A DNA stretch of 64,000 bases from an uncultured Anaerotruncus sp. (GTDB taxonomy: Bacteria; Bacillota; Clostridia; Oscillospirales; Acutalibacteraceae), in the NCBI GenBank assembly GCA_900539775.1, contig UQDL01000001.1:170569-234568 (forward strand). Direction: 5' to 3'. How positions within the stretch are numbered: position 1 is the first letter of the stretch; each line of letters starts with the position of its first letter. A model generated the notes under the pieces. The model saw only the letters and a list, made by a program, of their open reading frames with translations. It ran no database searches and was not told the origin of the DNA. Positions 1 through 64,000 of this stretch are shown here, in pieces. Made by a program: the position numbers and the translations under genes.

Positions 1-279
1 GAAGGCGAAAATTGGGGCGATGGCGGCTTTCAAAGCCCATCTTGCCGCAAAATAATAGAATGTGTTTGGCGCAGCTCTTCAAATGTGGCAATCATAGCAT
101 TTCAGGATATGTGCGGCTTTGGCGCCGATGCAAGAATGAATGTTCCCGGAGTGCCAAACAAAAATTGGCGCTTTCGCACCACAAGGGAAACGATAGACAG
201 CGCAGACGCCGATTATTTCAGAAAGATAAATTCAACCTATCGCAGAATGTATCCTGTTTTTGACCAAAACAACAAATAA
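1..279 (+). CDS. malQ: 4-alpha-glucanotransferase (GH77 amylomaltase), C-terminal fragment running off the window start
   Basis: Frame-1 translation ends ...AIIAFQDMCGFGADARMNVPGVPNKNWRFR..., matching the conserved C-terminal MalQ motif (AIIPxQDLLGLGSEARMNxPGTxxxNWxWR). It is followed by a rho-independent terminator. Confidence 0.6.
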   Translation, partial: EGENWGDGGFQSPSCRKIIECVWRSSSNVAIIAFQDMCGFGADARMNVPGVPNKNWRFRTTRETIDSADADYFRKINSTYRRMYPVFDQNNK

Positions 280-282
280 GCA

Positions 283-327
283 AAAATCCCCCTAATGCGA
301 AAAAAGCAAAAGGGGGATTTTATTTTG
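283..327 (+). terminator. rho-independent terminator (stem aatccccc/gggggatt plus T-run)
   Basis: GC-rich inverted repeat at 285-292/312-319 followed by ttttattttgg. Confidence 0.7.
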
Positions 328-426
328 GCAAAATTTGAAGGCTGATTAAAAAACGTTGTCAACAAAAAAGCCTGTGCATAGAATGATATGAAGCTCGCTT
401 CAATTATTCTGCAAAGGAGTTTTTTT

Positions 427-1239
427 ATGGCAAACAACATTATTGACTCAGGCGACAAGCGAATTAACGAAGCCGTTTGCATAGACACAAAGCGAATCTA
501 TGACAGCTGCGTTTCCAAAGACTGCCTTGAGGATTTAAGGGTTACATTTTTCTCTCGCAGCCAAAGGCTTATTGACGAAGCTGTTACAGTTAAATGCCGA
601 GAATGCGAGGTTGCATCCGTTTCCGTTGATTTGGAGGAGGTGCCATTTAACAGAGGCTATTATTCCGTTGACATCACCTTTTATTTTCGCCTTGAATTTG
701 ATACTTATTCGGCGCCGTGCACAACCCCGGAGGTTGCCGTTGGATATGCCCAATTCACGAAAAAATGCATACTTTACGGCTCTGACGGAAAGGTGAAGGT
801 TTTTGTTTCAAATCCGGTTTCGGAAGCCACCGATTGCCCGGAAGCACCGCAATACACAAACCCGGCATGCAAAATTCAGGCTGTTGACCCCGTTATACTT
901 GCGTGCAATACCGTTAATTTGTGCGATTGCTGCATTCCGCTTTGCACATCGTTTCCGCAATCCGTTTTGCAAGGCACGCAAGACACCGTGCCAAGTGCAG
1001 GTGCGGCAAAAGCGGTGCTTGTTACCCTTGGGCTTTTCAGCATAGTGCAAATGGAAAGAGATGTGCAGATTCTTATTCCGGCATATGATTATTGCATTCC
1101 GGAAAGAGAATGCGAATGCAACACGCAAAACCCATGCGATACATTCCAAGGAATTGAATTCCCTGTTGATGAATTTTTCCCTCCCGAAAAAGATGATGCG
1201 CCCGCCTGCTGCTGCGCAACGGAAGCAGACAAAGGATGA
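427..1239 (+). CDS. cysteine-rich hypothetical protein (~270 aa, >25 Cys in CxC/CC/CCC clusters, acidic)
   Basis: ORF 388-1239. AAAGGAG RBS at 413-419 with 7-nt spacing to ATG 427 (MANNIIDSG...). Motifs CIDTKRIYDSCVSKDC, KCRECE, LCDCCIPLC, CIPERECECNTQNPC, APACCCATE. No signal peptide, no family recognised. Confidence 0.6.
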   Translation: MANNIIDSGDKRINEAVCIDTKRIYDSCVSKDCLEDLRVTFFSRSQRLIDEAVTVKCRECEVASVSVDLEEVPFNRGYYSVDITFYFRLEFDTYSAPCTTPEVAVGYAQFTKKCILYGSDGKVKVFVSNPVSEATDCPEAPQYTNPACKIQAVDPVILACNTVNLCDCCIPLCTSFPQSVLQGTQDTVPSAGAAKAVLVTLGLFSIVQMERDVQILIPAYDYCIPERECECNTQNPCDTFQGIEFPVDEFFPPEKDDAPACCCATEADKG

Positions 1240-1344
1240 TTAACAGGCAACCTGCTCCCTGCTGCTGAGCAGATTTTAAAAATCAACAATCACACCGGCG
1301 AAAAAAGGCACGCAAAAGCAGTGCCGCAAAACAGCAAACAAATA

Positions 1345-1388
1345 AAAACTGCCAATACAAAAAAGTATTGGCAGATTTTTTTATTTTA
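1345..1388. terminator. bidirectional rho-independent terminator (perfect palindrome ctgccaatac-aaaaaa-gtattggcag with flanking A/T runs)
   Basis: Sits between the convergent Cys-rich gene (+) and pcrA (-). T-runs are present on both strands. Confidence 0.7.
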
Positions 1389-1466
1389 ATGAAGTTTTAA
1401 AACAGCGTTTTTATATTTATTTTTTACTAAAGCAAAAGCAGCAACCGCCGCTTTTTTAATTATCAA

Positions 1467-3656
1467 TTACAGCTTTTCAAGCTTTGCGTAATTTGCCATA
1501 AGCTTTTTGGTGCCGACTCCTTCCTTATCAAAAGCAACCTCAAGCAAGGTGTCGTTTCCAAGCTCTCTTGCGGATATAACCATGCCTGTGCCGAATGCCT
1601 TATGGCGAACGGTATCGCCTGCCGCAAAGCGCTGAGATGATGAAGCAGCACCGCCGACCTGGCCGAATTTATGCGCTGCCGAAGATGAAGTGCTGTGCGC
1701 CGGCTGAGCGAACGAGCCGAATTTTGAATGAGGCACATAGCTTTGCACCGTTATATCATCCGTTACGCTTACGGGAATTTCACGCAAAAAGCGAGATGCC
1801 TGATTGCGATTTGTGGTGCCGTAAAGCATTCTGCGGCGTGCATTAAGAAGATAAAGCTTTTCCCTTGCTCTTGTGATTCCAACATATGCGAGGCGGCGTT
1901 CCTCCTCCAAATCCTCCTCGCTATAAACGGATTGGCTTCCGGGGAACACACTTTCTTCCATGCCGGGAATAAACACAATCGGAAATTCAAGCCCTTTTGC
2001 CGAATGAAGAGTCATAAGCACAACGGCATCATCATCTTCGTTATAAGAATCTATATCGGCAACAAGCGCAACATCCTCAAGAAAATCGGAAAGTTCAAAA
2101 TCAGCATCCTCTTCCTGATATTTTATAAACATTGAGGAAAGCTCGTTTATGTTGTTTTTTCTGTCCTCTGCGGATTCGGGATCTTCATCAAGATAATCAA
2201 AATAATTTGTTTTATCAAGCACCTCTTGCAAAAGATCCGAAAGCGGCATATCATCATCAAGGCAATCCTGAAAATGCCTTATCATTGCGGCAAAGCCCTG
2301 CAATTTTTGGGCGCTGCGCAGCGTTTTTTGAAATTCATCGGCACGCTCGCAAACCTCAAAAGCAGATATTCCGAGGCCTGTTGCAATTTCCATAACATTT
2401 GCAAACATTGTGTCACCGATTCCTCTTTTGGGCACATTTATTATTCTTTGCAGGCGCACATTATCCGCCGGATTATTTATAACGGCAAAATATGATATAA
2501 CATCCTTGATTTCCTTGCGATCAAAGAATCTGTTGCCGCCGATAACCTTGTGCGGTATTCCGCTTTTTGCAAAGGTGATTTCAATATTACGCGATTGAGC
2601 GTTCATTCTGTAAAGCACAGCGTGATCGCTCATTTTTTTGCCGTTTTTAACATTTTTAAGAATTTCCTGCGCTATAAAGTTTGCTTCGGCCGCCTCGTCC
2701 TCAAGAGTGTTGAAAATAATTTTTTCGCCGCTGCCTGCCTGAGTCCACAGGTTTTTGCCCTTGCGGTTTTTATTGTTTGCGATAACGGCATTTGCAGCAT
2801 CAAGAATATTTTGAGTTGAGCGATAATTCTGCTCAAGCCTGATAACACGGGCGTTCTTATATTGATTTTCAAACGAAAGAATGTTTTCTATTGTGGCGCC
2901 CCTAAAGCGATAAATGCTTTGATCATCGTCGCCCACAACGCAGATGTTGTTATATCCGCCCGCAAGCAGGGAAACGAGTATGTATTGGGCATGAGAAGTA
3001 TCTTGATACTCATCCACCATAACATATTTAAACTGCTTTTGATAAAGTTCCAGCACATCCGGATTGCCTTCAAGCAGGCGCACGGTGTTGAAAATAATAT
3101 CATCAAAATCCATTGCATCGGATTTTAAAAGCTCTTTTTGATAAAGCTCATAGCAATCGGCAATGCGAGCCTTTCTGAAATCATTTTGAGCCAGCTTTTT
3201 ATATTCCTCATAATCAACAAGGCTGTCTTTTGCAGAGCTGATTTCGGAAAGAATTGATTTGTGATGCAAAATTTTATCTGATATTTCAAGTGCCTTTTGG
3301 CAATGCTTCATCACTCTTTTTTGATCATCCGTGTCATAAATAGTAAAGTGAGAAGTGTAGCCGAGCCTGTCTGCAAATCTTCTTAAAATCCTTGCGCAGC
3401 ATGAATGGAAGGTGTAAGCCCAAATATCATTAGCCTCCGGGCCGATTGCATTTGTAAGCCTTTCACGAATTTCACCTGCCGCTTTATTTGTGAATGTGAT
3501 TGCAAGCACCTGCCACGGTGCCGCAAGGCCGCTGCCGATAATATGCTGCACCCTGTTTACAAGCACGGTGGTTTTTCCGGAGCCTGCACCCGCAAGAATT
3601 AAAAGCGGGCCCTCGGTTTGATTAACAGCCTCTTGCTGCATTGCATTTAAAGCCAT
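1467..3656 (-). CDS. pcrA: ATP-dependent DNA helicase PcrA/UvrD family
   Basis: MALNAMQQEAV...LLILAGAGSGKTTVLVNRV (Walker A), DEYQDT, VGDDDQSIYRFRGA, YRS motifs. 729 aa. Confidence 0.9.
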   Translation of the reverse strand: MALNAMQQEAVNQTEGPLLILAGAGSGKTTVLVNRVQHIIGSGLAAPWQVLAITFTNKAAGEIRERLTNAIGPEANDIWAYTFHSCCARILRRFADRLGYTSHFTIYDTDDQKRVMKHCQKALEISDKILHHKSILSEISSAKDSLVDYEEYKKLAQNDFRKARIADCYELYQKELLKSDAMDFDDIIFNTVRLLEGNPDVLELYQKQFKYVMVDEYQDTSHAQYILVSLLAGGYNNICVVGDDDQSIYRFRGATIENILSFENQYKNARVIRLEQNYRSTQNILDAANAVIANNKNRKGKNLWTQAGSGEKIIFNTLEDEAAEANFIAQEILKNVKNGKKMSDHAVLYRMNAQSRNIEITFAKSGIPHKVIGGNRFFDRKEIKDVISYFAVINNPADNVRLQRIINVPKRGIGDTMFANVMEIATGLGISAFEVCERADEFQKTLRSAQKLQGFAAMIRHFQDCLDDDMPLSDLLQEVLDKTNYFDYLDEDPESAEDRKNNINELSSMFIKYQEEDADFELSDFLEDVALVADIDSYNEDDDAVVLMTLHSAKGLEFPIVFIPGMEESVFPGSQSVYSEEDLEEERRLAYVGITRAREKLYLLNARRRMLYGTTNRNQASRFLREIPVSVTDDITVQSYVPHSKFGSFAQPAHSTSSSAAHKFGQVGGAASSSQRFAAGDTVRHKAFGTGMVISARELGNDTLLEVAFDKEGVGTKKLMANYAKLEKL

Positions 3657-3785
3657 ATTTTCCTCTCTTTCTTAACAACTTACCGCCAAATCCAAAAGAA
3701 TGCGGCATAAAATTAAATCAGTTTTTCTTTATCATAAGCCGAAAAAAAGGGTGTGTTTATCACACCCTTTTTGAATGTTAAATAA

Positions 3786-5006
3786 TTATTTAAGCAGAGT
3801 AAGCAAAACGCCTGCCGCAACCGCCGAGCCGATAACACCCGAAACATTCGGGCCCATTGCATGCATGAGCAGGAAGTTTGACGGATTTTCTTTTTGGCCC
3901 ACTTTTTGGCTTACACGAGCCGCCATAGGAACTGCCGAAACGCCTGCCGATCCGATAAGCGGATTTACCTTGCCCTTTGTTAACACGCACATAATCTTGC
4001 CGAAAAGCACACCGCCTGCCGTGCCTACAGAGAATGCAATAAGGCCGAGTACAACAATGAAAAGAGAATTCAAATTAAGGAAGCTTTGTGCACTTGTGGT
4101 GGCGCCAACGGAAAGGCCGAGCATAATCGTTACGATATTCATAAGCTCATTTTGAGCAGCTTTTGCGATTCTTTCCGTTCTGCCGCTTTCTTTAAGCAGG
4201 TTGCCGAGCATGAGCATGCCCACAAGAGTGGCAGCATCCGGAAGAAGAAGAGAAACGATAACAGTTACCATGATCGGAAACAGGATTTTTTCAAGCTTTG
4301 AAACGGAGCGCAAATTGCCCATAACAATGCTGCGCTCTTTTTTAGTGGTGAGAGCACGCATAATGGGCGGCTGAATAACGGGCACAAGTGCCATATAGGA
4401 ATATGCCGCCACGGCGATGGTGCCAAGCAATTCCGGAGCCAATTTTGAAGTTACGAAAATAGCCGTTGGGCCGTCTGCACCGCCGATGATGCCGATTGAG
4501 CCTGCCTGCTGAGGCGTGAAGCCGAAAAGAATTGCACCCACATAAGTGAAGAAAATGCCAAGCTGAGCAGCAGCACCGAGAATAAAGCTTGAGGGATTTG
4601 CGATAAGCGGAGCAAAATCCGTCATGGCGCCGATGCCAAGGAAAATAAGCGGAGGATAAACTCCCGCTTTAACGCCGAAATAAAGGAAATCCATAAGCCC
4701 CGGCGTGCACACCGCACCCGTGGTTTCATTCACCATTCTGCCTGCCATTAAATCTATAAAGCCCTGCAAATCATGATATTGCACCGCAAGGTTTGCGCCG
4801 GGAATATTTGCCAGCAACATACCGAATGCAATAGGCACCATAAGCAAAGGCTCAAAGCCTTTTTTAATTCCGAGATACAGGAAGCAAAAGGCCACCAATA
4901 TCATTATTAAATTTTTGAAACCGCCGTCTGCGGTAAAGAAATAGGCGTAACCGCTGTTTGAAACAATATCGGTTATAGCGCCCCAAACGCCTTGTAAAAT
5001 TTCCAC
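3786..5006 (-). CDS. oadB: Na+-translocating decarboxylase beta subunit (OadB/GcdB/MmdB family)
   Basis: Polytopic membrane protein with the hallmark [15 protein letters not shown] motif. The ORF extends to 5030, but GGAGG at 5013-5017 followed 9 nt later by GTG (VEILQG...) suggests the real start is GTG at 5006. Confidence 0.8.
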
Positions 5007-5113
5007 AATAAAAGTCCTCCGATTAAGCAAGCGGTAACAATAAAAAGCAGCTTTTGCATTTCATTTTCCGCTTAGAGTTATTAACACAACAGCCGATTTA
5101 GAAAGCGAACTTG

Positions 5114-5545
5114 TTAAAACGGCCTTGCATTTTCAGCAGCCGCAGCCGCTGCCCACGGATTTCTGCCTGCGGGCTTTTTAACTCTGATGGCTCTTATGGT
5201 AAACGAAGCTCCGCCTTCATAAGCGGAAACAGCTGCCGAAATTGCCGCCACAACAGCAGGATCAATGCCGCAAGAGGGTGCTGCCGCAACGGGAGCCGCT
5301 GGTTTGCTTGCCGGCTCGGCAGGCTTTTTAGCCGGAGCGGAAGAAACTTTTTCCGCATTCTTTTTCTTCTTCGGCGATTTGCCTGTTTTAGACATTACAG
5401 CGCCGAAACCTTTAAAAATAAATATAAGAACAACCAAAACGAGCATAACAATAACTATGCCCGAAACAACAACCGTTGCCGTTTGCGCCCAATCTATTTT
5501 AGCCGCAACGGGGGCCGCAATATTCAATAATTCTGCACCGTGCAT
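5114..5545 (-). CDS. oadG: OadG-family Na+-pump decarboxylase gamma subunit-like protein (N-terminal TM, Ala/Pro/Lys-rich linker)
   Basis: N-terminal hydrophobic helix VVVSGIVIVMLVLVVLIFIF then AKKPAEPASKPAAPVAAAP. GGAGG RBS 8 nt upstream of ATG 5545. Lies immediately upstream of oadB. Confidence 0.55.
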   Translation of the reverse strand: MHGAELLNIAAPVAAKIDWAQTATVVVSGIVIVMLVLVVLIFIFKGFGAVMSKTGKSPKKKKNAEKVSSAPAKKPAEPASKPAAPVAAAPSCGIDPAVVAAISAAVSAYEGGASFTIRAIRVKKPAGRNPWAAAAAAENARPF

Positions 5546-5760
5546 CAATTTTTCCTCCGAAAATCCAAATTAGTAGTATTATAAATCAGACGCTTTAGAT
5601 TTTCAACCGTAAATCGCTATTTTTATATATATTGACAAAAAGTTATCACTCACAACCGAAAATATTATACATCGCCTATTGATTTATTTAAAAAATCGCT
5701 TATAATATTATTAGCGATAAATAAACATCAATTCAAAAAGCCGTTAAAAGGAGGATAATT

Positions 5761-5895
5761 ATGAAAAAGGAAACCCTGCTCATAGCAATCTTTGTGGCTC
5801 TTATTATTTTGTGGATAACTGAAACTTTGGGAATGAGAAAAACATCACGCCTGCTCGGCGGAGCAATTGATGTGGCATTTTCTCTTTTAAGATAG
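5761..5895 (+). CDS. small membrane protein (44 aa), MKKETLLIAIFVALIILWITETLGMRKTSRLLGGAIDVAFSLLR
   Basis: Not in the ORF track (<60 aa). Strong RBS aaaggagg 6 nt before ATG. Single TM helix. Its own terminator follows directly. Confidence 0.45.
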   Translation: MKKETLLIAIFVALIILWITETLGMRKTSRLLGGAIDVAFSLLR

Positions 5896-5908
5896 TTTGA
5901 TTGGTTTT

Positions 5909-5947
5909 ACGCACTGCGATTCATGCCGCAGTGCGTTTATTTTTTGC
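5909..5947 (+). terminator. rho-independent terminator (cgcactgcg / cgcagtgcg plus T-run)
   Basis: 9-bp perfect stem followed by tttatttttt. Confidence 0.7.
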
Positions 5948-5990
5948 CTTTATTCTTACAACATTAAATAAATAATTTTGCAAAAAATTA

Positions 5991-6033
5991 ACGGGAGTGC
6001 CCTTTCGGATACACTCCCGTCTTTGTTTTTTTT
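5991..6033. terminator. bidirectional terminator (acgggagtg / cactcccgt)
   Basis: 9-bp stem, T-run downstream on plus, and an A-run upstream giving a T-run for the minus-strand gene ending at 6058. Confidence 0.65.
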
Positions 6034-6057
6034 GAGCACACCTGATTTTCCGTGCCG

Positions 6058-8118
6058 TTATTTTAACTTCAAACCAAGCGTTTTCAAATATTCGCAGCTG
6101 TTTGAATCATAAGGCAAAATCTCATAGCTTTTGCTTTCAAACAGATAGCAGCCGCTTTCATCCATGCAGCCTTGCTCGCCTGCTTCATAGCTTCTGATAA
6201 TGCTGCTTCGTTTTTCCTCTTCAACCGCCATAAGCTCGCTTCGTTTTTCCTCCGAAAGCTCCGGAGAGAATTTATAATTGCAAAGCACGCCCTCAACAGC
6301 CGGAATCACTTGCCTGTAATAAGGCGGAGTTATTGAAAACAGCTCGCCCTGCGTTTCAACAAATTCATATTTTGTTTCATTGAGCCTGTCTTCAATCAGC
6401 AATTCACGCAGCTTTTCCGCCTGCTCTGCGGTTAACTGATTGTTATAGGAATCATGATAAGCGGATGATGCATCGCTTGTTTCCGTTTCGGTTTCTTCAT
6501 AGAAACCAAGCTCATCGTTTTGATAATGTGAGAAATAAGAGAAATAAATATTTTTGAAGTTTTCTTCATTAAGAGATGTTTGATTAAGCACCTCTTTGTT
6601 TTGAACGGCGGCAACATATTCATCAATAACGGCAAGGCCGGAAACCTCATATCTTCTTGTTACGGTTTTGCCGTTTTTGAGGGTGTATTTTACGGCAAAG
6701 CCGATTATGCCGTCATCGCTGTTTAAAACATCATAATCAACATAATCAACATAATCAACATCTTCGTTTTCAAGGCTTCTGTAATAAGCGGCGGTTTTTT
6801 TTCGTGCTTCATCGGAAACGGTTTTTTCGTGAAGCGCAACAAGCTTTTCAATATTTTCAGGTTCTGTGATTGTGTAAGAATTATCTTCGTTTGAATAGCC
6901 CATATAAAGCACATTGCCTATATATTGCACAAGCGGCACGGCATCGTCGTGTGAATAATTTTTCACTTCAAGCACGGCGCTTTTAACACTGTCCGCCTCA
7001 GGAACATAAGACACAAAGGATTTTTCCGGAGGAAAATAAGAAAATGCAAGCAACACAAGCCCAACGGCAACTGTTGCGGCAACGCTTATTGCGCCCTGCT
7101 TTGTATATGCTTTTTTATAGAAAACGGCACAGAATATGAGCCCGTTTATAACGGCTGCGGCAATTCCGACGGCAGCTGTTTTAAGAAAGCTTTGCGAAGC
7201 TTGGAAAAACACAAATCCGCCAAAGGCAAAAAGAGCAAGGAAAGCATAAGGCACGATTTTGCCGGACAAAGTGCTTTCCGCAACTTCAGATGAGCGCCTT
7301 TTAAATGCAAGCAAGCCCGCAACATAAAACAAAACAACAGTTACAATTGAAACGGGAATGCATATTTTTAATGCTCTGTAGGTTGTTTCCACCGTATTTA
7401 TTCCGCTAAAGAGCGCACCGATCGGGGTTATGGAGGCAACGGCATTTAGATCCGCTTTTATTCCCCAAACAAGATTAAGCCTTGAAGCAACGCCGAGAGC
7501 CGAAATAAGCACAAATGAAGACGAAATTCCGCAAAGCACAAGATATTGCACAAGCCTGCCTGCAATTACTGCGCAAAGCATAAACACCGCCCAAACCGAA
7601 AGCAATGCGGCAACAGCAAAAACAGTGTAACGATTCACAAGCTCTGTATCTATTGAAAATTCGAATTTATCCGGCACACCGCCAAACTTAAACGCAAAGA
7701 AGGTTGCTGCCGGAAGCAAGGGGGCCGCTATATTAACAACAGCGCCCATAATGAATGCGGCATTAAATCTGTCTGCTCTTTTAATCGGAGCGGCAAAATA
7801 AGAATCGCATGCTCTTTTACTGTATATCTCGCTGAAATAATGAGCCGGTGCTATTACATCATAAAGCAACACCAAGAAAAAAACTACCGTGAAACAAGTT
7901 TGAAATGCATCCGTTACACCGTATCTTACAAACGATGTTTGGATTTTAACATCCGAAAGCGCAAAGCCGTATTCAATAAAAGCTGCGGCAACGGAAACGA
8001 TAAGGCAGCCGCCGAGCGCAACCAAAAATCCGGGCAAATAACGCCTGAAATTCATTTGCAGCACTTTATTAAGCTTGCTTTTTTTGCTTTCTTTTAATAA
8101 ATTGTTTTTAGGATTCAT
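6058..8118 (-). CDS. large polytopic membrane protein (~10 TM, ~360 aa) with C-terminal ~300-aa acidic soluble domain; possible ABC-2-type permease-like partner
   Basis: ORF extends to 8148, but GAGGAGG RBS then 6 nt then ATG (MNPKNN...) puts the start at 8118. Many hydrophobic segments. The C-terminal domain contains a DYVDYVDYV repeat. No family recognised. Confidence 0.6.
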   Translation of the reverse strand: MNPKNNLLKESKKSKLNKVLQMNFRRYLPGFLVALGGCLIVSVAAAFIEYGFALSDVKIQTSFVRYGVTDAFQTCFTVVFFLVLLYDVIAPAHYFSEIYSKRACDSYFAAPIKRADRFNAAFIMGAVVNIAAPLLPAATFFAFKFGGVPDKFEFSIDTELVNRYTVFAVAALLSVWAVFMLCAVIAGRLVQYLVLCGISSSFVLISALGVASRLNLVWGIKADLNAVASITPIGALFSGINTVETTYRALKICIPVSIVTVVLFYVAGLLAFKRRSSEVAESTLSGKIVPYAFLALFAFGGFVFFQASQSFLKTAAVGIAAAVINGLIFCAVFYKKAYTKQGAISVAATVAVGLVLLAFSYFPPEKSFVSYVPEADSVKSAVLEVKNYSHDDAVPLVQYIGNVLYMGYSNEDNSYTITEPENIEKLVALHEKTVSDEARKKTAAYYRSLENEDVDYVDYVDYDVLNSDDGIIGFAVKYTLKNGKTVTRRYEVSGLAVIDEYVAAVQNKEVLNQTSLNEENFKNIYFSYFSHYQNDELGFYEETETETSDASSAYHDSYNNQLTAEQAEKLRELLIEDRLNETKYEFVETQGELFSITPPYYRQVIPAVEGVLCNYKFSPELSEEKRSELMAVEEEKRSSIIRSYEAGEQGCMDESGCYLFESKSYEILPYDSNSCEYLKTLGLKLK

Positions 8119-8415
8119 AACCTGCCTCCTCTGTTTTCGGCAAAACATTTAACGAACCTGCCGTTTTAAATTTTCAATTACTGCGGCGCATTGCAAATGA
8201 AAAACCGCACTGCCGAAGCAGTTACAAAGCCCGGCGCAAAATTGAATGAAATCGGATTTTATTTTCAGTTTTATTTATATATATTTGATCTTTGCCGCAA
8301 CGATTAAGCCAACCGCTTAAAAGCGGAGTTTTGCTTTTGAGCATCTGCAAGCATATTGAATTCAACGCAAATATGTGCTAAAATTCTGTTATAGCGCATA
8401 TAAAGGAGAATTTTT

Positions 8416-9525
8416 ATGATTTTTTTCATTGCGGCACTGTTTCTTTTAACATCCTGCGGTGCGGCTTTTTCAAAGCACGATGAATTTAACAAAGATTACA
8501 TCAGCAAGGACGGCACCGTTGCCATAAAAGGAATATTTGTTTTTTTGATTTTTCTTGGCCACGCCATGACATATATTGATGCCACGGGCACATTTGATTT
8601 GCCGTATGTTAAAATTCAGCGGTATTTAGACCAAATGGTTGTTTCCATGTTTTTCTTTTATTCCGGCTTCGGAATAATGGAGCAGATAAAGCACAGAGGC
8701 GGAGCATACATAGGCACAATTCCCAAAAAGCGCTTTCCGCAGCTTTTGCTTAACATGGATATTTGCGTGGTGCTGTTTATTATTTTGAATGCCGCTATCG
8801 GCCAAACATTCGGCGCAAAGCATATTTTACTTTCCCTTATAGGCTGGGAATCGGTTGGCAACACAAACTGGTATATTTTTGTTATGCTTGCGCTTTACAT
8901 AGTTACTTACTTATCTTTCCTTGTTATAAAGAAGAAAAACAACAAGCCAACTCAGTTTTTGGGTTTATGCCTTGCAACCGCGCTTTCCGTTTTGCTTATT
9001 TTTGCAATTGCAAAGGGCAAAGCCGGCCATGCTTTTTGGTACGACACTCTTATTCTGTATACTTTCGGAATGTGGTATTCCTTCTTCAAAAACATAATCG
9101 AAAAGGTTTTAATGAAAAACGATTTGATTTATTTTGCTGTTTTTGCCATTGTTGCTCTAGGCTATCTTGAAGCATACAACATTCGCATGAGAACAGATTT
9201 CAGACTTTTTATTTACACAGCTTGGGCTGTGCTTTTCACACTTGGAATTGTGATGATGACTCTTAAGGTTAAAATCGGAAATCCCGTTCTTGAATGGCTT
9301 GGAAACCACGTTTTCAGCGTTTATATGCTTCAGCGCCTGCCGATGATTTTGCTTACTCATCTTGGAGTTGCGCAAAGACACAAATATGCATTTTTGCTTG
9401 CATCACTTGTTATCACCGTGCTGCTTGCCGAGATTTTTGATCGCTGCACAGGCGCAATTTATTCAAAAATATGGAAAACAAAAAAGCCTGAAATAAAACA
9501 GCAAACCGCCGATACAAACGCTTGA
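8416..9525 (+). CDS. acyltransferase family 3 (OatA-like) integral membrane O-acyltransferase
   Basis: AAAGGAG RBS. 369 aa with ~10 TM. N-terminal KGIFVFLIFLGHAM... matches the acyltransferase_3 pattern (conserved His in the first TM region). Confidence 0.6.
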   Translation: MIFFIAALFLLTSCGAAFSKHDEFNKDYISKDGTVAIKGIFVFLIFLGHAMTYIDATGTFDLPYVKIQRYLDQMVVSMFFFYSGFGIMEQIKHRGGAYIGTIPKKRFPQLLLNMDICVVLFIILNAAIGQTFGAKHILLSLIGWESVGNTNWYIFVMLALYIVTYLSFLVIKKKNNKPTQFLGLCLATALSVLLIFAIAKGKAGHAFWYDTLILYTFGMWYSFFKNIIEKVLMKNDLIYFAVFAIVALGYLEAYNIRMRTDFRLFIYTAWAVLFTLGIVMMTLKVKIGNPVLEWLGNHVFSVYMLQRLPMILLTHLGVAQRHKYAFLLASLVITVLLAEIFDRCTGAIYSKIWKTKKPEIKQQTADTNA

Positions 9526-9538
9526 TTGCCAAGCTTTT

Positions 9539-9571
9539 GCCCTGCCCGATTTTCGGGCAGGCTTTTTTTAT
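9539..9571. terminator. bidirectional terminator between convergent genes (cctgcccga / tcgggcagg)
   Basis: Perfect 9-bp stem, 4-nt loop, T-run. Confidence 0.7.
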
Positions 9572-10467
9572 GCAAAAAGATTATTTATATCATAACCGGC
9601 TTCTTCCATCTCACTGATAAACAGCTCCTCAAGGGTGAGCGGAAGAATTTCGCAAAACAGCGGGTTTGAATTATTTATTAGTGCAAGAATTTCGTTTTCA
9701 TTGCCCTTAACGGTCAGCTCTGCCATTTTTCCCACTCTGCGTTCTTTAACCAAATTAAGCTTCGGTTTAAGAGCAGCATATGAATCATCATCCATTGCAA
9801 ACTGCACCCTGAACACACCGATGCTGCCGGAATCTATATCCTTTTCAAGAAGCAAGCCGCCCTTATGCAGCATTCCGATATGATCGCAAAAGCCCTCAAG
9901 CTCTCTTAAATTATGGGTGGAAATAACAATTGTGGCCCCCGTGCAGGAAACATATTCAATAAGAATTTTTTTAACAAGCTCTCGCACAACGGGATCAAGC
10001 CCGTCAAAAATTTCATCAAAAAGCACCAGCTGCGGCTTGTGCGAAAGCGCCAATATAATAGCCGCCTGCCTTTGCATGCCTTTACTCATTGTGGATATTT
10101 TTTGCTCTGCATTAAGCTTAAAAAGCTTTTTGAGCCTTTCATATTCGGCTGAATCCCAAAGCGAAAAGCTGTTTTTGTAATAAAATGCAGAGGAATTAAG
10201 CGTTGCTCCGGGATAGAAATAAGGGAAATCGGAAATGAAAGCGATTTTTTCCTTGGCGGAAACATTTTCAAAAATATCCTCACCGAAAAGGCAGGCAGAG
10301 CCTTCATCTGCTTTAAGCACCCCGGAAAGAATTCGCAAAAGTGTGCTTTTACCGGCTCCGTTTGAACCCACAAGCCCAAAAATAGAACCCGATTCAACAG
10401 AAAAAGAAATTGAATCAAGCGCAGCAAAATTGCCAAAGCGCTTTGTTAGATTTTTAATTTCAATCAT
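9568..10467 (-). CDS. ABC transporter ATP-binding protein
   Basis: GLVGSNGAGKSTLLR (Walker A), LSKGMQRQ (signature variant), LVLFDEIFDGLD (Walker B). Overlaps the GntR gene by 8 nt, suggesting translational coupling. Confidence 0.85.
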   Translation of the reverse strand: MIEIKNLTKRFGNFAALDSISFSVESGSIFGLVGSNGAGKSTLLRILSGVLKADEGSACLFGEDIFENVSAKEKIAFISDFPYFYPGATLNSSAFYYKNSFSLWDSAEYERLKKLFKLNAEQKISTMSKGMQRQAAIILALSHKPQLVLFDEIFDGLDPVVRELVKKILIEYVSCTGATIVISTHNLRELEGFCDHIGMLHKGGLLLEKDIDSGSIGVFRVQFAMDDDSYAALKPKLNLVKERRVGKMAELTVKGNENEILALINNSNPLFCEILPLTLEELFISEMEEAGYDINNLFA

Positions 10468-10831
10468 CGCTTTCCCTCCAAACCTTATTTACAATATCAA
10501 TAACACTTTCTTTTTTCATACCCGCCATCTTGGCATCAGAAACAACCGTTCTGATTTGATCGCCGAATTTTTCGTGCACACTTTCAAGGTTTGTTTTGCT
10601 TACGAATACGCCCTTGCCGGCAACAGTGTAAATAACACCTTGCTGCTCAAGCTCCTTATAAGCTTTTGAAACGGTGTTTGGATTTATGCCGAGCTCCATT
10701 GCAAGAGAACGAACAGAGGGCAAAGGGCTGTTTTCTTCATAAATGCCGAGATTTATATATTTGATTATTGATTTTTCTATTTGCACATAAATAGGCACAC
10801 GCCCCGAAACATCTATCGAAAACAAAGCCAT
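10460..10831 (-). CDS. GntR-family (YtrA-subfamily) transcriptional regulator
   Basis: 123 aa. HTH segment VRSLAMELGINPNTVSKAYKELEQQGVIYTVAGKGVFV. The short C-terminus is typical of YtrA-type regulators of ABC efflux operons. Confidence 0.8.
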   Translation of the reverse strand: MALFSIDVSGRVPIYVQIEKSIIKYINLGIYEENSPLPSVRSLAMELGINPNTVSKAYKELEQQGVIYTVAGKGVFVSKTNLESVHEKFGDQIRTVVSDAKMAGMKKESVIDIVNKVWRESDD

Positions 10832-11001
10832 CCCTCCTTTTTACATAAACCTACACTGCACTATACTAAATAATACAGTTTTCAATTTATATATAACATA
10901 AACTCCGTGCCTTGTCAACAGAAAAATATGCAAAAAACGCAGCGCACAAAAAAGCCGCCGACACGCATGCCGGCGGCTTCGATAATATAATGCATATAAA
11001 A

Positions 11002-12525
11002 TCAGGTGTTTTTCTCTTTTTTATGGCGCTCGATAAGCTCCGAAAGCATTTTTTGATGCTGTTCCTTTGTGATTTCGTATTTAAGGGTGGGCAAAATCGC
11101 AAGCACCATTCCGATTGCGGGCGGAACGGTAATAAGAAACCACATTGCCCACGAATATTCGCCGTAATCCTTTGCAAAACTTGCGCCGTTTGCAAGAGCT
11201 TTATTCATGGCGTCTATATTAACATCCGTGTAACCGACGGCGGCAAAAACATAAGCCGAAATGATGGAAGCAATGCCTGCCGAAAACTTTGTGATAAAGC
11301 TTTGGCCGCTGAAGAAAATACCGTCCGGTCTGTATCCGTTTGTATATTCCTCGTAATCTATGCAATCGGAAATCATAACGGATTGGCAAACATTAACCGC
11401 GCCGATGCCCGCGCCCGAGCAAAGCAAAAGCACGCCGTCTATCGCCACCCAGCCGATTTTGGCAAGTTCCGTGGGAGCAACAAGAAATGTTGCAAACACC
11501 AAAGCGGTGGGCAAGCCTGCAAGGCCGGTTAAATTATACATTGTTTTAATATCAAGTTTTTTCATAAGTGCGGGGCAAATTATCGTGGCGGCAAACTGGC
11601 CGACAAAGAACCCGCCGCCTACTATTATAACAATCACAAGGCGGTGCACATCCGTGAAAGCGGTGGTGAGATCGCCCTCGCAATAATAATATGAAAACAG
11701 GGTCATAACCACCGTCATCATAAGCTGAATGGGCGAGCGAAGCAAACCGCTGATAAGAATTCTTCTGAAGGGCTTGCAGCGCCACATAAGAGCAAAGCTC
11801 TCTTTCATAGTTTTTGTTTCGCCGGAATTCGGCACGCGTTCCCTTGTGCCTATTCCCGCCAATTCAAACAGAAGCGAAGCAACCACCGTCATCGCCATGC
11901 CCACAACGATAAAGCCCTTTTGAGCATTTCGGTCAAGCCCGAAAGCGCCGTTTGCCGCCTGTGAAAGCGCAACTATCGAAACGATAACGGACGCCGCACC
12001 CACGGAGGCAACTATTCTGGCAAGGGAAATCAAATTAGCCCTGTCTTTTTCATTTTCGCTCATTCGGCTGATAATGCCCCAAAGCGGAATATCGCCCACC
12101 GTGTAGCTCATGCCCCACAGCACATAAGCGATTGCCGCCCACGCCACAATTAAAACCATGGCAGCGGAATTTCCGCTTTCTTTTGCGGCGGCATAATTGC
12201 CGTTTAAAAAGGCCACGCATGTGATAAGGCACACCGCGGGCGGAGCAAACAGCAGATAGGGGCGGCACTTGCCCCATTTTGATTTTGTTTTATCAACTAT
12301 TGAGCCCATCATGGGATCGTTTACCGCATCCCACACGCGGGCAAGCGCAAAAATCCAGCCAAGCGCAACGGCGGGCAGGCAAATAACATTTTGAAAATAA
12401 TAATAAAGCCCCGTTGCCACGATATTATATATCATATTTTGGCCGAACATACCGGTTAAAAACATCCCGGCTTCTTTTTTTGTGTAAGTGTTTTCCGCCG
12501 GCAGGGCGGATTTAACCTTAGCCAT
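11002..12525 (-). CDS. MFS glycoside-pentoside-hexuronide (GPH):cation symporter family sugar transporter
   Basis: GPH hallmarks DAVNDPMMGSIVDKTKSKWGKCRPY, 12 TM. The ORF track begins at 12657, but ATG at 12525 (MAKVKSAL...) is the first start after an in-frame hydrophilic leader. Confidence 0.75.
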   Translation of the reverse strand: MAKVKSALPAENTYTKKEAGMFLTGMFGQNMIYNIVATGLYYYFQNVICLPAVALGWIFALARVWDAVNDPMMGSIVDKTKSKWGKCRPYLLFAPPAVCLITCVAFLNGNYAAAKESGNSAAMVLIVAWAAIAYVLWGMSYTVGDIPLWGIISRMSENEKDRANLISLARIVASVGAASVIVSIVALSQAANGAFGLDRNAQKGFIVVGMAMTVVASLLFELAGIGTRERVPNSGETKTMKESFALMWRCKPFRRILISGLLRSPIQLMMTVVMTLFSYYYCEGDLTTAFTDVHRLVIVIIVGGGFFVGQFAATIICPALMKKLDIKTMYNLTGLAGLPTALVFATFLVAPTELAKIGWVAIDGVLLLCSGAGIGAVNVCQSVMISDCIDYEEYTNGYRPDGIFFSGQSFITKFSAGIASIISAYVFAAVGYTDVNIDAMNKALANGASFAKDYGEYSWAMWFLITVPPAIGMVLAILPTLKYEITKEQHQKMLSELIERHKKEKNT

Positions 12526-12810
12526 AAAATACCCCCAATGCACGCCGAGTAGCACGCGCTTACAAATAATTCCGAAATCCGAATTCGGAATTTTTTGCAA
12601 AAAATATAAATTTTTACCCCATAGTATCATTATAGACTTTGGAGGCGGCACTGTCAATCAAATTAAAAGCGGCGGCGTTAACAAAATCGCATTTGCTTTA
12701 CAAAAGCAATCTTTTGTTACACAAGAGGGCTTAAATTCTAAAATTTCACCGCTCGGCGGCAGAAAAAACGTGCAAAAGCGCATGAATAAAAGTTTGCCGA
12801 AAGCAGGCGC

Positions 12811-12837
12811 AAAAAAAGCCCCGCAGGTTTGCGGGGC
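12811..12837 (-). terminator. rho-independent terminator of dagK (gccccgca-ggtt-tgcggggc, T-run on minus strand)
   Basis: 8-bp GC stem with a run of 7 A on the plus strand (7 T in the minus transcript). Confidence 0.7.
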
Positions 12838-12849
12838 AACAAACATTTA

Positions 12850-13803
12850 TTATATTTGGGGAACGCAAATTTTAAGTGCGTGCTTTTCCACCTTGAAATT
12901 AACCTCGGGATAATTAAAATTTTCACCGTCACAATTACCAAGAAGCGGCTCACCGTCTACAGACCAAATTCTGCCCGACACTACATGGCCGTTGTGCAAA
13001 AATTCTGATGTGTTTTCATTGGCTGTGCCTGCGCTGTATTTAGGAACAAGCGGCAAAGCCTGAGCCAAATTAACATTTTCAACAAGGCAAAAATCAAGCA
13101 AGCCGTCATCAATAAGCGAATTCGGAGCAGGGCAAAATCCGCCGCCGTAATAGCTTGCATTGCAAATTGCAAAAAGAGTGTAATCCGCAGGGGTAAGAGA
13201 CCATTTATAAGTATCTCCGTCTTTATCGGCAACATCTATTTCAAAATTTATTTGATAATGCAGGTGCATAAGTGCCGGCAAAACGGCAATATTATAAGCC
13301 TGATGGCCAAGGAATTTTGCCTTGGCGGCGATTTTACGGCCCATGGTTTCTACCATTGTATCAAGACCGAAGCTCATAACATTAACGCATTTTTCGCCGT
13401 TATAATCAATTAAATCAACAGGCTGAACATTATATTTGATTTTGCCGCTGTGAAGCCCGAAAGCCTTAACAACATTAAGCGCATCCAGCTTTTTGCTGCC
13501 GTAAATCTTTTTGGCAAAATCATTTCCCGTGCCGAAAGGCAAAATCATTATGGGGGTTTCCGTGTGAGCAAGTCCGTTTGCTATTTCATGAATAGTGCCG
13601 TCTCCGCCGCACGAAACAATAACGCAATCCTTGCCGTATTTTGCGGCATATTCTGCCGCAATTTCCTTGGCATGGCCTTTATAGCGTGTTTCCTCAATAA
13701 TCATTTCATCATCAAGCATTCTGAAAGCAGATTGAACCTGCCTGAAAAGAAGCTGCTTGCCTTTTTTTCCTGCAATCGGATTTTCGATAAAAACATATTT
13801 CAT
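12850..13803 (-). CDS. dagK: diacylglycerol kinase catalytic-domain lipid kinase (YegS/DagK family)
   Basis: NPIAGKKGK...VIVSCGGDGTIHEIANGL...ILPFGTGNDFA, the DAGK_cat signature. Confidence 0.8.
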   Translation of the reverse strand: MKYVFIENPIAGKKGKQLLFRQVQSAFRMLDDEMIIEETRYKGHAKEIAAEYAAKYGKDCVIVSCGGDGTIHEIANGLAHTETPIMILPFGTGNDFAKKIYGSKKLDALNVVKAFGLHSGKIKYNVQPVDLIDYNGEKCVNVMSFGLDTMVETMGRKIAAKAKFLGHQAYNIAVLPALMHLHYQINFEIDVADKDGDTYKWSLTPADYTLFAICNASYYGGGFCPAPNSLIDDGLLDFCLVENVNLAQALPLVPKYSAGTANENTSEFLHNGHVVSGRIWSVDGEPLLGNCDGENFNYPEVNFKVEKHALKICVPQI

Positions 13804-13840
13804 AATTCTTTCCCCACAATCAAAGAAATTTAAAGCTTTA

Positions 13841-15121
13841 TCAAATTACACGGGTGCCGCCTACGGGGCGAATAATAAGGACATGGCAGTTGCCCTTGCC
13901 GAAAATCTGCTCTGTTTTTTCTTTATATTCGGCAAGAATATCATTGGGAACAAATGCCTGAATTGTGCCTGCAAAGCCGCCGCCGTGAACACGGAATGCG
14001 CCCCTGCCTGCCAAAATATCTTCTGTTACGCAAAGCGCAAGCGAAAGCTTTTGCTCTGTTGGATTTTTAGGGGTGTAAACATTTTGGTTATACATAAATG
14101 AAGATCTGCCGCTTTCCGTGATTGTGGACTTAAACGATTCAAAATCATTATTTTCCAATGCGGAAACCGCATTTTCGACACGGCGATTTTCGTTATAAAA
14201 ATGGAATGCACGAAGCAAAGCACGATCATTCACTTTAGAAGTAAGTTCCGGAACAGCCTTTTTGAAATCTTCAAATTTAATTTCACGAAGCACGGTTTTG
14301 CCCATTGCCTGAGCAACGCTTTCCATTTCGGCTCTTACTGCGGCATAATCATCTGTTAAATCGCTGTGGTTGCCACCCGTGTCAAGAATGCAAAGCGAAT
14401 GGCCGCTTTTTGAAAAATCAAAATCAACTTTTTTAATTACGGGATTTTCTGTTGATTCAAAATCAATAGTTACGAATGTGCCGACGGAGGATGCCATTTG
14501 ATCAAGCAATCCGCAAGGCTTGCCGAAGAAAACATTTTCTGCATACTGCGCTGTTTTTGCGATATCAACTGCGCCTATAGTGCCGTTATTATAGAGATAA
14601 GAAACGGTGGTGCCGAGCAAAACTTCAAATGCTGCCGATGACGAAAGGCCGCTTCCGCCCATAACATCGGATGTTGTTACGGCATCAAAGCCGCCGATTT
14701 GATAGCCCATGCCTGCGATTTTTGCAACAACGCCGCGAACCATGGCTGTTGAGCGGCCGAATTCCTTTTCATTCGGCAAAAGCTCGCTTGTGTCCACAAC
14801 ATTCATTGAATGGCCTTTTGATTTAACACGCACGATGCCGTCTTCATTTTTTGCGCAAACCGCAATTGCATCAAGATTTATTGAGGCGGCAAGCACTTTG
14901 CCGTTGTTATGATCTGTGTGGTTGCCGCAAACTTCTGTTCTGCCGGGAGCCGAGGTGATGATAACATCTCTTTCATCATCAAACACCCTTACAAATTCAT
15001 TAACCAAATCAATATATCTGGTTCTTTGCTGCTCAACCTCTGAATCGGTTACATAAACCGCCTTTAACTGCGAATCCATTTTTCCTTCAGAAATGGCAAG
15101 AATAAGTTCTTGTGGTTTCAT
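13841..15121 (-). CDS. galK: galactokinase (GHMP kinase)
   Basis: SAPGRTEVCGNHTDHNNGKVLAASI matches the galactokinase signature (PGRxNLIGEHTDYNxGxVLPxAI). GHMP ATP-binding PCGLLDQMAS...GGGFAG. AAGGAG RBS. Confidence 0.8.
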   Translation of the reverse strand: MKPQELILAISEGKMDSQLKAVYVTDSEVEQQRTRYIDLVNEFVRVFDDERDVIITSAPGRTEVCGNHTDHNNGKVLAASINLDAIAVCAKNEDGIVRVKSKGHSMNVVDTSELLPNEKEFGRSTAMVRGVVAKIAGMGYQIGGFDAVTTSDVMGGSGLSSSAAFEVLLGTTVSYLYNNGTIGAVDIAKTAQYAENVFFGKPCGLLDQMASSVGTFVTIDFESTENPVIKKVDFDFSKSGHSLCILDTGGNHSDLTDDYAAVRAEMESVAQAMGKTVLREIKFEDFKKAVPELTSKVNDRALLRAFHFYNENRRVENAVSALENNDFESFKSTITESGRSSFMYNQNVYTPKNPTEQKLSLALCVTEDILAGRGAFRVHGGGFAGTIQAFVPNDILAEYKEKTEQIFGKGNCHVLIIRPVGGTRVI

Positions 15122-15204
15122 AATAATTTTTACTCCTTAATATTTAATAAACGGCCGATTCGGCTGTGCAAATCAAATTGAAAATTAACTGCACAAAGCT
15201 GAAA

Positions 15205-15984
15205 TCAAAGCACGATTTTATACTTTTGTTTTTGAGAATAAATCAAAAGAGTTTGATTCATTTGGCGGGATTTAATGCCATAAAAAATATTGAAAATAAG
15301 GCTTGAAATTCCCGTGAACGCCACAATTAAAATTGCAAGCGCTATAAACATTTTTGAAAAAGGATTATATATTTCGGCGCCGATTTTCGTGTAAACAAAA
15401 ATGCGGGGAAAAAAGCCCAAAAGGCTAAGCATTATATAATAGATAAAATCATAATGCATAGAGCCGTAAAGCTTTGACACCATGCCCAAAGGCACAGTGG
15501 GCACAAGGCGGGAAACGGCAAGAATATAGGGATTGCCGCTGCCCTTAAAGAGCACCCAGTTTTTTATAAAGCGAGCCTGATGAATATTCAAAATCATCAT
15601 GGCCCAACCGCCGCCGATGAATTTGCCCTCTTGATATTTTATAGCAAAAAACATCAGGCTGCATAAAAGATTTATAATCAATGCGGTGGAAAGCGGAAAC
15701 ACCATGCCGGCTATAATGGAAAGAACGCTTACCGGCAAAGGAAGCTGCGTTTTTGCAAGCCAAAGAGCAAAAATGCACGCCAAAATTTCCATGTGCGTGT
15801 TTAGCCCCGCAACCGCTTTTTCAATTTTTTTAAGAAAATTTATTATTGCATCAAATCGCATTTCAAGGCTTGCCTGATGCACCATTGCAATAATAAGCGC
15901 CACAATGCAGGCAACCGTTACAAGCACGATTATCAGAGATATTAAATTTGTTTGGCGGCGCTTACTTTTACGCACACACATCAC
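15205..15984 (-). CDS. membrane protein, possibly TVP38/TMEM64 or DedA-like (uncertain)
   Basis: 259 aa, 5-6 TM, basic N-terminus. Weak resemblance only. Confidence 0.35.
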   Translation of the reverse strand: MMCVRKSKRRQTNLISLIIVLVTVACIVALIIAMVHQASLEMRFDAIINFLKKIEKAVAGLNTHMEILACIFALWLAKTQLPLPVSVLSIIAGMVFPLSTALIINLLCSLMFFAIKYQEGKFIGGGWAMMILNIHQARFIKNWVLFKGSGNPYILAVSRLVPTVPLGMVSKLYGSMHYDFIYYIMLSLLGFFPRIFVYTKIGAEIYNPFSKMFIALAILIVAFTGISSLIFNIFYGIKSRQMNQTLLIYSQKQKYKIVL

Positions 15985-15998
15985 TCCGATTCAAAAAA

Positions 15999-17126
15999 TC
16001 AATACTCGTGATAGTTTCCGAGAAATGTAAAATCGGGCAGTTCGGAGGAAAGCGCACAAATTAAATCAAGCGTTTTTTCATCCTTAATATTGCCCATAAT
16101 ATCAATGTAAAAATAATAGCTGAAATCGCCGTTTCCGATTGGGCGTGATTCAATTTTTGTTAAATTGAGCCCTGCCATTGAAAACCTGCCAAGCACACGA
16201 TAAAGTGAGCCCGTGGTGTGCGGCAATGAAAAAATCAAAGAAATTTTATCTGCATTATTTTCAATTATCAGCTTTTTTGAGATAACGATAAATCTTGTTT
16301 TATTGTTGCTTACATTTTGCACAGAGGCTTTAAGCACTTTAAGGCCGTATTTTTTTGCGGCCTCTTCAGAGCAAAGCACACCTATATCATTTCTGGGGCT
16401 TTCTGCAACAAACTTTGCCGCTGCTGCGGTGTTTGTGTAGTTAATCCCCGTAAAATCAAAGTTTTTAAGAAAATCAGAACACTGCGAAAGCGCCTGCGGA
16501 TGGCTGTAAACATCATTTATATTTTGATATTCAACCCCTTGCTTTGCGCAAAGGCAATGATTAACCTCAAGCGAATAGGAGCCTACAACATAAAATCTGT
16601 ATTTCAAAATCAAATCATAAGCCTCATGAACGGAGCCTGCTGTTGAGTTTTCAACCGGAATAACGCCAAACGGAGCCTCGCCCTTATTAACCGCCTCAAA
16701 CACATCTTCAAACAACCTGTAATGCTTAATTTGAGGATTTTTAAAAAGCGAAAGTGCGGTTTTATCCGCATAGCTGCCGTTTTCGCCGGCACACGCCACA
16801 ATTGTGTTTGGGGCAAGGAAGCTTTCACATTCCGATGCTTCAATAAGTTCTCTCAGCTCTTTGCCGCCGCCGATGATTTTGTGCTGCAATGCACGGGAAG
16901 CATCCATGGTGGCTGCAAAAACAGTTGCAACCGTGTCGCCCTGCTCGCCGCATTTTTTCTGCACATCATCAAGAATTTCACGCTCACGCTGCTCATTCAA
17001 AACAGGCAGCCCTCTTTTAACCTTGTATTCGGCCACCTTTTTTGAAATTTCCATTCTTTGCAAAAGCAGCGGAATAAGCTGCTCATCAATTTCATCAATC
17101 TGTTTTCTTAAATCAAGTAAATCCAT
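15999..17126 (-). CDS. pheA: bifunctional chorismate mutase / prephenate dehydratase
   Basis: N-terminal CM_2 helix (LDLRKQIDEIDEQLIPLLLQRMEISKKVAEYK), central PDT domain, C-terminal ACT domain with the ESRP motif (TKIESRPIGNGDFSYYFYID). Confidence 0.85.
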   Translation of the reverse strand: MDLLDLRKQIDEIDEQLIPLLLQRMEISKKVAEYKVKRGLPVLNEQREREILDDVQKKCGEQGDTVATVFAATMDASRALQHKIIGGGKELRELIEASECESFLAPNTIVACAGENGSYADKTALSLFKNPQIKHYRLFEDVFEAVNKGEAPFGVIPVENSTAGSVHEAYDLILKYRFYVVGSYSLEVNHCLCAKQGVEYQNINDVYSHPQALSQCSDFLKNFDFTGINYTNTAAAAKFVAESPRNDIGVLCSEEAAKKYGLKVLKASVQNVSNNKTRFIVISKKLIIENNADKISLIFSLPHTTGSLYRVLGRFSMAGLNLTKIESRPIGNGDFSYYFYIDIMGNIKDEKTLDLICALSSELPDFTFLGNYHEY

Positions 17127-17134
17127 TAAAGCAA

Positions 17135-18226
17135 TTATCCTTTTATACCATCCTGCATAATCAAATCCAAAACCACAAGCGCCGCAGTTGCTTCTGCCAC
17201 CGGAACGGCACGCGGCACAATGCAGGGATCATGCCTGCCTTTAATTACAAGCTTTTCATTTTGCATTGTTGCCAAATCAACACTGTCCTGCTCCTTAGAA
17301 ATGGAGGGTGTGGGTTTAACGGCAATTGAAAACACAAGCGGTGCGCCGCTGCTCATGCCGCCGAGCACTCCGCCGTTGTTGTTTGACTTAAAAGCAACGC
17401 TGCCGTTTTTGATTTCATAAGGATCATTTGCCTCACTGCCGAGCATTTCGGCAAAGCCGAAACCTGCTCCGAACTGAACTCCCTTAACGGCGGGAATTGC
17501 AAAAAGCGCTGCCGAGAGCTTGCTTTCAACGGTTGAAAAAATATTGGACCCCAAGCCAACGGGAATCCCCGTTACGGCACATTCTATAACACCGCCGGCG
17601 GAATCGCCCGAAAGGCGAGCAGTTTCAATAAAATCACGCATTTCCTGCTCTGCTTCTTTTCTGAGAACGGGGAAAAAGTCATAAGTTAGGCCCTCAAGCG
17701 TTTTAGGGGAGATATTAACACGGTCAATGGCATCATCATGAACATTGCCGATTTGCAAAATATGAGAGCCGATGCAAATTTCATGTTTTCTTAAAATTTG
17801 CTTTGCGATTGCACCAGCAAAAACTATCGGCGCCGTGAGCCTGCCGCTGAAATGCCCGCCGCCTCTGACATCATTGAAGCCGCCGTATTTCACAAAAGCG
17901 GGATAATCGCTGTGGCCCGGACGTGGCACAAGATGCACATTTTCATAATCGCCGCTGCGTGTATTTGTATTTTCAATTATCATTGCAAGCGGAGCACCCG
18001 TGGTGGTGCCGTTTAAAACGCCGCTTAAAATACGAGGCAAATCCGCCTCTTTGCGTGAAGTTGAGGTTTTATCTTTACCCGGAGCTCTGCGAGCCATTTC
18101 ACGCTCTATTTCCTGCATATCAAGCTTAATTCCGGCAGGGAGCCCGTCAACAACGCAGCCGATTGCCGAACCGTGGCTTTCGCCAAACACGGAAAGCTTG
18201 ATTTTTTCACCTGTTATCGAAGACAA
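17135..18226 (-). CDS. aroC: chorismate synthase
   Basis: FGESHGSAIGCVVDGLPAG, GRHDPCIVPRAVPV. The ORF extends to 18259, but GGAGGA then 7 nt then TTG (18226) is the likely start. That gives a 20-nt overlap with the aroA stop. Confidence 0.85.
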   Translation of the reverse strand: MSSITGEKIKLSVFGESHGSAIGCVVDGLPAGIKLDMQEIEREMARRAPGKDKTSTSRKEADLPRILSGVLNGTTTGAPLAMIIENTNTRSGDYENVHLVPRPGHSDYPAFVKYGGFNDVRGGGHFSGRLTAPIVFAGAIAKQILRKHEICIGSHILQIGNVHDDAIDRVNISPKTLEGLTYDFFPVLRKEAEQEMRDFIETARLSGDSAGGVIECAVTGIPVGLGSNIFSTVESKLSAALFAIPAVKGVQFGAGFGFAEMLGSEANDPYEIKNGSVAFKSNNNGGVLGGMSSGAPLVFSIAVKPTPSISKEQDSVDLATMQNEKLVIKGRHDPCIVPRAVPVAEATAALVVLDLIMQDGIKG

Positions 18227-19418
18227 ATGCTTTTCCTCCCACGCTGTTGTAATCATCAAAAAATGACGGGTATGACTTATTTATGCTTTCGGCATCGGAA
18301 ATTGCCGTGTCTGCCGCCGCAAACATTGCAGCAACCGAAAAAGCCATAACAATTCGGTGATCATTGTACCCCATAAGGCTTGCGCCGTGCACATTGCCCG
18401 AGGGAGTAATTATCATACCGTCTGCCGTTTCCAGAGCGTCAACGCCCATAAGCCGCAAATTGGAAACAACCGCCGCCAATCTGTTTGACTCCTTAAACCG
18501 AAGTCTTTCTGCTCCGTGAATAACGGTTTTGCCCTGCGCAAATGCAGCGGTAACTGCAATTGCAGGCACCATATCCGGAATATCGGAGCAATCTATATCA
18601 ATGCCGCAAAGACGATTTTTTTTGCAGCGAACGCTGTTTTCGCCGACGAAAACATCGGCGCCGAACTGCCGCATAACATCAACAACGGCCTTATCGCCCT
18701 GAGCCGAGGAATAATCAAGCCCCTGCAAGGTTACATCACCGCCGATTGCCGCTGCGCTCATAAAAAATGCCGCCTGGCTCCAATCGCCCTCAACCGTTAA
18801 ATTCTTTTTTTCATATTTCTGATTACCCGGCACAAAATAGCCGCAATCCGTTTTACGCACCTCTATGCCGTAAAGTGCAAGCACACGCAAGGTCATATCA
18901 ACATATGATTGCGATTGCAGCTCTGTGGTTATTCGGATTTCCGAATCCCCGTTAAGCACGGGCAACGCAAGCAACAGCCCTGTGATATACTGAGAGCTGA
19001 TATCGCCCCTAATTTCATAAATGCCGCTTTGAAGCCTTCCGCTTATTTCAAGAGGCAATCCGCCGCCGCTTTTAACCGAAACACCGTGCAACGGCAAAAG
19101 GCGAATATATTCGCCGAGCGGCCTTTGGGGCAGCAAACCGCTGCCGACAAAACGAACGCTTTTTCCGAGTGCAGCCGCAACCGGAACCGCAAAGCGAAGC
19201 GTGGAGCCGCTTTCAATGCAATCAAGAACTTGAGCGCCGCCCTTCAGCGCATTAAGCACGCCGACGGTGGCTTTCATATCCTTTGAATCTATAATCGGCG
19301 ACACATTGCCGCCGCCTGCCAAAAATGAGCAAAACAGCGCTCTGTGAGCCGCAGATTTACTTGGCGGCACAACTACCGTGCCGTTTGGCTTTGAATTTTT
19401 TAACAACACGGTTTTCAT
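18207..19418 (-). CDS. aroA: 3-phosphoshikimate 1-carboxyvinyltransferase (EPSP synthase)
   Basis: VPPSKSAAHRALFCSFLAGG, LLALPVLNGDSEI, DHRIVMAFSVAA motifs. Confidence 0.9.
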   Translation of the reverse strand: MKTVLLKNSKPNGTVVVPPSKSAAHRALFCSFLAGGGNVSPIIDSKDMKATVGVLNALKGGAQVLDCIESGSTLRFAVPVAAALGKSVRFVGSGLLPQRPLGEYIRLLPLHGVSVKSGGGLPLEISGRLQSGIYEIRGDISSQYITGLLLALPVLNGDSEIRITTELQSQSYVDMTLRVLALYGIEVRKTDCGYFVPGNQKYEKKNLTVEGDWSQAAFFMSAAAIGGDVTLQGLDYSSAQGDKAVVDVMRQFGADVFVGENSVRCKKNRLCGIDIDCSDIPDMVPAIAVTAAFAQGKTVIHGAERLRFKESNRLAAVVSNLRLMGVDALETADGMIITPSGNVHGASLMGYNDHRIVMAFSVAAMFAAADTAISDAESINKSYPSFFDDYNSVGGKAFVFDNR

Positions 19419-19487
19419 AACATCCGCCCCAACAAAACAAATTTAATCTTAAACACCGGCACAATAAAAGCCCGATTCACACAAAAA

Positions 19488-20546
19488 TTAAGATTCAACA
19501 CCGAAAAGCTTCTTTATATCTGCCGTGGCAACAGGCTTGATGAAGCTGCTGCCGATTTTTGAAAGCACAATAAAGTTTATACCGGCATCTGTGCTCTTTT
19601 TATCAAATGCCATTGCGGAAATAATATCCGAAAGGCTGTTTTCATCATCTGTTTTAAGATTGTATTTTTTCAGCACCGAGGCAATTTTGTCTGCCGTGCC
19701 GGGCTCTGTGATTCCGGCAGACTCGCCTGCTTTTGAAATCATAACCATGCCGATGCCTACCGCCTCGCCATGAGAAACGCCCGTAAAATTATGTAGTTTT
19801 TCTATTGCATGGCCTGCCGTGTGGCCGAAATTCAAAAGCGCCCTTTCACCGGCTTCTTTTTCGTCTCGCTCCACAACGCCTCTTTTAATATCCACACATT
19901 CATAAATAACATCTTCAATATATTCGTGAGCATCACGATTTTGAACGGCATCAAAAAGAGACGCCGATTTTATGCAGCCGTACTTTATAACCTCGCCCAT
20001 ACCGTCGCTGAAATAATGCGGCGGCAAAGTGGAGAGCACATCGGGATCTATGATAACCAATGCCGGCTGATGAAATGCGCCGCACAGATTTTTGCCCTGC
20101 GGCAAATCAACGGCGGTTTTTCCGCCAACCGAGGAATCCACCTGCGACAAAAGCGTGGTTGGAATTTGAATATACTTTATGCCCCTTAAATATACGGCTG
20201 CGGCAAAGCCTGCCATATCACCGCAAACACCGCCGCCGAGAGCAACAACCGCATCCTTCCTTTTCAGCTCGTTTTCCGCCAAAAATTCAACGATTTTTAT
20301 AAGCTGTGCCGTGTTTTTTGAGCTTTCACCCGCCTTAAAAACATATGTTACAACCTTAAAGCCGAGCGATTTAAGCTGATTTGCAACGCAATCCATATAA
20401 AGCGGAGCCACATTATCATCGCTTACCAAAGCAAGCGTTGCGGCCTGCGGAACTGCGGCTTTAACATATTCCGCACATTTTTGCAGCAGCCCTCTTTCAA
20501 TGAGGATATCATAACCCGTGCCGACATTTACCTTGATTTTTCGCAT
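19488..20546 (-). CDS. aroB: 3-dehydroquinate synthase
   Basis: VALGGGVCGDMAGFAAAVYLRGIKYIQIPTTLLSQVDSSVGGKTAVD and HGEAVGIGM motifs. Confidence 0.9.
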   Translation of the reverse strand: MRKIKVNVGTGYDILIERGLLQKCAEYVKAAVPQAATLALVSDDNVAPLYMDCVANQLKSLGFKVVTYVFKAGESSKNTAQLIKIVEFLAENELKRKDAVVALGGGVCGDMAGFAAAVYLRGIKYIQIPTTLLSQVDSSVGGKTAVDLPQGKNLCGAFHQPALVIIDPDVLSTLPPHYFSDGMGEVIKYGCIKSASLFDAVQNRDAHEYIEDVIYECVDIKRGVVERDEKEAGERALLNFGHTAGHAIEKLHNFTGVSHGEAVGIGMVMISKAGESAGITEPGTADKIASVLKKYNLKTDDENSLSDIISAMAFDKKSTDAGINFIVLSKIGSSFIKPVATADIKKLFGVES

Positions 20547-21370
20547 CAGCCGATCTCCTCTTTAATTTTATTTGCGCTTGCCATAAGCGATTCAAGCTCT
20601 GCCGAATCCTCTTTATCAATGGCCGCTCTGAATTTTTCAAGATTTTGAACAAGATCGTCTATTTCACGAATAAGCGGTTCTTTATTGGCAATGAAGAGTT
20701 CACTCCACATTTCGCCGTTTATTCTTGCAACACGAGAAACATCACGATAAGAGCCTGCCGAAAAGCCCGTGTGCATCGGTGCAAGCGGGCTGAGCACATA
20801 AGAGCAGGCAAGCACATGCGCAATTTGCGAAGTAAACGCAATCATTTCATCATGGTGCTCCGGCGTTGTTACAACCGTGCGGGCAAAGCCCATTTCACGG
20901 GCCAGCTCCGTTAAAGTATCTGTTTTTGACTTAGGCGCATTTGTGGGGGTGCAGATAAACGATGCATTGTCAAACAAGGTGGCAAGGCTGTTTTCATAGC
21001 CTGAAACCTCTCTGCCCGCCATGGGATGAGCGCCGATAAAGCTGAAGTTGAATTCTTCTTTTTCAAGAGTACGGCATATTTTTGTTTTAATTCCGCAACT
21101 GTCTGTTACAATACTGCCCGGCTTAAAAAGCGATTTATGCTCTTCTATAAAAGGAACAATCGCATCCGGATAGAAATTTACAAAGGTGATATCTGCCTTT
21201 GGGATAAGCTCGGAAAGATCGCCGATTTCATCAACGGCGCCGTCCTCAAGCGCCTTTTCGGAAACGGATTGCGTTCTGTTCCAGCCCATTACATAATGAT
21301 TTGTGTTTTTCTTAATGGTTTTGGCCAAGCTTGCGCCTATAAGCCCCAACCCCGCAATAAGTATTTTCAT
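20546..21370 (-). CDS. tyrA: prephenate dehydrogenase
   Basis: MKILIAGLGLIGASLAKTI (NAD Rossmann fold). HPMAGRE motif. ATGA overlap with aroB. Confidence 0.85.
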   Translation of the reverse strand: MKILIAGLGLIGASLAKTIKKNTNHYVMGWNRTQSVSEKALEDGAVDEIGDLSELIPKADITFVNFYPDAIVPFIEEHKSLFKPGSIVTDSCGIKTKICRTLEKEEFNFSFIGAHPMAGREVSGYENSLATLFDNASFICTPTNAPKSKTDTLTELAREMGFARTVVTTPEHHDEMIAFTSQIAHVLACSYVLSPLAPMHTGFSAGSYRDVSRVARINGEMWSELFIANKEPLIREIDDLVQNLEKFRAAIDKEDSAELESLMASANKIKEEIG

Positions 21371-21478
21371 TTAAACCGCACTTTCATATTCAGAACACTA
21401 TATATTATATAATAATATATAAATTAGGATAAATCAAGAAATCTTAAAATAATTTATATTATCGCAATAAACGCAAAA

Positions 21479-22855
21479 TCACTTAACAAGGCGCACATTT
21501 TCAAGCCTTATATCTTCTGCCTGAGCCCTTGCCGCACTGCCTTCAAATCTGATAAGCTCCAGATTTTCAACATCCTTGGCATCAATTGCGCTTGCATATT
21601 CATCGCAAAGAGCACCCCAAGTGGTTTTTGTTTTCATAACGGTTATATCCTTGGCATTTCTTATAAAAAACGCCGAGTTTTCATATTTTTCAACGCCCCA
21701 ATCAAGGCACGGGCGCAAATCATAAGCACCGCAGGGCCATTTGCTTGTTTTGGTTAAGCAAATTCGGCAGTTTTCAAATGTTACATCCTCTATCGGATTT
21801 TCCGGGCTGCCGTGAATTAAAACACCGTTTTCGCCCTTTGCCGTGATATTGAAAAAGCGAATGTTTTTAACCTTGCCGCTTTTTGTGTTTTCATCTCTGT
21901 TGAAGCTTGTTATCGTTATCGGCTCTGCCGTTCCCCACCAATCCGGGCAAAAGCGGCGTGTTTCGATAACAATGTTTGAATAGGAAACATTTTCAACATT
22001 GCCGCCGTCTCTGATTTGAATGGAAAGGCCTCTGTTTGAACGGCTGATGGTGCAATTTGAAACAATGATGTTTTTGAAATCGCCGACTCCCTCCGTGCCG
22101 ATTTTTATTGCAGCGGAGGTGGACACAAGCGTGCAGCCATCTATAATAACATTTTCTGTTGGGCCGTATTCACTGTTTCCTTTTGAGGTTTTAAGGCAAA
22201 TGCAATCATCTGCGCAGGTTACATGGCACCCCAAAATGCGCACATTTGAGCAATGATCGGGGTCTATACCGTCGCTGTTTGCAACATCAAGATCATTTAA
22301 AATTCTGATTCTGTCTATAAGCACATCATCACAGCCTGCCGGATGAAGAGTCCAAAACGGGGCATCCTTAACCACAAAATCCTTAAAAGTGATATGATTG
22401 CTTTTTTCAATATAAATAACCGTTGGGCGGGGATAGAATTCACCCGTAACATAATATCTGTCTTTACGCTGCACAAAGGCGTGGCCGTTTGCATCAATAG
22501 TGCCTTCGCCGCTGATTGTGCAATTATCCGCCTCAAAGCCATAGATAAAAACAAAGCTCGGCTTGCCGGTTACAGGGTTGCCGATAAGTGCCGTTTTTGG
22601 GTCATTTATCAGCTTATTGGGGCGAATATAGCCATCTATATTAGAAGTGGCTTTAAGCACCGCACCCTTTTGAATGTGCAAATCAACATTGCTTTTAAGG
22701 CGCACCGAATCACTGTAAAACACAAAGCCGCTTTGCAGCACAACCGTGCCTCCGCCGCTTTTTGCGCAATCATCAATTGCGTGCTGAATTGCAAAGGCAT
22801 CATTTGTTTTGCCGTCTCCGGCGGCGCCGTATTGCAGCACATTATATTCTTTCAT
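21479..22855 (-). CDS. glycoside hydrolase family 28 (polygalacturonase-like, right-handed beta-helix)
   Basis: MKEYNVLQYGAAGDGKTNDAFAIQHAIDDCAKSGGGTVVLQSG (pectate_lyase_3-type N-terminus). Repeating beta-helix rungs with NSDGIDPDHCSNVRI...GCHVTCADDCICLK (GH28 catalytic Asp cluster). Start taken at the ATG with an upstream GGGGGA RBS rather than the ORF-track 22903. Confidence 0.75.
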   Translation of the reverse strand: MKEYNVLQYGAAGDGKTNDAFAIQHAIDDCAKSGGGTVVLQSGFVFYSDSVRLKSNVDLHIQKGAVLKATSNIDGYIRPNKLINDPKTALIGNPVTGKPSFVFIYGFEADNCTISGEGTIDANGHAFVQRKDRYYVTGEFYPRPTVIYIEKSNHITFKDFVVKDAPFWTLHPAGCDDVLIDRIRILNDLDVANSDGIDPDHCSNVRILGCHVTCADDCICLKTSKGNSEYGPTENVIIDGCTLVSTSAAIKIGTEGVGDFKNIIVSNCTISRSNRGLSIQIRDGGNVENVSYSNIVIETRRFCPDWWGTAEPITITSFNRDENTKSGKVKNIRFFNITAKGENGVLIHGSPENPIEDVTFENCRICLTKTSKWPCGAYDLRPCLDWGVEKYENSAFFIRNAKDITVMKTKTTWGALCDEYASAIDAKDVENLELIRFEGSAARAQAEDIRLENVRLVK

Positions 22856-22928
22856 ATTCGTTTCCCCCGTTTCTGCGCAAAAAAACGCCAAACTTTTTCG
22901 CATACAATAATATCACACCTTTTGGGGT

Positions 22929-22957
22929 TTGACAAGTAAAATAAGATATGATATTAT
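22929..22957 (+). promoter_or_regulatory. sigma-A-type promoter TTGACA-17-TATTAT for the FAD protein gene
   Basis: ttgaca agtaaaataagatatga tattat, about 95 nt upstream of ATG 23051. Confidence 0.5.
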
Positions 22958-23050
22958 ATAGCCGTAAGCAAAGCTGCCAGGTATTCCTCAGTTCAACGGA
23001 ATGCAAAGGCAGCTAATTTTATGCTTAAATATTTTTTAAATGGTGAAATT

Positions 23051-24433
23051 ATGAAAAAATATGATGTTGCAATAGTGGGCGCAGGCCCTGCCGGTATTTT
23101 TACCGCAATCGAAATGATAAAAAAAGGCAGCAAAAAAAGCATTATAATAATTGAAAAAGGCAAATCCGTTGAAAAAAGAAAATGCCCCAAGGCAATTACC
23201 GGCAAATGCATGAATTGCAAGCCCTATTGCCACATCACAACAGGATTTTCCGGAGCAGGTGCGTTTTCGGACGGTAAACTTTCACTTTCCTATGAGGTGG
23301 GCGGCAATTTGCCAGAGCTTATTGGCGAGGACTTGGCTCAGGAAACTATTGATTACACGGATAAGATTTACCTTGAATTCGGTGCAGACACTCATATTGA
23401 GGGAATCGGCAACACAGAAGAGGTTAAGGAGATCCGCAAGCGTGCAATTCAGGCAGGTCTTAAATTGGTTGACTGCCCGATCCGCCATTTAGGCACGGAA
23501 AAGGCACACGACCTTTATTTTGACATTGAAAAATATTTGATTGCGCAGGGTGTTGATATTTTGTTTGACAGCCAATGCAGCGATTTGATTTTGAAAGACG
23601 AAAAATGCCTTGGTGTTCGCCTTGAAAACGGCGAGGAAATTTATGCGGCAGACACCGTTGTTGCCACAGGCAGAAGAGGCGCGGATTGGCTTGAAAAGCT
23701 TTGCGCAGACCACGGTATCGCCCATCAGCCCGGCACGGTAGACATAGGTGTTCGTGTTGAAGTGCGCAACGAAATTATTGAAAAAATCAACGATGTGCTT
23801 TATGAATCAAAGCTTGTTGGCTATCCGAAGCCGTTTAAAAACAAGGTGCGCACATTCTGCCAAAATCCCGGCGGCTTTGTGGCGCAGGAAAATTATGATA
23901 ACGACCTTGCCGTTGTTAACGGCCATTCATATAAAGAGCTTAAAAGCCAAAACACAAACCTGGCAATTTTATGCTCTCACAATTTTTCGGTGCCGTTTAA
24001 TCAGCCGATTGCATATGCGCAAAAGGTTGGCGAGCTTACCAATATGCTTGGCGACGGCCATATTCTTGTGCAGCGCTTCGGTGATATTCTTGAGGGCAAA
24101 CGCACTTGGCAAAAGGAGCTTTCGCAAAGCAACCTGCGCCCCACTCTTCCCGATGCGGTTGCAGGAGACATCACGGCGGCAATGCCTTATCGTGCAATGA
24201 CCAACATCATCAACTTTATTCACGCAATGGACCATGTTGTGCCCGGCTTTGCGGGAGACGAAACCCTGCTTTACAGCCCTGAGCTGAAGTTTTATTCAAA
24301 CAGAGTTAAGATGGATACGGATTTCAACACAAACATTCAGGGATTGCATTGCCTTGGCGATTCAAGCGGATGGACAAGAGGCTTGATGATGGCTTCCGTT
24401 CACGGCGTTTTGATGGGCAGAAAGCTTGTTTAA
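23051..24433 (+). CDS. FAD-dependent protein, uncharacterised NAD(FAD)-utilising dehydrogenase family (COG2509-like)
   Basis: MKKYDVAIVGAGPAGIFTAIEM (dinucleotide-binding GxGxxG), C-terminal GDSSGWTRGLMMASVHG. The ORF track starts at 23021. ATG 23051 has GGTGA upstream. Confidence 0.7.
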   Translation: MKKYDVAIVGAGPAGIFTAIEMIKKGSKKSIIIIEKGKSVEKRKCPKAITGKCMNCKPYCHITTGFSGAGAFSDGKLSLSYEVGGNLPELIGEDLAQETIDYTDKIYLEFGADTHIEGIGNTEEVKEIRKRAIQAGLKLVDCPIRHLGTEKAHDLYFDIEKYLIAQGVDILFDSQCSDLILKDEKCLGVRLENGEEIYAADTVVATGRRGADWLEKLCADHGIAHQPGTVDIGVRVEVRNEIIEKINDVLYESKLVGYPKPFKNKVRTFCQNPGGFVAQENYDNDLAVVNGHSYKELKSQNTNLAILCSHNFSVPFNQPIAYAQKVGELTNMLGDGHILVQRFGDILEGKRTWQKELSQSNLRPTLPDAVAGDITAAMPYRAMTNIINFIHAMDHVVPGFAGDETLLYSPELKFYSNRVKMDTDFNTNIQGLHCLGDSSGWTRGLMMASVHGVLMGRKLV

Positions 24434-24783
24434 TAAAACAGAAAGTAAAATCAACTGAAATTTTTAAGCGGTCGGCGGTTTTCGCCGGCTGCTTTTTTAT
24501 TTCTATGCCGAAAACATGATTTAGGCGCATTTCAAAAACTTTTGATTGGTGAGCCAAAAGGCATATTTCAGGCAAAAGCACACATATTTATCTGCAACTG
24601 CCAAGTGCGCCGTTTTTAAATATAATTTGCATTCGTGCGGTGCAAATATTTTAAACCGTGCCGTGAACGGCTTGCCGAAAAAACAGCTTAATAAATTCCC
24701 GCAAAAAAAATAAAAGGAGGCGCTTGGGGCGCACTCCGCAAAAGAACGAGGTTTAAGCTTTTCGAGTTTTGCCGTTGCACAAT

Positions 24784-24825
24784 TAAAAAAATCTGCCAAC
24801 ACTTGCGTATTGGCAGATTTATGTT
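24784..24825. terminator. bidirectional terminator (atctgccaa / ttggcagat flanked by A-run and T-run)
   Basis: 9-bp stem in the ~600-nt non-coding stretch after the FAD protein gene. Confidence 0.55.
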
Positions 24826-25031
24826 AATGCACTGCGAACAAAATCATTTCGCTTAAATTGCTTTGCACTCAAAAATCAAAAAGGCCATAAAGGCACGGCA
24901 TAAATTACATGGCAGCCAACCGACTTCGCTGCAATTTTAACGCAGATTTTGCCGTTTATTTAGATTTATTGAGCAATTATTCTTTACGGAGTGCGCCGCT
25001 TTGCACAGCGACTCCTTTGCTTAATATTTTA

Positions 25032-25652
25032 TTATTTATTTGATTTGCCTTTAATCTCTTTTGGCTTTCTATTATAGCGCTTTCTGATTTTTTCTTTTTC
25101 TTCCTGCTCTTGCCTTTTGAAAGAAAGATAATAGAGCCAAACAAGAACAGCCACAACAACTGCTGCCAGAACACCTGCGCCTATTTCAAGGCCGGTTTTG
25201 ATTTTATTAACTTTTTGCAAAGCAGCAAAGGTAAAGCCCAAATCAACATGAACGGTGCCTTTATCTTCAGAATAAAAAGTGCCGTTTGAAATATATATTT
25301 TTTCGTGAGAAGTATCGCCGTTCGGATAATAATAATATTTCATTGAATTAAGCACATTGCTTGTTTCGGCATCATAAACAAAATCGGGGTTTTTTTCTGC
25401 ATAGAAAGTGATTCCCGTTACTTCATCCGTAAGCTTAGACGGCACAAACATATTGAAGAGCTTATACTGATTACTGTCTGTAGACATACAGGAAGCAACC
25501 ACTATAAGGGCAATTATTACAACAAAAATCACGGCAACAGCAATGACGCCGCCTTTATTTCTTTTTACCATATCTTTAAAAGACTGTTTTATGATTTGCT
25601 TATCAACAGAAGCGGTTTTTACCGCTTTTTTATTATTTGCCATTAGGCGCAT
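25032..25652 (-). CDS. hypothetical bitopic membrane protein (basic N-terminus, TM, ~120-aa extracytoplasmic domain, TM, Lys/Glu-rich C-terminus)
   Basis: Start chosen at MRLMANNKK, preceded by GGAAAGG. No family recognised. Confidence 0.5.
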   Translation of the reverse strand: MRLMANNKKAVKTASVDKQIIKQSFKDMVKRNKGGVIAVAVIFVVIIALIVVASCMSTDSNQYKLFNMFVPSKLTDEVTGITFYAEKNPDFVYDAETSNVLNSMKYYYYPNGDTSHEKIYISNGTFYSEDKGTVHVDLGFTFAALQKVNKIKTGLEIGAGVLAAVVVAVLVWLYYLSFKRQEQEEKEKIRKRYNRKPKEIKGKSNK

Positions 25653-26260
25653 TAACCTTTCCGGCTGCGAAATAAATAATGCAAGCCCTGCGCAGCCGTG
25701 CAGGAGCAAGGCGGCATTTGCCGCTTTTTTATTTTATCATAAACGCACTGCAAGGTCAAGCGGCACACAGCAAAATTCGGTGGCTGAAGAAGCGGTTTTG
25801 ATTTTATGCAATTGCTTTTCAAAACACGCAATTTTTTGCCGCCGAAGCGGAACAAACGGGCAACGAATGGAAGGCGGAAACAACATTTTTCTTTATGAAA
25901 TGCGCCCCCCTTGGCGCACACTTTATAAAAAATAAGCACTCAAAATAAGACAGGCAGCAAATTGCGTGTTGATTTGCCGTGCATACGGTAAGCCTGCTTG
26001 CAAATTATGCTTTATCATTTATCTTTTTTGATTTTTGAGAGCAAAGCAGTTTAAGCAAGCTGATTTGTTCGATGCGCATTAACAAAAGCCCTTAGCATTT
26101 GCGCATCAACCGGATTTTTTAATATTGCACCGGGCAAATCCGCAAAGCAAAATCAATTACTTATTATGCAGTGCGCCCAAATCAGAGCTTTTCTTTAGCG
26201 CGGCAGCGGCAGATTTGGGCAACAAAAAGCTTTTTAGCAAATGGTTTTCTGAAAAAGGGC

Positions 26261-26290
26261 ACAAAAAAAGAGGGCGCCGAAGCGCCCTCC
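26261..26290 (-). terminator. rho-independent terminator closing the minus-strand giant-protein operon (gagggcgc-cgaa-gcgccctc, T-run on minus strand)
   Basis: 8-bp GC stem, tetraloop, 7 A on plus (7 T in the minus transcript). Located 70 nt past the small peptide ORF. Confidence 0.75.
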
Positions 26291-26363
26291 CAAATCTTTC
26301 GATTTAATTTATATATTCCGAGGATATCGTTGCGGGATATCGGAAAATATGTTGCAGAAGCTA

Positions 26364-26463
26364 ATTAGAATTCAATGTAGCCTTCTTCTGTGGATGTTGT
26401 GATAACATCAACAGAGAGGAACTGTTCAACTTCTACAACGGGCTTTGTGTAAACTTCTTTCAT
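26364..26463 (-). CDS. 33-aa acidic peptide MKEVYTKPVVEVEQFLSVDVITTSTEEGYIEF, last cistron of the giant-protein operon
   Basis: Not in the ORF track (<60 aa). GGAGG RBS 8 nt upstream of ATG 26463. Lies between the 880-aa gene stop and the operon terminator. No Cys, net charge about -6. Confidence 0.4.
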
Positions 26464-26534
26464 TGTGAAAGACCTCCGTTTAATTTATGGATTCGGCAGA
26501 GCCTGAACCCTGCCGTAAACATTGCTTAAACTAA

Positions 26535-29105
26535 TTAAGCGCCGAGAGCAGCAGTTTGAGGTTCTGCGTAAATAACCTGTGTTACACCGGCTTTTTCAAC
26601 GATGATGTAAGCACGAGCCGTAACAGATGCAGCTGTTGTCTTAAGAGTAAGAGCGAACTGGCCGTCTGCTGCGGTGTTGCTGTTCTTGTAGAGGTAAGCA
26701 CCGTTGCCTACATTTTCAAGAACGAGAGTTGCAGAATCTGCAACATCCTTACCGAATACGAAACCGGATTCAAGAAGATTGTAATCCTCGGGAACTGAAC
26801 GTGTTGCAAGGAATCTTGCCTTGTTTGCAGCAAGCTTTTCAGCTGCAACTGCAGTTACAACAGGCTGAGCTGTTACAGCGCCTTCAACAAATTCAACATT
26901 AACATCAGCTGTTACGAAGAATGTGTATTCGCTGCCGTAAGCGGCATCCTTGCCGTTAATCTTCCATGTGCCTTCGTTAGCTGCCTTAACAGTTACCTTA
27001 GCATCATGAGAAACAGTTGCCGTTGTGCCCATATCCTGGCCGGCAACAGCAATTGTGCAGCCTTCCGGAGCTGTTACAGTGTAAGAAGCAGCCTCATCCT
27101 TAGAGTAAGAAGCAACTACTGTTGCAGCACCCTGGAGAGCCTTAACTGCATCAAGATCCATGCTCCAGCCCTTGAAGGTGAAGCCCTTATATTCATAAGG
27201 TGTGGGCATTGCATCAAGAGCAGCAACTTCAGTATTGCTCATCTTAGCAATAACATTGTTGAACTGGTCAACGAATGTTACGTTGAATGCCTTAGCCTCA
27301 TCTGCTGCGAATACAGGTGTGTAAGTTACATCTGCGAAAGCAGCAGTTGTGTAAGTTGCCTGGTTAGAAACGAGCTTGCCGTTTACTTCCCAACCAACAA
27401 ACTTAGCGTTTGCAGCAGGAGTTGCGGTGAGGGTGTATTCCTTCTCATAAGCAACCTTCTGAGCTGCGCCCGTTGTAGCCTCGCCGTTAAGAGTTGTTGT
27501 GCCCTTATCGGAAGCATTAACAGTGATCATAACGCCTGTTGCAGGGATAACCTGACCCTTTGCAACAACATCGCCGCAAGCTGCGCATACAGAATCGCCT
27601 GTGTAGCCGTCTTCGCCGCGAGTTGCTTCCTTAGCATTAACGCCTGTTTTGATTTCGCCAACATGGTTGGTCTTATCAATAGGAGTTTGCTGCTGAGCAA
27701 CGATTACAACATTACAATCTGCGCAGTGAGAACCTGCTGTTAAACCGGTTGCAACGCAAGTTGCAGCAACAGCATCGTCTGTTACGATATTTGTATGGTT
27801 GTTAGGATCAAGATCCTTATAATCTGTCTTTGTTTCACCGCAAACACAGCTGTAGTGAATTTCGCCCTTAACTGTGCAGGTTGAATCGGTTTCGCTTGTT
27901 ACAGTCCAAACATGAGCACTTGGATCTGCAGGAATTACCTCGCCGCCTGTGGTGTAGCCGCAAACAGAGCACTTTTGAACAGCTGTTTTACCAGGTGTTG
28001 TGTGAGTTGCGGGAACTGCAGCTTCGGTTTCTACCATTGTATCCGCGCAAGAAACGGTGTTTACTGTTTCGATTTCATCATAGGTTGTTGTGCCTTCAAC
28101 GAAATCCGGCCAAGAATAAGTCTTGGTGGTGTGTTTACCTGCTTTGTCAGATGTTGGTCCGACTGCCGGTGTGTTCTCCGGAGCTGTTGGTGTTTGACCG
28201 GCAGGAACAGTAACAGTTGTGCTCTTGCCGCCAACATAGTTGTAAGTATAAGTTACATCTGTTGAAGTTTCTTCAGGCTGAAGACCCCACTCGGGCATAA
28301 TGAACTGAGTTCTTGGAGAGGGACCTGTAACCATATCATTAAGTGAGTTATAAACAACAAGGTCCTTATCATCAGAGCCGGGAGTTGTGTTAATAAATGT
28401 ATCACCTGAATTTTGTTTAAGAGCAAGTGCCTGAGTTAAATCAACTTCATCTGTCTTCATTTGAAGGCCGAATACTGCAAGCATTTGACCCTTGAAAACT
28501 GAATCGGGATTTTCCGAATCTTGCTGATAAGAATTAGGCCAGGGCTCATGAGGAGTCTTGTTAAGAATAACAGCAAGAGTTTGCTTCATTGCGCAAATAT
28601 TGATACCGCTTGTATCAGAAGCATCAATATCAGTGTTTGAATCTGCCCATGTTGCAAGAACGCAAGACTTACCGGCAGCTTCGCCTGTTGTAAGCTTATC
28701 TCTTTTGCCTGAATAGTTTGCAGGTACAACATCATTGTCTGCAAGACCTTTCGGATAGCTCCAAATCATTGAAAGGCAGTCTGCAGTGTCAACATTTTCA
28801 ACTGTAACAACAAGTGCAAATGTGCCGTCTGCGGAAGCAAGGTCTGACTTTTTCAAATGTTTCAAATCATAAGTCGGAACTTCACCCGCACCATCATGAT
28901 TATCAAAGTAGTTATTTGAGTTGTAGCCCCAAGAATCGGTGCCGTCATAATCCACAACATATGTGTGAACTATTACGTCATCATCGTAACTGTATCTGCC
29001 GTCTGTATTATTCGGGTTCGGAAGTGCGAACGAGGTGAGAGGGAAGCTGAAAGCAACCATCAATACAGAAAGCAAAACAGCCAAAGCTTTTTTCAAGCTT
29101 TTCAT
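26535..29105 (-). CDS. secreted 856-aa protein with central Cys-rich segment and C-terminal Listeria-Bacteroides (Flg_new/InlB B-type) repeats
   Basis: GGAGG RBS and ATG at 29105 (MKSLKKALAVLLSVLMVAFSFPLTSFA, signal peptide). Cys-rich block CSVCGYTTGG...CVCGE...CADCN...CAACGD. Repeats YTLTATPAANAKFVGWEVNGK and YKGFTFKGWSMD. No dockerin or sorting signal. Confidence 0.65.
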   Translation of the reverse strand: MKSLKKALAVLLSVLMVAFSFPLTSFALPNPNNTDGRYSYDDDVIVHTYVVDYDGTDSWGYNSNNYFDNHDGAGEVPTYDLKHLKKSDLASADGTFALVVTVENVDTADCLSMIWSYPKGLADNDVVPANYSGKRDKLTTGEAAGKSCVLATWADSNTDIDASDTSGINICAMKQTLAVILNKTPHEPWPNSYQQDSENPDSVFKGQMLAVFGLQMKTDEVDLTQALALKQNSGDTFINTTPGSDDKDLVVYNSLNDMVTGPSPRTQFIMPEWGLQPEETSTDVTYTYNYVGGKSTTVTVPAGQTPTAPENTPAVGPTSDKAGKHTTKTYSWPDFVEGTTTYDEIETVNTVSCADTMVETEAAVPATHTTPGKTAVQKCSVCGYTTGGEVIPADPSAHVWTVTSETDSTCTVKGEIHYSCVCGETKTDYKDLDPNNHTNIVTDDAVAATCVATGLTAGSHCADCNVVIVAQQQTPIDKTNHVGEIKTGVNAKEATRGEDGYTGDSVCAACGDVVAKGQVIPATGVMITVNASDKGTTTLNGEATTGAAQKVAYEKEYTLTATPAANAKFVGWEVNGKLVSNQATYTTAAFADVTYTPVFAADEAKAFNVTFVDQFNNVIAKMSNTEVAALDAMPTPYEYKGFTFKGWSMDLDAVKALQGAATVVASYSKDEAASYTVTAPEGCTIAVAGQDMGTTATVSHDAKVTVKAANEGTWKINGKDAAYGSEYTFFVTADVNVEFVEGAVTAQPVVTAVAAEKLAANKARFLATRSVPEDYNLLESGFVFGKDVADSATLVLENVGNGAYLYKNSNTAADGQFALTLKTTAASVTARAYIIVEKAGVTQVIYAEPQTAALGA

Positions 29106-29118
29106 TGAATTACCTCCA

Positions 29119-30264
29119 TTAGCTAATAACAGTGTCTGCGTAAGTAATGAGATCAGAGCTATATCCCACAAAAGCAAGATATATCTGCTTATCCTTTGCG
29201 TTTATGGTTCCGTTTCTGTCTATATCAACGCCAACATCATATCCTGCATCAGAAGCCCTTAAGCCAAGAGTGCTTAAATATTTTGATTTATCCTTTGCAT
29301 TGATCATAGTGTTTCCATCCCAATTACAAGCAACAATGCCAACCAAGATTGCGGATTCAACATTGGCATTTTCCACCTTAACGGTGAACGTGCGAGTGAA
29401 GCCGTACTTATAGGAAACCGTTGCCGTGTAAGACCCGGAGGGAACATTAAGAAAAGTGAATTTCCCTGTTTCATCCGTTTCCGCAAACAAGGTTTCGCCG
29501 CCGACTTCAATTGAAACCTGTGCGCCTGTTACGGGATAAGAACCATATTTTTCATTCGGCGAAACTAATGCGCCGATGTATGCAGATACCGAATAGCCAT
29601 TTGATATTTCGGGAGAAAGATCACATTCCATTGGAAAGACCTCTCCCGTGAAATCATCTGCCGTGCTTAAAGCATAGCATTTATAGACACGGGACAAACC
29701 TGAAACGGTTGCATCCCTGTAATCTACTTCTATAAAAGTGCGGTTTGGATTAGTATCTAAGGTTAAGGCAGAATTTATATCAATTGCGGTATCCACTGCG
29801 CTGCCCAACACCGTGAGACTAATCTTAACCAATTCTGCGCCATTATCCGGCAAAACCGAACAAGAATCATAATTGCCCGAATTATAAGCAAACACAAACG
29901 AGCCGTTTGCCGATTCAAGATGAACCGCATTTAAATTCAGGCTGCTGTCTGTTGCAAGCGGCAAAATTCCATTTGAAAAAGACAACACATTTGCATCATA
30001 AGAAGCGGTGAACTGCATTTGAGAAATTGAAGCAAGATCATCAACACGCAGCACCATTTCATATGTGCCGGCAGAAAGCGCATTGCCATCTGCCACATTG
30101 CCGGAAGCATCTCTGTATTCAGCCGTTATAACCGGCTTTTGAGTGCCTATTGAGGAAGTGTATTCCTCTGCCGCTCCGGCAGAAATGCATGATATGAATA
30201 AAGCGCAGGTAAGAACGGATGCCAATGCAACCGATATTATCCTTTTGAATTTTTCGAGCTGCAT
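29119..30264 (-). CDS. cohesin-domain + carboxypeptidase-regulatory-like beta-sandwich + dockerin adaptor protein (ScaC-like scaffoldin adaptor)
   Basis: Signal peptide then a cohesin-like segment (GTYEMVLRVDDLASISQMQFTASYDANVLSF...SFVFAYNSGNYDS...ELVKISLTVLG, compare type-I cohesin FVFRYDPNVLEI...IIVFLFAEDSG). C-terminal GxVxxxxGxPVxGAxVSI (CarbopepD_reg-like), then two Ca-binding repeats NWDGNTMINAKD / DIDRNGTINAKD typical of a dockerin. Confidence 0.6.
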   Translation of the reverse strand: MQLEKFKRIISVALASVLTCALFISCISAGAAEEYTSSIGTQKPVITAEYRDASGNVADGNALSAGTYEMVLRVDDLASISQMQFTASYDANVLSFSNGILPLATDSSLNLNAVHLESANGSFVFAYNSGNYDSCSVLPDNGAELVKISLTVLGSAVDTAIDINSALTLDTNPNRTFIEVDYRDATVSGLSRVYKCYALSTADDFTGEVFPMECDLSPEISNGYSVSAYIGALVSPNEKYGSYPVTGAQVSIEVGGETLFAETDETGKFTFLNVPSGSYTATVSYKYGFTRTFTVKVENANVESAILVGIVACNWDGNTMINAKDKSKYLSTLGLRASDAGYDVGVDIDRNGTINAKDKQIYLAFVGYSSDLITYADTVIS

Positions 30265-30373
30265 TTAATAATTCTCCGTTATTAAAATTTTCGCTTAGCG
30301 CGAATTGCAAGCAGACATTCGGCAGGTTTCCCTGCCGAATGCCTTAATATATTCAGAAGTCAGTTAAACCTGA

Positions 30374-33300
30374 TTATTTAACAGTAACATCTGCATATGT
30401 GATGTCGGTTGTTTTAAGACCTGCAAATGCAAGATAAATTGCCTTATCCTTGGTGTTGATGGTGCCGTTTCTGTCAAGGTCAACGCCAACATCATAGCCT
30501 TCAGCGCCTTCTCTTGTGCCGGCAGCAGCCAAGTAGGTTGATTTATCGTTTGCGTTTACGATTGTGTTACCATCCCAGTTGCAAGCAACGATGCCTACCA
30601 TGGTTGCAGAATTAACATCAGCACCTTTTACGGTGATGGTGAAGGTTCTGTCAAAGCCATACTTATAGGTTACGGTTGCTGTGTAAGTGCCATCCGGAAC
30701 ATTGGTAAGAGTGAACTTACCTGCATCATCGGTGGTTGCGGTAATGGTTTTGCCGTTTGCTTCGATTGAAACAACAGCGCCTGTTACTGCATACTTACCT
30801 GCAGCATCTGTGGGTGCGGACATTGCGCCGATATAAGCAGATACGCTGTGGCCGGTTTCAACAACCGGAGGTTCAGCGGAAGCTTCTGTGAGGCCGTTTT
30901 CAGCAAGCATAAGCTTTTGTCTGATTGAGAAAAGATTTGAAATGCTGAGAGTGTAGCCTTCCTTATCTTCCGGAACATAAGGAGCAAGTGAACCGTGCTT
31001 ATAAAGGCCGGACTGGAAGTTAACAACATCAACTGCATCATCAAGAGCAGTGATGAATGCCTGCCAGCTTGCATCCGAATAGGTTACGCCATCCGGGTTG
31101 GAAGCAGCAGTGTAAGTGTTTGAACCAACAGAATAAGTGTAGTTTGTGGAATCAACATCGATATCAGAAATGCTGAGTGAAGCATCACCTGTGCTGTTTT
31201 TACCTGCAGCAGCGCAGCGAATTTCTTTTTCAAGCTGATTCGGAACATAACCGCGCTCAAGAACCTTAAGCATGTAGTCGTTGAAGTTACGACGAGCTTC
31301 TATAAGGGCGAAGTTTGAAGCGGTTGATGTAACAACTGATTTAGCGAAATCAACAGTTGCAACAAGATCTCTGTAAGTGAGGTGAGTGCCGTTCTGTGCA
31401 TTGTAAGCAGCAAGAGCATCATCCTTCTTGGAATCAACTGTGCCGAATGCATTAACAGTTTCACCGGACTGATCAGTGTAAGTATAATTTCTGTAAAGAT
31501 CAATATTGATAAGTGATTCGGCATCACGGCCTGCAGTAGCCATCTGCTCATACTTAACAACATCAAAGTTTACACTTTCAAGGCCGTTTCTAAGAACATA
31601 AACGTCGTTATAAACGTCCTGAGCAGCACCAACGTTAAGGCCTGCATCAAGAATTTCTCTTGCATAAGTTACCTTATCGTTTACAGCAGCAACAGTGCCT
31701 CTTGTGGTTGCACCGGGAACGATTTTGTTTTCTGTATTTGCATACATAACAACCCATTCATCGGAAGCGGTAACAGCCTTGTTGTTGGCATCATTGTGTG
31801 TGTATTCAACAGCATTGTAAAGAAGATTGCCGGCGCTGTTCTTAAGCTGAGTTGTGGTTGTTGTAAGATACGGAGCTTCAAAATAAGGAGCTGTGCCGGA
31901 TCCTGCATCCTTCCACTCGGTTTCATAAGCGGCATCATTAACCAAATGCCATGCACCTTCAACCTTAACAACCTTTACGCCTGTTGATTTAACAGTGCTA
32001 ACAGGAAGGTCTGTTGCAGAACCGTTAACCATTACGGAAACGGTTTCAGTAGTTGCGGAAACATCAGAATCAGTGATCTTGGTGTTGCCGTAAATCGGGT
32101 TAGCATATACTTCTTCACCGTTTGCATCGGTGTAATGAGTAAGATAGTATACGCCATCCTTAACGATTGCAGAAGCCTTAAGGCCTGCAAAGTTTGCAGC
32201 GCTCATAACATCTGCTGTTGCAGGAGCATAAGCCAATTCGCCCACAACGTTAGTTGTGTTTGAAGTTTTTGCAAAGTTTGCTTTCTGAGAGCCGAGCTTG
32301 CCTGCGTTATCAGCGGTAAAAACGGTTGCAGTTGTTGCAAGAGCCTGCATAACTGCTTCTCTGTAGTAATCATAGTGCTGTGAAGGCTTAACATCAGCTG
32401 ATGAATAGTCATTCAAGAATGCAGCACCGGTGTTGTAAAGAGCTTCTGAAGTTGATACATCGGAAAGATCGCTGACGATAAGATTTGTTACGAGGTCGAA
32501 TCCCTTATTTGTTACAACACGGAATTTAACATCGCTGCGGCCCTGCTTAACACTGTTTTGCTTATCCCATTCGATGAAGTTCATCTTGCCGGTTGCAGGC
32601 ATTGAACCCGGGTTGAATGAGAAAACAAGGCCCTGGCAACCTGTGGAAGCAGAAGCGCTTGCCTTGTTGCCCTTATTGATAGCCGAGCTGTAATCGCCCG
32701 AGCCGTTTGTTGAAACATAAACGCAGTTATAAGAACCGTCGTTATTTCTGTCTGCAAGGATTGTTGCAGGAGTGAATCCGTTTACACCGGAAGTTGTGAT
32801 TGCATCATAAGAGCAAACAACGTGCTGCCTGCATTCGGGAACTGTGTTATCGGTTGCAACAAGGTTTACAGCGTCAGCTCTGCTGAGAAGCTTATCTGCA
32901 GCTGTTACCCAAGCGCCCTTAGGATTACCGTTTTCATCATAAACGATATTCTTAATTTCAGTGCCGTCTTCAAGCTTTTGAACGGTGTACTCATATTGAT
33001 AGTAATCATACCAATCTGTGTTTACAAGATCACCTGTTGCAGGGTTGCAGGCTACGGCAACATATTCTTGACCGCCTACAGTGATGTAAGCTTCAAATCT
33101 CATGTTTGTGCCTGCGTTCTTAACCATGTAAGCAGTTGAATTTACAGCAGCTTCAGGTGCTGCGGTTGAAACAGCGATATTGTTGGGAACAACAATAAAG
33201 TCGCCCTTTCTGGAGTTACCGTTGATAAAGTTAGTTGAGGTGGATGTTGCGCCTTTCTTATTAGCAGCGGTAATATTATCAACGAAGCCGGTTGTTGAAG

Positions 33301-36300
33301 AATTATATGTTTGAGAATAAAGATCCTTCTCTGCAGATACATAGTAGTTCATTGTTCTGCTGAAATCTTTTGCATATTCGGAAGAATAAGCCTGACCGGA
33401 TTCATTAACGATTTGATATGTAACAGTGAATGTTACTGCGGTTGCGTTTGCAGATCCAAGATCGCTTGCCGAAAGTGAACCCTTAACGCCGATGGAACCT
33501 CTTGCCTCAGGATCGAGGGTGGCGGAAGTGTCGCCTGTGAAGGTCCATGTGCCCTTATCAGCCTGAACGCTCTTGATCTTGATCCAAGAACGGCCGAGGC
33601 GCTCGGTAGAACCGTCTGTCAAAATTGTGAAACGGTTGATACCTTTACCAAGGTTTTCAAGGTTGATAGTGTTTTGAAGTTCGCTGCCTGCTGTGTAGCC
33701 GGTTGTTGCATTTGTTGCAAGCTTGGAATCAAGGTTGCCTACCTTATAGCTTTGAAGCTGAGGAAGGAAGCCGTTAACAAAGTTTGCAACTGCCTGAACT
33801 GCGAACATTGCACCCTTCCAAACAGTGTCCGGATAGGTGGTAAATACGCCTGCAAACTGAACAAGGTTTACAATAGCGCTTGAAAGAACGCCGAAGTTAG
33901 AAGCGTCGCTTGAAGTACCTGCAATAACGCTGCTCTGAACAAGGGTGTGGAACGGCTTATTAGCATTTTCGCCGGTTGCATCCGGGATAATGTTTTTGCC
34001 ATACAGCGGCTGATTCTTGCTGCGTGCATTAAGGAGGCCGTTCAAGAGCTCTTTAAGAACATCATAAACCGTAAGGTCTACGCCCTTAGTTGCAATTGAA
34101 GGAGCGTTAATGATTGTTGCAAGTCTGTAAACGAAGTTTGTTACACCGCCGAGCTGCTCGCCGTCTACTTCGTGAGTGCTTGCAATATTAAGGGCGCCTG
34201 TTACAACATCGTCCATAATAAGTGCATAAGAATCGCACTGGCCGCGCTTTGCTGCGCTGCCGAACTGAAGTTCGCCGATAACGGGAAGAAGCTTGTTTGC
34301 GATGATATCAATATTCTTCCAAAGGGTGTTATCAAGGGTAATTAAGCTGTTACCCGAATTATCCGAACAACCAAGGAGAGAAGCAACACCCTTATCGTTT
34401 GCATAGTATGCAATTACGGAATTAAGGATGCTGAAGATATCTGTGCCTGCTGCAACCTGCTGTTCGTATGTTTCAACGCCCTTAACATTATAGATGCTCC
34501 ATGCGCTGCCCTTTTTATCGGTAATCGGAACATATTGCATCATAACATAGCCGACTGCATCACGGCACATTGCATAAATGCTTTCCATGGTTACATCATA
34601 ATAACCGTCTGAGCCAACAGTAACGAACTGAGAATAGTCGTTCTGAGGAAGAATATATGCAAGATGCTCTTGAAGGATAATTCCTGCAACGCCTTCAGCG
34701 TCGTCACATTTATCCCACTTATCAAGGTGGATCGGTTTAAGATCCTTAATATTGTTTTGGAGGCAAGCAATAAGAAGCGGAATCATTGCACCTTCGAGAT
34801 TAGACTCTGAAAGAGCAGCAGATTCACCGTTCTTTTGATAGAAAGAAGAAAGGATGTTCTTATCGGTTGCATCGCCAACATACTGGATAACCTTGAGTGC
34901 ATTGGAAACAAGAGTTTTACCAATTGTTTTAGCGTCATTTGTGTTGATCTTCTGAAGTGAAGATGCGCCTGAATAATCAGGTAAGAAATCCTTAACAGCT
35001 GCGATAAGGAAATCATTGAGGCCGGCAAGAATGTTATCATAATTGCCGTAATCATTTGCCATGAAGCTATCAAGGTTTGAGGTGCCGGTGCACTTAAGGT
35101 TTGTATTAAGAGGACCGGTTTCGCTCTTGAAGTAATAAACCATGAGCGGGCTTCTGCGCAGCTTGTTGAAGAGCTGAGTAGAATCAATATCTCTCCAATT
35201 GTTATGAGCGTCTGCTACAGCGCTTCTGTCAAAGGTGAGATTTGCCTTAACCTGATCAAGATCAAGCTTATATTCCTGAGCCCATGCCTTAACATTTGCT
35301 TCGGAATAGTTGTTTGCGGGATTTGAATAATCCCAAGTTTTGCCCTGGCCGAGGAACCACTGAACGTAATCCCAGTCATAATCGGCTATGGCGTTGTTCA
35401 AAAGCCTGAGAGTAGGCTGAAGAACGGTTTTCCAAGCAATGCCCAAAGCATCATAAGAGAACTTGAAGAGCGATGTGCCCGGAGTTAATGTAAGATTTGC
35501 ATCATCTGCACCGTCGCCGTTTGAATCATACTGGAAGAGATAAACATTTCCGTCCGGTGTGTAGCAAAGGCCGGGGTCTTTTTGGCCGGCAGCAAAGCGG
35601 GATTGAGAGCTTGTGCCGTCTGCATAAGTTACATTAACATTGATCTTCTTGAGGAGCTCATCCTGCAAAGATCTGAAAAGCATGGTATCAAGATCATAGC
35701 CTGCTTCGTTGTTATACATCTTAGTGGCTTCATCACTTGTGTACCATGTGGTAGACTCGGTGAGGAGTTTTACAATAATATTGTATACAAGGTTTTTCTC
35801 ATAGCCGTCTTTCATACCAAGCTTTGCAGCATTGTTAAGGATGCTGTAAAGGTTAAGGTTAAGAGGCAGGCTTAAAGTACCTCTGAGAACCTGGTTAATA
35901 ACAGCGTGGCCGCCGTCCCAGTTAGAAACATTGTTATAAAGAACATTCAAAATGGCTTTAACAATGCTCTTTGCAGAGTTATTAGCTCTGTAGTCCTTGC
36001 CGCAAGCCGGATAGCCGCCGTCTACCTTAGTGTAAGACAATCCTGCAAGAGGGCTGAGAGTAATGTTTTTAAGATCCTTACCCAAGCCGTTTGCCTGATC
36101 AACAGTTGGCTTCAGCTGATCAACTATATCAAGAAGACCGCTGACACTGTCAAGAGTACCGTTCAAATTAACGGAAACTACAACGTAGTTGCCGCTTAAT
36201 GAAACCGGCATTTTAAGATCATAGAGGATGTCGTCCAAATAATCAAGAAGAGCTGCACAGGTTTGCTCGTCATTAAGCTCAACCCAAGCCAAAGCATTGG

Positions 36301-36433
36301 CTTTAAGCGCTTCATCGTGATATTTGGGGTCGGAAGAGGCTGCGAAAGCAGAAAATGCGCCTGAAAATGCGGTGAGCGCCATTACTGCTGCAAGAAACAA
36401 AGCAAGCAATTTCTTGCCAAATTTTGTTTTCAC
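30374..36433 (-). CDS. giant (2020-aa) secreted dockerin-bearing protein with no recognisable catalytic domain
   Basis: GGAGG RBS then 7 nt then GTG at 36433 (VKTKFGKKLLALFLAAVMALTAFSGAFSAFAASS, signal peptide). The ORF track extends upstream to 36547. The C-terminal ~150 aa match the C-terminus of the 381-aa adaptor (CarbopepD_reg-like plus dockerin NWDGNTIVNAND / DLDRNGTINTKD). Confidence 0.7.
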   Translation of the reverse strand: MKTKFGKKLLALFLAAVMALTAFSGAFSAFAASSDPKYHDEALKANALAWVELNDEQTCAALLDYLDDILYDLKMPVSLSGNYVVVSVNLNGTLDSVSGLLDIVDQLKPTVDQANGLGKDLKNITLSPLAGLSYTKVDGGYPACGKDYRANNSAKSIVKAILNVLYNNVSNWDGGHAVINQVLRGTLSLPLNLNLYSILNNAAKLGMKDGYEKNLVYNIIVKLLTESTTWYTSDEATKMYNNEAGYDLDTMLFRSLQDELLKKINVNVTYADGTSSQSRFAAGQKDPGLCYTPDGNVYLFQYDSNGDGADDANLTLTPGTSLFKFSYDALGIAWKTVLQPTLRLLNNAIADYDWDYVQWFLGQGKTWDYSNPANNYSEANVKAWAQEYKLDLDQVKANLTFDRSAVADAHNNWRDIDSTQLFNKLRRSPLMVYYFKSETGPLNTNLKCTGTSNLDSFMANDYGNYDNILAGLNDFLIAAVKDFLPDYSGASSLQKINTNDAKTIGKTLVSNALKVIQYVGDATDKNILSSFYQKNGESAALSESNLEGAMIPLLIACLQNNIKDLKPIHLDKWDKCDDAEGVAGIILQEHLAYILPQNDYSQFVTVGSDGYYDVTMESIYAMCRDAVGYVMMQYVPITDKKGSAWSIYNVKGVETYEQQVAAGTDIFSILNSVIAYYANDKGVASLLGCSDNSGNSLITLDNTLWKNIDIIANKLLPVIGELQFGSAAKRGQCDSYALIMDDVVTGALNIASTHEVDGEQLGGVTNFVYRLATIINAPSIATKGVDLTVYDVLKELLNGLLNARSKNQPLYGKNIIPDATGENANKPFHTLVQSSVIAGTSSDASNFGVLSSAIVNLVQFAGVFTTYPDTVWKGAMFAVQAVANFVNGFLPQLQSYKVGNLDSKLATNATTGYTAGSELQNTINLENLGKGINRFTILTDGSTERLGRSWIKIKSVQADKGTWTFTGDTSATLDPEARGSIGVKGSLSASDLGSANATAVTFTVTYQIVNESGQAYSSEYAKDFSRTMNYYVSAEKDLYSQTYNSSTTGFVDNITAANKKGATSTSTNFINGNSRKGDFIVVPNNIAVSTAAPEAAVNSTAYMVKNAGTNMRFEAYITVGGQEYVAVACNPATGDLVNTDWYDYYQYEYTVQKLEDGTEIKNIVYDENGNPKGAWVTAADKLLSRADAVNLVATDNTVPECRQHVVCSYDAITTSGVNGFTPATILADRNNDGSYNCVYVSTNGSGDYSSAINKGNKASASASTGCQGLVFSFNPGSMPATGKMNFIEWDKQNSVKQGRSDVKFRVVTNKGFDLVTNLIVSDLSDVSTSEALYNTGAAFLNDYSSADVKPSQHYDYYREAVMQALATTATVFTADNAGKLGSQKANFAKTSNTTNVVGELAYAPATADVMSAANFAGLKASAIVKDGVYYLTHYTDANGEEVYANPIYGNTKITDSDVSATTETVSVMVNGSATDLPVSTVKSTGVKVVKVEGAWHLVNDAAYETEWKDAGSGTAPYFEAPYLTTTTTQLKNSAGNLLYNAVEYTHNDANNKAVTASDEWVVMYANTENKIVPGATTRGTVAAVNDKVTYAREILDAGLNVGAAQDVYNDVYVLRNGLESVNFDVVKYEQMATAGRDAESLINIDLYRNYTYTDQSGETVNAFGTVDSKKDDALAAYNAQNGTHLTYRDLVATVDFAKSVVTSTASNFALIEARRNFNDYMLKVLERGYVPNQLEKEIRCAAAGKNSTGDASLSISDIDVDSTNYTYSVGSNTYTAASNPDGVTYSDASWQAFITALDDAVDVVNFQSGLYKHGSLAPYVPEDKEGYTLSISNLFSIRQKLMLAENGLTEASAEPPVVETGHSVSAYIGAMSAPTDAAGKYAVTGAVVSIEANGKTITATTDDAGKFTLTNVPDGTYTATVTYKYGFDRTFTITVKGADVNSATMVGIVACNWDGNTIVNANDKSTYLAAAGTREGAEGYDVGVDLDRNGTINTKDKAIYLAFAGLKTTDITYADVTVK

Positions 36434-37021
36434 AATTTTTACCTCCGTGAAAATTTTTAAACGCAATGAAGTTTCATTCATAAAATGTTCACACACCGAC
36501 TCTCTGACCCATGGGCAATCCACACAGAGCGGAAGCGTGCGTTGCAACGCCTCAATGCGAACAGATATTTACAAAAGCGAATACTACTCCATTCATTAAA
36601 TATTAAAACACAAGGCAAAACAAAAGTCAATATTAACAAAGGCGAAACGGCTTTTTCGGCGTTTTTGACGAAATTGTAAACGGCAATTTGTGCAAAATAA
36701 ACACCGAAAAATTTACAATTTGTTCATACATTTCTTACAGAAAATTTACTTTGTAACAACTTCGTAACCCTTTACAGAGGGTAGTTTTCGTAAATGTGAA
36801 GCCCTTTACACAACAACATATTGTATATTTTTTTGCAATTTTTTTCAAAATTCAACAATTCAAAAAAGGCTGTTTGCTTGACCTGAAGCAGTCCGCTTTT
36901 TCGGCTTTTTTTATGCAGGCGTAACGAAAGACAAACCATTTTTTGTTTCTTTTTAGGGGATGATTTACATATGAGCGTTCATTTTTGTTCACAGTTTGTT
37001 AAAGATTTCAAAAAAAAGGTG

Positions 37022-37050
37022 TTGACTTCCTCTTTTATATTTGGTATAAA
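37022..37050 (+). promoter_or_regulatory. sigma-A-type promoter TTGACT-17-TATAAA for the 2443-aa gene
   Basis: ttgact tcctcttttatatttgg tataaa. It gives a ~155-nt 5' UTR containing the palindrome TTAATGA-N13-TCATTAA (37103-37129). Confidence 0.5.
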
Positions 37051-37210
37051 TATATTGTATTGTTCGTGCGCGTGGGTATTTTGCGCCCTGCGGGCATGTT
37101 TGTTAATGATTTATTCACAAATTCATTAACAAATTTTCCCCGAGCAGTTGCCTGTGCGCTTACAGAGGGCATGTTTTATGTTCCCAAATCATAAAAAAGG
37201 AGAGATGATT

Positions 37211-40200
37211 ATGAAAACGAGCAAACGATTACTCAGCCTTCTCTTGGCTGTGGTAATGGTGATAACAACTTGTTCAGTCGGCATGAGTGCTTTCGCGGCC
37301 GATAAGAACGATGATGTTTTCACCTATGTTACCGATGAGGGTAAAGCGGTTGATATTACATACGAATCGCTTAACAACCTTATCAACACCTACGCTCCCG
37401 AAATCATTAAGCTTCTCGGCGATAAGCTTACCGGTCTCGGTGTTAACGTAGATGAAGTTTGTGCTTCAGATAAGCCGATTTACGAGCTTTTGGCACAACT
37501 TTCTCCGGCGCTCATCAAGCTCATGGGCAGCAGCTCTGTTACCGATGAGGTTATCAAGGACATTCTTCTTGATGCCGGCATTATCGGAGACGATGTTGCA
37601 GAATCAGATCAGCTTGATGCCGTAAAGTTTGCATATGTTCAATATGCTTACCTTAATGATGCGGCAGCACCGATGAGCATCTGGAACCTTTATCAATTCT
37701 GCATGGATAATGAAAAAGCAGATGATAAAGATTTAAAGAACTACTGCAAAGATACCAAGGCTGTTCTTATTGATTTGCTTAAAGCTTTCGATGAAGCCTT
37801 CACAGTTGCAAAATTATCTGTTGACTCAGATTTCGCAACGGTTGAAGAGTATGTAAGAACTCAGGTAATCGGCGGCAGTCAGTTTGAAGAAAACGAATTT
37901 GCAGTTAACAATAAGGTTGATTACTTTGCACCTTATCTTTTAAGTGCTTCCTGCTACACGGCAGATGATGCCGGCAAGCTTGCAGAGGCTCTTAACGCAG
38001 GACTCAGCGGATCAATCACAAAGATTCCCGCTTCGCTTGCAAACGCAAAGGATGTTGTTGCACAGGGCAACGGCTTCAGCGGCAAAAAGCTTAGCGAAAT
38101 CAATGCTTCAAGTGATGCAAATGTTGCCGCATTCATCAACAAGGTTGTTTCACTTTGTAAAGCAGTTAATGCTCCTATCAGCGAAAACCCGTCACTCGGC
38201 GAGGCTGCATTCTGGTATTACAATCAGCCTATCAGAAGCAAAAACGCCACTCTCACTGCTGTTTTAACAAATCTCAGCGGCGAAGCAATAACAGTAAGCG
38301 ACGGCGGTATCACCACCTTTACTGTTCAGCCGGGCGAATATTTCTATGATGTATGTAAGCAAGAAGACCTTACATATGATGTATTTGCAGGTTTAACCGG
38401 CGGTGTATTCCCTGCAGACGCTGCAACGGATTCATTCTACTATGCGCTTTATGAAACCAGCTTTGTTTGGTCTGATAACATTTTTGATGTTTTCGGCTCA
38501 GTACCTTCGGAAGACGAAGCAACAAAGTGGATGTTCCAAAGCGAATTCACCGCAGAGGATTTCACAGCCATTAAAAACAGAGTGGCAGATTTGGTTGCCG
38601 CAAAAGGTATAGTAAAGCCCGCAGAAACAAAGGAAACAGATTTCCTTAAAGAGCAGGCTGCAAAGATTACAGAAGAAGAATTTATAAACGGTGTTGGTTC
38701 TGTTCCCGCTGTTACGGCAGACGGCAGATTCTCAAACTTCCTTAAATTCTATTTCTTAAACGAAGTATTCTCAAGTGTTCCGCTTGCAGAAATTGCAGGA
38801 TGGGACGGTGCAGAGGAAACCATCAGCGATGCCATGAAGGTTGCAGGAACTCACGCAGCCAACATCATCAGAGGCTATTCTGAATTTACACTTTCAAAAG
38901 CCGTTGTTCCCACTATTTCGGCAGCATATAAATGGGATGACGTTAAGCCGTCAGACAAACTTGCAATCGAAATCGTTAACAACAACATCAACGGCTATGT
39001 TGATTATGTAAGAAAAGGCATCCCCGGCGTTAACATCAACATATATGCAATCGCAAAGGACATTATTGCAAACCTTACCGATTCGCTTACATTGGATACA
39101 CTTCTTGAAAAAGTTACAGACATTTACAAGAAGCTTGCAGAAGACCCGGTTAAGACCATATTTGAACTTGTTCCCGTAATCGTTGTTGTTCTTGACGATG
39201 TACTTGTTCCGCTTCTCTTTAACCAAGACGGTCCCGACGAAGCAGATATGTATTACGGCCAGATCAACGGCATTGTTGCAAACCTGCTTAACGAGAAAAA
39301 TCTTACTCAGTCAACAGGCAGCACCGTGGGCATCGGCAAAATCGGCTGGAACCTTAATGAAGTTCTTCCCACATTGCTCCACTGGCTCAACGGCGATAAC
39401 AGCTACACCTATACCTATTATAATGTAGACACAACAAACCCGGACAAATATATTTACAACACACCTTCAACAGGCGCTTTCGGCACTAAGTATGATAATG
39501 ACGGTAAAGAGCTTAACCATGTTCCCGTTATTCTTAACATTTATGCCGTTGATAAGGCTCTTGCGGCCGCTTCCGCTTCAGACCTTACAAACGGCAAGGA
39601 TGACATGCTTAAAGAGCTTCTTGCTTCCGTTATGAACCTTGCCGTTGAAAATGTTGACAATTATGTTGCAGAGCACGGCAACGATGTTGGCAAATATATT
39701 GTTGGCCAAGACGGCACAAAGCAAATAGTATTCAGAGGATTAAACAATGTGCTTGTTGCTCTTCCAAGCATCATCAGCAACATTGGCGAATCATTCCTTG
39801 CTCAATTCGATGTTCCGAGCGATTGGAGCTTCGGCGAATTTAAAACAGATGCAAACGGTTGCAAATACAATGTTTCCGCAAAAGAATTCAAAGATCTTTG
39901 CAAAAACAATTCACCTGCATCTGAAGTGCTTAAAACATTTGTTGATATGTTCGTTAACAACTGGTTTAACGCACTTACCGATTTCTTAAACGATGTTGTT
40001 TCAACAAACAACACAATCACAACCAAACTTCCTGTTGTTGCTTCTCTTCTTCAGGCTCTTGACCTCTTCGGCGAAACAAGTATTCTTACCGATGCGCTCA
40101 ACGGCTTCTTCCTTATGAACAGAGAGCACAAGGATTCATTCACATTTGAGCCTCAGCCAAACGGCTATGTTGGCATCAGCACACTTTCCGCTTACTTCCT

Positions 40201-43200
40201 TCTTTGCAATGTTGAGCCGCTTGTAACATTCATTATGAGCGTTGTTAACGCAAATAAGGGCACAACAGACGGAAATACGGTTTCACTTGCATCACTCGGA
40301 AACGACTTTGTTGCTCAGGCAGCGGCAAATGATGTTCTTGATTCAATTGATATCAACAAAATTACAAAAGAATATTCAAACATTGTTTCCGACAGCGAAA
40401 ATGTTAAAGCTGCGGACGAATTATTAGATGCAGTTGACGAACTTCTTTCAACTCTCCTTTCTAACACATATATTGACGGTTTCACCGCAGATAAGGCAGA
40501 CGGTATCCTTTCCGCCGCAGTAACATTCCTTGTTAATCACTTTGGTGTTGACACTGCAAACGATATCCTTGATCTTGTTATGCAGTATGTTAAAACAATC
40601 AATGAAGGAAATGTTGCAACAGGCAACGGTTCGGTTGATGCCAAGAAGGTTTACTGCAAAGAAAACCTTTCAAACCTTGTTACACAAACCTATGTTCTTG
40701 CCGAAACAATTATTGACAGCCAGCTCAATGTTAAGGGCGACACCAATAAGCTTGTAAACAGCGCAATCAAGGGCATTATTTCCCCAAGCGCCATTGCTGT
40801 TCGCTCTGATTCAATCAACAGCAAGATCATGAAAGAGCAGAGCTGGACCGATCTTTCGGCAACCGGTTATGCAAAAGACCTTGGCTACAAAAACCTTGTT
40901 GCAGGCGATAAGAACACCTTCTTTAAAGATCTTATTGACTCACTCGGTGTTATTCCGGCAGTATTAGGCACAGTTCTTTGTGCAACAGGCTACTACAACG
41001 ATGTATTAAGCCCGATTCTTTCGGATGTTTGCGGCAATCTTGAAGTTTCTTACACAAGAACTCTTTCAGCCAATGCAAACGGTAAAGATGCAACATTCGC
41101 AGTTATTGATGTTGTTTCCAAGATTTTAAACAAAGTGCTTGAGGCTCCCGCTTCTTCACTTCTCGGCTTAATCAGAGGCCTTGCTATTAACTTTACAGAC
41201 GATAAGTTCGGCGTAACGGTTAAGGCAGCGGTTGCTCCGATTACAAACGAAATCAACGGTGCTGCTTCAATAGTTTCAACGCTTTCACCGTCACTCGGCG
41301 AAACAGTTTCCGGCTATGCAACACTTGTTAATGATTTTGTTAACACCAACATTCTTAAAGAAGACAATTACTTTGTTAACACAATCAATGCTATTCTTAC
41401 CGCTGTAGGCAAGGATGCAATTGACATTGATCTTAACTCATTGCTTGCTCTCGTTGGCAACACATCAAATGCAGAGCTTCTGCTTCTTGTTTACACTGTA
41501 GGCGTAAGCGTTATCACAAACAGCTCACTTCTCAGTTCATTGCTCAACGGCAAGTATCCCGGACTTGTTGATATGATTTCTAAGCTCTCTCCGAGCAAGC
41601 TTCTCACAATCATCAAAGAGGTTATCGCATCAACACAGAATCCTAAGGAAATCGTTTGGACCTTCACTAACTACGCTGCTCAGGCAAGCAACACATTCTC
41701 TTATCCCAAGGGAATCACAGCAACAGATGCCAACAACGCAGTAAGCAGCCTTGACGATCTTGTTAAAAACCTCTTCCCGCTTCTCAAGAGCTTCGGCGTT
41801 CTTGATGCAAACGGACTCAATGATATCATCAACGACAATCTCTTCACAAATGCTCTTATCACAAGCATTGCAACAGGCGTTTACGGCGCAATCGAAAAGA
41901 GCGTTGATCTTATCTCCCCTGCCGACCTTGCAGAATATCTTACAGATGCAAGCTACGGCGCAACTTACACATCTGCAGCCAACACACTTAAGGGCTGCGC
42001 TAAGTGGAGCGATGTTAAATCAGTTAACTGGGGCTTCACAGACGGCTCTTCTTCTGCACAGCAGGGCTTCGTTAATGCACTTGCAGCTCTTTGCAGACCT
42101 GTAAACGACATTGTTGCAGCTCTTCTTGCAGGCGGCGATGTTAACATCGGCGAGCTTCTTCAGTCTGTTCTTGATAAGCTTGAAATCAACACAACAACTT
42201 ATTCCGGCGACGTTAGAATTAAAATTTCTCTCAACAACAACATTCTTAATGTTGAGACATATAACACCGCTGCAACAGATGCACAAACAAACACCATTAA
42301 GGTTAATCTTAATGACATAATCGCTCAGCTTAAAGAGCTTGGCATCAAGGGCGGCAACGGCTACGAAAGCGCAATCGTTCCCCTTCTTGAAGCTCTTATG
42401 TGCGATAACATTAAGACTCCTGCTCAGTATCTCAACGATTATAAGAAGGCTAAGGATAACCTCCTTATCAACATTCTTAATCCAATCATCGGTTTCGTAA
42501 ACAAAGTTGCAGACAAACCGTTTGACACTCTTACGGCTGTTCTTCCGAACCTTGCTTACTTTATCGACAATAACGGCCTCGGCCAATTCCTTGATAACTT
42601 GCTTTCACCCGTTACAGACATCGTTAAGGTGCTTGAAAAGAACGGTGTAAGCGTAGACACAATCATTTCTGCAATTGCAGGCAAGTCACTTCCCGATCTT
42701 ATCGGCGGCCTCATCGGTGCAAACCTCAGCGGCCTTGATTTAAGAATCGGCAACCTTGCAAACTGCAACATTCAGGATTACCTTGCAGACATTATCAATG
42801 CTGTTCTTAAGAGCAACAATCTCAACATCAAGATCAGCAAGATTGATTTTGCATTCCTTGCAAGCCTTGGCGATCTTAACACAGTTTACGGCGCAGCAGG
42901 CACAACAAAACAAATCACAGCCAACCAAGGCCAGGTGCTTGTTACATTGCTTCGCTACATCGAAAATGTGCTTATCAACAACGCTTCTGCTATCAACAAG
43001 CTTCTTGGCGGCATTGATGCAATCAAGAAAAATGCAACAATAGGCGGCATCCTTGACAGCGTATTTGCAACAATTGCAACAGCTAACAGAGACGATATTG
43101 TTCTTGCAATTTTCTACTTCCTTCTTGCTCAGCCAACAGACACATTCTTTGATTATTCAAACTTCAAATACAAGGAATATCCGTTTGAATATCCTTCAAC

Positions 43201-44479
43201 GGTTGATGTTGATTTCTTAACCGTTATCGGCCCGATGCTTGACGGCCTTGTTGGCGGCCTTGTTCCCGGCGGACTTTCAAGCCTTGTAACAGCTAATGTT
43301 TACAAAGACAACATCATCAGCTCTTTGGCAACAGGCCTTTACGGCGCAGTTGAAAAGGTTAAGGTTGGCAATATGAGCCTTACCGATCTTCTTGCACAAA
43401 CAGGCATTGATTTCTCAACAGACAATGTTGCTTCACTTCTTACTGATAAGACATACGGCCAAAGCTTTGAAGCAGCAGCCAAAACAATTAAGAGCGCAGG
43501 CTCTTGGGCAAATGTTAAGGCTGATAAGCTTTCTTGGGGCGTAACAGACAGAGACAGCTTCTTGCATGCTCTTTGCGCAGCACTTCGCCCGATTTACGGC
43601 GTGCTTGATGTGCTTCTTAACGACGGCTCACTTGGCCTCTTCAATCTTATCTATCTTCCGGGTTCGGACGGATATACTTCCACAATCGTTCCGATCATGG
43701 AGGCATTCGGTCTTTACAACATTAAGACTCAGTATCAGTACAGACAGGATATGAGCAAGGAATACGATGCTATTCTTCTTGACATTCTTAACCCGCTTCT
43801 TGACAAGGTTGAGGATATCCTCAATGCTCCTGTTCAAACTCTTATGAGCATGCTTCCGAACCTTTCACTCTTCTTCGCAAATGACGGATTGCTTCAGGTT
43901 ATCGAAAACCTTACAACTCCGATCAGAGCTCTTCTTGATGCGGTTAAGCCAATTGCAAATGTTAACGACATTCTTGTGGCTGCCGGCCTCAATATTCAGA
44001 AGCTTCTTTCGGGCTATGGCCTTGTAGGCAGCGATTATAAGTTTAATATTTATGATCTTTCTGCTTCACTCAAGCCGCTCATCGGCTCTGAAAACATCGT
44101 TGGCCTTCTTAATAAGATTCTTGGCTTAATCAAGATCGGCGGTTCTCCGCTTGGCATAGAGCTTATGCCTATTGATTGGCTTCAGCTTGCTTCCCACGGT
44201 GAATTCATCGTTGACGAAGCTTCTCAGGCTTCCACCACAGGCAAGAGAATTTATGTTAAGGCTGATCCAAGCGAAGTTCTTATTGCATTCCTTCGTTACC
44301 TTATCAACACAGTAAACTATAAGGATAACTACAGCACCATCAGCAACCTCATCGGCGGCCTCATCGGCGGCGCAAGCAGCTCCGTATCTCAGGTAATTGA
44401 TCAGGTTCTCGGAATGCTTTCCGGCGACACGGATAAAGTTATCTCCGATCTTTGCGGACTTCTTCAAACTCTTGCTTAA
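37211..44479 (+). CDS. giant (2422-aa) secreted alpha-helical repeat protein, no anchor or catalytic motif recognised
   Basis: AAGGAGAG RBS then ATG 37211 (MKTSKRLLSLLLAVVMVITTCSVGMSAFAADKN, signal peptide). Internal ~400-aa tandem duplication in the C-terminal third (NALITSIATGVYGAIEKS... versus NIISSLATGLYGAVEKV..., and GYESAIVPLLEALMCDNIKT... versus GYTSTIVPIMEAFGLYNIKT...). Strong terminator downstream. Confidence 0.75.
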   Translation: MKTSKRLLSLLLAVVMVITTCSVGMSAFAADKNDDVFTYVTDEGKAVDITYESLNNLINTYAPEIIKLLGDKLTGLGVNVDEVCASDKPIYELLAQLSPALIKLMGSSSVTDEVIKDILLDAGIIGDDVAESDQLDAVKFAYVQYAYLNDAAAPMSIWNLYQFCMDNEKADDKDLKNYCKDTKAVLIDLLKAFDEAFTVAKLSVDSDFATVEEYVRTQVIGGSQFEENEFAVNNKVDYFAPYLLSASCYTADDAGKLAEALNAGLSGSITKIPASLANAKDVVAQGNGFSGKKLSEINASSDANVAAFINKVVSLCKAVNAPISENPSLGEAAFWYYNQPIRSKNATLTAVLTNLSGEAITVSDGGITTFTVQPGEYFYDVCKQEDLTYDVFAGLTGGVFPADAATDSFYYALYETSFVWSDNIFDVFGSVPSEDEATKWMFQSEFTAEDFTAIKNRVADLVAAKGIVKPAETKETDFLKEQAAKITEEEFINGVGSVPAVTADGRFSNFLKFYFLNEVFSSVPLAEIAGWDGAEETISDAMKVAGTHAANIIRGYSEFTLSKAVVPTISAAYKWDDVKPSDKLAIEIVNNNINGYVDYVRKGIPGVNINIYAIAKDIIANLTDSLTLDTLLEKVTDIYKKLAEDPVKTIFELVPVIVVVLDDVLVPLLFNQDGPDEADMYYGQINGIVANLLNEKNLTQSTGSTVGIGKIGWNLNEVLPTLLHWLNGDNSYTYTYYNVDTTNPDKYIYNTPSTGAFGTKYDNDGKELNHVPVILNIYAVDKALAAASASDLTNGKDDMLKELLASVMNLAVENVDNYVAEHGNDVGKYIVGQDGTKQIVFRGLNNVLVALPSIISNIGESFLAQFDVPSDWSFGEFKTDANGCKYNVSAKEFKDLCKNNSPASEVLKTFVDMFVNNWFNALTDFLNDVVSTNNTITTKLPVVASLLQALDLFGETSILTDALNGFFLMNREHKDSFTFEPQPNGYVGISTLSAYFLLCNVEPLVTFIMSVVNANKGTTDGNTVSLASLGNDFVAQAAANDVLDSIDINKITKEYSNIVSDSENVKAADELLDAVDELLSTLLSNTYIDGFTADKADGILSAAVTFLVNHFGVDTANDILDLVMQYVKTINEGNVATGNGSVDAKKVYCKENLSNLVTQTYVLAETIIDSQLNVKGDTNKLVNSAIKGIISPSAIAVRSDSINSKIMKEQSWTDLSATGYAKDLGYKNLVAGDKNTFFKDLIDSLGVIPAVLGTVLCATGYYNDVLSPILSDVCGNLEVSYTRTLSANANGKDATFAVIDVVSKILNKVLEAPASSLLGLIRGLAINFTDDKFGVTVKAAVAPITNEINGAASIVSTLSPSLGETVSGYATLVNDFVNTNILKEDNYFVNTINAILTAVGKDAIDIDLNSLLALVGNTSNAELLLLVYTVGVSVITNSSLLSSLLNGKYPGLVDMISKLSPSKLLTIIKEVIASTQNPKEIVWTFTNYAAQASNTFSYPKGITATDANNAVSSLDDLVKNLFPLLKSFGVLDANGLNDIINDNLFTNALITSIATGVYGAIEKSVDLISPADLAEYLTDASYGATYTSAANTLKGCAKWSDVKSVNWGFTDGSSSAQQGFVNALAALCRPVNDIVAALLAGGDVNIGELLQSVLDKLEINTTTYSGDVRIKISLNNNILNVETYNTAATDAQTNTIKVNLNDIIAQLKELGIKGGNGYESAIVPLLEALMCDNIKTPAQYLNDYKKAKDNLLINILNPIIGFVNKVADKPFDTLTAVLPNLAYFIDNNGLGQFLDNLLSPVTDIVKVLEKNGVSVDTIISAIAGKSLPDLIGGLIGANLSGLDLRIGNLANCNIQDYLADIINAVLKSNNLNIKISKIDFAFLASLGDLNTVYGAAGTTKQITANQGQVLVTLLRYIENVLINNASAINKLLGGIDAIKKNATIGGILDSVFATIATANRDDIVLAIFYFLLAQPTDTFFDYSNFKYKEYPFEYPSTVDVDFLTVIGPMLDGLVGGLVPGGLSSLVTANVYKDNIISSLATGLYGAVEKVKVGNMSLTDLLAQTGIDFSTDNVASLLTDKTYGQSFEAAAKTIKSAGSWANVKADKLSWGVTDRDSFLHALCAALRPIYGVLDVLLNDGSLGLFNLIYLPGSDGYTSTIVPIMEAFGLYNIKTQYQYRQDMSKEYDAILLDILNPLLDKVEDILNAPVQTLMSMLPNLSLFFANDGLLQVIENLTTPIRALLDAVKPIANVNDILVAAGLNIQKLLSGYGLVGSDYKFNIYDLSASLKPLIGSENIVGLLNKILGLIKIGGSPLGIELMPIDWLQLASHGEFIVDEASQASTTGKRIYVKADPSEVLIAFLRYLINTVNYKDNYSTISNLIGGLIGGASSSVSQVIDQVLGMLSGDTDKVISDLCGLLQTLA

Positions 44480-44512
44480 TTCAAATTGAATAAAGCAAAA
44501 GCTTAAAAAATT

Positions 44513-44545
44513 AAGAGCACCTCTTCGGAGGTGCTCTTTTTCTTT
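44513..44545 (+). terminator. rho-independent terminator (gagcacctc-ttcg-gaggtgctc plus T-run)
   Basis: Perfect 9-bp stem with tetraloop, followed by tttttc. Confidence 0.8.
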
Positions 44546-44683
44546 GCCTGCAATGCTCTTTGCCAAAAGTTATTCTGCCTTATTCGGCAATAGCTTCAGG
44601 CAATAATCTCAAAGCATGCAAACATAATATTTTGATTATATATGAAAAATCCGCAGCTCCGAAAATGTTTCCCGTGCTGCGGA

Positions 44684-44884
44684 TTATTCTTTAACAAACT
44701 TTATAATATCGCCGACTTCGCAATCAAGCGCATAGCAAAGCGCATCCAAGGTTTTTGTGCTTATTGCCTCGCCCTTTTTCATTCTGTAAAATGTGTTTGC
44801 CGAAAAGCCCTGCTTATATATTAAATAATATTCCGTTATATTCTTTTTAAACAGCGTTTCGTAAAACGGCTTATAACTTATCAT
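44684..44884 (-). CDS. XRE/Cro-C1-family helix-turn-helix transcriptional regulator (66 aa)
   Basis: NITEYYLIYKQGFSANTFYRMKKGEAISTKTLDALCYALDCEVGDI, a typical short HTH_XRE. GGTGAT RBS. Divergent from the zinc-ribbon gene. Confidence 0.75.
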   Translation of the reverse strand: MISYKPFYETLFKKNITEYYLIYKQGFSANTFYRMKKGEAISTKTLDALCYALDCEVGDIIKFVKE

Positions 44885-44919
44885 ATTATCACCGTTGTAA
44901 TTTTATCATACTCAACAGC

Positions 44920-44948
44920 TTGACAATACTCAATATATTGAGTATAAT
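44920..44948 (+). promoter_or_regulatory. consensus sigma-A promoter TTGACA-17-TATAAT with embedded perfect 20-bp palindromic operator
   Basis: ttgaca atactcaatatattgag tataat. The palindrome ATACTCAATAT/ATATTGAGTAT spans 44926-44945. A degenerate second half-site ttcaatatattgggtat lies at ~44956-44972. Confidence 0.6.
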
Positions 44949-45010
44949 GATATATATTCAATATATTGGGTATGCATATGCATATTATTTTTTGATAAAA
45001 GGAGAAAATT

Positions 45011-45547
45011 ATGTATTGTAAAAATTGTGGTAAGCCGATGAATGATAATCAGGCAATCTGCTTGAATTGCGGCGTAAATGCCGGGTGCGGCAATAAATTT
45101 TGCGCAAACTGCGGAGAGCCGGTGAACGAAAACGCCGCCGTTTGCACGCATTGCGGCGTTGCAATCAAAAAAATCGCACAGCCCCAAGCTGGTGCGGTTT
45201 TGAGCAAAGAAGAGGCATATAAAAAGCTTGCCGAATACGAAAAAACAGCGGCAATCATTTGGTTTGTTATAGCCGCGCTGCAAATTATCGGCGGCATATT
45301 TACCTATTACGCCCCTGTTCTTGTGGGTTGCTGGAATATTTACACGGGAATTCAGCGCATCAAACACAGCAAAACCCTTGCCGATATGCCTGCCGGAATA
45401 TATGAGTATTATGAAAAGCAAGGCACAACAAATATCATTTTCCTTGTTGTTAATATTATTTTGGGCGGACTCATCGGCGGTATCGCCTCGGGTTATGATA
45501 TTTATATCAGAAACTTCGTTATGAAAAACAAAGAAGCATTTGAATAA
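45011..45547 (+). CDS. double zinc-ribbon membrane protein (two CxxCG...CxxCG ribbons plus two or three C-terminal TM helices)
   Basis: AAAGGAG RBS. MYCKNCGKPM...CLNCG and FCANCGEP...CTHCG. Hydrophobic AAIIWFVIAALQIIGGIF and IIFLVVNIILGGLIGGIASG. Confidence 0.65.
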   Translation: MYCKNCGKPMNDNQAICLNCGVNAGCGNKFCANCGEPVNENAAVCTHCGVAIKKIAQPQAGAVLSKEEAYKKLAEYEKTAAIIWFVIAALQIIGGIFTYYAPVLVGCWNIYTGIQRIKHSKTLADMPAGIYEYYEKQGTTNIIFLVVNIILGGLIGGIASGYDIYIRNFVMKNKEAFE

Positions 45548-45551
45548 CGCA

Positions 45552-45587
45552 CGGGCTGCAAAGTGATTTGCAGCCTTTTCTTTTTTG
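45552..45587 (+). terminator. rho-independent terminator (gggctgcaaa / tttgcagcc plus T-run)
   Basis: 9-bp stem followed by ttttcttttttg. Confidence 0.75.
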
Positions 45588-45810
45588 CAGATTGTGTGTT
45601 TGATTTTGCCGTGCGCTGCAAAACCGAAGCTGCACAAAATATATTTTTTCTTTACAACATTGACTGCACGGGTGTATAATGCTATTGTACGCACAATATT
45701 TTCTATTATGCCGATTTTATTTGCTGTGCGCAGAGCGGTGCCGAATATCGCCGCACAAAGCCAAATCGGTTTGGAGGTAACAGTGTGAAAAATCAAACTA
45801 TTTACATTAT

Positions 45811-45941
45811 ATTGCCTTCAAAATTTGCCTGAGGCATAATTTTTGAATGGCTGAAATCATCGTTACGCCTGTTCGGGCAACGCAGGCAATCAGGTGATTT
45901 TTAACAAACTGTTTGTTGCCTGAAAGGCTATGGTGATTACT
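45811..45941 (+). promoter_or_regulatory. conserved promoter+5' leader element, copy A (upstream of the M20 peptidase gene)
   Basis: Shares a ~130-nt conserved block with 47437-47565: ATTATATTGCC...GGCATA...CCTGTTcGGGCAACgCAGG...AGGTGATTTTTAA...TTTGTTGCCTGAAAGGCTATGGTGATTA. It contains TTGCCT-17-CATAAT, a hairpin, and GGCAAC/GTTGCC alternative pairing next to an AAAGG-ATG. Confidence 0.55.
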
Positions 45942-47417
45942 ATGAAAAAAGCATTATTGGCAATTCCCGCCGCAATAGGTGCAGGCCTTGCGGCAACGGC
46001 TGTTAAGGCAGCCGCTTTTAAGGCAGAGAAAAAAAGCGCAGCTCAGCTGCCGCCGGAGAATGTTGATGTTGAAAGAGCCGCCAAGCATCTTTCGCAGGCA
46101 ATTCAAATCAAAACCGTTTCAAGCGATGACTACAGCAAGGTGGACTGGAACGAATTTGAAAAATTTCACGCTTTCTTGGCAGAAGCTTTTCCGCTGATAG
46201 CAAAAACACTGAGCCGTGAAAATGTGAGCACGGCAAGCCTGCTTTATAAATGGCAGGGAACGGATGAAAGCCTGAAGCCGATTGCATTTTTATCGCACAT
46301 GGATGTTGTGCCGATTTCAGAGGGCACAGAGCAGGATTGGGAGCATCCGCCGTTTGAAGGATATATTGACGGCACCTTTGTTTGGGGCAGAGGCGCACTT
46401 GACATGAAAAATCATCTTATCTGCCTTATGGAAAGCATTGAAACCTTGCTTGAAGAGGGATTTGTGCCCGCACGCACCGTTTATCTTTGCTTTGGCCACA
46501 ACGAGGAAATAGTTGCATCTGCCACTTCCGGCGCAAACGACCTTATGGAAACGCTGAGAGCCCGTGGAATTGAATTAGACAGCATTATAGATGAAGGCGG
46601 AGCAATGTTGCCTGCTGAAGTAAAAGGCATTTTAAACGGCAAATTAGCGGGAATAGGCGTTGCCGAAAAAGGATATGCCGATTTCAGGCTTTCAATCAAA
46701 GCAAAAGGCGGCCATTCATCGCAGCCGCCGAAGCACACAGCAATAGGCGAAATATCCAAAGCCGTTGTTCGCCTTGAAAAAAATCAATTTAAGGGTGAAA
46801 TTCCCGATTACTTAAATAAAATGTTTATGGAGGTTGGCAGGCACTGCACATATCCGGGCAGATTTGTTATGTGCAATTACAAGCTTTTGCAGCCGCTTGT
46901 TAAAATAGCAATGCTGCAAATTCCGCCGGCAGCATCAATGGTGCACACCACAATGGGCGTTACAATGAGCAGCGGCAGCCCTGCCGCAAATGTGCTGCCG
47001 CAAAGCGCAAGCGTAACGGTTAACTGCCGCATTATGCCGGGCGAAACAATTGCTTCCACCGAGGAGCACATAAGAAAAGCAATTAAAAACAACAATATTG
47101 AAATAGAGCTGTTAAAGGGCAAAGAGCCTTCTCTTATTTCACCCACGGATACCAAATCATTCAAAACAATAAAAGAAATCGTTGAGGCAACAAACCCAAC
47201 GGCAATAGTAACCCCGTTTCTTGTTATGGGCGGCACTGACGCTTACCACTATGAGCCGATTTGCGAAAACATTTATCGCTTTGCGCCGTTTACCGTGCCC
47301 ACAGAGCTTTTGCTTACCACACATTCAACAAACGAAAGATGCCCGATTGAGCAGCTTGGCGAAGGAATAAGCTTTTTCAAGCGCTATATAAGAGCAATGA
47401 CAGCCGAGGAAAAATAA
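45942..47417 (+). CDS. M20-family metallopeptidase (ArgE/DapE/carboxypeptidase G2-like) with N-terminal signal/anchor
   Basis: MKKALLAIPAAIGAGLAATAVKAAA then SHMDVVP, WGRGALDMKN, FGHNEEI (M20 metal-binding motifs) and the dimerisation-domain region. In-frame ATG 45930 (MVIT) comes from the conserved leader. ATG 45942 is the more likely start. Confidence 0.75.
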   Translation: MKKALLAIPAAIGAGLAATAVKAAAFKAEKKSAAQLPPENVDVERAAKHLSQAIQIKTVSSDDYSKVDWNEFEKFHAFLAEAFPLIAKTLSRENVSTASLLYKWQGTDESLKPIAFLSHMDVVPISEGTEQDWEHPPFEGYIDGTFVWGRGALDMKNHLICLMESIETLLEEGFVPARTVYLCFGHNEEIVASATSGANDLMETLRARGIELDSIIDEGGAMLPAEVKGILNGKLAGIGVAEKGYADFRLSIKAKGGHSSQPPKHTAIGEISKAVVRLEKNQFKGEIPDYLNKMFMEVGRHCTYPGRFVMCNYKLLQPLVKIAMLQIPPAASMVHTTMGVTMSSGSPAANVLPQSASVTVNCRIMPGETIASTEEHIRKAIKNNNIEIELLKGKEPSLISPTDTKSFKTIKEIVEATNPTAIVTPFLVMGGTDAYHYEPICENIYRFAPFTVPTELLLTTHSTNERCPIEQLGEGISFFKRYIRAMTAEEK

Positions 47418-47436
47418 CGCAAAAACTTTCGCTGCT

Positions 47437-47565
47437 CGAATTATATTGCCCTTGCTGTTTTCCGAAGGCATAGGCAGAAAACACCGTTTACACCTGTTAG
47501 GGCAACACAGGATTTAAGGTGATTTTTAATAAAATATTTGTTGCCTGAAAGGCTATGGTGATTAA
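47437..47565 (+). promoter_or_regulatory. conserved promoter+5' leader element, copy B (upstream of the membrane-protein gene pair)
   Basis: See copy A. Here the conserved ATG (47555) opens a 19-codon uORF MVIKWILKKAHLCIHSAAP that overlaps the main start at 47566 out of frame. Confidence 0.55.
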
Positions 47566-48336
47566 ATGGATTTTAAAGAAAGCACATTTATGTATACACT
47601 CGGCGGCGCCGTAGTTGCTTTTGTTTTGGCACAATCCGTATTTTTTCTTGTGCGTGCTTATAAACAAGGCAAAAAAATAGGCATATCCGAAAAAACCATG
47701 AAAAACACAATCGTTTCAAGCTCGCTGTTTTCGATTGCCCCGTCAATTTCTATTTTGGCAACGATTATAACACTTTCCGGTGCACTCGGCCTTGTGCTGC
47801 CGTGGATAAGGCTTACGGTTATAGGCGCAATAACATATGAAGTGCCTGCCGCAGAAAGCGCTTTAAATGCCCTTGGGCAAATCGGCGGCCTCTCACAAGA
47901 GGTTACGGACCCGATGCAGTTTTCAACCATTGCATGGGTTATGACTCTCGGCTCCGTTATGCCACTGGTGTTAATTCCGTTTATGCTTAAATTCATTCAA
48001 AAAAAGGTTGGCGGAGTTGCAAGCAAAAATGCTGCATGGGCAAACACAATGAGCGCCGCTGCATTTATCGGTTTGATCAGCGCATTCATCGGCAGAGCCG
48101 TGCTCGGCAGCGGCGAGCCGGATCAGCTTGGAGACGGTGCAGGAGTTATGAGTGTTACTGCGCTTGTCGTTTCCATGCTGTGCATGATTGGCTTTATGAA
48201 GCTGCAAAAGAAGAAAAACATAACTTGGCTTGAGCCGCTGGCAATGCCGCTGAGCATGTTTATTTCGCTTGCCGTGGTAACGGTTTTAAGCCTTGTTTTA
48301 CCGGGCAACCTTGCATTGCTTGAATGGAGGGGCTGA
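47566..48336 (+). CDS. polytopic membrane protein of unknown function (first of a pair)
   Basis: 256 aa, ~7 TM. No family recognised with confidence. Confidence 0.55.
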   Translation: MDFKESTFMYTLGGAVVAFVLAQSVFFLVRAYKQGKKIGISEKTMKNTIVSSSLFSIAPSISILATIITLSGALGLVLPWIRLTVIGAITYEVPAAESALNALGQIGGLSQEVTDPMQFSTIAWVMTLGSVMPLVLIPFMLKFIQKKVGGVASKNAAWANTMSAAAFIGLISAFIGRAVLGSGEPDQLGDGAGVMSVTALVVSMLCMIGFMKLQKKKNITWLEPLAMPLSMFISLAVVTVLSLVLPGNLALLEWRG

Positions 48337-48337
48337 T

Positions 48338-48994
48338 ATGAACAGTTATAATGAACGCACCCACATAATCGGCCGCTTTTGGATAATAACGGCGCTGTTT
48401 GCGTTTTTAATGATTCCCGTGGCAATTTCATTAAAGCTTAATGCATTTCCTCAGGCATCCGTTGTGCTTAAAGGCCTTGCACCGATTGCGCTGCTGTTTT
48501 ATCCAACGGCGGTTATAGAGGTTTGCACCTATTCGCCGATGCTTGGCTCCGGTGCAACATATATTGCCTTTGTTACAGGCAATATAAACAATTTAAAACT
48601 GCCCTGCGCCCTTTCCGCAATGGACAGTGCAGGAGTTAACCCAAACAGCGATGAAGGCGAAATTCTTTCCACAATTGCAGTTGCGGCATCATCAATAGTT
48701 ACAACCTTTATTATTGCAATAGGCGTTATTGCCTTTGCTCCGTTTTTGCCACGCATAACTGCGCCGGATTCCGTGCTTGCGCCTGCATTCAGGCAGGTGG
48801 TGCCGGCGCTTTTCGGTGCTCTCGGAATGTCTTATATGGCAAAGCACTTTAAAATCAGCATTGTGCCGATTGCCGTTATATGCCTTATGCTTCTGTTTAA
48901 GGGTGATTTGGCTGTTGGAGTGCTTATTCCCGTTGGAGTTATCGTTTCGCTGCTTGCGGCGCATTTGATGTTTAAAAAAGGCTGGATTAAATAA
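48338..48994 (+). CDS. polytopic membrane protein of unknown function (second of a pair)
   Basis: ATG 48338 is 1 nt after the upstream stop (MNSYNERTHIIGRFWIITALFAF...). ~6 TM. The ORF track extends the N-terminus into the upstream gene (48293), judged to be overlap. Confidence 0.55.
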   Translation: MNSYNERTHIIGRFWIITALFAFLMIPVAISLKLNAFPQASVVLKGLAPIALLFYPTAVIEVCTYSPMLGSGATYIAFVTGNINNLKLPCALSAMDSAGVNPNSDEGEILSTIAVAASSIVTTFIIAIGVIAFAPFLPRITAPDSVLAPAFRQVVPALFGALGMSYMAKHFKISIVPIAVICLMLLFKGDLAVGVLIPVGVIVSLLAAHLMFKKGWIK

Positions 48995-49111
48995 GTTTGC
49001 TTAAATCGCACAGCCTGCCAAGCGGCAGACTGCACAAAGCAACAGCAAAATAATATAATGCCAAAGCAGAATGCACCGCAAGGCACCATCCTGCGGCACA
49101 TTTCGCTTTGC

Positions 49112-49158
49112 GAGCAAAACAAAAGCGGCACAGAATGGATTTTCCATCCTGTGCCGCT
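49112..49158 (-). terminator. rho-independent terminator of the 3D-domain gene (gcggcacag / ctgtgccgc)
   Basis: 9-bp stem. T-run on the minus strand (caaaacaaaa on plus). Confidence 0.65.
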
Positions 49159-49183
49159 TTAAGCTTGAAAACATTAAATTAAA

Positions 49184-50407
49184 TTACCAACCGAGGCGCA
49201 AAACTGTGATTGTGCACCTGCCTGTGCCGGCGCTGAGTGCAGCTGCGTGGCCGCCCGGTGTGTAAATATCTATTCTGCCTGTTTTTGAAAGGCCGCTGCC
49301 GCCTCTGTCCACAACCGTGTAGGTTTGGCCGTCTACATCAATAACAGAGCCGAGCGGAAGCCAGTTGCAGGCAACATAATACGGCTCCGGCATGCCAACA
49401 TAAACCTTTTTTCCGGATGCTGTGTTGCCTGTGCTTTTGCCGCAGCATTTTGCGCACGGGCAATAATGAGTGTATTTACCGCTGATTGTTTGGCCAACGG
49501 AAAAGCCGTTTTTAGACTGCACGCCGTTTGGCTCAAAGCCTGCGGCAGCAGTACCAACATATTTAACCTCTGTTACAGGCTCCTTAACCGTTACGGAAGT
49601 GAGCTGCACTCTTGAGGTTTCTTCGCCGTTTACATAGGTTACCTGATAGGTTACCTTTTTTTCGCCGTTTTCACCGGCGGTTTCAACCTTTGTTTCGCCC
49701 ACGGTCATAGAGGCGTCTTCCTTTGTTTGGGTTGAATACTTAATATCTTCGCTTACTGTTTCTGTTTTTACAACAGTTCTGTAAACAGTGATCTCCATGC
49801 CGTTTTCAACAGGCGTGTCAACAGACGGTTCGCAATAATCGGCATCGCCGAGTGTGATGCCTGCAAGAGAAATTACATCTGCAACCGTTCCGCCTGCCGT
49901 GTTTAAATTATAAGTGTTGCCATCTGCAATCACAGCAACCGCAAGCGGAGCCTCCACTGTGATTACCATGCCGTTTTCAACAGCATCATTAACATCATAA
50001 TTGATCTTGCAGCCCGAAACATTTATTTTCAGCTCTGCAAAAGCCTCGCCCACCGTGTCGGCATAAACATCATATGCCTTGATGGATTCGTTAAACTTAA
50101 TGTTAACGGTATTTAATCTGTCTATAACGATAGTGCCGCCGTTGCCTGCCTCAAAGCCTGCAATATCAAGCCTATCATTAGAACCAAGAGCTATATTTGC
50201 CTCATTAAGGATTTCGGTTGGTTCCGTTTCGTTTGTTGTAACCGTATATTGCTTGCCGTTATCATCAATAACAACATTATATTCGCTTGCCATGCCTGCG
50301 AATGCGCTTGTGGCAAACACGCAAATGATAAGCAAAAATGCGATTACCGCTGCCGCCATAAATCTTGAAATATGCTTTACGGAGGCCGCATGTGATTCGT
50401 TAATCAT
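49184..50407 (-). CDS. cell-wall-associated DUF348-G5-3D domain protein (YabE/YuiC-like)
   Basis: AAAGGAG RBS. N-terminal TM anchor. DUF348-like repeats (YNVVIDDNGKQYTVTTNE..., NTYNLNTAGGTVADVISLAGI). G5-like segment (TKVETAGENGEKKVTYQVTYVNGEE). C-terminal 3D domain (VACNWLPLGSVIDVDGQTYTVVDRGGSG...RIDIY). Confidence 0.7.
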   Translation of the reverse strand: MINESHAASVKHISRFMAAAVIAFLLIICVFATSAFAGMASEYNVVIDDNGKQYTVTTNETEPTEILNEANIALGSNDRLDIAGFEAGNGGTIVIDRLNTVNIKFNESIKAYDVYADTVGEAFAELKINVSGCKINYDVNDAVENGMVITVEAPLAVAVIADGNTYNLNTAGGTVADVISLAGITLGDADYCEPSVDTPVENGMEITVYRTVVKTETVSEDIKYSTQTKEDASMTVGETKVETAGENGEKKVTYQVTYVNGEETSRVQLTSVTVKEPVTEVKYVGTAAAGFEPNGVQSKNGFSVGQTISGKYTHYCPCAKCCGKSTGNTASGKKVYVGMPEPYYVACNWLPLGSVIDVDGQTYTVVDRGGSGLSKTGRIDIYTPGGHAAALSAGTGRCTITVLRLGW

Positions 50408-51131
50408 CTTAATCTCCTTTGTTATGCACTTGAGCCATAATATTGGCTGTGCCGAAATTCAGCAAGCCTGCACGGCACAAAACCGCCGTTTAAGCCTGCC
50501 GGCAGAAGCATTTATTCTGCCTTCAGAACCGATTGAAGCACAAGCTTTCGCACGGCTCTGCCTTTAGTATTTCTCAAGCACTTGGCATTATAGTTATTTT
50601 CGCACAAGGTGTCAAGGCGAAAAAAATAAGTTTTTTGTGCACATTGCACAAGGAAACAAAAAAGTTACAATTTGTAACTGGTTTGTAAAACAATATCTTG
50701 TGTATTTTCTTTTTCGTGATTTAACGCGTGAAAGCGTTTTTTTGTTCAAATTTCCAGAAATGCCTTAGAAGATTTTTACGAAATTGTAACCTTTTGATTT
50801 TTCAACCGCCATTTCAACAATATGTTGTGTGTTTTTTTAGACTTTTAAAAATTCCATACTATATATAGGAACAGTTTTTGTAACATTCTAAGCCTGTCCT
50901 TTTGGGATTTATTGCATATATAATAGATATAATAATATTATTAAATATAATATATATAACATTATATATGCAGACAAAATATGCAACGGTTGCCACACAC
51001 CGCTCCCCCCCTGCCCCGCCGCTCGTTTTTAAGCAGCGCACACTTTGCAACTGTTGCGCAAAGCGCCCTAAAACGGTGCCGTTTAAATCTGCAAGATAAT
51101 TCAGACGCCCCGCTGCCTTTTATGATTTTTG

Positions 51132-51160
51132 TTGACAAGAATATTTCTTTGGGCTATAAT
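51132..51160 (+). promoter_or_regulatory. consensus sigma-A promoter TTGACA-17-TATAAT for tRNA-Arg
   Basis: ttgaca agaatatttctttgggc tataat, about 25 nt upstream of the tRNA 5' end. Confidence 0.65.
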
Positions 51161-51184
51161 ATGACGGAAACAAAAACAGAATAT

Positions 51185-51261
51185 GTCTCAGTAGCTCAGT
51201 TGGATAGAGCGACCGCCTCCTAAGCGGTAGGTCGGAGGTTCGACTCCTCTCTGGGACGCCA
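51185..51261 (+). tRNA. tRNA-Arg (anticodon CCT), encoded CCA
   Basis: 77 nt gtctcag...ctgggacgcca. Acceptor GTCTCAG/CTGGGAC with one G-T wobble, D-arm tagctcagttggatagagc, anticodon loop ctCCTaa, T-arm ggagg-ttcgact-cctct. Confidence 0.85.
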
Positions 51262-51269
51262 AAAACTCC

Positions 51270-51311
51270 GTCGGAAAGCCCGGTAAAATCAAGGGCTTCC
51301 GGCGTTTTTTC
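51270..51311 (+). terminator. rho-independent terminator after tRNA-Arg
   Basis: ccggaaagccc...gggcttccgg followed by cgttttttc. Confidence 0.6.
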
Positions 51312-51450
51312 ATTTTTACGAAGAAACAGCAAAAACGGAAAATCACAAATTTCATAATCGGTCAACAAATTTATTTGTAATTATTGACAATAAAAACGAG
51401 CGATGTATAATATTATTGTCTAATTTTAACAATTTGTTAGGGGATTATTT

Positions 51451-52851
51451 ATGGAAACGCACGGAATTAAATTTAAGGATAAGCTTGGTTATGCTTTGGG
51501 CGATATGGGCGGAATACTCTCGTTTAGTCTTGTTTCTTCGTATTTAACAATGTTTTATACCGATATTTTGGGCATTTCAGCCGCAAGCATAACAATCTTA
51601 ATGCTTGTTGCCAGAATTTGGGACGCTGTAAATGACCCTATGTGGGGTTCATTTATAGACTCAAGAAAGCCGACAAAGCACGGCAGATTCAGACCCTATA
51701 TTTTAGGGGCTTCTTTTCCGCTTGCCGTGGGTGCTTTTTTGATGTTTTGTAAAATCCCCGGATTGTCAAACGGCCAATACTTAATCTATGCTTATATAAC
51801 ATATATTTTCTACGGAATGATGTATACCGGCGTCAATATCCCTTACGGCTCATTGGCAAGTGCCATTACGGATGACGAGGTTGAACGCTCATCTCTTTCA
51901 ATGTGGCGCTCTGTCGGTGCGGGAATCGGCGGCTTGCCGGCGCAAATTCTTATGCCGCTTGTTGTTTTCACGACTGTAATCAATGCCGACGGCAGTTCGT
52001 CAAAGGTGCTGGACGGGAACAAGCTTTCATTGTGCGTAGGTGCAATTTCGATTTTAACGATCGTTCTTTTTATTATCCACTTTAGATTGACAAAAGAGCG
52101 AATTCAGCTTCCGCCGACTCAAAAAACAAGCGATTATAATTTGCTGAAAACCGTCAAAGTTCTTGCTAAAAACAAGCCGTTTGTTGTGCTTTGCTTTATA
52201 TCTATGTTTCTTATCTGTTTTCAAATGTACACACAAACGTTTTATAATTATCTTTTCAAAAATTACTTTGAGAAGCCGGGTCTTTACAGCATTGTTACCA
52301 TATGCACATATTTGCCTATGGCGTTGTTTTTACCGTTTATGGGTAAGCTTATCAGAAAATTCGGCAAAAAGGAAATTTGCGGCGCAGGCTTGGGCTTTGC
52401 CTTTGTTATCAGCGCATTGATGTTCCTTTTGCGTTTTACCCCGTTTGCTCACAATCCTTATGTTTTCCTCGGACTCGTGTTCCTTTCGGGTGCAGGTCAA
52501 ACCTTCCTTGTGCTTGAGGTTTGGGCGCTTGTTATGGACGTTACGGATTATCAGGAGCTTTTATCGGGCAGGCGTGAAGAGGGCACAACCTACAGTATTT
52601 ATTCTTTTGTTCGCAAATTAGGTCAAACAGCCGCAGGTGCAGGCGTTCCGGCAGTGCTTGGGGCTATCGGCTACAAAGGCACGCAAGCCGTACAATCGCA
52701 GCAGGTTTTAACGAAAATGTTTGATGCGGCAACAATAGTTCCGTCGGTTATTCTTTTGCTTATGTTTATTTTGACGACTTTTTGCTACAAGCTGGGCAAA
52801 TCGGAAATCGAGAATTTGCACAAGCAGCTTTACGGCAATAAAAACGATTGA
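51451..52851 (+). CDS. MFS GPH-family glycoside:cation symporter (second copy in the window)
   Basis: ARIWDAVNDPMWGSFIDSRKPTKHGRFRPY (GPH signature), 12 TM. Low GC relative to neighbours. Confidence 0.75.
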   Translation: METHGIKFKDKLGYALGDMGGILSFSLVSSYLTMFYTDILGISAASITILMLVARIWDAVNDPMWGSFIDSRKPTKHGRFRPYILGASFPLAVGAFLMFCKIPGLSNGQYLIYAYITYIFYGMMYTGVNIPYGSLASAITDDEVERSSLSMWRSVGAGIGGLPAQILMPLVVFTTVINADGSSSKVLDGNKLSLCVGAISILTIVLFIIHFRLTKERIQLPPTQKTSDYNLLKTVKVLAKNKPFVVLCFISMFLICFQMYTQTFYNYLFKNYFEKPGLYSIVTICTYLPMALFLPFMGKLIRKFGKKEICGAGLGFAFVISALMFLLRFTPFAHNPYVFLGLVFLSGAGQTFLVLEVWALVMDVTDYQELLSGRREEGTTYSIYSFVRKLGQTAAGAGVPAVLGAIGYKGTQAVQSQQVLTKMFDAATIVPSVILLLMFILTTFCYKLGKSEIENLHKQLYGNKND

Positions 52852-52872
52852 TATACTTAGGGGCATAATTTT

Positions 52873-54201
52873 ATGAAAACAGTCGAATTGCAAACAAAAT
52901 GCGGAAAAATTCAAGGCATAGACGGCGAAAACTGCTTTGAATTCAGGGGCATAAAGTACGCAAATGCCAAGCGTTGGGAATATCCTCAGGTGATTGAAAA
53001 GTGGCAGGGTGTTTTTGATGCAACTTGTTTTAAGGAGTGCTCATATCAGCACCGTGGGTTTGATGATGATGCAACGGTTAACCCTTTTTATCATTATGAA
53101 TTCAGAGACGGTTTGGCGTTTACATACAGCGAGGATTGCCAATTTTTGAATATATATATGCCTAAAGAGGCTAAAAACTGTCCTGTTTTAATTTTTATTC
53201 ACGGCGGCAGCTTTACAGGCGGAAGCTCAAACGAGGCACATATCAACGGCGAAAATTTTGCAAAAAACGGCGTGATTTTCGTTGCGATGAATTACAGGCT
53301 TAATGCCTTCGGCTTTTGCTCACACCCTGATTTAACCGATGAAAACGGAGTTTGCGGTAATTTCGGACTTTTTGACCAATATGCCGCAATTAAATGGGTT
53401 AGGGAAAATATTGAAGCTTTCGGCGGAAACCCGAATAATATTGTGCTTTCAGGTCAAAGCGCAGGGGCTATGAGCGTTGACATTCATCTTTCAAATCCGC
53501 TTTGCAAAGGTTGGTTTTCCGGAGCGATAATGATGAGCGGCGGCGGTTTACAGCGTTTCCTCGCAAAACCCCTGACCCCTGAAAAAACAAGAGCTTTTTG
53601 GGATAAGATTGTTGAAAATGCAGGAGTTAAAAGTATAGCCGAGTTAAAAAAAGCGGATAAAGAGGTGCTTTATCGTGCTTGGGATAAGGCATGCAAGGAG
53701 GATAAGCTTAAAAGTATGCTTTACACCCTGCCGGTTTGCGACGGAGAAATAATCACACAGTCAAATTTTAACAAAAGGACAATTCCTCAAATGCCCAAAA
53801 TTATAGGTGTTACAAAAAATGATATGGTGCCTGCCGTTTTGCAGGCTATCGATAAAAAATGGGTTTCCTGTGATAAAAACAGCGATTGCTATATTTATTA
53901 TTTTGCACGCAGCTTGCCGGGCGATGAAAAGGGTGCTTGGCATTCAAGCGATTTGCTTTATGCTTTTTCAACTCTTGATAAAAATTGGCGGCCTTTTGAG
54001 GCTGTTGATTATGAAATTTCAAATCAGCTTGCAAAATCTTTTATTGCTTTTGCAAAAAACGGAAATCCCAATTGCAATGAAATACCGGCGTGGAAGCCCG
54101 GCACGGCTAAGGTTATGACTTTTTGTGAAAACACAAGGCCGGCACATTGGAATACCCCACAGATTTTGAAAAATACATTTATTGGCGGAGCATCAATATA
54201 A
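52873..54201 (+). CDS. carboxylesterase type B (para-nitrobenzyl esterase-like alpha/beta hydrolase)
   Basis: IFIHGGSFTGGS (oxyanion hole HGG), GGNPNNIVLSGQSAGA (nucleophile elbow G-Q-S-A-G), family-typical length of 442 aa. Confidence 0.8.
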   Translation: MKTVELQTKCGKIQGIDGENCFEFRGIKYANAKRWEYPQVIEKWQGVFDATCFKECSYQHRGFDDDATVNPFYHYEFRDGLAFTYSEDCQFLNIYMPKEAKNCPVLIFIHGGSFTGGSSNEAHINGENFAKNGVIFVAMNYRLNAFGFCSHPDLTDENGVCGNFGLFDQYAAIKWVRENIEAFGGNPNNIVLSGQSAGAMSVDIHLSNPLCKGWFSGAIMMSGGGLQRFLAKPLTPEKTRAFWDKIVENAGVKSIAELKKADKEVLYRAWDKACKEDKLKSMLYTLPVCDGEIITQSNFNKRTIPQMPKIIGVTKNDMVPAVLQAIDKKWVSCDKNSDCYIYYFARSLPGDEKGAWHSSDLLYAFSTLDKNWRPFEAVDYEISNQLAKSFIAFAKNGNPNCNEIPAWKPGTAKVMTFCENTRPAHWNTPQILKNTFIGGASI

Positions 54202-56504
54202 TGAGATTTAATCATATTTTTAAGCTTACAAACGAAAACGAAACGCACCGTGAATATAAGTGCGATAACGTTAATATCAACATTGATTTCATAAGTGGCA
54301 GTGCTTTGCGTGTGGCTGTTTTTAACGATAACGCCGAAATGCTGCCGACCTTTACCGTAAATCCGAATAATAACCTATCCTCTCTCGGCAGAAACAGATT
54401 ATCCGTGGACGGATTTGACTGTGTTGCGCCTGTTGTTGAAAAATTTGAAAATAAAGAGAAATTTGTTCTTGATTGCGGCGTTACCGTTGACCTTGATTTA
54501 CACAATTTTATTTTGTCTTACAGTAAAGAGTCAAAGCTTTTGTTCGGAGACAGAGCGCCGCTTGCCTATAATTTTGAAGGCGAATTCGGCAATGTGTCTT
54601 ATCATTATATTACCAGAGAAGATGACGAGCATATTTTCGGACTTGGCGACAAAAGCGGCCTGATAAATAAAGCGGGTCAGGTTTACCGTGTTGAAACGGC
54701 GGACAGTATGGGCTTTGACGCAGAAAAAACAGATCCTCTGTACAAGCATGTTCCGTTTTATATTTGCGAAAATTCTGTTGGTGCTTACGGTATTTATTAC
54801 GATACAACAGACACCTCTTTTGTTGATTTGGGCAGGGAAATCAATAATTATTACTGCCATTTCAAGTATTTTAAGACGGATGACGATTGCTTGGTTTATT
54901 ATGTTTTTTTCGGAAGCAAGCTTTCTGTTTTACAGCAATATGCTCGCTTGTGCGGCAAGCAGGCTTTTCCGCCTAAGTGGAGCTTCGATTATTGCGGCAG
55001 CACAATGGCATATACCGATGCGCCTGACGCACAAAATCAGATGCAGGGCTTTTTGGATAAAATTAAAGACCTTGATTTGAGCTGCGGCGGATTTTATCTT
55101 TCATCGGGATATACTTCAATAGGGAATTTGCGTTGCGTTTTTAATTGGAATTACGATAAGTTCCCCGATCCTGAAAAATTCGTTGCCGATTACAATAATG
55201 CAGGAATACATTTAATTCCGAATATTAAGCCTGCTTTTTTGACCTCGCATCCAATGTATGATGAGTTGGCGGAAAAAGGATTTTTTGTTAAAAATGCAGA
55301 CTCAACACCCTATGTAACACAGTTTTGGGACGGCGTGGGCAGTTATTTGGACTTTACAAATTCCGACGCCTTCGATTTTTGGGGCAGTCAGGTAACCGAA
55401 AAGCTACTTGATTTCGGAATTGATGCCACATGGAATGATAATAACGAGTTTGATATTAAGGCAACCGACGCTGTTGCCGCAGGCTTTGGCGAAAAAGCTT
55501 CTGCGTGCAGAATTCGTCCGATATTAACTTATTTAATGGTATTATCTTCGTACAAGGCGCAAATGAAAAAATATCCCAATAAGCGTCCGTTTTTATCTAC
55601 GAGAAGCGGAAACAGCGGTGTAAGACGCTTGGCGCAAACCTGGTCCGGCGATAATTTTACTTCGTTTCACGATTTGCGTTTTTGCCATTATGTGGGAATG
55701 ACAATGTCCCTTTCAGGCTTTTATTTTTACGGTCACGATTTGGGAGGCTTTTCAGGCGAAATGCCTTCCGAAGAATTGCTTTTAAGATGGATGCAGCACG
55801 GCGTTTTTGAGCCACGCTTTACAATTCATTCTTGGAACGGCGACGGCTCTGCTACTATGCCGTGGAGCTACGAAAGCGGCTTGTGCGGCGCAAAGGCGAT
55901 TTTAAAACAACGCAAAAGCCTGATACCTTATTTATATAATTGTGCTTATAACAGCGTGGAAAATGATGTCCCCGTGCAAGCTCCGCCTTATATTTATTAC
56001 AATGATGAAAATATTGATGTAAATACCGATGCGTTTATGCTTGGCAGAGATGTTTTGGCAGCCTGCGTGCTTGACGAGGGTGTAACTCAGGCAGATGTTT
56101 ACCTGCCAAAGGGCGACGATTGGTATCTGAATGAAACAGAAAAGCTTTATTGCGGCGGAAGCACGGTAAAGGTCGATTTGCCGTCAGATAAGCCTGTGCC
56201 TTATTTTATTCGTTCCGGCTCTGTTTTTCCCGTTGATGAGGGCGAGTGCTCATACAAATCCGCAGAGAAAGTCGTTTTTACCGTTTATCCTGTTAAAAAC
56301 GGCAAATTTACAGCCCGTTATTTTAATGATGACGGCGAGTCCTTTGAATACTTAAAAAACAACTGCGTAAAATTAGAGTTTGATGTAAATTGCGATAACG
56401 AAAATGTTGATGTTGTTGTAAATAATAAGGGTAATGTAAAATTTGAGCCTGAAATCAAGCTTGTTTCTACGGATTTGCGTAAGTTGAATGTTTCGGTAAA
56501 ATAA
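54201..56504 (+). CDS. glycoside hydrolase family 31 (alpha-glucosidase/alpha-xylosidase)
   Basis: GIDATWNDNNEF (GH31 catalytic-nucleophile motif WxDMNE variant), about 770 aa. ATG overlaps the esterase stop (TAATG). The ORF track starts at 54147. Confidence 0.75.
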   Translation: MRFNHIFKLTNENETHREYKCDNVNINIDFISGSALRVAVFNDNAEMLPTFTVNPNNNLSSLGRNRLSVDGFDCVAPVVEKFENKEKFVLDCGVTVDLDLHNFILSYSKESKLLFGDRAPLAYNFEGEFGNVSYHYITREDDEHIFGLGDKSGLINKAGQVYRVETADSMGFDAEKTDPLYKHVPFYICENSVGAYGIYYDTTDTSFVDLGREINNYYCHFKYFKTDDDCLVYYVFFGSKLSVLQQYARLCGKQAFPPKWSFDYCGSTMAYTDAPDAQNQMQGFLDKIKDLDLSCGGFYLSSGYTSIGNLRCVFNWNYDKFPDPEKFVADYNNAGIHLIPNIKPAFLTSHPMYDELAEKGFFVKNADSTPYVTQFWDGVGSYLDFTNSDAFDFWGSQVTEKLLDFGIDATWNDNNEFDIKATDAVAAGFGEKASACRIRPILTYLMVLSSYKAQMKKYPNKRPFLSTRSGNSGVRRLAQTWSGDNFTSFHDLRFCHYVGMTMSLSGFYFYGHDLGGFSGEMPSEELLLRWMQHGVFEPRFTIHSWNGDGSATMPWSYESGLCGAKAILKQRKSLIPYLYNCAYNSVENDVPVQAPPYIYYNDENIDVNTDAFMLGRDVLAACVLDEGVTQADVYLPKGDDWYLNETEKLYCGGSTVKVDLPSDKPVPYFIRSGSVFPVDEGECSYKSAEKVVFTVYPVKNGKFTARYFNDDGESFEYLKNNCVKLEFDVNCDNENVDVVVNNKGNVKFEPEIKLVSTDLRKLNVSVK

Positions 56505-56508
56505 TATC

Positions 56509-56530
56509 TGCCTTCCGGGACGCCAAAAAG
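56509..56530 (+). repeat. short direct copy of the tRNA-Arg 3' end (ccgggacgccaaaaag), followed by its own terminator hairpin (56531-56566)
   Basis: Matches ctgggacgccaaaaa at 51249-51265 with one mismatch. The hairpin agcagtatcaaa/tttgatgctgct is followed by a T-run. Confidence 0.5.
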
Positions 56531-56619
56531 CAGTATCAAAATTTGATGCTGCTTTTTTATTTTAAAGGCAACTATGCACTATGCACTAAAATGCCGCCTT
56601 AGTTAAATGGATATAATAA

Positions 56620-56667
56620 ACCCCTCCTAAGCGGTAGGTCGGAGGTTTGACTCCTCTCCGGGACGCC
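56620..56667 (+). repeat. truncated tRNA-Arg(CCT) 3' half (anticodon stem to CCA), 47/48 nt with two mismatches to the intact gene; att-like direct repeat
   Basis: cctcctaagcggtaggtcggaggttTgactcctctcCgggacgcca. No 5' half or acceptor partner upstream. Followed by the terminator agccgaaaag...cttttcggct-ttttc (56668-56708). Confidence 0.7.
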
Positions 56668-56857
56668 AAAAAGCCGAAAAGCCTTGATACAGCGCTTTTC
56701 GGCTTTTTCTTTTTGCTATTCTGATTTCGGCCTGCGCGTTGCCGCTTTCAAAGCAATCACGCTTTGCAGCCCAAAACTAAGCTTGGCACTTGCTTTTTGA
56801 TTTCAAACATGATATTATTGGTATATATACTAATACATTTATTAACAGGTGATATAA

Positions 56858-57562
56858 TTGCGTAGAAGCAGCAGCGAAACAAAGAAAAAAATTCTGACCG
56901 CATGCGTCAAATTGTTTTTGGAGGAGGGATATAAAAACACCACTGTAAGCCGAATTATTGAAGAGGCAGAGGTTGCAAGAGGAAGCTATCTTAATTTGTT
57001 TCCCACTAAGGACAAAATTTTGCTTGAATTAACCCAAACCATGTTTGGAGGGCAATTCGATGTGGCAAGAAGCATTGCAAACAGAAATTTGCCGCCGGTT
57101 TTTGCCTATGCGGTTGAAACTGCAATACAGCTTACTCTTACCGAGCTAAACGAAAATTTGCGAGAGATTTATATTGAAGCATACACAATTCCGGACACGG
57201 CAGAATATATATATCTGCACACCACGGCAGAGCTGAGGCAGATTTTCGGCACAAACTTTCCCAATTACAGTGACAGCGATTTTTATGAAATGGAAATAGG
57301 CACGGCAGGTTTAATGCGTAACTATATGGCCAGAAAATGCGACATTCATTTTCCCCTTGAGCGCAAGCTCAGCCGATTTTTAACTGCAGCGATGCGAGTT
57401 TATCTTGTGCCGGAAGAAGATCAGGAAAAGGTGCTTGCTTTTATAGGCTCAATTGATATTCAGGCGATTTCCGCCAAGGTTATGCACAAACTGTTTGCCA
57501 TGTTGGAAATGAAATATGATTTTAAGCTTTCAAACGATGGCAAAACGGAGGAAAGAAGATGA
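56858..57562 (+). CDS. TetR/AcrR-family transcriptional regulator
   Basis: TTG start with AGGTGAT RBS. N-terminal HTH KKKILTACVKLFLEEGYKNTTVSRIIEEAEVARGSYLNLFPTKDKIL. ATGA overlap with the downstream collagen-like lipoprotein gene. Confidence 0.75.
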   Translation: MRRSSSETKKKILTACVKLFLEEGYKNTTVSRIIEEAEVARGSYLNLFPTKDKILLELTQTMFGGQFDVARSIANRNLPPVFAYAVETAIQLTLTELNENLREIYIEAYTIPDTAEYIYLHTTAELRQIFGTNFPNYSDSDFYEMEIGTAGLMRNYMARKCDIHFPLERKLSRFLTAAMRVYLVPEEDQEKVLAFIGSIDIQAISAKVMHKLFAMLEMKYDFKLSNDGKTEERR

Positions 57563-58986
57563 AAACAGGAAAAAAACTGCTCACAGGTATGCTTTTGGTG
57601 CTTTTCATCGTTTTTGTCGCAGGATGCGGCAAAGCGGAAAAAACCGACGCCGCTGCACTGCCGGAGGTGCGGAACAACGGCACGGCGATCCAATGGAGAT
57701 ACCCCGCTGAAGAAGAATGGCGCGACCTTGTGGCGCTTACCGAGCTGCGAGGTGCTGCCGGAGAAAACGGCAAGGACGGAACAGACGGAAAGAACGGTGT
57801 CGACGGTAAAGACGGCATTAACGGCATTGACGGAAAGAACGGTATTGACGGCATTAACGCCAAAAACATAGAGGTGCAGCGAGCCGAATCCTACATACAG
57901 TGGCGTTACGAGGGCGACGAGTGGCAAAATCTTGTTGCGATAGCCGATATAGAGGGCCCCGCCGGACAGAACGGAACGGACGGTGCAAACGGAAAAACTC
58001 CGGAATTTCGCGTAAGCGAAAATATCCTGCAATGGCGTTATGTCGACGATGAAATATGGCTGAACCTTTACGACCTTTCGGTTTTGAAAGGTCTTGACGG
58101 CAAGGACGGAGCCGACGGTATAAACGGTAAAGACGGAGCCGACGGTAAGGACGGAACAAACGGACAAAACGGCTCTGACGGCAAAGACGGTAAAACACCT
58201 TTTATCGGCGAAAACGGCAACTGGTGGATCGGAGAAATCGACACCGGCATCAAGGCGGCAGGTACCGACGGAAAAGACGGTATAAACGGAATTAACGGTA
58301 CAAATGGTAAGGAAATTGAAATCCAAAAGACCGATTTGTATATTCAATGGCGTTACAAGGGCAGCGAGTGGCAAAACCTTGTGGCTCTTGCAGATATTTT
58401 AGGTCCCTCCGGACAAAACGGCATAAACGGCGAAGACGGTAGAACTCCCGAATTTCGGGTAAATGGCAATCAGCTGCAATGGCGATACGAAGGCGAGACC
58501 ATTTGGCTGAATCTGTATGATTTATCCGCATTGAAAGGTGCAGACGGCAAGGACGGATCATGCGCCGGATATTTTGCAGCAAACGGCAGAGTATACAGTT
58601 GGGGAACACCGCTTCCGTTCAATGTAAAAAAAGAAAGCGGAGATTTGATCTCCTATAACTCATCAAGCAAAACAATCACCCTTTCAAAAGGTCACACATA
58701 CAGTATGGTGTTCAGCGGAACGGTTATGATCAGCGCTAACGGTAATTATAAGTTGTGCGGTGCATCACTCATTGACGGATATAACAGTTCTGAAATGATG
58801 CTTGAGACGCGAACCTATGTGAGTATGATAGATGACGGTCAAAGTGCAAGACTTGGTATGTCGTATAACACTATATACAGTGCCGAAGAGGATATTGCTT
58901 TGACATTTCAATATACAAATATGCTCTTCCAGAATACCAATTTTACCGACAGTCAGTACAACATAACCATTATTGCTCTTGACTGA
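57559..58986 (+). CDS. collagen-like (G-x-y) repeat lipoprotein with five QWRY...W.NL interspersed modules and a C-terminal globular domain
   Basis: GGAGGAAAG RBS. Lipobox FVAGC. G-x-y tracts (GENGKDGTDGKNGVDGKDGINGIDGKNGIDG...) alternate with IQWRYxxxEWQNLVAL / LQWRYxxxIWLNLYDLSxLKG. High GC3. Confidence 0.7.
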   Translation: MKTGKKLLTGMLLVLFIVFVAGCGKAEKTDAAALPEVRNNGTAIQWRYPAEEEWRDLVALTELRGAAGENGKDGTDGKNGVDGKDGINGIDGKNGIDGINAKNIEVQRAESYIQWRYEGDEWQNLVAIADIEGPAGQNGTDGANGKTPEFRVSENILQWRYVDDEIWLNLYDLSVLKGLDGKDGADGINGKDGADGKDGTNGQNGSDGKDGKTPFIGENGNWWIGEIDTGIKAAGTDGKDGINGINGTNGKEIEIQKTDLYIQWRYKGSEWQNLVALADILGPSGQNGINGEDGRTPEFRVNGNQLQWRYEGETIWLNLYDLSALKGADGKDGSCAGYFAANGRVYSWGTPLPFNVKKESGDLISYNSSSKTITLSKGHTYSMVFSGTVMISANGNYKLCGASLIDGYNSSEMMLETRTYVSMIDDGQSARLGMSYNTIYSAEEDIALTFQYTNMLFQNTNFTDSQYNITIIALD

Positions 58987-59017
58987 GCCGACGTACACGA
59001 AAACGGAGGTAATGCAA

Positions 59018-62000
59018 ATGAAGAAACGAATACTCAGCATCCTGCTCGTTCTTTGTATGATGCTTTGCCTTGTGCCTACAAGCGTATTTGCCGAAAGCGA
59101 AACTAACAAGAAAGTTGAAACGGAACAGGAGCTTGTTGATGCGCTGTCTGACAGCAGCACAGACATCATCACACTGAAGAATGACATTGCAATCAGCACC
59201 ACCCTGACCGTTGACCGCGCTGTCACGCTGGATGTTTACGGCTATATGCTTGAAATAACCGGCAGCGGCAGCGTTATAAACATCAAAAGCGGCGGCCACC
59301 TTACGCTGAAGGACAGCGACCCCACAGCGGAGCACAGGTTCGTCTCCGACAACGGCCTATGGAAGCTGGATGAAATCAGCGGCACAGAGACCGTCCTCGG
59401 CGGCGTCATCTACGGCGGCACAGGTACAAAAATGTACTATTCTACTTACGGCGGCGGTGTGCTGATTGAACCCGGCGGCGCGTTCACCATGAACGGCGGC
59501 AGTATCGTGGGCTGTAAGGCCGACGGCGCAGGCGGCGGTGTGGTGGTTCAATGCGGTGATGCAAACGGCATATTCACCATGAATAGCGGCGCCATCATCG
59601 GCTGCGTCGCGGAAAGCGGCGGCGGTGTGGAAACAGACGGCGGCGGAGTAGGGGAATACGGCCAATTCATCATGAACGGCGGCGTGATCGACAACTGCGT
59701 GGCCAACGGTAGAACCGGTGGTGGCGGCGTCCGAAACGATGGCCTGTTTATCATGGGGAAGGATGCCACAATCAAAAACTGCAAAGCCGTCGAAAACGGT
59801 CAACGCAATATTGGCAGCGGCATAGTCCTCGCCGGTGATGAACGGCAAACCATCGGTGGCACGATCATTTCAGAGGATGTCGTGGATGAGAAGTACATTT
59901 TTATGAACCGCAGCACAATGGCCATCGGTGAAAACGCCAACATTCACGCGAATATAACGTTGGATGGCGGCAAAATCGACTTGGATGGCAGCCGTGCGAC
60001 CGTCTATGGCAAGATCACCAACGATAGCTACGGCGGTGTCAGTTGCTTTGCCGACGGTCTTGTCACCGTGACCTACAAGGTCAGCGGTGAAGACTACGCC
60101 GTTCAGGTTCTGCGGAGCGGCAGTCTCGCCACCCGACCCATCGAACCCACCAAGACGGGCTATGAATTCGACGGCTGGTTCACCTCCGACGGCACGAAGT
60201 GGGACTACAATACGGCTGTGACGGAGAATATCACCCTCACGGGAAGCCTGTATATCCCCGTAACGAGTGAGACAGAACTGAGAGCCGCTCTGGCGGACGA
60301 TACGGCGGATGTCATCCGGCTGACGAAGGATATCGACATCAGCAGCTCCCTGACCATCCTCCGCAAGGTCACCCTCGATCTCAACGGCTATGTGCTGCGG
60401 TATGCTGACACGACTGCCAATGGTAGTGTGTTTAAAATTGTAAGCGGCGGCGACCTGACCGTCATCGACAGCAGACCCGACGCGGAGCATAGGTTCAACA
60501 GCGACAATATTCTGTGGGCACCGGATGAGCAAAACGGCAAAGAGATTGTCATGGGCGGCGTCATCACCGGCGGTACGGGCACGCCTTGTTATGTGAACGG
60601 TTCATCATACTTTGTTGCATGCGGTGGCGGTGTGTACCTGGAAGGCGACGCCAGATTCACCATGGACGGCGGCAATATTGTCGGTTGTATAGCAAATACC
60701 GGCGGCGGTGTGCACATCTCCGAAAACGGTTCATTCACCATGAACGACGGCAGCATCATGGGCTGCTCATCATGGGACCTTTCGATCCCCGGCGGCACGC
60801 CATACTTCGGCGGCGTGTACCTTGACAGCGGTACATTCACTATGACCGGCGGTGTAATCAAAGACTGTGCTAAATATAGTGTTGTGCTTAATGAAAATGC
60901 CACTATGAATGCCAACGGCGGCGAGATATACGGTGTGGTTGAAGTCGGAAAGAATTCGTATGTAACCGGTCTCAACGGTATTGCCGGTGTCACCGTTTTC
61001 AGAGACAATTTTTGGATTTATCATAACTCCGCACGTGTTGACTGGGGCATTTTCTACGGCAGTATAACCAATTATTACGACGACCCGATTATCGGTCTCA
61101 CCGTGACTTATATGAACGGCGAAACAATATATGCCAGACAGATCTTGCCCTCCGGCACTCTCGCGACGCGTCCGGACGCTCCTACCACCACACCGGGCTA
61201 CACCTTCGGCGGCTGGAACAAGGTCGACGGCACGGCGTGGAATTATGCAAGTGATAAAGTCACCGATAACATAACATTGTATGCAAAATGGACAGCGAAT
61301 ACCTACACAATAACCTTTGATACCGCAGGCGGCAGCGAAATCGCACCCATTACACAGGACTACGGTACGGCAATTACCGCACCTGCCGACCCGACAAGAG
61401 AGGGGTACACCTTTATCGGCTGGGACAGGGAATTTCCCGAAACCATGCCTGCCGAGAATATAACGCTTAAGGCACGGTGGAAAGACATCGAAAAGCCCAC
61501 GGGCGAAATTATCATAGGCACAAATAAATGGCAAAGCTTTTTAAACAAGCTCACTTTCGGCTTATTCTTTAAGAATACGCAGGAGGTAACGATAAACGCC
61601 ACCGACAACAGTTCAACCGTGTTTATCTCTTATTTGGTAACAGATCAGGATCTCTCCGAGGCGGAGCTTGGCTCCCTTGTGTACCAAGCATATGATGAGC
61701 CGTTTTGCATAGATCCCAACGGAGAACATATTATTTATGCAATGCTTGTTGATGAGAGCCTTAACATAACATATCTTCGTTCAGACCGCATAACACTTGA
61801 TAACATTCAGCCCGTAATCGGCGGCATAGAGGACGGCAAGCTCTATTGTGCAGCGCAAACGGTCTCCATTGACGAAAAGTATGTGAATACCGTTACCGTA
61901 AACGGCACGGCAGTTGAGCTTGACGAAAACAACAGCTTCAGCCTTGATCCGGCAGACGGCGAACAGCAAATTGTTGTCACCGATAAGGCCGGCAACACCG

Positions 62001-62488
62001 CCGAGATGACCGTAACGGTCAACGACGGGCATACCTATGGTGAATGGGTTTCAAACGGCAACGGCACGCACACACGCAAATGCACGGTGGACGGCTGCAA
62101 CGGTTTTGAAACCAAAGACTGCACCGGCGGAAATGCAACATGCACCGAAAAAGCAATTTGCGAGCTCTGCGGCAAGGCTTACGGCGAGTTTAACGCAAGC
62201 AACCACACCGACCTTAGGCACACGGAAGCAAAAGCGGCAACCGAGAGTGCCGAGGGCAATATAGAATATTGGCACTGCAACGGCTGCGGCAATTATTACA
62301 GCGATGCGGCAGGAACAAAGAAAATCAAACAAGCCGACACCGTAACGGCAAGGCTTAAGGGCAATTCCAAATCTCCGCAAACCGGCCACACAGGCAACCT
62401 TGCCTTATTGGCGGCGCTGATGTTTACCGGCAGCGGTGCGGCGCTCGGCTTAACTGCTGCGGGCAAAAAGAAAAAGCGCAGCAAATAA
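59018..62488 (+). CDS. 1.15-kaa surface protein: duplicated Pmp-like parallel beta-helix repeat modules, Flg_new (Listeria-Bacteroides) repeats, Cys-rich segment, C-terminal SPQTG sorting signal
   Basis: GGAGG RBS. Signal peptide MKKRILSILLVLCMMLCLVPTSVFA. Repeats GGGV...FTMNGG (GGA[ILV]/FxxN-like). Two homologous ~400-aa modules (ETEQELVDALSDSSTDIITLKNDI... versus TSETELRAALADDTADVIRLTKDI...). GYEFDGW, GYTFGGW, GYTFIGW. C-terminus KSPQTGHTGN-LALLAALMFTGSGAALGLTAAG-KKKKRSK. High GC3. Confidence 0.75.
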   Translation: MKKRILSILLVLCMMLCLVPTSVFAESETNKKVETEQELVDALSDSSTDIITLKNDIAISTTLTVDRAVTLDVYGYMLEITGSGSVINIKSGGHLTLKDSDPTAEHRFVSDNGLWKLDEISGTETVLGGVIYGGTGTKMYYSTYGGGVLIEPGGAFTMNGGSIVGCKADGAGGGVVVQCGDANGIFTMNSGAIIGCVAESGGGVETDGGGVGEYGQFIMNGGVIDNCVANGRTGGGGVRNDGLFIMGKDATIKNCKAVENGQRNIGSGIVLAGDERQTIGGTIISEDVVDEKYIFMNRSTMAIGENANIHANITLDGGKIDLDGSRATVYGKITNDSYGGVSCFADGLVTVTYKVSGEDYAVQVLRSGSLATRPIEPTKTGYEFDGWFTSDGTKWDYNTAVTENITLTGSLYIPVTSETELRAALADDTADVIRLTKDIDISSSLTILRKVTLDLNGYVLRYADTTANGSVFKIVSGGDLTVIDSRPDAEHRFNSDNILWAPDEQNGKEIVMGGVITGGTGTPCYVNGSSYFVACGGGVYLEGDARFTMDGGNIVGCIANTGGGVHISENGSFTMNDGSIMGCSSWDLSIPGGTPYFGGVYLDSGTFTMTGGVIKDCAKYSVVLNENATMNANGGEIYGVVEVGKNSYVTGLNGIAGVTVFRDNFWIYHNSARVDWGIFYGSITNYYDDPIIGLTVTYMNGETIYARQILPSGTLATRPDAPTTTPGYTFGGWNKVDGTAWNYASDKVTDNITLYAKWTANTYTITFDTAGGSEIAPITQDYGTAITAPADPTREGYTFIGWDREFPETMPAENITLKARWKDIEKPTGEIIIGTNKWQSFLNKLTFGLFFKNTQEVTINATDNSSTVFISYLVTDQDLSEAELGSLVYQAYDEPFCIDPNGEHIIYAMLVDESLNITYLRSDRITLDNIQPVIGGIEDGKLYCAAQTVSIDEKYVNTVTVNGTAVELDENNSFSLDPADGEQQIVVTDKAGNTAEMTVTVNDGHTYGEWVSNGNGTHTRKCTVDGCNGFETKDCTGGNATCTEKAICELCGKAYGEFNASNHTDLRHTEAKAATESAEGNIEYWHCNGCGNYYSDAAGTKKIKQADTVTARLKGNSKSPQTGHTGNLALLAALMFTGSGAALGLTAAGKKKKRSK

Positions 62489-62570
62489 TCAACACATAAA
62501 AACAAAAGTGAGCCCCATAAAACAGTGGCTCACTCATAAGAAATAATTGCTCAATAAATCAAACAACGGC

Positions 62571-62616
62571 AAAAAGCGGCTTGTCCTTAGTTTAGGCAAG
62601 CCGCTTTTAATTTTTT
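62571..62616. terminator. bidirectional terminator (aaagcggcttg / caagccgcttt plus T-run)
   Basis: 11-bp stem between convergent genes. Confidence 0.7.
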
Positions 62617-63289
62617 ACTTTTTACTTTTTCTTGCAGAAACGGGAAAATCGTTTTTAACATATGTTTCCCACACATTCATTCTGTCGTCCTCATCAATTT
62701 CACGAATAACCCTTGCCGGCACACCTGCCGCAATGCTGTTTGGCGGAATGTCTCTGTTTACAACCGCACCTGCTGCAACAATGCTGTTTTCGCCGATGGT
62801 TACTCCGCCGCAAATCGTGGCGCTTGAGCATATCCAGCAATTATCCTTAATTGTTATCGGCAAGGCATATTCAAGATCATGTTTACCGTCCGGATAATCG
62901 GCAGGCAATCGTTCCTCTGCAATGAAAGGATGATTAGGCGTTGCAAGAGTTACATTTGCACCTATCCAAACACCGTTTCCGAAAGTGATCGGCGCAACAT
63001 CAAGAAAGGTGCAGTTATAATTTGCAAAGCAGCCTTTGCCAACATGAATATTAACGCCGTATTCGCAATAAAACGGAGCAAACACGCAAAAATCCTTGCC
63101 CTTTGCAGACGGAATCAGCCTTTCAAGAGCACGCTGCTTTGTTTTAAACCTCCACACGGCAATTTTATTAAATCTGTTGCACCTTACAAGCCCAAGTGCA
63201 TGCTGCTTAAAAATATCCTTGCTTTCTGAATTATAAAGCTTGCCCGAAATCATTCTGTCCCAATCACTGAGATTATTATACACTGCCAT
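62615..63289 (-). CDS. maltose/galactoside O-acetyltransferase family (left-handed beta-helix hexapeptide repeat)
   Basis: MAVYNNLSDWDRMISGKLYNSESKD (MAA/LacA N-terminal pattern), hexapeptide repeats IGANVTLATPNHP...ICGGVTIGENSIVAAGAVV. The start is uncertain; the ORF track extends to 63355. Confidence 0.7.
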   Translation of the reverse strand: MAVYNNLSDWDRMISGKLYNSESKDIFKQHALGLVRCNRFNKIAVWRFKTKQRALERLIPSAKGKDFCVFAPFYCEYGVNIHVGKGCFANYNCTFLDVAPITFGNGVWIGANVTLATPNHPFIAEERLPADYPDGKHDLEYALPITIKDNCWICSSATICGGVTIGENSIVAAGAVVNRDIPPNSIAAGVPARVIREIDEDDRMNVWETYVKNDFPVSARKSKK

Positions 63290-63694
63290 TTCCTCCGCTT
63301 TGATTATGATGCCCTGCATGCCGGCGTTTTGCGGCATGCCGTGCGCCCGTTTCAACCGAATGAGCTCAAATTCAATATATATTATACATTAAAAGCGCCG
63401 CAACTGCAATCTTTGTTTGCCGGCGGAGAGGTGCCATACAAAAATCTTGAAATTGGGCAAGCCGTTTGATATAATATAGAAAGCGTTTGGCGTTATATTC
63501 ATAAAACAACGTTTTTTTAATAAATTCTGCGCTTTTTGAGCTTTTTCAAAAGTGCAAATTTAAGGCAGAAAATCCGTTTCTTTTTTAACGCTTTTCGGCC
63601 GCACCGCAAATCAGGGGCGGCATCAATTTAAATCAACGCCGCCGCATAAAACGGGCAGCGTTGCACAGATTATATAAAGGCAGGAGGGAACACG

Positions 63695-64000
63695 ATGCTG
63701 GAGCTTAAAAACATTTGCTTTTCCGTAAGCGATGAAGCGCAGGGCGGCACAAAGGAAATATTAAACAACATCAATTTAAGCGTTGATAAAAACAGCTTCG
63801 TTGTTATAACCGGGCCGAACGGCGGCGGCAAATCCACTTTGGCAAAAATCATTATGGGGATTGAGCACCCAACGGCCGGCAAAATAATATATAACGGGCA
63901 AGATATTACAAATTTAGATATTAACGAAAGGGCAAATCTGGGAATCGGCTTTGCTTTTCAGCAGCCGGTGCGCTTTAAAGGGCTTACCGTGCGTGATTTG
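63695..64000 (+). CDS. ABC-type ATPase, SufC-like, N-terminal fragment running off the window end
   Basis: AGGAGGG RBS. MLELKNICFSVSDE...VITGPNGGGKSTLAKIIMG...ERANLGIGFAFQQPV resembles the SufC N-terminus. Confidence 0.6.
   Translation, partial: MLELKNICFSVSDEAQGGTKEILNNINLSVDKNSFVVITGPNGGGKSTLAKIIMGIEHPTAGKIIYNGQDITNLDINERANLGIGFAFQQPVRFKGLTVRDL

Follow-up and report, generated by a model that had tools for sequence, protein, structure and literature searches.

The C-terminus of the scaffoldin CipA of Clostridium (Acetivibrio) thermocellum, which binds the type II cohesins of SdbA and OlpB, consists of a cohesin, an X-module and a dockerin (CohI9-X-DocII). Cohesin-dockerin pairs also serve toxin complexes of C. 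perfringens, where they dock toxins and sialidases. The PDB entries used for comparison (3kcp, 4fl4, 2b59 and 4u3s) include the XDoc of A. cellulolyticus ScaA with the ScaB cohesin. In Ruminococcus flavefaciens and R. champanellensis (PMC5301203, PMC5429695, PMC7456326), CttA is a non-catalytic XDoc protein anchored for adhesion by the cohesin of ScaE, and ScaC is a small monovalent adaptor of one cohesin and one dockerin that changes specificity. An XDoc-cohesin pair has been described that keeps an adhesin for cellulose in place under the shear of the human gut (PMC7456326). Gut Clostridia use cohesin-dockerin systems beyond cellulose, with scaffoldins of one or a few cohesins, in the R. bromii amylosome (PMC4611034), which docks amylases, and in the Limousia mucinolysome (PMC12997984), which docks mucin-active glycoside hydrolases. 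Moreover, divergent ruminococcal cohesin families have been found by structure only (PMC13463774).

The locus described here resembles the ruminococcal system in combining a non-catalytic XDoc protein with a ScaC-like adaptor in a gut member of the Oscillospirales. However, its genes are packed into one operon that includes a conserved peptide, and a second giant is encoded next to it. CttA attaches to cellulose by known modules and ScaE is held by a sortase anchor (PMC5301203, PMC5429695, PMC7456326), while the cargo here is a protein of 2019 aa with no detectable fold relative and no anchor signal was found. In contrast to the amylosome, the mucinolysome and the C. perfringens complexes, no catalytic domain was detectable in the ~5,700 aa of locus products.

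The operon and its surroundings

The window, that is, the whole 64,000-nt stretch of DNA analysed, comes from an uncultured gut member of the Oscillospirales, a relative of GTDB Eubacterium_R. This uncultured Clostridia species is common in the human gut. Four minus-strand genes of the same orientation encode proteins of 2019, 381, 856 and 32 aa, and a strong terminator closes the set. The locus comprises the following features:

36820..36848, minus strand: candidate sigma-70-type promoter from a consensus scan (TTGAAA-17-TACAAT, 10/12 matches)
30374..36433, minus strand: giant secreted protein of 2019 aa (GTG start preceded by a GGAGG ribosome-binding site)
29119..30264, minus strand: monovalent adaptor scaffoldin of 381 aa (signal peptide, cohesin, X-module and dockerin, in this order)
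26535..29105, minus strand: secreted protein of 856 aa, candidate base scaffoldin (AF2 model, pLDDT 80)
26365..26463, minus strand: acidic 32-aa peptide MKEVYTKPVVEVEQFLSVDVITTSTEEGYIEF, last gene of the operon (GGAGG 9 nt upstream)
26268..26291, minus strand: intrinsic terminator, 10-bp stem with seven G-C pairs (GGGAGGGCGC-TTCG-GCGCCCTCTT, then TTTTTGT)
37208..44479, plus strand: divergently transcribed secreted protein of 2,422 aa
25032..25652, minus strand: 206-aa protein (two transmembrane segments, basic tails) that closely follows the terminator and has its own promoter-like site

The original prediction had placed a four-gene operon here, and all four open reading frames as well as the terminator (26291-26268) were recovered. 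The size of the adaptor was correct, while those of the giant (2020 aa), the third protein (880 aa) and the peptide (33 aa) became 2019, 856 and 32 aa. The third open reading frame spans 880 codons when counted from a TTG, but the gene starts at the ATG in position 29105, which follows GGAGGA; the 856-aa product then begins with a signal peptide, and independent gene calls on metagenome contigs agree with this start.

The intergenic gaps measure 109, 13 and 71 nt, and in sister strains the adaptor stop codon overlaps the start of the next gene. The gene order is kept in more than 25 related loci and is conserved down to ~25% identity. From this layout and the conserved synteny we infer that the four genes are co-transcribed. 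The candidate promoter precedes the giant gene by ~390 nt, inside a 715-nt divergent intergenic region common to this gene and the 2,422-aa gene; since the scan returned no more promoter-like sites than in shuffled sequence, the site is a candidate only.

The 2,422-aa gene belongs to the same conserved locus. It occupies the same position in 17 of 19 related loci (L007-L025), the two lacking it (L017 and L020) being short contigs, and the signal peptide of its product is similar to the ones on the giant and on the 856-aa protein. Neither a dockerin nor a known domain was found in it. This secreted protein had been absent from the original prediction.

The giant and the adaptor share an XDoc module

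The modules of the two proteins are located as follows:

30599..30865, minus strand: X-module of the giant (aa ~1857-1945), a β-sandwich resembling prealbumin/CarboxypepD_reg
30377..30598, minus strand: dockerin of the giant (aa 1946-2019), of allele type 1, with the Ca-loop/helix repeats NWDGNTIVNANDKSTYL and DLDRNGTINTKDKAIYL
29665..30147, minus strand: cohesin of the adaptor (aa ~40-200), from Pfam Cohesin and fold
29122..29610, minus strand: XDoc of the adaptor (X-module aa 219-305, dockerin aa 306-381), repeats NWDGNTMINAKDKSKYL and DIDRNGTINAKDKQIYL

In the giant, a signal peptide (aa 1-31) is followed by a body of ~1,825 aa and the C-terminal XDoc. The body has no recognisable domain and no detectable fold relative; Pfam matches the X-module only, at a sub-threshold 29.9 bits (CarboxypepD_reg). 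Of 1.84 billion representative clusters, 98 contain relatives, almost all of them 1,900-2,250 aa long, and none of the body were detected beyond these ~98. When the family profile was compared with solved structures, XDoc structures were the sole matches, the X-module aligning with those of CipA and ScaA (4u3s_B, E 2e-18; 3kcp_A, 5e-18; 2b59_B, 1e-17), and the dockerin also matched the type I dockerins 2y3n_B and 2vn5_B. The giant is thus secreted, carries no enzyme domain and ends in a β-sandwich plus dockerin, as had been proposed.

The C-terminal modules of the giant and the adaptor, originally called almost the same, are 63% identical across 163 aa and appear in the DNA as a direct repeat (29169-29589 versus 30424-30844); canonical Ca-loop repeats are present in both dockerins. 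The adaptor X-module scores above the Pfam CarboxypepD_reg cut-off (34.2 bits), and the adaptor family profile matches solved XDoc structures (4u3s_B, 1.4e-13; 2b59_B, 1.7e-11; 5k39_B, 7e-7). These results show that the shared module is an X-module with a type II-like dockerin, homologous to the XDoc of CipA and ScaA.

The Pfam check suggested with the original prediction gave a divided answer. Dockerin_1 matched none of the window's proteins and the adaptor cohesin remained below the PF00963 (Cohesin) cut-off (22.8 versus 24.1 bits), whereas 14 and 10 of 34 orthologues matched Dockerin_1 and Cohesin, respectively. The identity of both modules rests on family-level Pfam matches, on profile matches to solved XDoc structures and on the predicted fold. 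The AF2 model of the adaptor (pLDDT 74) found its best Foldseek matches in CipA CohI9-X-DocII (4fl4_C and 3kcp_A, E 1e-15 to 4e-14; 1.3e-15 for 4fl4_C). Its cohesin is modelled as a multi-stranded β-sandwich and matches the cohesins 5lxv_A, 4dh2, 2b59_A and 1g1k_A. Further matches were 2w1n and 2jh2, which are C. perfringens cohesin modules.

The adaptor thus has the Coh-X-DocII architecture and module order of the CipA C-terminus, with homology detectable in sequence profiles and fold, and its assignment as a cohesin-dockerin adaptor held, the shared module now being defined more precisely. It differs from CipA in having one cohesin rather than nine, no CBM and no enzymes docked in the window.

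The 856-aa protein and modules that switch together

Three regions were distinguished in the third protein:

28281..29021, minus strand: N-terminal domain (aa ~29-275), a cohesin-like β-sandwich, hypervariable between strains
27546..28058, minus strand: four Cys/His-rich repeats of ~40 aa each (H..C..CxxC, aa ~350-520), from sequence
26538..27545, minus strand: Ig-like/InlB-B-repeat-like domains plus, at the C-terminus, a conserved β-sandwich (aa ~521-856), from profiles and Foldseek

The N-terminal domain, modelled with a pLDDT of ~90, was missed as a cohesin by Pfam and PDB sequence searches. Among profiles, it matches the cohesin of its own operon best: hhalign gave an E-value of 4e-7 against the adaptor cohesin family (3e-4 without the signal peptide), compared with 0.2-0.36 for four controls. 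This similarity is weak but specific, and the assignment as a cohesin is not conclusive. The Cys and His columns of the repeats are invariant among 45 homologues. According to the AF2 secondary structure the repeats form small β-hairpin units; they are probably zinc-ribbon-like spacers, which may bind metal. The C-terminal part scores below the Flg_new_2 cut-off (20.7 versus 23.6 bits), distant homologues exceed those of PF09479/PF18998, and its Foldseek matches are Ig-domain chains. The protein had been described as Cys-rich with Flg_new repeats and no anchor; indeed neither a sortase or SLH anchor nor one of another recognised type was found in it, but the cohesin-like N-terminal domain had been overlooked.

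Comparison of 11 loci, representing three species backgrounds and three allele types, showed that the dockerins of giant and adaptor switch together with the N-terminal ~270 residues of the 856-aa protein, all three modules falling into the same three types in 11/11 loci. The giant body, the adaptor cohesin and the C-terminal part of the 856-aa protein group by species instead. In one species with giant bodies 98-100% identical, the differences are confined to three patches, namely both dockerins and the 856-aa N-terminal domain, while the adaptor cohesin and most of its X-module, which lie between these patches, stay unchanged; within species this cohesin is 98-100% identical across dockerin types. 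The recognition-helix residues vary between lineages and are shared by both dockerins in every related locus where the motif scan recovered both.

Partial Mantel tests controlling for giant-body distance gave r values of 0.82-0.90 among the three modules (p 2e-4; the 11 loci are non-independent samples and the p-values ignore shared ancestry of the alleles), whereas the adaptor cohesin showed no significant correlation with either dockerin (r ~0.14). Within species, synonymous divergence is 0.01-0.03 in the backbone versus 0.9-1.7 in the three modules, and same-type alleles from different species diverge about as much as the species themselves. From these sequence comparisons we infer that the socket and the two plugs come in three or more old allele types, kept across three species and always as a matched set. 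Such matched-set inheritance suggests selection keeping the interface cognate. The adaptor dockerin and the 856-aa N-terminal domain are physically adjacent, so their co-inheritance could reflect a single recombination tract, but ~900 bp of conserved sequence separate the giant dockerin from them.

Proposed assembly and alternatives

A self-assembling extracellular complex, as originally proposed, remains the natural reading. On balance, we favour a model in which the operon and its divergent neighbour encode a self-contained, non-catalytic cohesin-dockerin surface assembly with the 856-aa protein as base scaffoldin. Judging from co-variation and weak homology, its first ~250 mature residues would be a highly divergent cohesin, the cognate socket for both XDocs, holding either the giant directly or the adaptor, with the Cys/His repeats and Ig-like domains as stalk. 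The adaptor's own cohesin, invariant within species, may recruit a further ligand. By analogy with the XDoc-anchored CttA of ruminococci, the complex would present giant proteins that serve in binding or as a coat, and no enzymes, and its likeliest use would be attachment to particles, mucus or other cells; because the giant body has no detectable fold relative, adhesion is an analogy only. That the plugs and one presumed socket switch together between strains points to the binding pairs.

As in CipA and ScaA, an XDoc would here be the plug that holds a large structural protein on a base protein. In contrast to CipA's receptors, the presumed receptor lacks an SLH or sortase anchor and is too divergent for Pfam and PDB sequence searches, and unlike in CipA/ScaA, plug and socket are polymorphic within species. 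The divergent ruminococcal cohesins (PMC13463774) likewise kept the fold while escaping sequence annotation, as we propose for the 856-aa N-terminal domain; they belong to Ruminococcus cellulosomes. Counting against the model, a single 856-aa cohesin would have to serve two competing XDocs, and none of the components shows a recognised cell-wall anchor (LPXTG, SLH, CWB) that would account for attachment to the surface.

A rather unlikely alternative is that the three modules are the most exposed epitopes or receptors of a single surface structure, diversifying under pressure from phages or host antibodies, or hitch-hikers on recombination tracts, the true partner of the dockerins being not the 856-aa N-terminal domain but an unlinked polymorphic cohesin. 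Old alleles with dN/dS of 0.25-0.4 are typical of balanced surface antigens, and gene flow between species occurs at the locus (dS 0.17 in the 856-aa C-terminal part versus 0.79 in the giant body); the contiguity of two of the modules and the inconclusive cohesin assignment also fit. However, in both dockerin helices the changes hit the positions that canonically contact the cohesin, with the internal repeat symmetry kept, the giant dockerin patch, set apart from the other two by species-typical sequence in all three species, is never mismatched, and the 856-aa N-terminal domain matches the operon's cohesin best.

The wiring of the original prediction, with the giant XDoc in the adaptor cohesin, the adaptor XDoc in a scaffoldin elsewhere and the 856-aa protein an unrelated co-expressed surface protein, we regard as distinctly improbable. 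It follows the classical logic of ScaC/ScaB-type adaptors, the adaptor has a bona fide cohesin and an XDoc, an operon without an anchor makes an unlinked anchoring scaffoldin plausible, and the adaptor cohesin might recognise conserved XDoc parts. Yet the recognition helices of the giant dockerin are replaced between strains opposite a nearly constant adaptor cohesin without significant correlation, which speaks against this wiring. The same recognition residues in both XDocs indicate a common partner, and were this the adaptor cohesin, the adaptor should bind to itself as well. Nor would this wiring account for the co-switching 856-aa domain.

That the operon encodes the structural core of a conventional complex that displays enzymes, in the manner of a cellulosome, an amylosome or a mucinolysome, its adaptor cohesin recruiting dockerin-bearing CAZymes from elsewhere and the giants being accessory substrate binders, is very unlikely: cohesin-dockerin systems of gut Oscillospirales usually display enzymes (PMC4611034; PMC12997984), no ligand of the adaptor cohesin was identified and the window holds GH28, GH31 and carboxylesterase genes, but these hydrolases lack a dockerin by Pfam, a six-frame motif scan of the 64 kb recovered the two XDoc dockerins only, the 120 adaptor matches listed of 133 proteins returned are of adaptor length or shorter fragments with no enzyme domain, and two remote giant-family members carry the dockerin on the same giant architecture, again without one. 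In agreement with the original prediction, Pfam and NCBIfam found no glycoside hydrolase, CBM or adhesin domain in the operon proteins.

Two small proteins complete the locus. An orthologue of the 206-aa protein is found by blastp at the same position in 6/19 related loci (L007, L008, L009, L011, L013 and L015), and its membership of the system is uncertain. The 32-aa peptide has no signal peptide and no match in Pfam, NCBIfam or the PDB. Orthologues occur in the same place at 13 distant loci with the consensus MKExY(T/S)KPvvEvExFxxvDvxTxS followed by an acidic tail, GGAGG precedes every copy, and comparison with L007 gave a dN of 0.016 and a dS of 0.435. The peptide gene is genuine and conserved, evolves under purifying selection and has a cytoplasmic product.

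Gene order at the locus

The minus strand between 26.26 and 36.43 kb carries a row of four open reading frames (ORFs), encoding a giant secreted protein, a cohesin-dockerin adaptor, an 856-aa protein and a small peptide. The following features were assigned:

36848-36820, minus strand: promoter-like site from a promoter scan, candidate only
Start at 36433, minus strand: giant gene, GTG start with GGAGG seven bases ahead; 2019 aa
29119-30264, minus strand: adaptor gene; 381 aa
Start at 29105, minus strand: 856-aa gene, ATG behind GGAGGA inside an 880-codon ORF; signal peptide first
26365-26463, minus strand: peptide gene, GGAGG upstream; 32 aa
26291-26268, minus strand: terminator, a hairpin with a 10-bp, G+C-rich stem and a T run

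The ATG at 29105 is a plausible start of the third gene, and gene calls on independent metagenome contigs exactly reproduced the four protein lengths of 2019, 381, 856 and 32 aa. The intergenic gaps are 109, 13 and 71 nt, and in sister strains the start codon of the 856-aa gene is overlapped by the adaptor stop codon. Because the sites returned by the promoter scan were not in excess over those in shuffled sequence, the one at 36848-36820 is only a candidate. From the layout and the conserved gene order we infer that the operon is co-transcribed. A search of the whole window with Rfam gave no match in the long 5' leader of the operon; the sole match in the 64 kb was one tRNA gene (51185-51258, plus strand).

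Public assemblies contain the exact adaptor sequence in 273 indexed blocks, and all 23 long contigs that were checked, some as long as 0.4 Mb, carry it; the locus is always flanked by the same housekeeping genes (aro operon, GH28 and peptidase M20). Adaptor relatives with 43-51% identity were found in 'uncultured Ruminococcaceae', Ca. Eubacterium faecavium and Ca. Eubacterium faecale, the last of which is GTDB Eubacterium_R sp000431535 (PMC8035907). Locus L007, from a metagenome bin that NCBI places in Clostridium sp. AF37-5, has a 71%-identical adaptor. In a tblastn survey of 19 related loci, from sources including rumen, chicken and Hadza metagenome-assembled genomes (MAGs), the order giant, adaptor, 856-aa gene, with a divergent gene for a 2,422-aa protein adjoining, was present in nearly every locus with a contig long enough to include these genes. 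This order is kept down to about 25-30% identity, and the peptide was detected in 16 of the 19 loci. On the closed MAG chromosome CP091724.1 (locus L009, 10001-13733), the adaptor and 856-aa genes are each broken into several frames, which are probably long-read assembly indels and not pseudogenes.

Cohesins and dockerins of the operon

The C-terminal tails of the giant and the adaptor are 63% identical over 163 aa and also form a DNA repeat with a spacing of 1,255 nt. Both end in a dockerin with two canonical, tandem Ca-loop/helix repeats of ~22 residues (D/N-x-D-x-N/D-G-x-I-x-x-x-D), which in both proteins read NWDGNT(I/M)(V/I)NA(N/K)D and D(L/I)DRNGTIN(T/A)KD; these two dockerins are the only ones found by motif in the 64-kb window. 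A CarboxypepD_reg-type β-sandwich was recognized by Pfam in the adaptor tail at 34.2 bits, above the cut-off, and in the giant tail at 29.9 bits, below it. The adaptor family profile, built from 34 orthologues, matched solved chains of an X-module with a type II-like dockerin (XDoc), namely those of A. cellulolyticus ScaA (4u3s_B, 1.4e-13), C. thermocellum CipA (2b59_B, 1.7e-11; also 3kcp_A) and another C. thermocellum XDoc (5k39_B), and type I dockerins more weakly. The giant family profile behaved likewise, reaching solved XDoc chains at E 2e-18 to 1e-17, and had no PDB matches of any other kind. For both families the alignments span the X-module as well as the dockerin of 4u3s_B, 2b59_B, 3kcp_A and 5k39_B (E 2e-18 to 7e-7), and Foldseek placed the adaptor model on XDoc chains with TM scores of 0.54-0.62. 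As judged from these profiles and the model, the module common to both C-termini is an XDoc, with a predicted Ig-like X-module directly before the dockerin.

The original prediction had taken the 381-aa protein for a cohesin-dockerin adaptor. Family profiles, an AlphaFold2 (AF2) model and Foldseek all agree with this assignment and refine it to cohesin-X-module-dockerin. The proposed Pfam check had a divided outcome. In the window, Dockerin_1 (PF00404) had no match at E<=0.1 in giant or adaptor and Cohesin (PF00963) stayed below threshold in the adaptor (aa ~40-200; 22.8 bits, cut-off 24.1, E 1e-4), whereas 14 of the 34 adaptor orthologues were matched by Dockerin_1 and 10 of the 34 by Cohesin (best E 1.5e-5). 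Dockerin_1 also matched two remote members of the giant family, P0303 and P0314.

The AF2 model of the adaptor (pLDDT 74, with blocks at 80-93) comprises two successive β-sandwiches, the first of them multi-stranded, and then a tail of two helices. Its best Foldseek matches were to the CipA CohI9-X-DocII fragment (4fl4_C at 1.3e-15; 3kcp_A), followed by isolated XDocs and the cohesins of R. flavefaciens ScaC, OlpC, SdbA and CipC; the Foldseek probability was 1.0 for CipA CohI9-X-DocII and for the cohesins 5lxv_A, 4dh2, 2b59_A, 1g1k_A and 4ums. In model and comparison alike, the adaptor cohesin is a predicted nine-stranded β-sandwich (jelly-roll) resembling solved cohesins, as had been anticipated. 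Being secreted and non-catalytic, and combining a cohesin with a dockerin at its C-terminus, the protein has the make-up of an adaptor scaffoldin of the ScaC/ScaB type.

The 856-aa protein was modelled by AF2 with 45 homologues (pLDDT 80), and residues 40-270, within its N-terminal domain (N-domain, aa ~29-275), form a confident β-sandwich of roughly nine main strands at about 90 pLDDT. In an hhalign comparison with the adaptor family, residues 2-243 aligned to the adaptor signal peptide and cohesin (E 4e-7, probability 93%). With the signal peptides removed, the N-domain still matched the adaptor cohesin over 116 columns (E 3e-4, probability 39%), and four control comparisons gave E values of 0.2-0.36. 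The N-domain has no Pfam match, the family profile of the whole protein had 0 matches among PDB sequences at E<=10, and Foldseek of the whole model against the PDB returned Ig-domain chains only (antibodies, ROS1, pilins), which is uninformative on the N-domain. We consider it likely but not proven that the N-domain is a divergent cohesin. Ruminococcal cohesins can escape sequence methods (PMC13463774), and the N-domain would add a cohesin family that Pfam cannot see.

The 856-aa protein also contains four Cys/His repeats, whose Cys and His are invariant in the 45-homologue alignment, followed by Ig-like or InlB-B-repeat-like domains, and it ends in a conserved β-sandwich with no recognized anchor. 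Flg_new_2 scored 20.7 bits in the window protein (cut-off 23.6), and PF09479/PF18998 are present in the distant homologues P0232-P0240. In two distant loci, the C-terminal part is encoded once more, downstream of the peptide gene (L017, 5628-6719; L018, 15755-16846).

Allele types and a proposed wiring of the complex

In the adaptor alignment, the recognition positions of the two dockerin repeats in each protein are occupied by the same residues, which vary between lineages. The giant dockerin has the same recognition residues as the adaptor dockerin in every related locus where the motif scan recovered both. We compared the window with same-species loci carrying adaptor and 856-aa variants. 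Strains with a giant 98-100% identical over about 1,900 aa differed from the window in three patches only: ~70 aa at the end of the giant, ~75 aa at the end of the adaptor (together with part of the X-module in one of three types) and the N-terminal ~330 aa of the 856-aa protein, where DNA identity is 53-70%. The ~900 bp separating the giant and adaptor patches, which encode the adaptor cohesin and most of the X-module, are unchanged.

Across 11 loci, the giant body, adaptor cohesin and C-terminal part of the 856-aa protein define three species backgrounds (A, B and C), and the variable modules, that is giant dockerin, adaptor dockerin and N-domain, define three types. Species A and B each have the full set of types, and species C has two of them. 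The types of the three modules are concordant in 11 of 11 loci, which share ancestry and are not independent. A partial Mantel test over 14 loci, controlled for giant-body distance, gave r values of 0.82-0.90 among the three modules (p 2e-4, again with non-independent loci) and about 0.14, not significant, for the adaptor cohesin against either dockerin. By this test and by the types in the 11 loci, the adaptor cohesin does not co-vary with either XDoc.

Within species A, synonymous divergence is 0.01-0.03 in the backbone and 0.9-1.7 in the variable modules, which have a dN/dS of 0.25-0.4. Alleles of the same type from different species diverge about as much as the species themselves, which argues that the types are old, trans-species alleles common to several species and not the outcome of recent bursts of positive selection. 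Linkage offers another account of part of the concordance. The 856-aa protein adjoins the adaptor dockerin, so that this dockerin and the N-domain are contiguous and could be co-inherited through one recombination tract.

In the comparison of species A with species B, dS is 0.17 over the last 510 aa of the 856-aa protein (26538-28070, minus strand, compared with the further loci L030, L032 and L034) and far higher, at 0.79, over the giant body. As far as synonymous rates can tell, the low value indicates recent inter-species recombination within the operon.

In the original prediction, the giant dockerin could plug into the adaptor cohesin. This wiring was not borne out and is disfavoured because the adaptor cohesin is unchanged when the dockerins change. 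Most economically, the 856-aa protein would act as a base scaffoldin, with its predicted N-terminal cohesin as the cognate socket for both XDocs. The giant would then be displayed directly on the 856-aa protein, and the adaptor, bound in the giant's place, would present a second cohesin, invariant within a species, for a further ligand. The lack of co-variation would fit a difference in specificity between the adaptor cohesin and the adaptor dockerin. The evidence for this unexpected wiring, drawn from sequence and predicted structure, is real but not yet decisive. If right, the wiring would provide an entry point to the giant proteins of the Eubacterium_R / coprostanoligenes-related group. 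By analogy with XDoc-anchored CttA in ruminococci (PMC7456326), the complex may serve adhesion.

It is possible, if rather doubtful, that three or more ancient trans-species allele sets, each of one cohesin and two dockerins, are kept by balancing selection and that giants dock exclusively on cells, or on base proteins, of their own type. Here too, the evidence for a balanced specificity polymorphism is real and not yet decisive; the literature searched held no description of within-species cohesin-dockerin specificity alleles or such allelic variation. If true, the system would be a cohesin-dockerin analogue of kin/self-recognition, or a case of phage or antibody escape with compensatory interface change, in a complex carrying ~4,400 aa of giant cargo whose folds and function have no described relative. 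Three matched plug-and-socket sets that differ at the interface only would also be a clean system for studying the evolution of cohesin-dockerin specificity.

Known systems, giant proteins and neighbouring genes

Cohesin-dockerin pairs are textbook parts of the cellulosome and a favoured connector in synthetic biology. The parts described here are the same as in type II cohesin-XDoc anchoring by CipA-SdbA, ScaA-ScaB and CttA-ScaE, and the adaptor is the same kind of part as the small adaptor scaffoldin ScaC. In contrast, cellulosomes, amylosomes and mucinolysomes combine dockerin-bearing enzymes with an SLH- or sortase-anchored scaffoldin, neither of which was found at this locus. The expectation that the operon is non-enzymatic held, as Pfam and NCBIfam revealed no catalytic domain in any locus product. 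NCBIfam gave nothing meaningful on five locus products, and neither Pfam nor NCBIfam nor inspection of the C-termini brought up an SLH, LPXTG or other cell-wall-binding domain. With both dockerin-bearing enzymes and an SLH/sortase anchor missing, the locus, as far as the available sequence goes, lacks what defines a cellulosome, amylosome or mucinolysome as an enzyme-displaying complex. The literature searched contained nothing on this system and no paper dealing with cohesins or dockerins of Eubacterium_R or its relatives. The system is widespread (273 assembly blocks) yet without attached enzymes, and the complex would mount two of the largest proteins in a roughly 2-Mb genome.

The first 1,200 residues of the giant found only 98 clusters among 1.84 billion representatives, and nearly all giant-family clusters are 1,900-2,250 aa long. 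Judged by these searches, the family is narrow and uniform in architecture. The second giant and the signal peptides that resemble one another are as follows:

37208-44479, plus strand: 2,422-aa secreted protein, divergent from the operon; same position in 17 of 19 related loci
36344-36433, minus strand: signal peptide of the giant, ..KKLLALFLAVVMALTAFSGAFSAFAA
29022-29105, minus strand: signal peptide of the 856-aa protein, ..KKALAVLLSVLMVAFSFPLTSFA
37208-37300, plus strand: signal peptide of the 2,422-aa protein, ..KRLLSLLLAVVMVITTCSVGMSAFAA

The 2,422-aa protein has no Pfam or NCBIfam relative, and the best PDB match of its family profile, cephalosporin acylase, is at chance level (E 0.055). 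A highly conserved ~270-aa module (..GYESAIVPLLEAL..NPI.GFVN...PF.TL...LPNLAYFIDNNGL..) occurs twice in the protein. The three signal peptides are nearly invariant in orthologues that are 30-50% identical elsewhere, and the signal peptide is the sole region common to both giant families (hhalign, probability 77-88%), which suggests that it may be a specialised export or localisation signal. An invariant Cys in that of the 2,422-aa protein (TTCSVG in the window, LTACSVG in relatives) could belong to a lipobox, non-canonical in the window. A paralogous relationship of the two giants was dropped, since BLASTP and two hhalign runs found the signal peptide only.

In 13 distant loci the peptide gene lies where it does here, its invariant core reads M-K-E-x-Y-x-K-P, and every copy is preceded by GGAGG. 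Compared with a sister species over 27 codons, it shows 7 nucleotide changes and 1 amino-acid change (dN 0.016, dS 0.435). By this pattern of conservation we regard the gene as real. Its product has no signal peptide and no match in Pfam or NCBIfam, and its family profile had 0 matches in the PDB. A role as RiPP precursor, considered for a leader-like motif (KP...F...DV..T.S), was set aside, as the tail has no Cys and the locus no maturase gene. Directly after the operon terminator lies one further gene:

25032-25652, minus strand: 206-aa protein; two transmembrane helices, cytoplasmic tails strongly basic

Orthologues of this protein turned up in 7 of the 19 related loci in the tblastn survey and at this position in six by blastp. 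The protein may act, from the membrane, as a partner of the complex or of the acidic 32-aa peptide. Four more ORFs of 233-696 aa without a Pfam match lie elsewhere in the window (6058-8148 and 44930-45796, minus strand; 388-1239 and 48293-48994, plus strand). A separate putative surface-protein cluster (56858-62488, plus strand) groups a TetR regulator with two other products, one of 475 aa bearing collagen triple-helix repeats and one of 1,171 aa that combines three Flg_new repeats with a pectate-lyase-like adhesive domain.

Follow-up and report, generated by a model that had tools for sequence, protein, structure and literature searches.

The window analyzed here, a stretch of 64,000 nucleotides, contains two similar blocks in front of neighboring transcription units, one for an M20 peptidase and one for a pair of membrane proteins. 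A sequence-only reading had taken them for a duplicated promoter and leader, forming an RNA or leader-peptide switch that co-regulates the peptidase and the membrane-protein pair. This raises the question whether the blocks are a regulatory device of this operon or copies of something more widespread.

The duplication itself was confirmed. The two blocks, copy A and copy B, align at 82% mean column identity with one 10-nt gap, and a diagnostic 19-mer and 28-mer occur twice each in the window, in these two blocks only, with 0 occurrences expected from shuffles. A covariance model (CM) run with filters off found copies A and B as the sole copies in the 64 kb; a third candidate at 62495-62660 (CM 16 bits) was rejected as a terminator region. 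The finding of two similar blocks therefore stood, and their limits had to be extended for copy A, which runs from 45782 to 45938 and includes an extra 5' hairpin (AGTGTGA-AAAA-TCAAACT). The boundaries of copy A were set from empty sites and tandem junctions. Copy B is located between the peptidase stop codon (47415-47417) and the DUF5058 start; its 3' domain is intact and its 5' end is degenerate, with the first hairpin (H1) decayed and the second (H2) broken by the loss of 10-13 nt. Within the window species, 14 contigs all have both copies, and no presence/absence polymorphism was seen. The features of the operon, including its ribosome-binding site (SD), are as follows.

45651..45680, + strand: native promoter of the M20 peptidase operon, TTTACA-18-TATAAT (promoter scan, 11/12)
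45773..45781, + strand: native peptidase SD GGAGG with the left part of the spacer, TAAC, together the left flank of copy A
45782..45938, + strand: copy A, full length, AGTGTGA...ATGGTGATT (nhmmer 184 bits, CM 174 bits, model positions 1-177)
45942..47417, + strand: M20/M25/M40 peptidase gene (Pfam PF01546 and PF07687)
47419..47563 (about), + strand: copy B (CM 125 bits, alignment, helix table)
47566..48336, + strand: DUF5058 membrane protein gene (Pfam PF16481, E = 1e-74; 1227 homologues)
48338..48994, + strand: third operon gene, a 218-aa membrane protein (gene calls)

In most relatives the three genes form a single compact operon in which they are 10-30 nt apart and the element is missing. 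The promoter at 45651-45680 and its leader are conserved in the sister genomes L001-L003, which are without copy A, and this promoter belongs to the host and not to the repeat element. At the native peptidase SD these sisters read GGAGGTAAAATTTATGAAAAAAGC; their empty peptidase site is GGAGGTAAAATTTATG, and 13 further relatives are also without the element there, with the boundaries good to 1-3 nt and the empty and filled peptidase sites not matching base for base. In the empty sites of relatives the SD is followed directly by ATG, and the peptidase orthologues begin with MKKALL directly 3' of their SD. In the window, GGAGG and ATG are separated by about 157 nt, and the real peptidase start is the ATG at 45942 (MKKALLAIP...), 3 nt past copy A. 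Copy A is a lineage-specific insertion that parted the peptidase gene from its native SD. The site of copy B contains decayed remnants in the sisters (a shortened copy in L001, both ends with an internal deletion in L002 and L003), and these predate copy A. Copy B is an older, 5'-decayed insertion that now forms the peptidase-DUF5058 spacer and would supply the SD of DUF5058, the start ATG of which lies 2 nt past it. A junction comparison of 80 loci, together with nhmmer and CM hits, showed a further copy exactly before the third gene in L043 and L058; the SD of this gene, GGAGGGG, is located within the end of the DUF5058 gene. The empty gap in L044 reads GGAGGGGTTAAAATGAAC, and the filled gap in L043 reads GGAGGGGTT, followed by the element and by AATATGAAC. 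Three different gaps of one operon have been filled in different lineages.

The two blocks are best explained as insertions of a dispersed non-coding repeat of gut Acutalibacteraceae/'Eubacterium' (Oscillospirales), which probably still moves or did so in the recent past. The element is about 157 nt long, its ORF frames are not conserved, and it occurs at no fewer than about 40 sites, in at least about 90 copies on genome and metagenome contigs of this group. A profile built from three copies gave 96 matches, and the CM gave 60 in a de-duplicated subset of loci. A pattern scan of metagenomes resulted in at least 119 matches, with about 89 true copies among the matches listed; the pattern fixed ATATTGCC and GAAAGGCTATGG, so that those columns carry no information and 3'-truncated copies are invisible to it. 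The named hosts were Acutalibacteraceae, Ca. Fimenecus or Eubacterium sp., and in one sample, ERZ825137, contigs of comparable coverage carried 6 copies or more. Among the matches listed, the copies precede 39 distinct, functionally unrelated genes, including argC, argH, argR, nusB, ptsH, pyrE, leuD and bioY, with HPr, NusB, MFS and VWA among the products besides an excisionase-like gene and hypothetical proteins. Assembly chimerism may account for some of the flank combinations. Tandem copies are joined head to tail, GGTGATT abutting AGCGTGA, and between distant hosts the DNA of the element is better conserved than the flanking genes. Searches of phage, plasmid and viral-contig sequences returned no copies, the lone viral pattern match being due to chance. 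In Rfam 15 no family matched at the gathering threshold and only chance-level matches appeared at E <= 10, in agreement with the sequence-only reading, which had matched the blocks to none of the riboswitch classes considered there.

The placement of the element is narrow. The left end of each copy lies 2-5 nt past the host SD, and a core SD 4-mer was present within 14 nt in 33 of the 45 distinct left flanks, compared with 5.1 +/- 2.1 at random positions. Among the matches listed, every copy has the orientation of its downstream gene, the start codon of which follows ...GGTGATT after 0-4 nt (39/39 genes) and mostly after exactly 3 nt (31/39). No terminal inverted repeats were found: the ends, AGTGTGAAAA... 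and ...CTATGGTGATT, are alike in direct orientation, and each pairs with an internal partner and not with the other end. A target-site duplication was not found either, the left and right 3 nt differing at most sites; a 3-nt duplication was rejected, since the L044/L043 pair shows the original spacer merely split in two. In 30 of 33 cases a T directly precedes the element, with A or T at -2, and the left flanks of these 33 sites share no fixed 4-mer. When 664 ordinary SD-bearing gene starts served as the control, the right flanks resembled the 5' end of the element (7.67 vs 6.53 of 15 positions, 0/5000 resamples) and the left flanks its 3' end (4.64 vs 3.68 of 12 positions, 2/5000). The 5' bases AGU-GUG-AAAAA look like a spacer followed by a start codon and a second codon rich in A; together with the SD-bearing 3' end, the junction of the two ends thus resembles a translation-initiation region, as do the targets. 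In 1.7 Mb of loci we found no transposase, recombinase or autonomous partner, and at no locus were there orphan ends with a gene between them. With no partner and no within-species polymorphism seen, we infer mobility only from between-species comparisons and from the many sites.

Nearly the whole + strand of the element is folded. Five helices covary, which make up the 5' hairpin, a long hairpin over the promoter-like hexamers, and the 3' domain. The paired cells amounted to 90.6% and 17 pairs had changed on both sides; none of 500 shuffles reached either value, and slid controls gave 33-47%. RNAalifold independently recovered H1, H2 and P2b, and on account of its G.U pairs the fold is specific to the + strand. 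CM realignment mis-registers P1 in divergent copies, and P1 and P3 were therefore scored per copy by script. The structural features of the two copies are listed below.

45782..45805, + strand: H1 hairpin AGTGTGA-AAAA-TCAAACT (one mismatch in copy A) and segment x', ATTTAC (covariation)
45812..45851, + strand: H2, GCC-TTCAAAAT-TGCC ... GGCA-ATTTTTGAA-GGC (5 pairs changed on both sides; RNAalifold)
45855..45938, + strand: 3' domain of copy A, with P1, P3, P2b and linker (per-copy helix types, compensatory variants, pair counts)
45855-45863 with 45930-45938, + strand: P1 of copy A, its 3' strand holding the putative SD GGUGA at 45932-45936
45867-45871 with 45883-45887, + strand: P3 hairpin of copy A
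45874-45881 with 45915-45922, + strand: pseudoknot helix P2b of copy A
45892-45904, + strand: A/U-rich linker of copy A with GGUGAUUUUUAA
47479-47487 with 47555-47563, + strand: P1 of copy B, with the putative SD GGUGA at 47557-47561
47493-47497 with 47507-47511, + strand: P3 of copy B
47499-47506 with 47540-47547, + strand: P2b of copy B

H1 covaries (GTGTGA/TCACAC vs GCGTGA/TCACGC) and extends into the host flank by 2.52 bp, compared with 1.37 +/- 0.13 bp in permuted pairings (0/5000); x' is partly complementary to the host flank GTAA. H2 is a 13-bp hairpin that overlaps the promoter-like hexamers TTGCCT (45812-45817) and CATAAT (45835-45840). In the 3' domain, which in copy A has a minimum free energy of -33 kcal/mol (z = -4.0), the 9-bp P1 joins the putative SD of the element to an anti-SD located upstream of it. 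Inside P1 lies an H-type pseudoknot formed by P3 and P2b. Five compensatory types of P1 and several of P2b were observed, P3 lengthens to 8-10 bp with compensation, and conservation of the linker (U)GAUUUUUAAU(G/A)AAC extends even to the divergent subfamily. The complementarity of GGGCAAC and GTTGCC that the sequence-only reading had pointed out is real, covaries across the family and is part of this structured RNA (or single-stranded) domain beside the ribosome-binding site, and compensatory changes support the domain. The two pairings had been regarded as mutually exclusive. Covariation was seen in the hairpin as well as in the long-range helix, and the two can coexist sterically in an H-type pseudoknot, so that they are not simply alternatives. 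In the argC copies the pseudoknot is degenerate, and this, together with the decay of copy B and the remnants in L001-L003, argues against host-level selection on the RNA.

The promoter assigned to both blocks held up in part. Copy A has the hexamer pair TTGCCT-17-CATAAT (9/12), the -10 of copy B is poor (CATAGG, 47469-47474), and the hexamers are not conserved in the divergent subfamily, which retains H2 and has no -10; TTGCCN-17-CATAAT was present in 30 of 47 representative copies. The last bases of the element, AUGGUGAUU, form the 3' strand of P1 and would provide the replacement SD, GGUGA, at a working distance from the start codon of the host gene. Judged from the sequence, GGUGA probably serves as the SD for the real starts at 45942 (peptidase) and 47566 (DUF5058), and its sequestration in P1, like promoter activity of the hexamers, is a prediction. 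The conserved ATG opening with MVI (45930 and 47555) that had been proposed as a start falls within the covarying strand AUGGUGAUU; AAAGG lies only 2 nt from this ATG and cannot act as its SD, which leaves it without a usable one. The 19-codon upstream ORF described for copy B is a by-product of the SD-holding helix, and small-ORF frames differ between copies. Three further regulatory schemes were set aside. For leader peptides (the 5' GTG ORF, a leaderless ATG 6 nt past CATAAT, and the 'MVI' ATG), frames differ and stops vary. Translational coupling, in which ribosomes that start at the host SD and GUG would open P1, was rejected as a general mechanism: the ORF of the commonest subfamily stops in H2, ~20 nt before P1. 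A decoy-SD switch, in which an internal GGUGAUUUUU would compete for the anti-SD, is not supported, as no covariation with the anti-SD was present in the divergent subfamilies.

We consider it probable that the repeat is a non-autonomous mobile element, with translation-initiation regions as its targets and a structured leader left behind at each of them. A circular or single-stranded form would be integrated at sites that resemble the end junction of the element, by a recombinase or transposase whose gene lies elsewhere, and the insertion would be tolerated because the element rebuilds the ribosome-binding site. The main subfamily may add an outward promoter, TTGCCN-17-CATAAT, with a predicted +1 just upstream of the 3' domain, and the folded 3' domain, with the SD concealed in it, may limit or condition host-gene translation. 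An SD-hiding helix is odd for an element that needs host genes to be expressed, and it counts against this explanation.

Among known repeats, ERIC/IRU of enterobacteria, Correia (CREE/NEMIS) of Neisseria and RUP/BOX/SPRITE of pneumococci are small co-transcribed intergenic repeats, and some of them bring outward promoters and alter the expression of neighboring genes. The present element shares with them a size of 100-200 bp, the lack of coding capacity, many dispersed copies, strong folding of the transcript and frequent placement inside operons or 5' UTRs. However, ERIC/Correia/RUP-type repeats have terminal inverted repeats and mostly TA or other target duplications, and are found in both orientations at variable distances from genes, whereas this element has neither kind of repeat and sits in one orientation a few nt from the start codon; the putative replacement SD also sets it apart.

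The favored explanation has a more far-reaching form, which is possible but doubtful: a new class of mobile elements that home to translation-initiation regions, their joined ends mimicking SD, spacer, start and A-run. A trans-acting recombinase would insert them exactly into the gap between SD and start in many genes, and each insertion would equip the gene with a portable module for translational control (an H-type pseudoknot inside a helix that sequesters the SD, with an optional promoter). Such an element would be a mobile riboregulator able to bring unrelated genes under one signal. A target that resembles the joined element ends is also a property of integrase attP/attB cores and of the targets of IS30 and IS110/IS1111, and these systems likewise share the fixed orientation, the lack of duplication and the tandem copies. 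Here, in contrast, the 'site' is no unique sequence but a degenerate functional motif (SD, spacer, start, A-run) before hundreds of genes. When the copies were compared with IS110 and its bridge RNA, no DEDD recombinase gene was adjacent to any copy, the complementarity between x' and the left flank extended over 3-5 nt only, and inspection by eye revealed no segment that matches the right flank.

It is unlikely that the helices are signals for transposition of single-stranded DNA, with the element a derivative of IS200/IS605 or another HUH system (a PATE, 'palindrome-associated transposable element') and any effect on translation incidental. The element resembles IS200/IS605 and PATEs in the absence of inverted termini and target duplication, in what may be hairpin-defined ends and in strictly strand-specific insertion, and IS200 likewise hides its ribosome-binding site in a stem-loop. 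The left-end hairpin with a stem running on into the flank, a small GCC-NGAAA-GGC hairpin some 10 nt short of the right end, the G.T-tolerant folding of the + strand only and the decay of old copies all fit such signals. Yet the left flank holds no conserved 4-5-nt target word, only ...WT at the junction, where IS200/IS605 would have a conserved target tetranucleotide. The end geometry is also different: the left hairpin is terminal, exactly at the boundary and not further inside, and the right end has a 3-4-bp GCC-NGAAA-GGC or the long-range P1. Neither a 9-bp helix that closes 66 nt nor a pseudoknot whose linker measures 27-35 nt is known from IS200/IS605 ends, and no Y1 transposase is linked. 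A tblastn search for an IS200-like TnpA in the 1.7 Mb of loci was empty, which is weak evidence, as a partner may lie anywhere in the genome.

Still less probable is a general riboregulator used by the host, in which one signal (temperature, a global metabolite, a protein or a small RNA) acts on the pseudoknot or P1 and the spread of the element built a regulon. The 3' domain is structured, covarying and aptamer-like, as in a riboswitch (five helices with compensatory changes, the H-type pseudoknot inside the SD-hiding helix), its linker is kept even in the divergent subfamily, and many of the downstream genes are biosynthetic (arg, pyr, leu). A compact pseudoknot directly upstream of, and apparently coupled to, a sequestered SD is shared with preQ1-II, SAM-II/SAM-V and guanidine-III, and covariation in both pseudoknot helices is shared with H-type pseudoknot riboswitches. 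Unlike these classes, however, the element has no Rfam match, a patchy mobile distribution and decaying old copies, and the 39 genes behind it do not form a coherent, vertically inherited set: their functions are unrelated and orthologous operons lack the element. Moreover, the same genes run without it in most relatives, and old orthologous copies lose the pseudoknot and keep only the SD segment.

Very little credence is left for an operon-specific riboswitch or leader-peptide switch that was duplicated to co-regulate the peptidase and the membrane-protein pair, as originally proposed. The presence of two copies in one operon, the alternative pairings (P3 and a GCCU/AGGC helix share bases) and the empty Rfam result would suit it, but the operon is without the element in nearly all relatives and the element precedes 39 unrelated genes elsewhere, so that no amino-acid- or dipeptide-related ligand is implied; small-ORF frames are not kept between copies, and the supposed start ATG is buried in a helix. 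A simple local duplication of a promoter region with no wider meaning has practically nothing to recommend it, for although A and B stand closest to each other within the family and share a GGGCAAC that is AGGCAAC in every other copy, the family has at least about 90 copies at about 40 other sites in other genomes and the copy B remnants predate copy A.

For this locus, the outcome is that an apparent operon-specific riboswitch candidate is removed. If the favored explanation is confirmed, the repeat family would have as its niche the 5-9 nt that separate a ribosome-binding site from its start codon, where insertions are normally expected to be lethal to expression and where the element would survive by means of its own replacement SD. 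Full-text and sequence searches of the literature found no description of such target specificity. In abundant Clostridia of the human gut, dozens of genes for housekeeping and biosynthesis (arg, pyr, leu, nusB, ptsH) would then be translated via a common pseudoknotted leader. Metagenome assemblies may be mis-joined at copies of the element, and the element leads to systematic mis-annotation of start codons, visible as N-terminal 'MVI.M' extensions in database proteins. The length of the peptidase in the window differs between gene callers, at 495 or 491 aa.

Column identity between the two blocks, 45811-45945 and 47437-47570, is 82%, and their alignment contains one 10-nt gap; their diagnostic 19-mer and 28-mer each occur twice in the 64-kb window and not at all in shuffled sequences. 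When the whole 64 kb was searched with an unfiltered covariance model of the element, no third copy appeared, and the duplication described in the sequence-only reading is therefore real. A 16-bit match of the model at 62495 was rejected as a copy, as it is a terminator region. Rfam 15 returned nothing at the gathering threshold and chance-level matches only at E <= 10. The terminator of the preceding gene also lies upstream of the peptidase operon.

Features of the locus
45651-45680, strong promoter TTTACA-18-TATAAT, upstream of the peptidase
45782-45938, element copy A
45942-47417, M20 peptidase gene
~47419-47563, element copy B
47566-48336, DUF5058 membrane protein gene
48338-48994, second membrane protein gene (third gene)

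The comparison covered 80 genome loci from Oscillospirales MAGs that surround DUF5058 homologues. In the majority, the peptidase, DUF5058 and the third gene form one packed operon that lacks the element, with a peptidase-DUF5058 gap of 10-30 nt and the Shine-Dalgarno sequence (SD) of the third gene inside the last DUF5058 codons (...GAATGGAGGGGNTAA/TGA). Three sister genomes (L001-L003; DUF5058 ~95% identical) have the promoter and leader in common with the window, followed by GGAGGTAAAATTT-ATGAAAAAAGC; in the window ~157 nt separate the same GGAGG and ATG, which identifies copy A as an insertion between SD and start codon. The sister genomes carry decayed versions of copy B in the peptidase-DUF5058 gap, shortened in L001 and reduced to the two ends alone (TGTGAAAATCACAC ... 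AAAGGCTACGGTGATT) in L002 and L003, so that copy B is the older insertion. Judged from these alignments, copy A is a recent insertion and copy B an old one that is decaying. A full copy also precedes an MFS transporter gene in L002. The more distant genomes L043 and L058 carry a copy in the gap between DUF5058 and the third gene; this site is empty in L044 (GGAGGGGTTAAAATGAAC) and filled in L043 (GGAGGGGTT^element^AATATGAAC; carets mark junctions).

Metagenome contigs were scanned for a pair of internal anchors, ATATTGCC-N(85-115)-GAAAGGCTATGG, a pattern that fixes 20 columns and reaches only copies that are not truncated at the 3' end. One scan gave at least 119 matching stretches; according to profile and covariance-model searches about 89 of the 119 listed are true copies and the rest chance matches, and the listed stretches and genome loci together contained 96 profile matches. 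Among the matches listed, all copies are co-oriented with the following gene, and at least 39 distinct genes lie downstream. These are unrelated in function (MFS transporter, M50-like protease, Mrp/NUBPL ATPase, VWA protein, BioY, methyltransferase, ArgH, LeuD, aminotransferase, ArgR, NusB, PyrE, YfbR-like nucleotidase, HPr, CDF transporter, ArgC and, recognised by eye, PyrB, LeuC, Dtd, MtnA and an excisionase-like gene). In the same matches the start codon lies 0-4 nt past the last conserved base (...GGTGATT) in 39/39 genes, and exactly 3 nt past it in 31/39. A core SD 4-mer is present within 14 nt in 33 of their 45 distinct left flanks, compared with 5.1 ± 2.1 at random positions of the same loci, and most of the other flanks have weaker purine runs. 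The named hosts are Acutalibacteraceae, Ca. Fimenecus or 'Eubacterium sp.'; searches of phage, plasmid and viral-contig collections gave nothing. Neither a full-text literature search nor the sequence itself led to a published description.

The two blocks are members of a family of repeats, apparently not described before, that targets translation-initiation regions. Sequence comparison places both in a highly structured and dispersed repeat that is orientation-specific, occupies the gap between SD and start codon and is predicted to supply a new SD. The observation is genuine and of greater interest than a duplicated promoter would be, though for another reason than the promoter-and-leader switch, co-regulating the peptidase and the membrane-protein pair, that had been proposed. 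A riboswitch of the peptidase operon is contradicted by the absence of the element from the operon in most of the 80 relatives' loci and by the 39 or more unrelated downstream genes, and a mere duplicated promoter by the membership of both blocks in a dispersed family.

The element starts with AGTGTGA and ends with ATGGTGATT. Its copies have neither terminal inverted repeats nor a target duplication, and the two ends are alike in direct orientation (TAGTGTGA and TATGGTGA). H1, the hairpin at the 5' end (AGYGTGA-loop-TCACRCT), has a stem that extends into the host flank: the segment behind H1 (x') is complementary to the last host bases of the left flank (x) over a mean of 2.52 contiguous pairs, versus 1.37 ± 0.13 for re-paired flanks and elements (0/5000). 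Examples of x/x' are GGAT/ATCC at four sites, GATT/AATC at five and, at one same site, GGGTT/AACCC in L043 versus GGAT/ATCC in L058. The target-site consensus, GGRAAT^AWTATGAAAAA, resembles the junction of the element's own ends, GGTGATT^AGTGTGAAAAAT. Right flanks match the element 5' end at 7.67/15 positions, compared with 6.53 in 664 ordinary SD-bearing gene starts (0/5000 resamples), and left flanks match its 3' end at 4.64/12 positions versus 3.68 in the same starts (2/5000). Selection alone cannot explain the placement, because neutral intergenic insertions would persist, yet none away from start codons was seen at about 45 sites among the matches listed; as judged from this distribution, insertion must be targeted. 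Head-to-tail tandem copies were found at L133 4483-4808, L192 12139-12466 and 13728-13788, and L106 4-178. Their junction is GGTGATT^AGCGTGA, and the second copy therefore sits behind the first copy's own SD. A trans-acting enzyme may move the element into sites that resemble its end junction, and insertion would be tolerated since the ribosome-binding site, and sometimes the promoter as well, is rebuilt. No partner enzyme was found in the fetched loci.

A MAFFT alignment of 35 representative copies served to test the 5' hairpin H1, the long hairpin H2 and the helices P1, P2b and P3 of the 3' domain. The five helices were 90.6% paired, with changes on both sides in 17 pairs (69 cells). None of 500 shuffles reached any pairing or covariation measure, a control that overstates significance as the representatives are related; slid controls, in which the paired fraction fell to 33-47%, and the multiple independent pair types are stronger evidence. 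H1, P2b and H2, the last extended by GCC/GGC, were also recovered independently by RNAalifold. Because the covariance-model alignment mis-registers P1 in divergent copies, a script was used to score P1 and P3.

Helix variants from per-copy scoring
P1: AAUCACCAU/AUGGUGAUU, AAUUCCCAU/AUGGGAAUU, AAUUUCCAU/AUGGAAAUU, AAUUGCCAU/AUGGCAAUU, AAUCGCCAU/AUGGCGAUU
P2b: CAGGCAAC/GUUGCCUG, CAGGCUAC/GUAGCCUG, CCGGCUAC/GUAGCCGG, CUGGCUAC/GUAGCCAG, CUGCCCAC/GUGGGCAG
P3: GCCUG/CAGGU, CGCCUUA/UAAGGCG, CGCCUUG/CAAGGUG, CGCCUUCU/AGAAGCG

The 11-nt loop of P3 is filled by the 5' strand of P2b, with 1-2 bases unpaired on each side, and P3 and P2b therefore form a classical H-type pseudoknot, whose third loop is A/U-rich and 27-35 nt long. 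P1 closes the 3' domain, and its 3' strand, GGUGA, is the predicted SD of the host gene. The pairing of GGGCAAC with GTTGCC proposed in the sequence-only reading is real and corresponds to P2b, with compensatory variants; the 'first hairpin' named there is P3, and its 'conserved ATG' is not a start codon but the triplet with which the 3' strand of P1 begins. Several copies contain G.U pairs, including two in P1 of copy A, and the fold therefore belongs to the + strand (mRNA or top DNA strand). In minimum-free-energy folds a predicted GCCU/AGGC helix would compete with P3; its AGGC is fixed by the search pattern. P1 and the pseudoknot might throttle or condition translation of the host gene. 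Old copies have lost the pseudoknot and kept the SD segment alone, which is an argument for the structure serving the element, not the host; it could function at the level of RNA or of single-stranded DNA.

The putative promoter TTGCCN-17-CATAAT occurs in 30/47 representative copies, including copy A (9/12). Its -10 lies within the 3' arm of H2, where CATAAT arises from a two-base bulge, and the predicted +1 is 6-7 nt further downstream, so that a transcript from there would carry just the 3' domain. A divergent subfamily (L043, L099, L101, L103, L108) keeps H2 through compensatory changes and has no -10; copy B has CATAGG at this position and a broken H2. Because of this, the promoter proposed for both blocks appears plausible for copy A and doubtful for copy B, and it is, on these comparisons, not a defining feature of the family.

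No polymorphic insertion was seen within the window species, copies A and B being fixed in 14 contigs (L201-L214). The few polymorphisms cluster at the equivalents of 45770-45805 and 47479-47511; those of copy A alter the displaced native SD (GGAGG or TGAGG), x (AAC/AAT) and x' (ATTTAC/AATTAC), and those of copy B the anti-SD (AAACACC or AAATCACC). Gene callers often begin proteins at an ATG within the element (window 45930-45944; database proteins P0137-P0150, P0203-P0205, P0218-P0222), giving N-terminal extensions such as MVIT-M, MVII-M and MVNN-M and, for example, called lengths of 495 vs 491 aa for the peptidase, 313/314 vs 310 for ArgC, 137/138 vs 134 for NusB and 200/201 vs 197 for BioY. 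These extensions are a systematic annotation artefact, by which the element could be recognised.

In L192, three copies lie within 1.7 kb around leuC/leuD. The upstream tandem copy in L192 and L106 has the end ATGGGAAT, a match to x' (ATTC) of the next copy, where ATGGTGATT is the usual end. In the metagenome loci L129/L089/L189 and L146/L096/L122, one left flank is joined via the element to downstream genes that differ from contig to contig; such mixed pairs may stem from copies recombining with one another or from chimeric assembly at the 160-bp repeat. A strongly diverged copy (L172 1106-1228, - strand, 34 bits), truncated at the 5' end to the pseudoknot domain only, is flanked by two genes of an arg cluster in which argC is preceded by a full copy. 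The native promoter and ~90-nt leader of the peptidase operon (45651-45781) include a hairpin, CCGATTT...AAATCGG, just 5' of the SD; L001-L003 have a hairpin of different sequence at the same position, and it may be the operon's own regulatory leader. Upstream of the locus are a very long ORF of 2443 aa (37148-44479; called as 2421-2422 aa, no Pfam match on record) and a double zinc-ribbon membrane protein gene (45011-45547; 103-178 aa called among strains), followed by a clean intrinsic terminator (45553-45576).

Follow-up and report, generated by a model that had tools for sequence, protein, structure and literature searches.

An intact tRNA-Arg(CCT) gene followed by two partial copies of its own 3′ end raises the question of whether mobile elements have integrated at this tRNA, how many times, and how much of the adjacent DNA belongs to the insertion. 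An earlier note had read the arrangement as the footprint of one or more integrative elements: a decayed island of 5.3 kb, enclosed by the repeats, carrying a glycan-utilization cassette. We have analyzed the window, i.e. the whole stretch of 64 000 nt (Table 1). The locus is most likely a composite island built by successive integrations into the tRNA gene, from which recombination and transfer genes were later deleted. Displacement of fragments by integration, absence of an integrase and an empty site in sister species all agree with the earlier reading; the extent of the island and its alleged AT-richness had to be revised.

Table 1. Features of the tRNA-Arg(CCT)–sufC interval
Feature	Coordinates	Strand	Remarks
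Promoter of tRNA gene	51132–51160	+	TTGACA-17-TATAAT, 12/12 matches
Intact tRNA-Arg(CCT)	51185–51261	+	Acts as attL; ARAGORN and Rfam
T1 terminator (51262–51318) and segment X	51262–51355	+	Directly after tRNA
Cassette promoter	51384–51411	+	TTGACA-16-TATAAT, 12/12 matches
GPH/MFS_2 sugar:cation symporter, 466 aa	51451–52851	+	PF13347, E 4e-85
Type-B carboxylesterase (COesterase), 442 aa	52873–54201	+	Pfam
GH31 alpha-glycosidase, 767 aa, predicted	54201–56504	+	Pfam; start is ATG at 54201
Copy 1, displaced tRNA 3′ end, 18 nt	56514–56531	+	Carries C67
T3 terminator	56525–56557	+	Now ends cassette operon
Segment Y	56558–56622	+	Contains tandem CTATGCA repeat
Copy 2, displaced tRNA 3′ half, 50 nt	56623–56672	+	Anticodon loop to CCA+5; carries C67
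T2 terminator	56668–56708	+	After copy 2
TetR-family regulator	56858–57562	+	Pfam; first gene of distal module
Collagen-repeat protein	57559–58986	+	Pfam; length differs between strains
Flg_new-repeat surface protein	58973–62488	+	C-terminal SPQTG anchor-like motif
Hexapeptide (maltose-acetyltransferase-like) acyltransferase	62615–63355	−	Hexapep; last island gene
T4 terminator	63594–63625	+	Homolog of sister species' native tRNA terminator
sufC, 5′ part	63695–64000	+	Sister synteny resumes; 93–94% amino-acid identity

The tRNA gene was found where the earlier note had placed it. ARAGORN called it as the sole tRNA in the window; its Rfam score was 66.3 bits, with no other tRNA scored by Rfam between 51000 and 57000. 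The gene is 100% identical to that of the sister species (loci L011–L013), where its promoter is conserved as well. Both partial copies were recovered too. The longer one, noted at 56620–56667, was essentially right and is refined to 56623–56672 (copy 2), matching tRNA nucleotides 32–77 and five flanking bases at 48 of 50 positions; one of the two mismatches (C>T in the T-loop) is a polymorphism within the species. The shorter one (copy 1, TCCGGGACGCCAAAAAGC) is identical to the end of copy 2 at 18 of 18 positions and to the tRNA end with its flank at 15 of 18 (83%), and a 13-nt core is exact in all three places. We observed GGGACGCCAAAAA three times in the window against 0.21 expected, a count reached in none of 100 shuffles. 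The tRNA gene and the two copies share one orientation, and folding confirmed that each is followed by its own terminator hairpin and a U-run (T1, −20.4 kcal/mol, z −3.5; T3, −17.5 kcal/mol, z −6.5; T2, −21.8 kcal/mol, z −4.0). Neither a further 5′ extension of copy 1 nor an extension of copy 2 into the D-arm was significant (p ∼0.25; 6/20 matches); on the latter ground we rejected a reading of copy 2 as a complete tRNA in decay.

The copies could in principle be decayed paralogs from a tandem duplication, which is frequent among tRNA genes, or a chance similarity in terminators, copy 1 being located within a hairpin-forming stretch; no mobile elements would then be needed. We find this highly improbable. 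Matches of such extent (18/18 and 48/50) are far beyond chance, and the 5′ halves are missing, not decayed. No tRNA fragment follows the stop codon in GH31 homologs elsewhere (76, 70 and 68% identity); the scar thus does not move together with the gene. Finally, live elements in L080, L065 and L028 have their junctions at most 1 nt from the left edge of copy 2. The evidence supports displaced tRNA-gene fragments left by site-specific integration, and copy 2, judged by its sequence, is an attR-type scar.

The live elements were seen in other loci with the same tRNA. One of them, in the conspecific contig L080, is a conjugative element that abuts the 3′ half of the tRNA in the anticodon loop, at window position 51217 (the junction reads AATGTG/CTCCTAAGCGG); copy 2 starts 1 nt upstream of this point, at tRNA nucleotide 32 vs 33. 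Here the element in the tRNA adjoins the cassette, an accretion state. It encodes a wHTH protein along with a C39-like peptidase; VirB4-like and T4CP genes are found in its homologs. The left junction of the L080 element was absent from the G5 and DUF5058 look-ups. In L065 an ICE-like element with genes for ParA, ParB and a TED/SpaA LPXTG adhesin comes after the host 5′ half, whose last letters are CCTCCTAAG; the L028 junction is the same, and the contig of L026 breaks off there. The 12-mer AAATTAGCAGGA, together with TTGCTAAT repeats, was present in only 3 of 130 loci (L020, L065 and L080), each time 120–290 nt from a tRNA-Arg junction. In L065-type relatives the element destroys the host tRNA and brings a complete replacement tRNA-Arg preceded by a hairpin.

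The anticodon loop and the T-stem/acceptor junction are the two recognized crossover sublocations of tDNA-targeting integrases (PMC4383910), and the left edges of copy 2 and copy 1, respectively, coincide with them. For this reason, there were probably at least two integration events, in agreement with the two successive events suggested earlier.

Both fragments carry C67, vs T67 in the live tRNA (pair A6–T67 of the acceptor stem) and in all relatives. Either the same variant 3′ half must have come in twice, with one element after another, or the fragments have been homogenized. No C67 donor emerged from the metagenome scans. There was no intact tRNA-Arg that combined the window-type anticodon stem with C67. 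A looser 32-nt scan matched 30 loci: two were the window species itself, and the other 28, mostly from JGI environmental metagenome records, were true tRNA-Arg genes that belong to unrelated bacteria and differ in their anticodon stem. Neither the C67 half-tRNA nor the T1-X arm had a match in a scan of viral contigs; hence, there is no sign of prophage origin.

The T1-X segment is ∼86% identical over 92–96 aligned nt to the sequence after tRNA-Arg in the distant relative L020 (E 7e-24), where it leads into a mobile-element arm. The G5 protein of L020 is only 66% identical to that of the window, and yet T1-X is shared, while in much closer sisters the flank after the tRNA is unrelated to it. 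We interpret T1-X as a likely remnant of an element's left (P′) arm. Segment Y, with no homolog found in relatives, is presumed to be the right (P) arm of an element whose other parts have been lost. In strain L008 the T2 terminator also follows the intact tRNA and is itself followed by X; this allele has no simple explanation under a model of successive integrations.

How far the insertion extends was seen from comparison with the sisters L011–L013, whose G5 protein is 89–92% identical to that of the window. There, tRNA-Arg, the T4 terminator and sufC all fit within ∼100 nt, i.e. the site is empty. In the window, alignment puts the starts of the T4 and sufC homologs at 63594 and 63695; T4, now 12.3 kb from the tRNA and with its U-run lost, marks the right boundary. 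The insertion is therefore 51262–63593, ∼12.3 kb and not 5.3 kb as had been proposed, which makes the tRNA fragments internal junctions. The cassette is merely the tRNA-proximal module of an island that also takes in the TetR, collagen-like, Flg_new adhesin and acetyltransferase genes. At the T4 boundary we saw no clear tRNA fragment, only ACGC at 63588–63591, and so the distal module needs an extra deletion or another mechanism.

Restricting the island to the 5.3-kb sugar cassette, with all DNA beyond copy 2 as native chromosome, would agree with the bracketing of the cassette by the tRNA and its fragments and with the occurrence of TetR orthologs (83–86% identity) in related species, as expected for a gene set of the clade. 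We regard this as improbable, given that the sisters go from the tRNA to T4 and sufC, which in the window are located past the TetR operon and the acetyltransferase gene. Furthermore, a fructose-PTS operon precedes the TetR operon in related species, where sufC is not adjacent and no tRNA is close by; nucleotide homology to the TetR operon begins only at 56786; and a cassette-free order of tRNA-Arg, T2, TetR operon and sufC was observed in none of 57 related loci.

Outgroups L014, L019 and L023 keep the order G5-tRNA-sufC, with gaps of 3.0, 1.8 and 0.7 kb and no island genes between tRNA and sufC; this order indicates that the ∼12.3-kb insertion occurred in the window lineage. Alternatively, the common ancestor of the window species and the sisters could already have had the island, with the 'empty site' a secondary result of clean loss in the sisters. 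Direct repeats would permit such a deletion, and the tRNA-sufC content is variable in outgroups too. Still, this history seems quite improbable to us, not only in view of the outgroups: GH31 identity drops to 76% at the next-best match, vs 83–92% for G5 and TetR in sister or related species, and the T4 of the sisters is functional-looking and directly follows the tRNA, while that of the window is decayed. Within the species the island was present in all of the ∼30 conspecific contigs examined, with no empty-site allele among them, so that the empty-site comparison is affirmative between species and negative within the species. The tRNA-Arg(CCT)-sufC interval is a hotspot of integration in the clade to which the species belongs, uncultured gut Oscillospirales represented by 'Eubacterium sp.' MAGs related to E. 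coprostanoligenes.

The genes between the repeats are those described earlier (MFS_2/GPH, COesterase and GH31 by Pfam), with the esterase stop codon overlapping the GH31 start codon. The segment had also been described as visibly more AT-rich than its flanks. We observed cassette GC of 0.41 vs a window mean of 0.438, with both GC3 (0.38–0.46) and codon-bias distance (0.26–0.30) within the range of other window genes; with composition and codon usage so native-like, the argument from AT-richness fails. Only the Flg_new gene of the island has atypical composition (GC3 of 0.63); in most conspecific strains its allele is replaced (42–46% identity). Both the esterase-GH31 pair, conserved in relatives at other chromosomal places, and the TetR-adhesin operon are typical of this bacterial family; being located elsewhere in relatives, they are not exotic imports. 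Native composition and the presence of homologs at ordinary sites count against element delivery of the cargo genes, which may have been captured or translocated instead.

No integrase is encoded in 51262–63593, as the earlier note had stated. The Pfam families of island ORFs are MFS_2, COesterase, GH31, TetR, Collagen, Flg_new and Hexapep, with no Phage_integrase or Resolvase match, and no intergenic space in this interval is big enough for an integrase remnant. The same interval has no genes for type IV secretion, a coupling protein or a relaxase; conjugation-type genes were confined to the elements of L080 and L065 and to homologs of these. For these tRNA-Arg-targeting elements a cognate integrase was not recovered either: there is none in the 9 kb next to the left end of the L065 element or in the 4.4 kb next to the right end of the L080 element, the genes there coding for ParA/ParB, parts of a T4SS, an adhesin and a wHTH protein. 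ICEs with close homologs of the wHTH protein from L080 have different ends and occupy other sites, and a large serine recombinase like that of L010 was found neither in the other loci L001–L067 nor in the window. The integrase of L094 was discarded as a candidate, since it belongs to a neighboring element at another site. With no integrase recovered, we infer the recombinase family from the sites: the crossover core of at most 8 bp within the anticodon loop and the repeated motifs on both arms make a tyrosine integrase plausible.

The history that we propose is the following. Successive site-specific integrations into the tRNA gene would have built the island; each would split the tRNA, whose 3′ part would be renewed by the incoming element, while the former one, with its terminator, would be displaced downstream as a fragment. 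An element crossing over in the anticodon loop, within the core CTCCTAAG that copy 2 retains, would have left this copy; copy 1 would stem from a later element with its crossover at the T-stem/acceptor junction. The left arm of the later element would survive as T1-X and its remaining cargo as the GPH-esterase-GH31 operon. Later deletions would have stripped recombination and transfer genes, leaving modules that may act like cis-mobilizable elements, with att-like direct repeats around cargo and no integrase. Displaced terminators would have been co-opted, such as T3, now at the end of the sugar operon. Tandem accretion and decay to CIMEs is a documented pathway (PMC5704250).

The best label for the locus is a decayed, CIME-like tandem island at the tRNA-Arg/sufC hotspot. 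Genome scars of this kind are well known, and no new mechanism is involved. A regenerated tRNA gene with a displaced fragment is the mark of islands integrated into tDNA. Like islands of the Islander type (PMC4383910), the window has an intact tRNA with direct-orientation 3′ fragments on the same strand, fragment edges at subsite A (anticodon loop) and subsite J (T-stem/acceptor junction), and a tandem layout with one fragment per module. Unlike them, it has no integrase in any module, and therefore the filters of Islander itself would reject this island (PMC4383910); also, the distal module is without a clear fragment at its outer boundary. In terms of the Islander definition, the fragment and the empty site are present, the integrase and foreign composition are not.

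CIMEs and tandem accretion have reportedly been described for ICESt1/ICESt3 of Streptococcus thermophilus. As in CIMEs (reviewed, with tandem accretion of ICEs, in PMC5704250), the window cargo is located between att-like repeats and the integration and transfer genes are gone; the flanks, recognizable at the sequence level only, are the tRNA end with T1-X on the left and copies 1 and 2 on the right. An ICE-CIME tandem has its parallel in L080, with a conjugative element integrated beside the cassette. The target of ICESt1/ICESt3 is the 3′ end of fda, whereas here it is the anticodon loop of tRNA-Arg. Another difference from CIMEs is that ICE descent of the window modules is suggested by a shared arm of only ∼94 nt. 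Having no conjugation genes in 51262–63593, the island is not an ICE itself.

It is doubtful that the scars are still working att sites, which would allow an L080-type element to excise and transfer with the sugar operon. In that event the left end of the element would recombine with copy 2, where the anticodon-loop core is complete, or with copy 1, and the hotspot would be a platform for capture and shuttling of carbohydrate-utilization and adhesin operons among uncultured gut Oscillospirales.

The locus presents a precisely mapped case, in an abundant uncultured human-gut species, of a tRNA gene gathering metabolic and adhesin operons, by our account through repeated element integration and decay. 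The tRNA-Arg(CCT)/sufC site is a live integration hotspot, with a conjugative element now in at least one conspecific strain. Such cases are useful for annotation of MAGs, as standard island finders miss integrase-less islands, and for tracing the mobility of glycan-utilization genes. The cassette resembles yicJ-yicI of E. coli (GPH transporter and GH31 alpha-xylosidase) in having a GPH/MFS_2 symporter and a GH31 enzyme in one operon; it differs in the type-B carboxylesterase gene between the two, and in that the best solved relative of its GH31 product is a different GH31 protein, 6JR6 (E 3e-66), with YicI also among the solved relatives (E 1e-41).

The sister species carry the locus without the insert. 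We gathered relatives with the G5/DUF348 gene that neighbours the tRNA-Arg gene and obtained 57 loci of related species, all from MAGs labelled Eubacterium, Ruminococcaceae or Clostridia, the lowest being E. coprostanoligenes (46% identity); G5 lies beside tRNA-Arg in most of them, as far as ∼55% G5 identity. In the sister loci L011-L013 (G5 89–92% identical, tRNA 100% identical) a different terminator, T4, and sufC-sufBD stand within ∼100 nt of the tRNA. The window homolog of this T4-sufC junction (sufC 93–94% identical in amino acids) is far downstream, and in nucleotide alignment A1 homology begins right after the position of the tRNA 3′ end. Conspecific contigs extending beyond the window have sufC, sufBD and an MFS_2 gene in exactly the order of the sisters; in the outgroups L023, L019 and L014, tRNA-Arg and then sufC are separated by gaps of 0.7, 1.8 and 3.0 kb filled with other genes. 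This synteny defines an inserted block of ∼12.3 kb in the window lineage. The earlier note's island of 5.3 kb was thus too small. Its own counter-case, universal conservation with no empty site, does not apply to the sister species; within the species, the island and both tRNA scars were present in all conspecific contigs examined (∼30 loci, not all of them on separate contigs), with no empty-site allele among them. Compared with its counterparts in the sister species, the displaced T4 of the window no longer has a U-run and its stem is incomplete, which looks like decay following loss of function. On the far side of G5, away from the tRNA, the window and L011 have M20 peptidase, DUF5058 and 218-aa genes next to G5, none of which is present in L012 and L013; therefore, this side is also rearranged among the sisters.

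Features of the tRNA-Arg locus and of the insert
Feature	Position	Strand	Description
G5/DUF348 gene	49184-50407	-	neighbour of the tRNA
tRNA-Arg(CCT)	51185-51261	+	intact gene
Inserted block	51262-63593
T1			terminator after intact tRNA, -20.4 kcal/mol
T1-X	51262-51355		T1 and the segment X after it, 94 nt
Copy 1	56514-56531	+	TCCGGGACGCCAAAAAGC
T3			terminator after copy 1, -17.5 kcal/mol
Y	56558-56622		segment between T3 and copy 2
Copy 2	56623-56672	+	tRNA nt 32-77 and five flanking A's, 48/50 matching
T2			terminator after copy 2, -21.8 kcal/mol
Collagen-repeat protein gene	57559-58986
Flg_new surface protein gene	58973-62488
T4	63594-63625		displaced native terminator
T4-sufC junction homolog	63594-64000		sufC start at 63695
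Module A			T1, X, sugar operon
Module B			88 nt; T3, Y
Module C			T2, TetR, collagen-like protein, Flg_new surface protein, hexapeptide acyltransferase

According to ARAGORN, tRNA-Arg(CCT) is the sole tRNA of the window (backed by Rfam, 66.3 bits), and Rfam scored no second one in 51000-57000. Two partial copies of its 3′ end, both downstream and in its orientation, are real, as the earlier note had claimed, with slightly refined coordinates. Copy 1 matches the end of copy 2 at 18/18 positions and the tRNA end with flank at 15/18 (83%). The window has three occurrences of the 13-mer GGGACGCCAAAAA (0.21 expected; at least three in 0/100 shuffles), and the seeming similarity further 5′ of either copy was non-significant. 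Each copy does have its own terminator: the three tRNA ends are followed by three different strong hairpins, each with a U-run (z-scores -3.5 to -6.5). The fragments are the junctions separating modules A, B and C.

Copy 2 starts at the anticodon loop and copy 1 at the boundary of T stem and acceptor stem. tRNA-targeting integrases have two recognised crossover sublocations, designated A and J (Islander paper, PMC4383910), to which the left edges of copy 2 and copy 1, respectively, correspond. Edges at both recognised sublocations argue for two integrases of differing site preference and not for random deletion end points, and support two successive events, as had been proposed. Both fragments carry C67; in the live tRNA and in all relatives this position is T67, paired with A6. 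Among intact tRNA-Arg genes, C67 was found only in unrelated bacteria, with a different anticodon stem; it is thus no trace of a distant donor but a variant belonging to an element-borne or displaced copy.

Loci in which the tRNA is occupied are evidence that mobile elements insert at this very site. The conspecific contig L080 is identical to the window from 51217 on, i.e. from the first base of the anticodon loop through T1, X and the sugar cassette, while upstream of this point it has a conjugative element (junction ...AATGTG/CTCCTAAGCGG) with genes for a wHTH protein and a C39-like peptidase; homologs of the element additionally encode a VirB4-like ATPase and a coupling protein. In L065 (Ca. 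Eubacterium faecipullorum, DXGE01000010, ∼9180-9370, - strand) the host promoter and tRNA 5′ half stop at ...CCTCCTAAG, and past the junction comes a hairpin, then a foreign tRNA-Arg(CCT) that is complete and has a different acceptor stem (GTCGCTA/TAGCGAC), then a T2-like terminator, ParA, ParB and a 1406-aa thioester/SpaA LPXTG adhesin. An ICE-like element has split this host tRNA at the anticodon loop, leaving it unrestored; the replacement is a whole gene instead of a 3′ half. Locus L028 shares the 5′-half junction and contig L026 stops at that point. Judging by the L080 and L065/L028 junctions, the shared core is at most CTCCTAAG, the anticodon loop and one base; copy 2 starts one nt upstream of the L080 junction (tRNA nt 32 versus 33).

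T1-X shares ∼86% identity with the sequence that comes after the tRNA in the distant relative L020, whose G5 is only 66% identical, whereas the far closer sisters have an unrelated flank. In L020 the T1-X-like stretch is followed by a run of TTGCTAAT/ATTAGCA repeats. The 12-mer AAATTAGCAGGA, found in only 3 of 130 loci (L020, L065 and L080) and always 120–290 nt from a tRNA-Arg junction, looks like an arm-type binding motif of one integration-module family. A further tandem arrangement, at another site, was seen in L094 (8501-9574 and neighbours), where a small mobilisable element with tyrosine integrase, HTH, AAA_25 replication protein, Mob_Pre relaxase and type I restriction-modification genes adjoins the end of an ICE, the wHTH protein of which is 97% related to that of the L080 element.

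We infer the recombinase family for this site as well as a consistent order of events. One or two related anticodon-loop elements, each with a C67 3′ half and AAAAAGC flank, would have integrated, displacing the present copy 2 with T2. A later element would have crossed over at the T/acceptor junction, displacing copy 1 with T3 and providing today's 3′ end (T67) with T1-X. All recombination and transfer genes would then have been lost by deletion.

Besides L080, with its conjugative element within the tRNA, two other conspecific variants were seen. In the divergent strain L008 (ERZ27295068 k141_138541) T2 instead of T1 directly follows the intact tRNA (window-equivalent 51262-51318), so that a ∼95-nt direct repeat brackets the cassette; T67 is kept in the tRNA, and therefore the exchanged patch begins within GGGACGCCAAAAA. 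In L010/L086 (ERZ27295408 k141_52791) the carboxylesterase gene (∼window 53740-equivalent) is interrupted by an element with genes for RepA_N, an IstB-like ATPase and a large serine recombinase of 539 aa, and the symporter gene is broken into two ORFs; thus, this strain can dispense with the cassette. The Flg_new protein has an SPQTG anchor-like C-terminus; in its place most conspecific contigs have an allele only 42–46% identical, and the length of the collagen-repeat protein ranges from 475 to 520 aa across strains; the region is a strongly diversifying adhesin locus.

The operon between the tRNA and copy 1 has a perfect sigma-70-type promoter; its products, as noted earlier, are a GPH/MFS_2 symporter, a type-B carboxylesterase and a GH31 glycosidase. 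At the level of gene content it resembles the GPH and GH31 operon type of yicJI, with the difference of an added esterase gene. Outside the species, the nearest GH31 shares 76% identity, and next come many at 60–70% in ‘Eubacterium sp.’ MAGs; there the esterase-GH31 pair, with the same stop/start codon overlap as in the window, has ordinary surroundings that contain no tRNA fragment. Orthologs of the TetR-adhesin operon (83–86%) are located after a fructose-PTS operon in related species, and nucleotide homology to that operon begins only at 56786. Both cargo sets, having homologs at other loci of relatives, are thus family-typical genes, in keeping with within-family capture and transfer, or with translocation. 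No GH31 matches between 76 and 97% identity were found, whereas TetR and G5 relatives reach 83–92% in sister or related species, which suggests that the sisters are without the cassette. The family-typical nature of the cargo also explains its native-like composition: the cassette, described earlier as visibly more AT-rich than its flanks, has a GC content of 0.41 versus the window mean of 0.438, and its GC3 (0.38–0.46) and codon-usage distance (0.26–0.30) are within the spread of other window genes. The only compositional outlier nearby is the Flg_new gene (GC3 0.63). The core idea of an integrative-element footprint is right, although its scope was drawn too small and the compositional argument was wrong.

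The feature bears the classic signature of a tDNA-integrated island; it belongs to an already well-known kind, of which this locus is a new instance. Unlike Islander-type islands it has no integrase left, and therefore Islander filters would reject it. The closest described category is the cis-mobilisable element (CIME) and tandem accretion, as described for ICESt1/ICESt3 (reviewed in PMC5704250): at the sequence level the island is att-flanked, it is without recombination or transfer genes, and the L080 arrangement corresponds to the accretion state required for CIME mobilisation. We consider it unlikely that the scars still work and that a conjugative element can shuttle the sugar operon by means of them.

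Elsewhere in the window there are two divergent giant ORFs, 30374-36547 (-, 2057 aa) and 37148-44479 (+, 2443 aa). No Pfam match is listed for the latter in precomputed gene tables; sister L011 has a copy of it, 80–91% identical.
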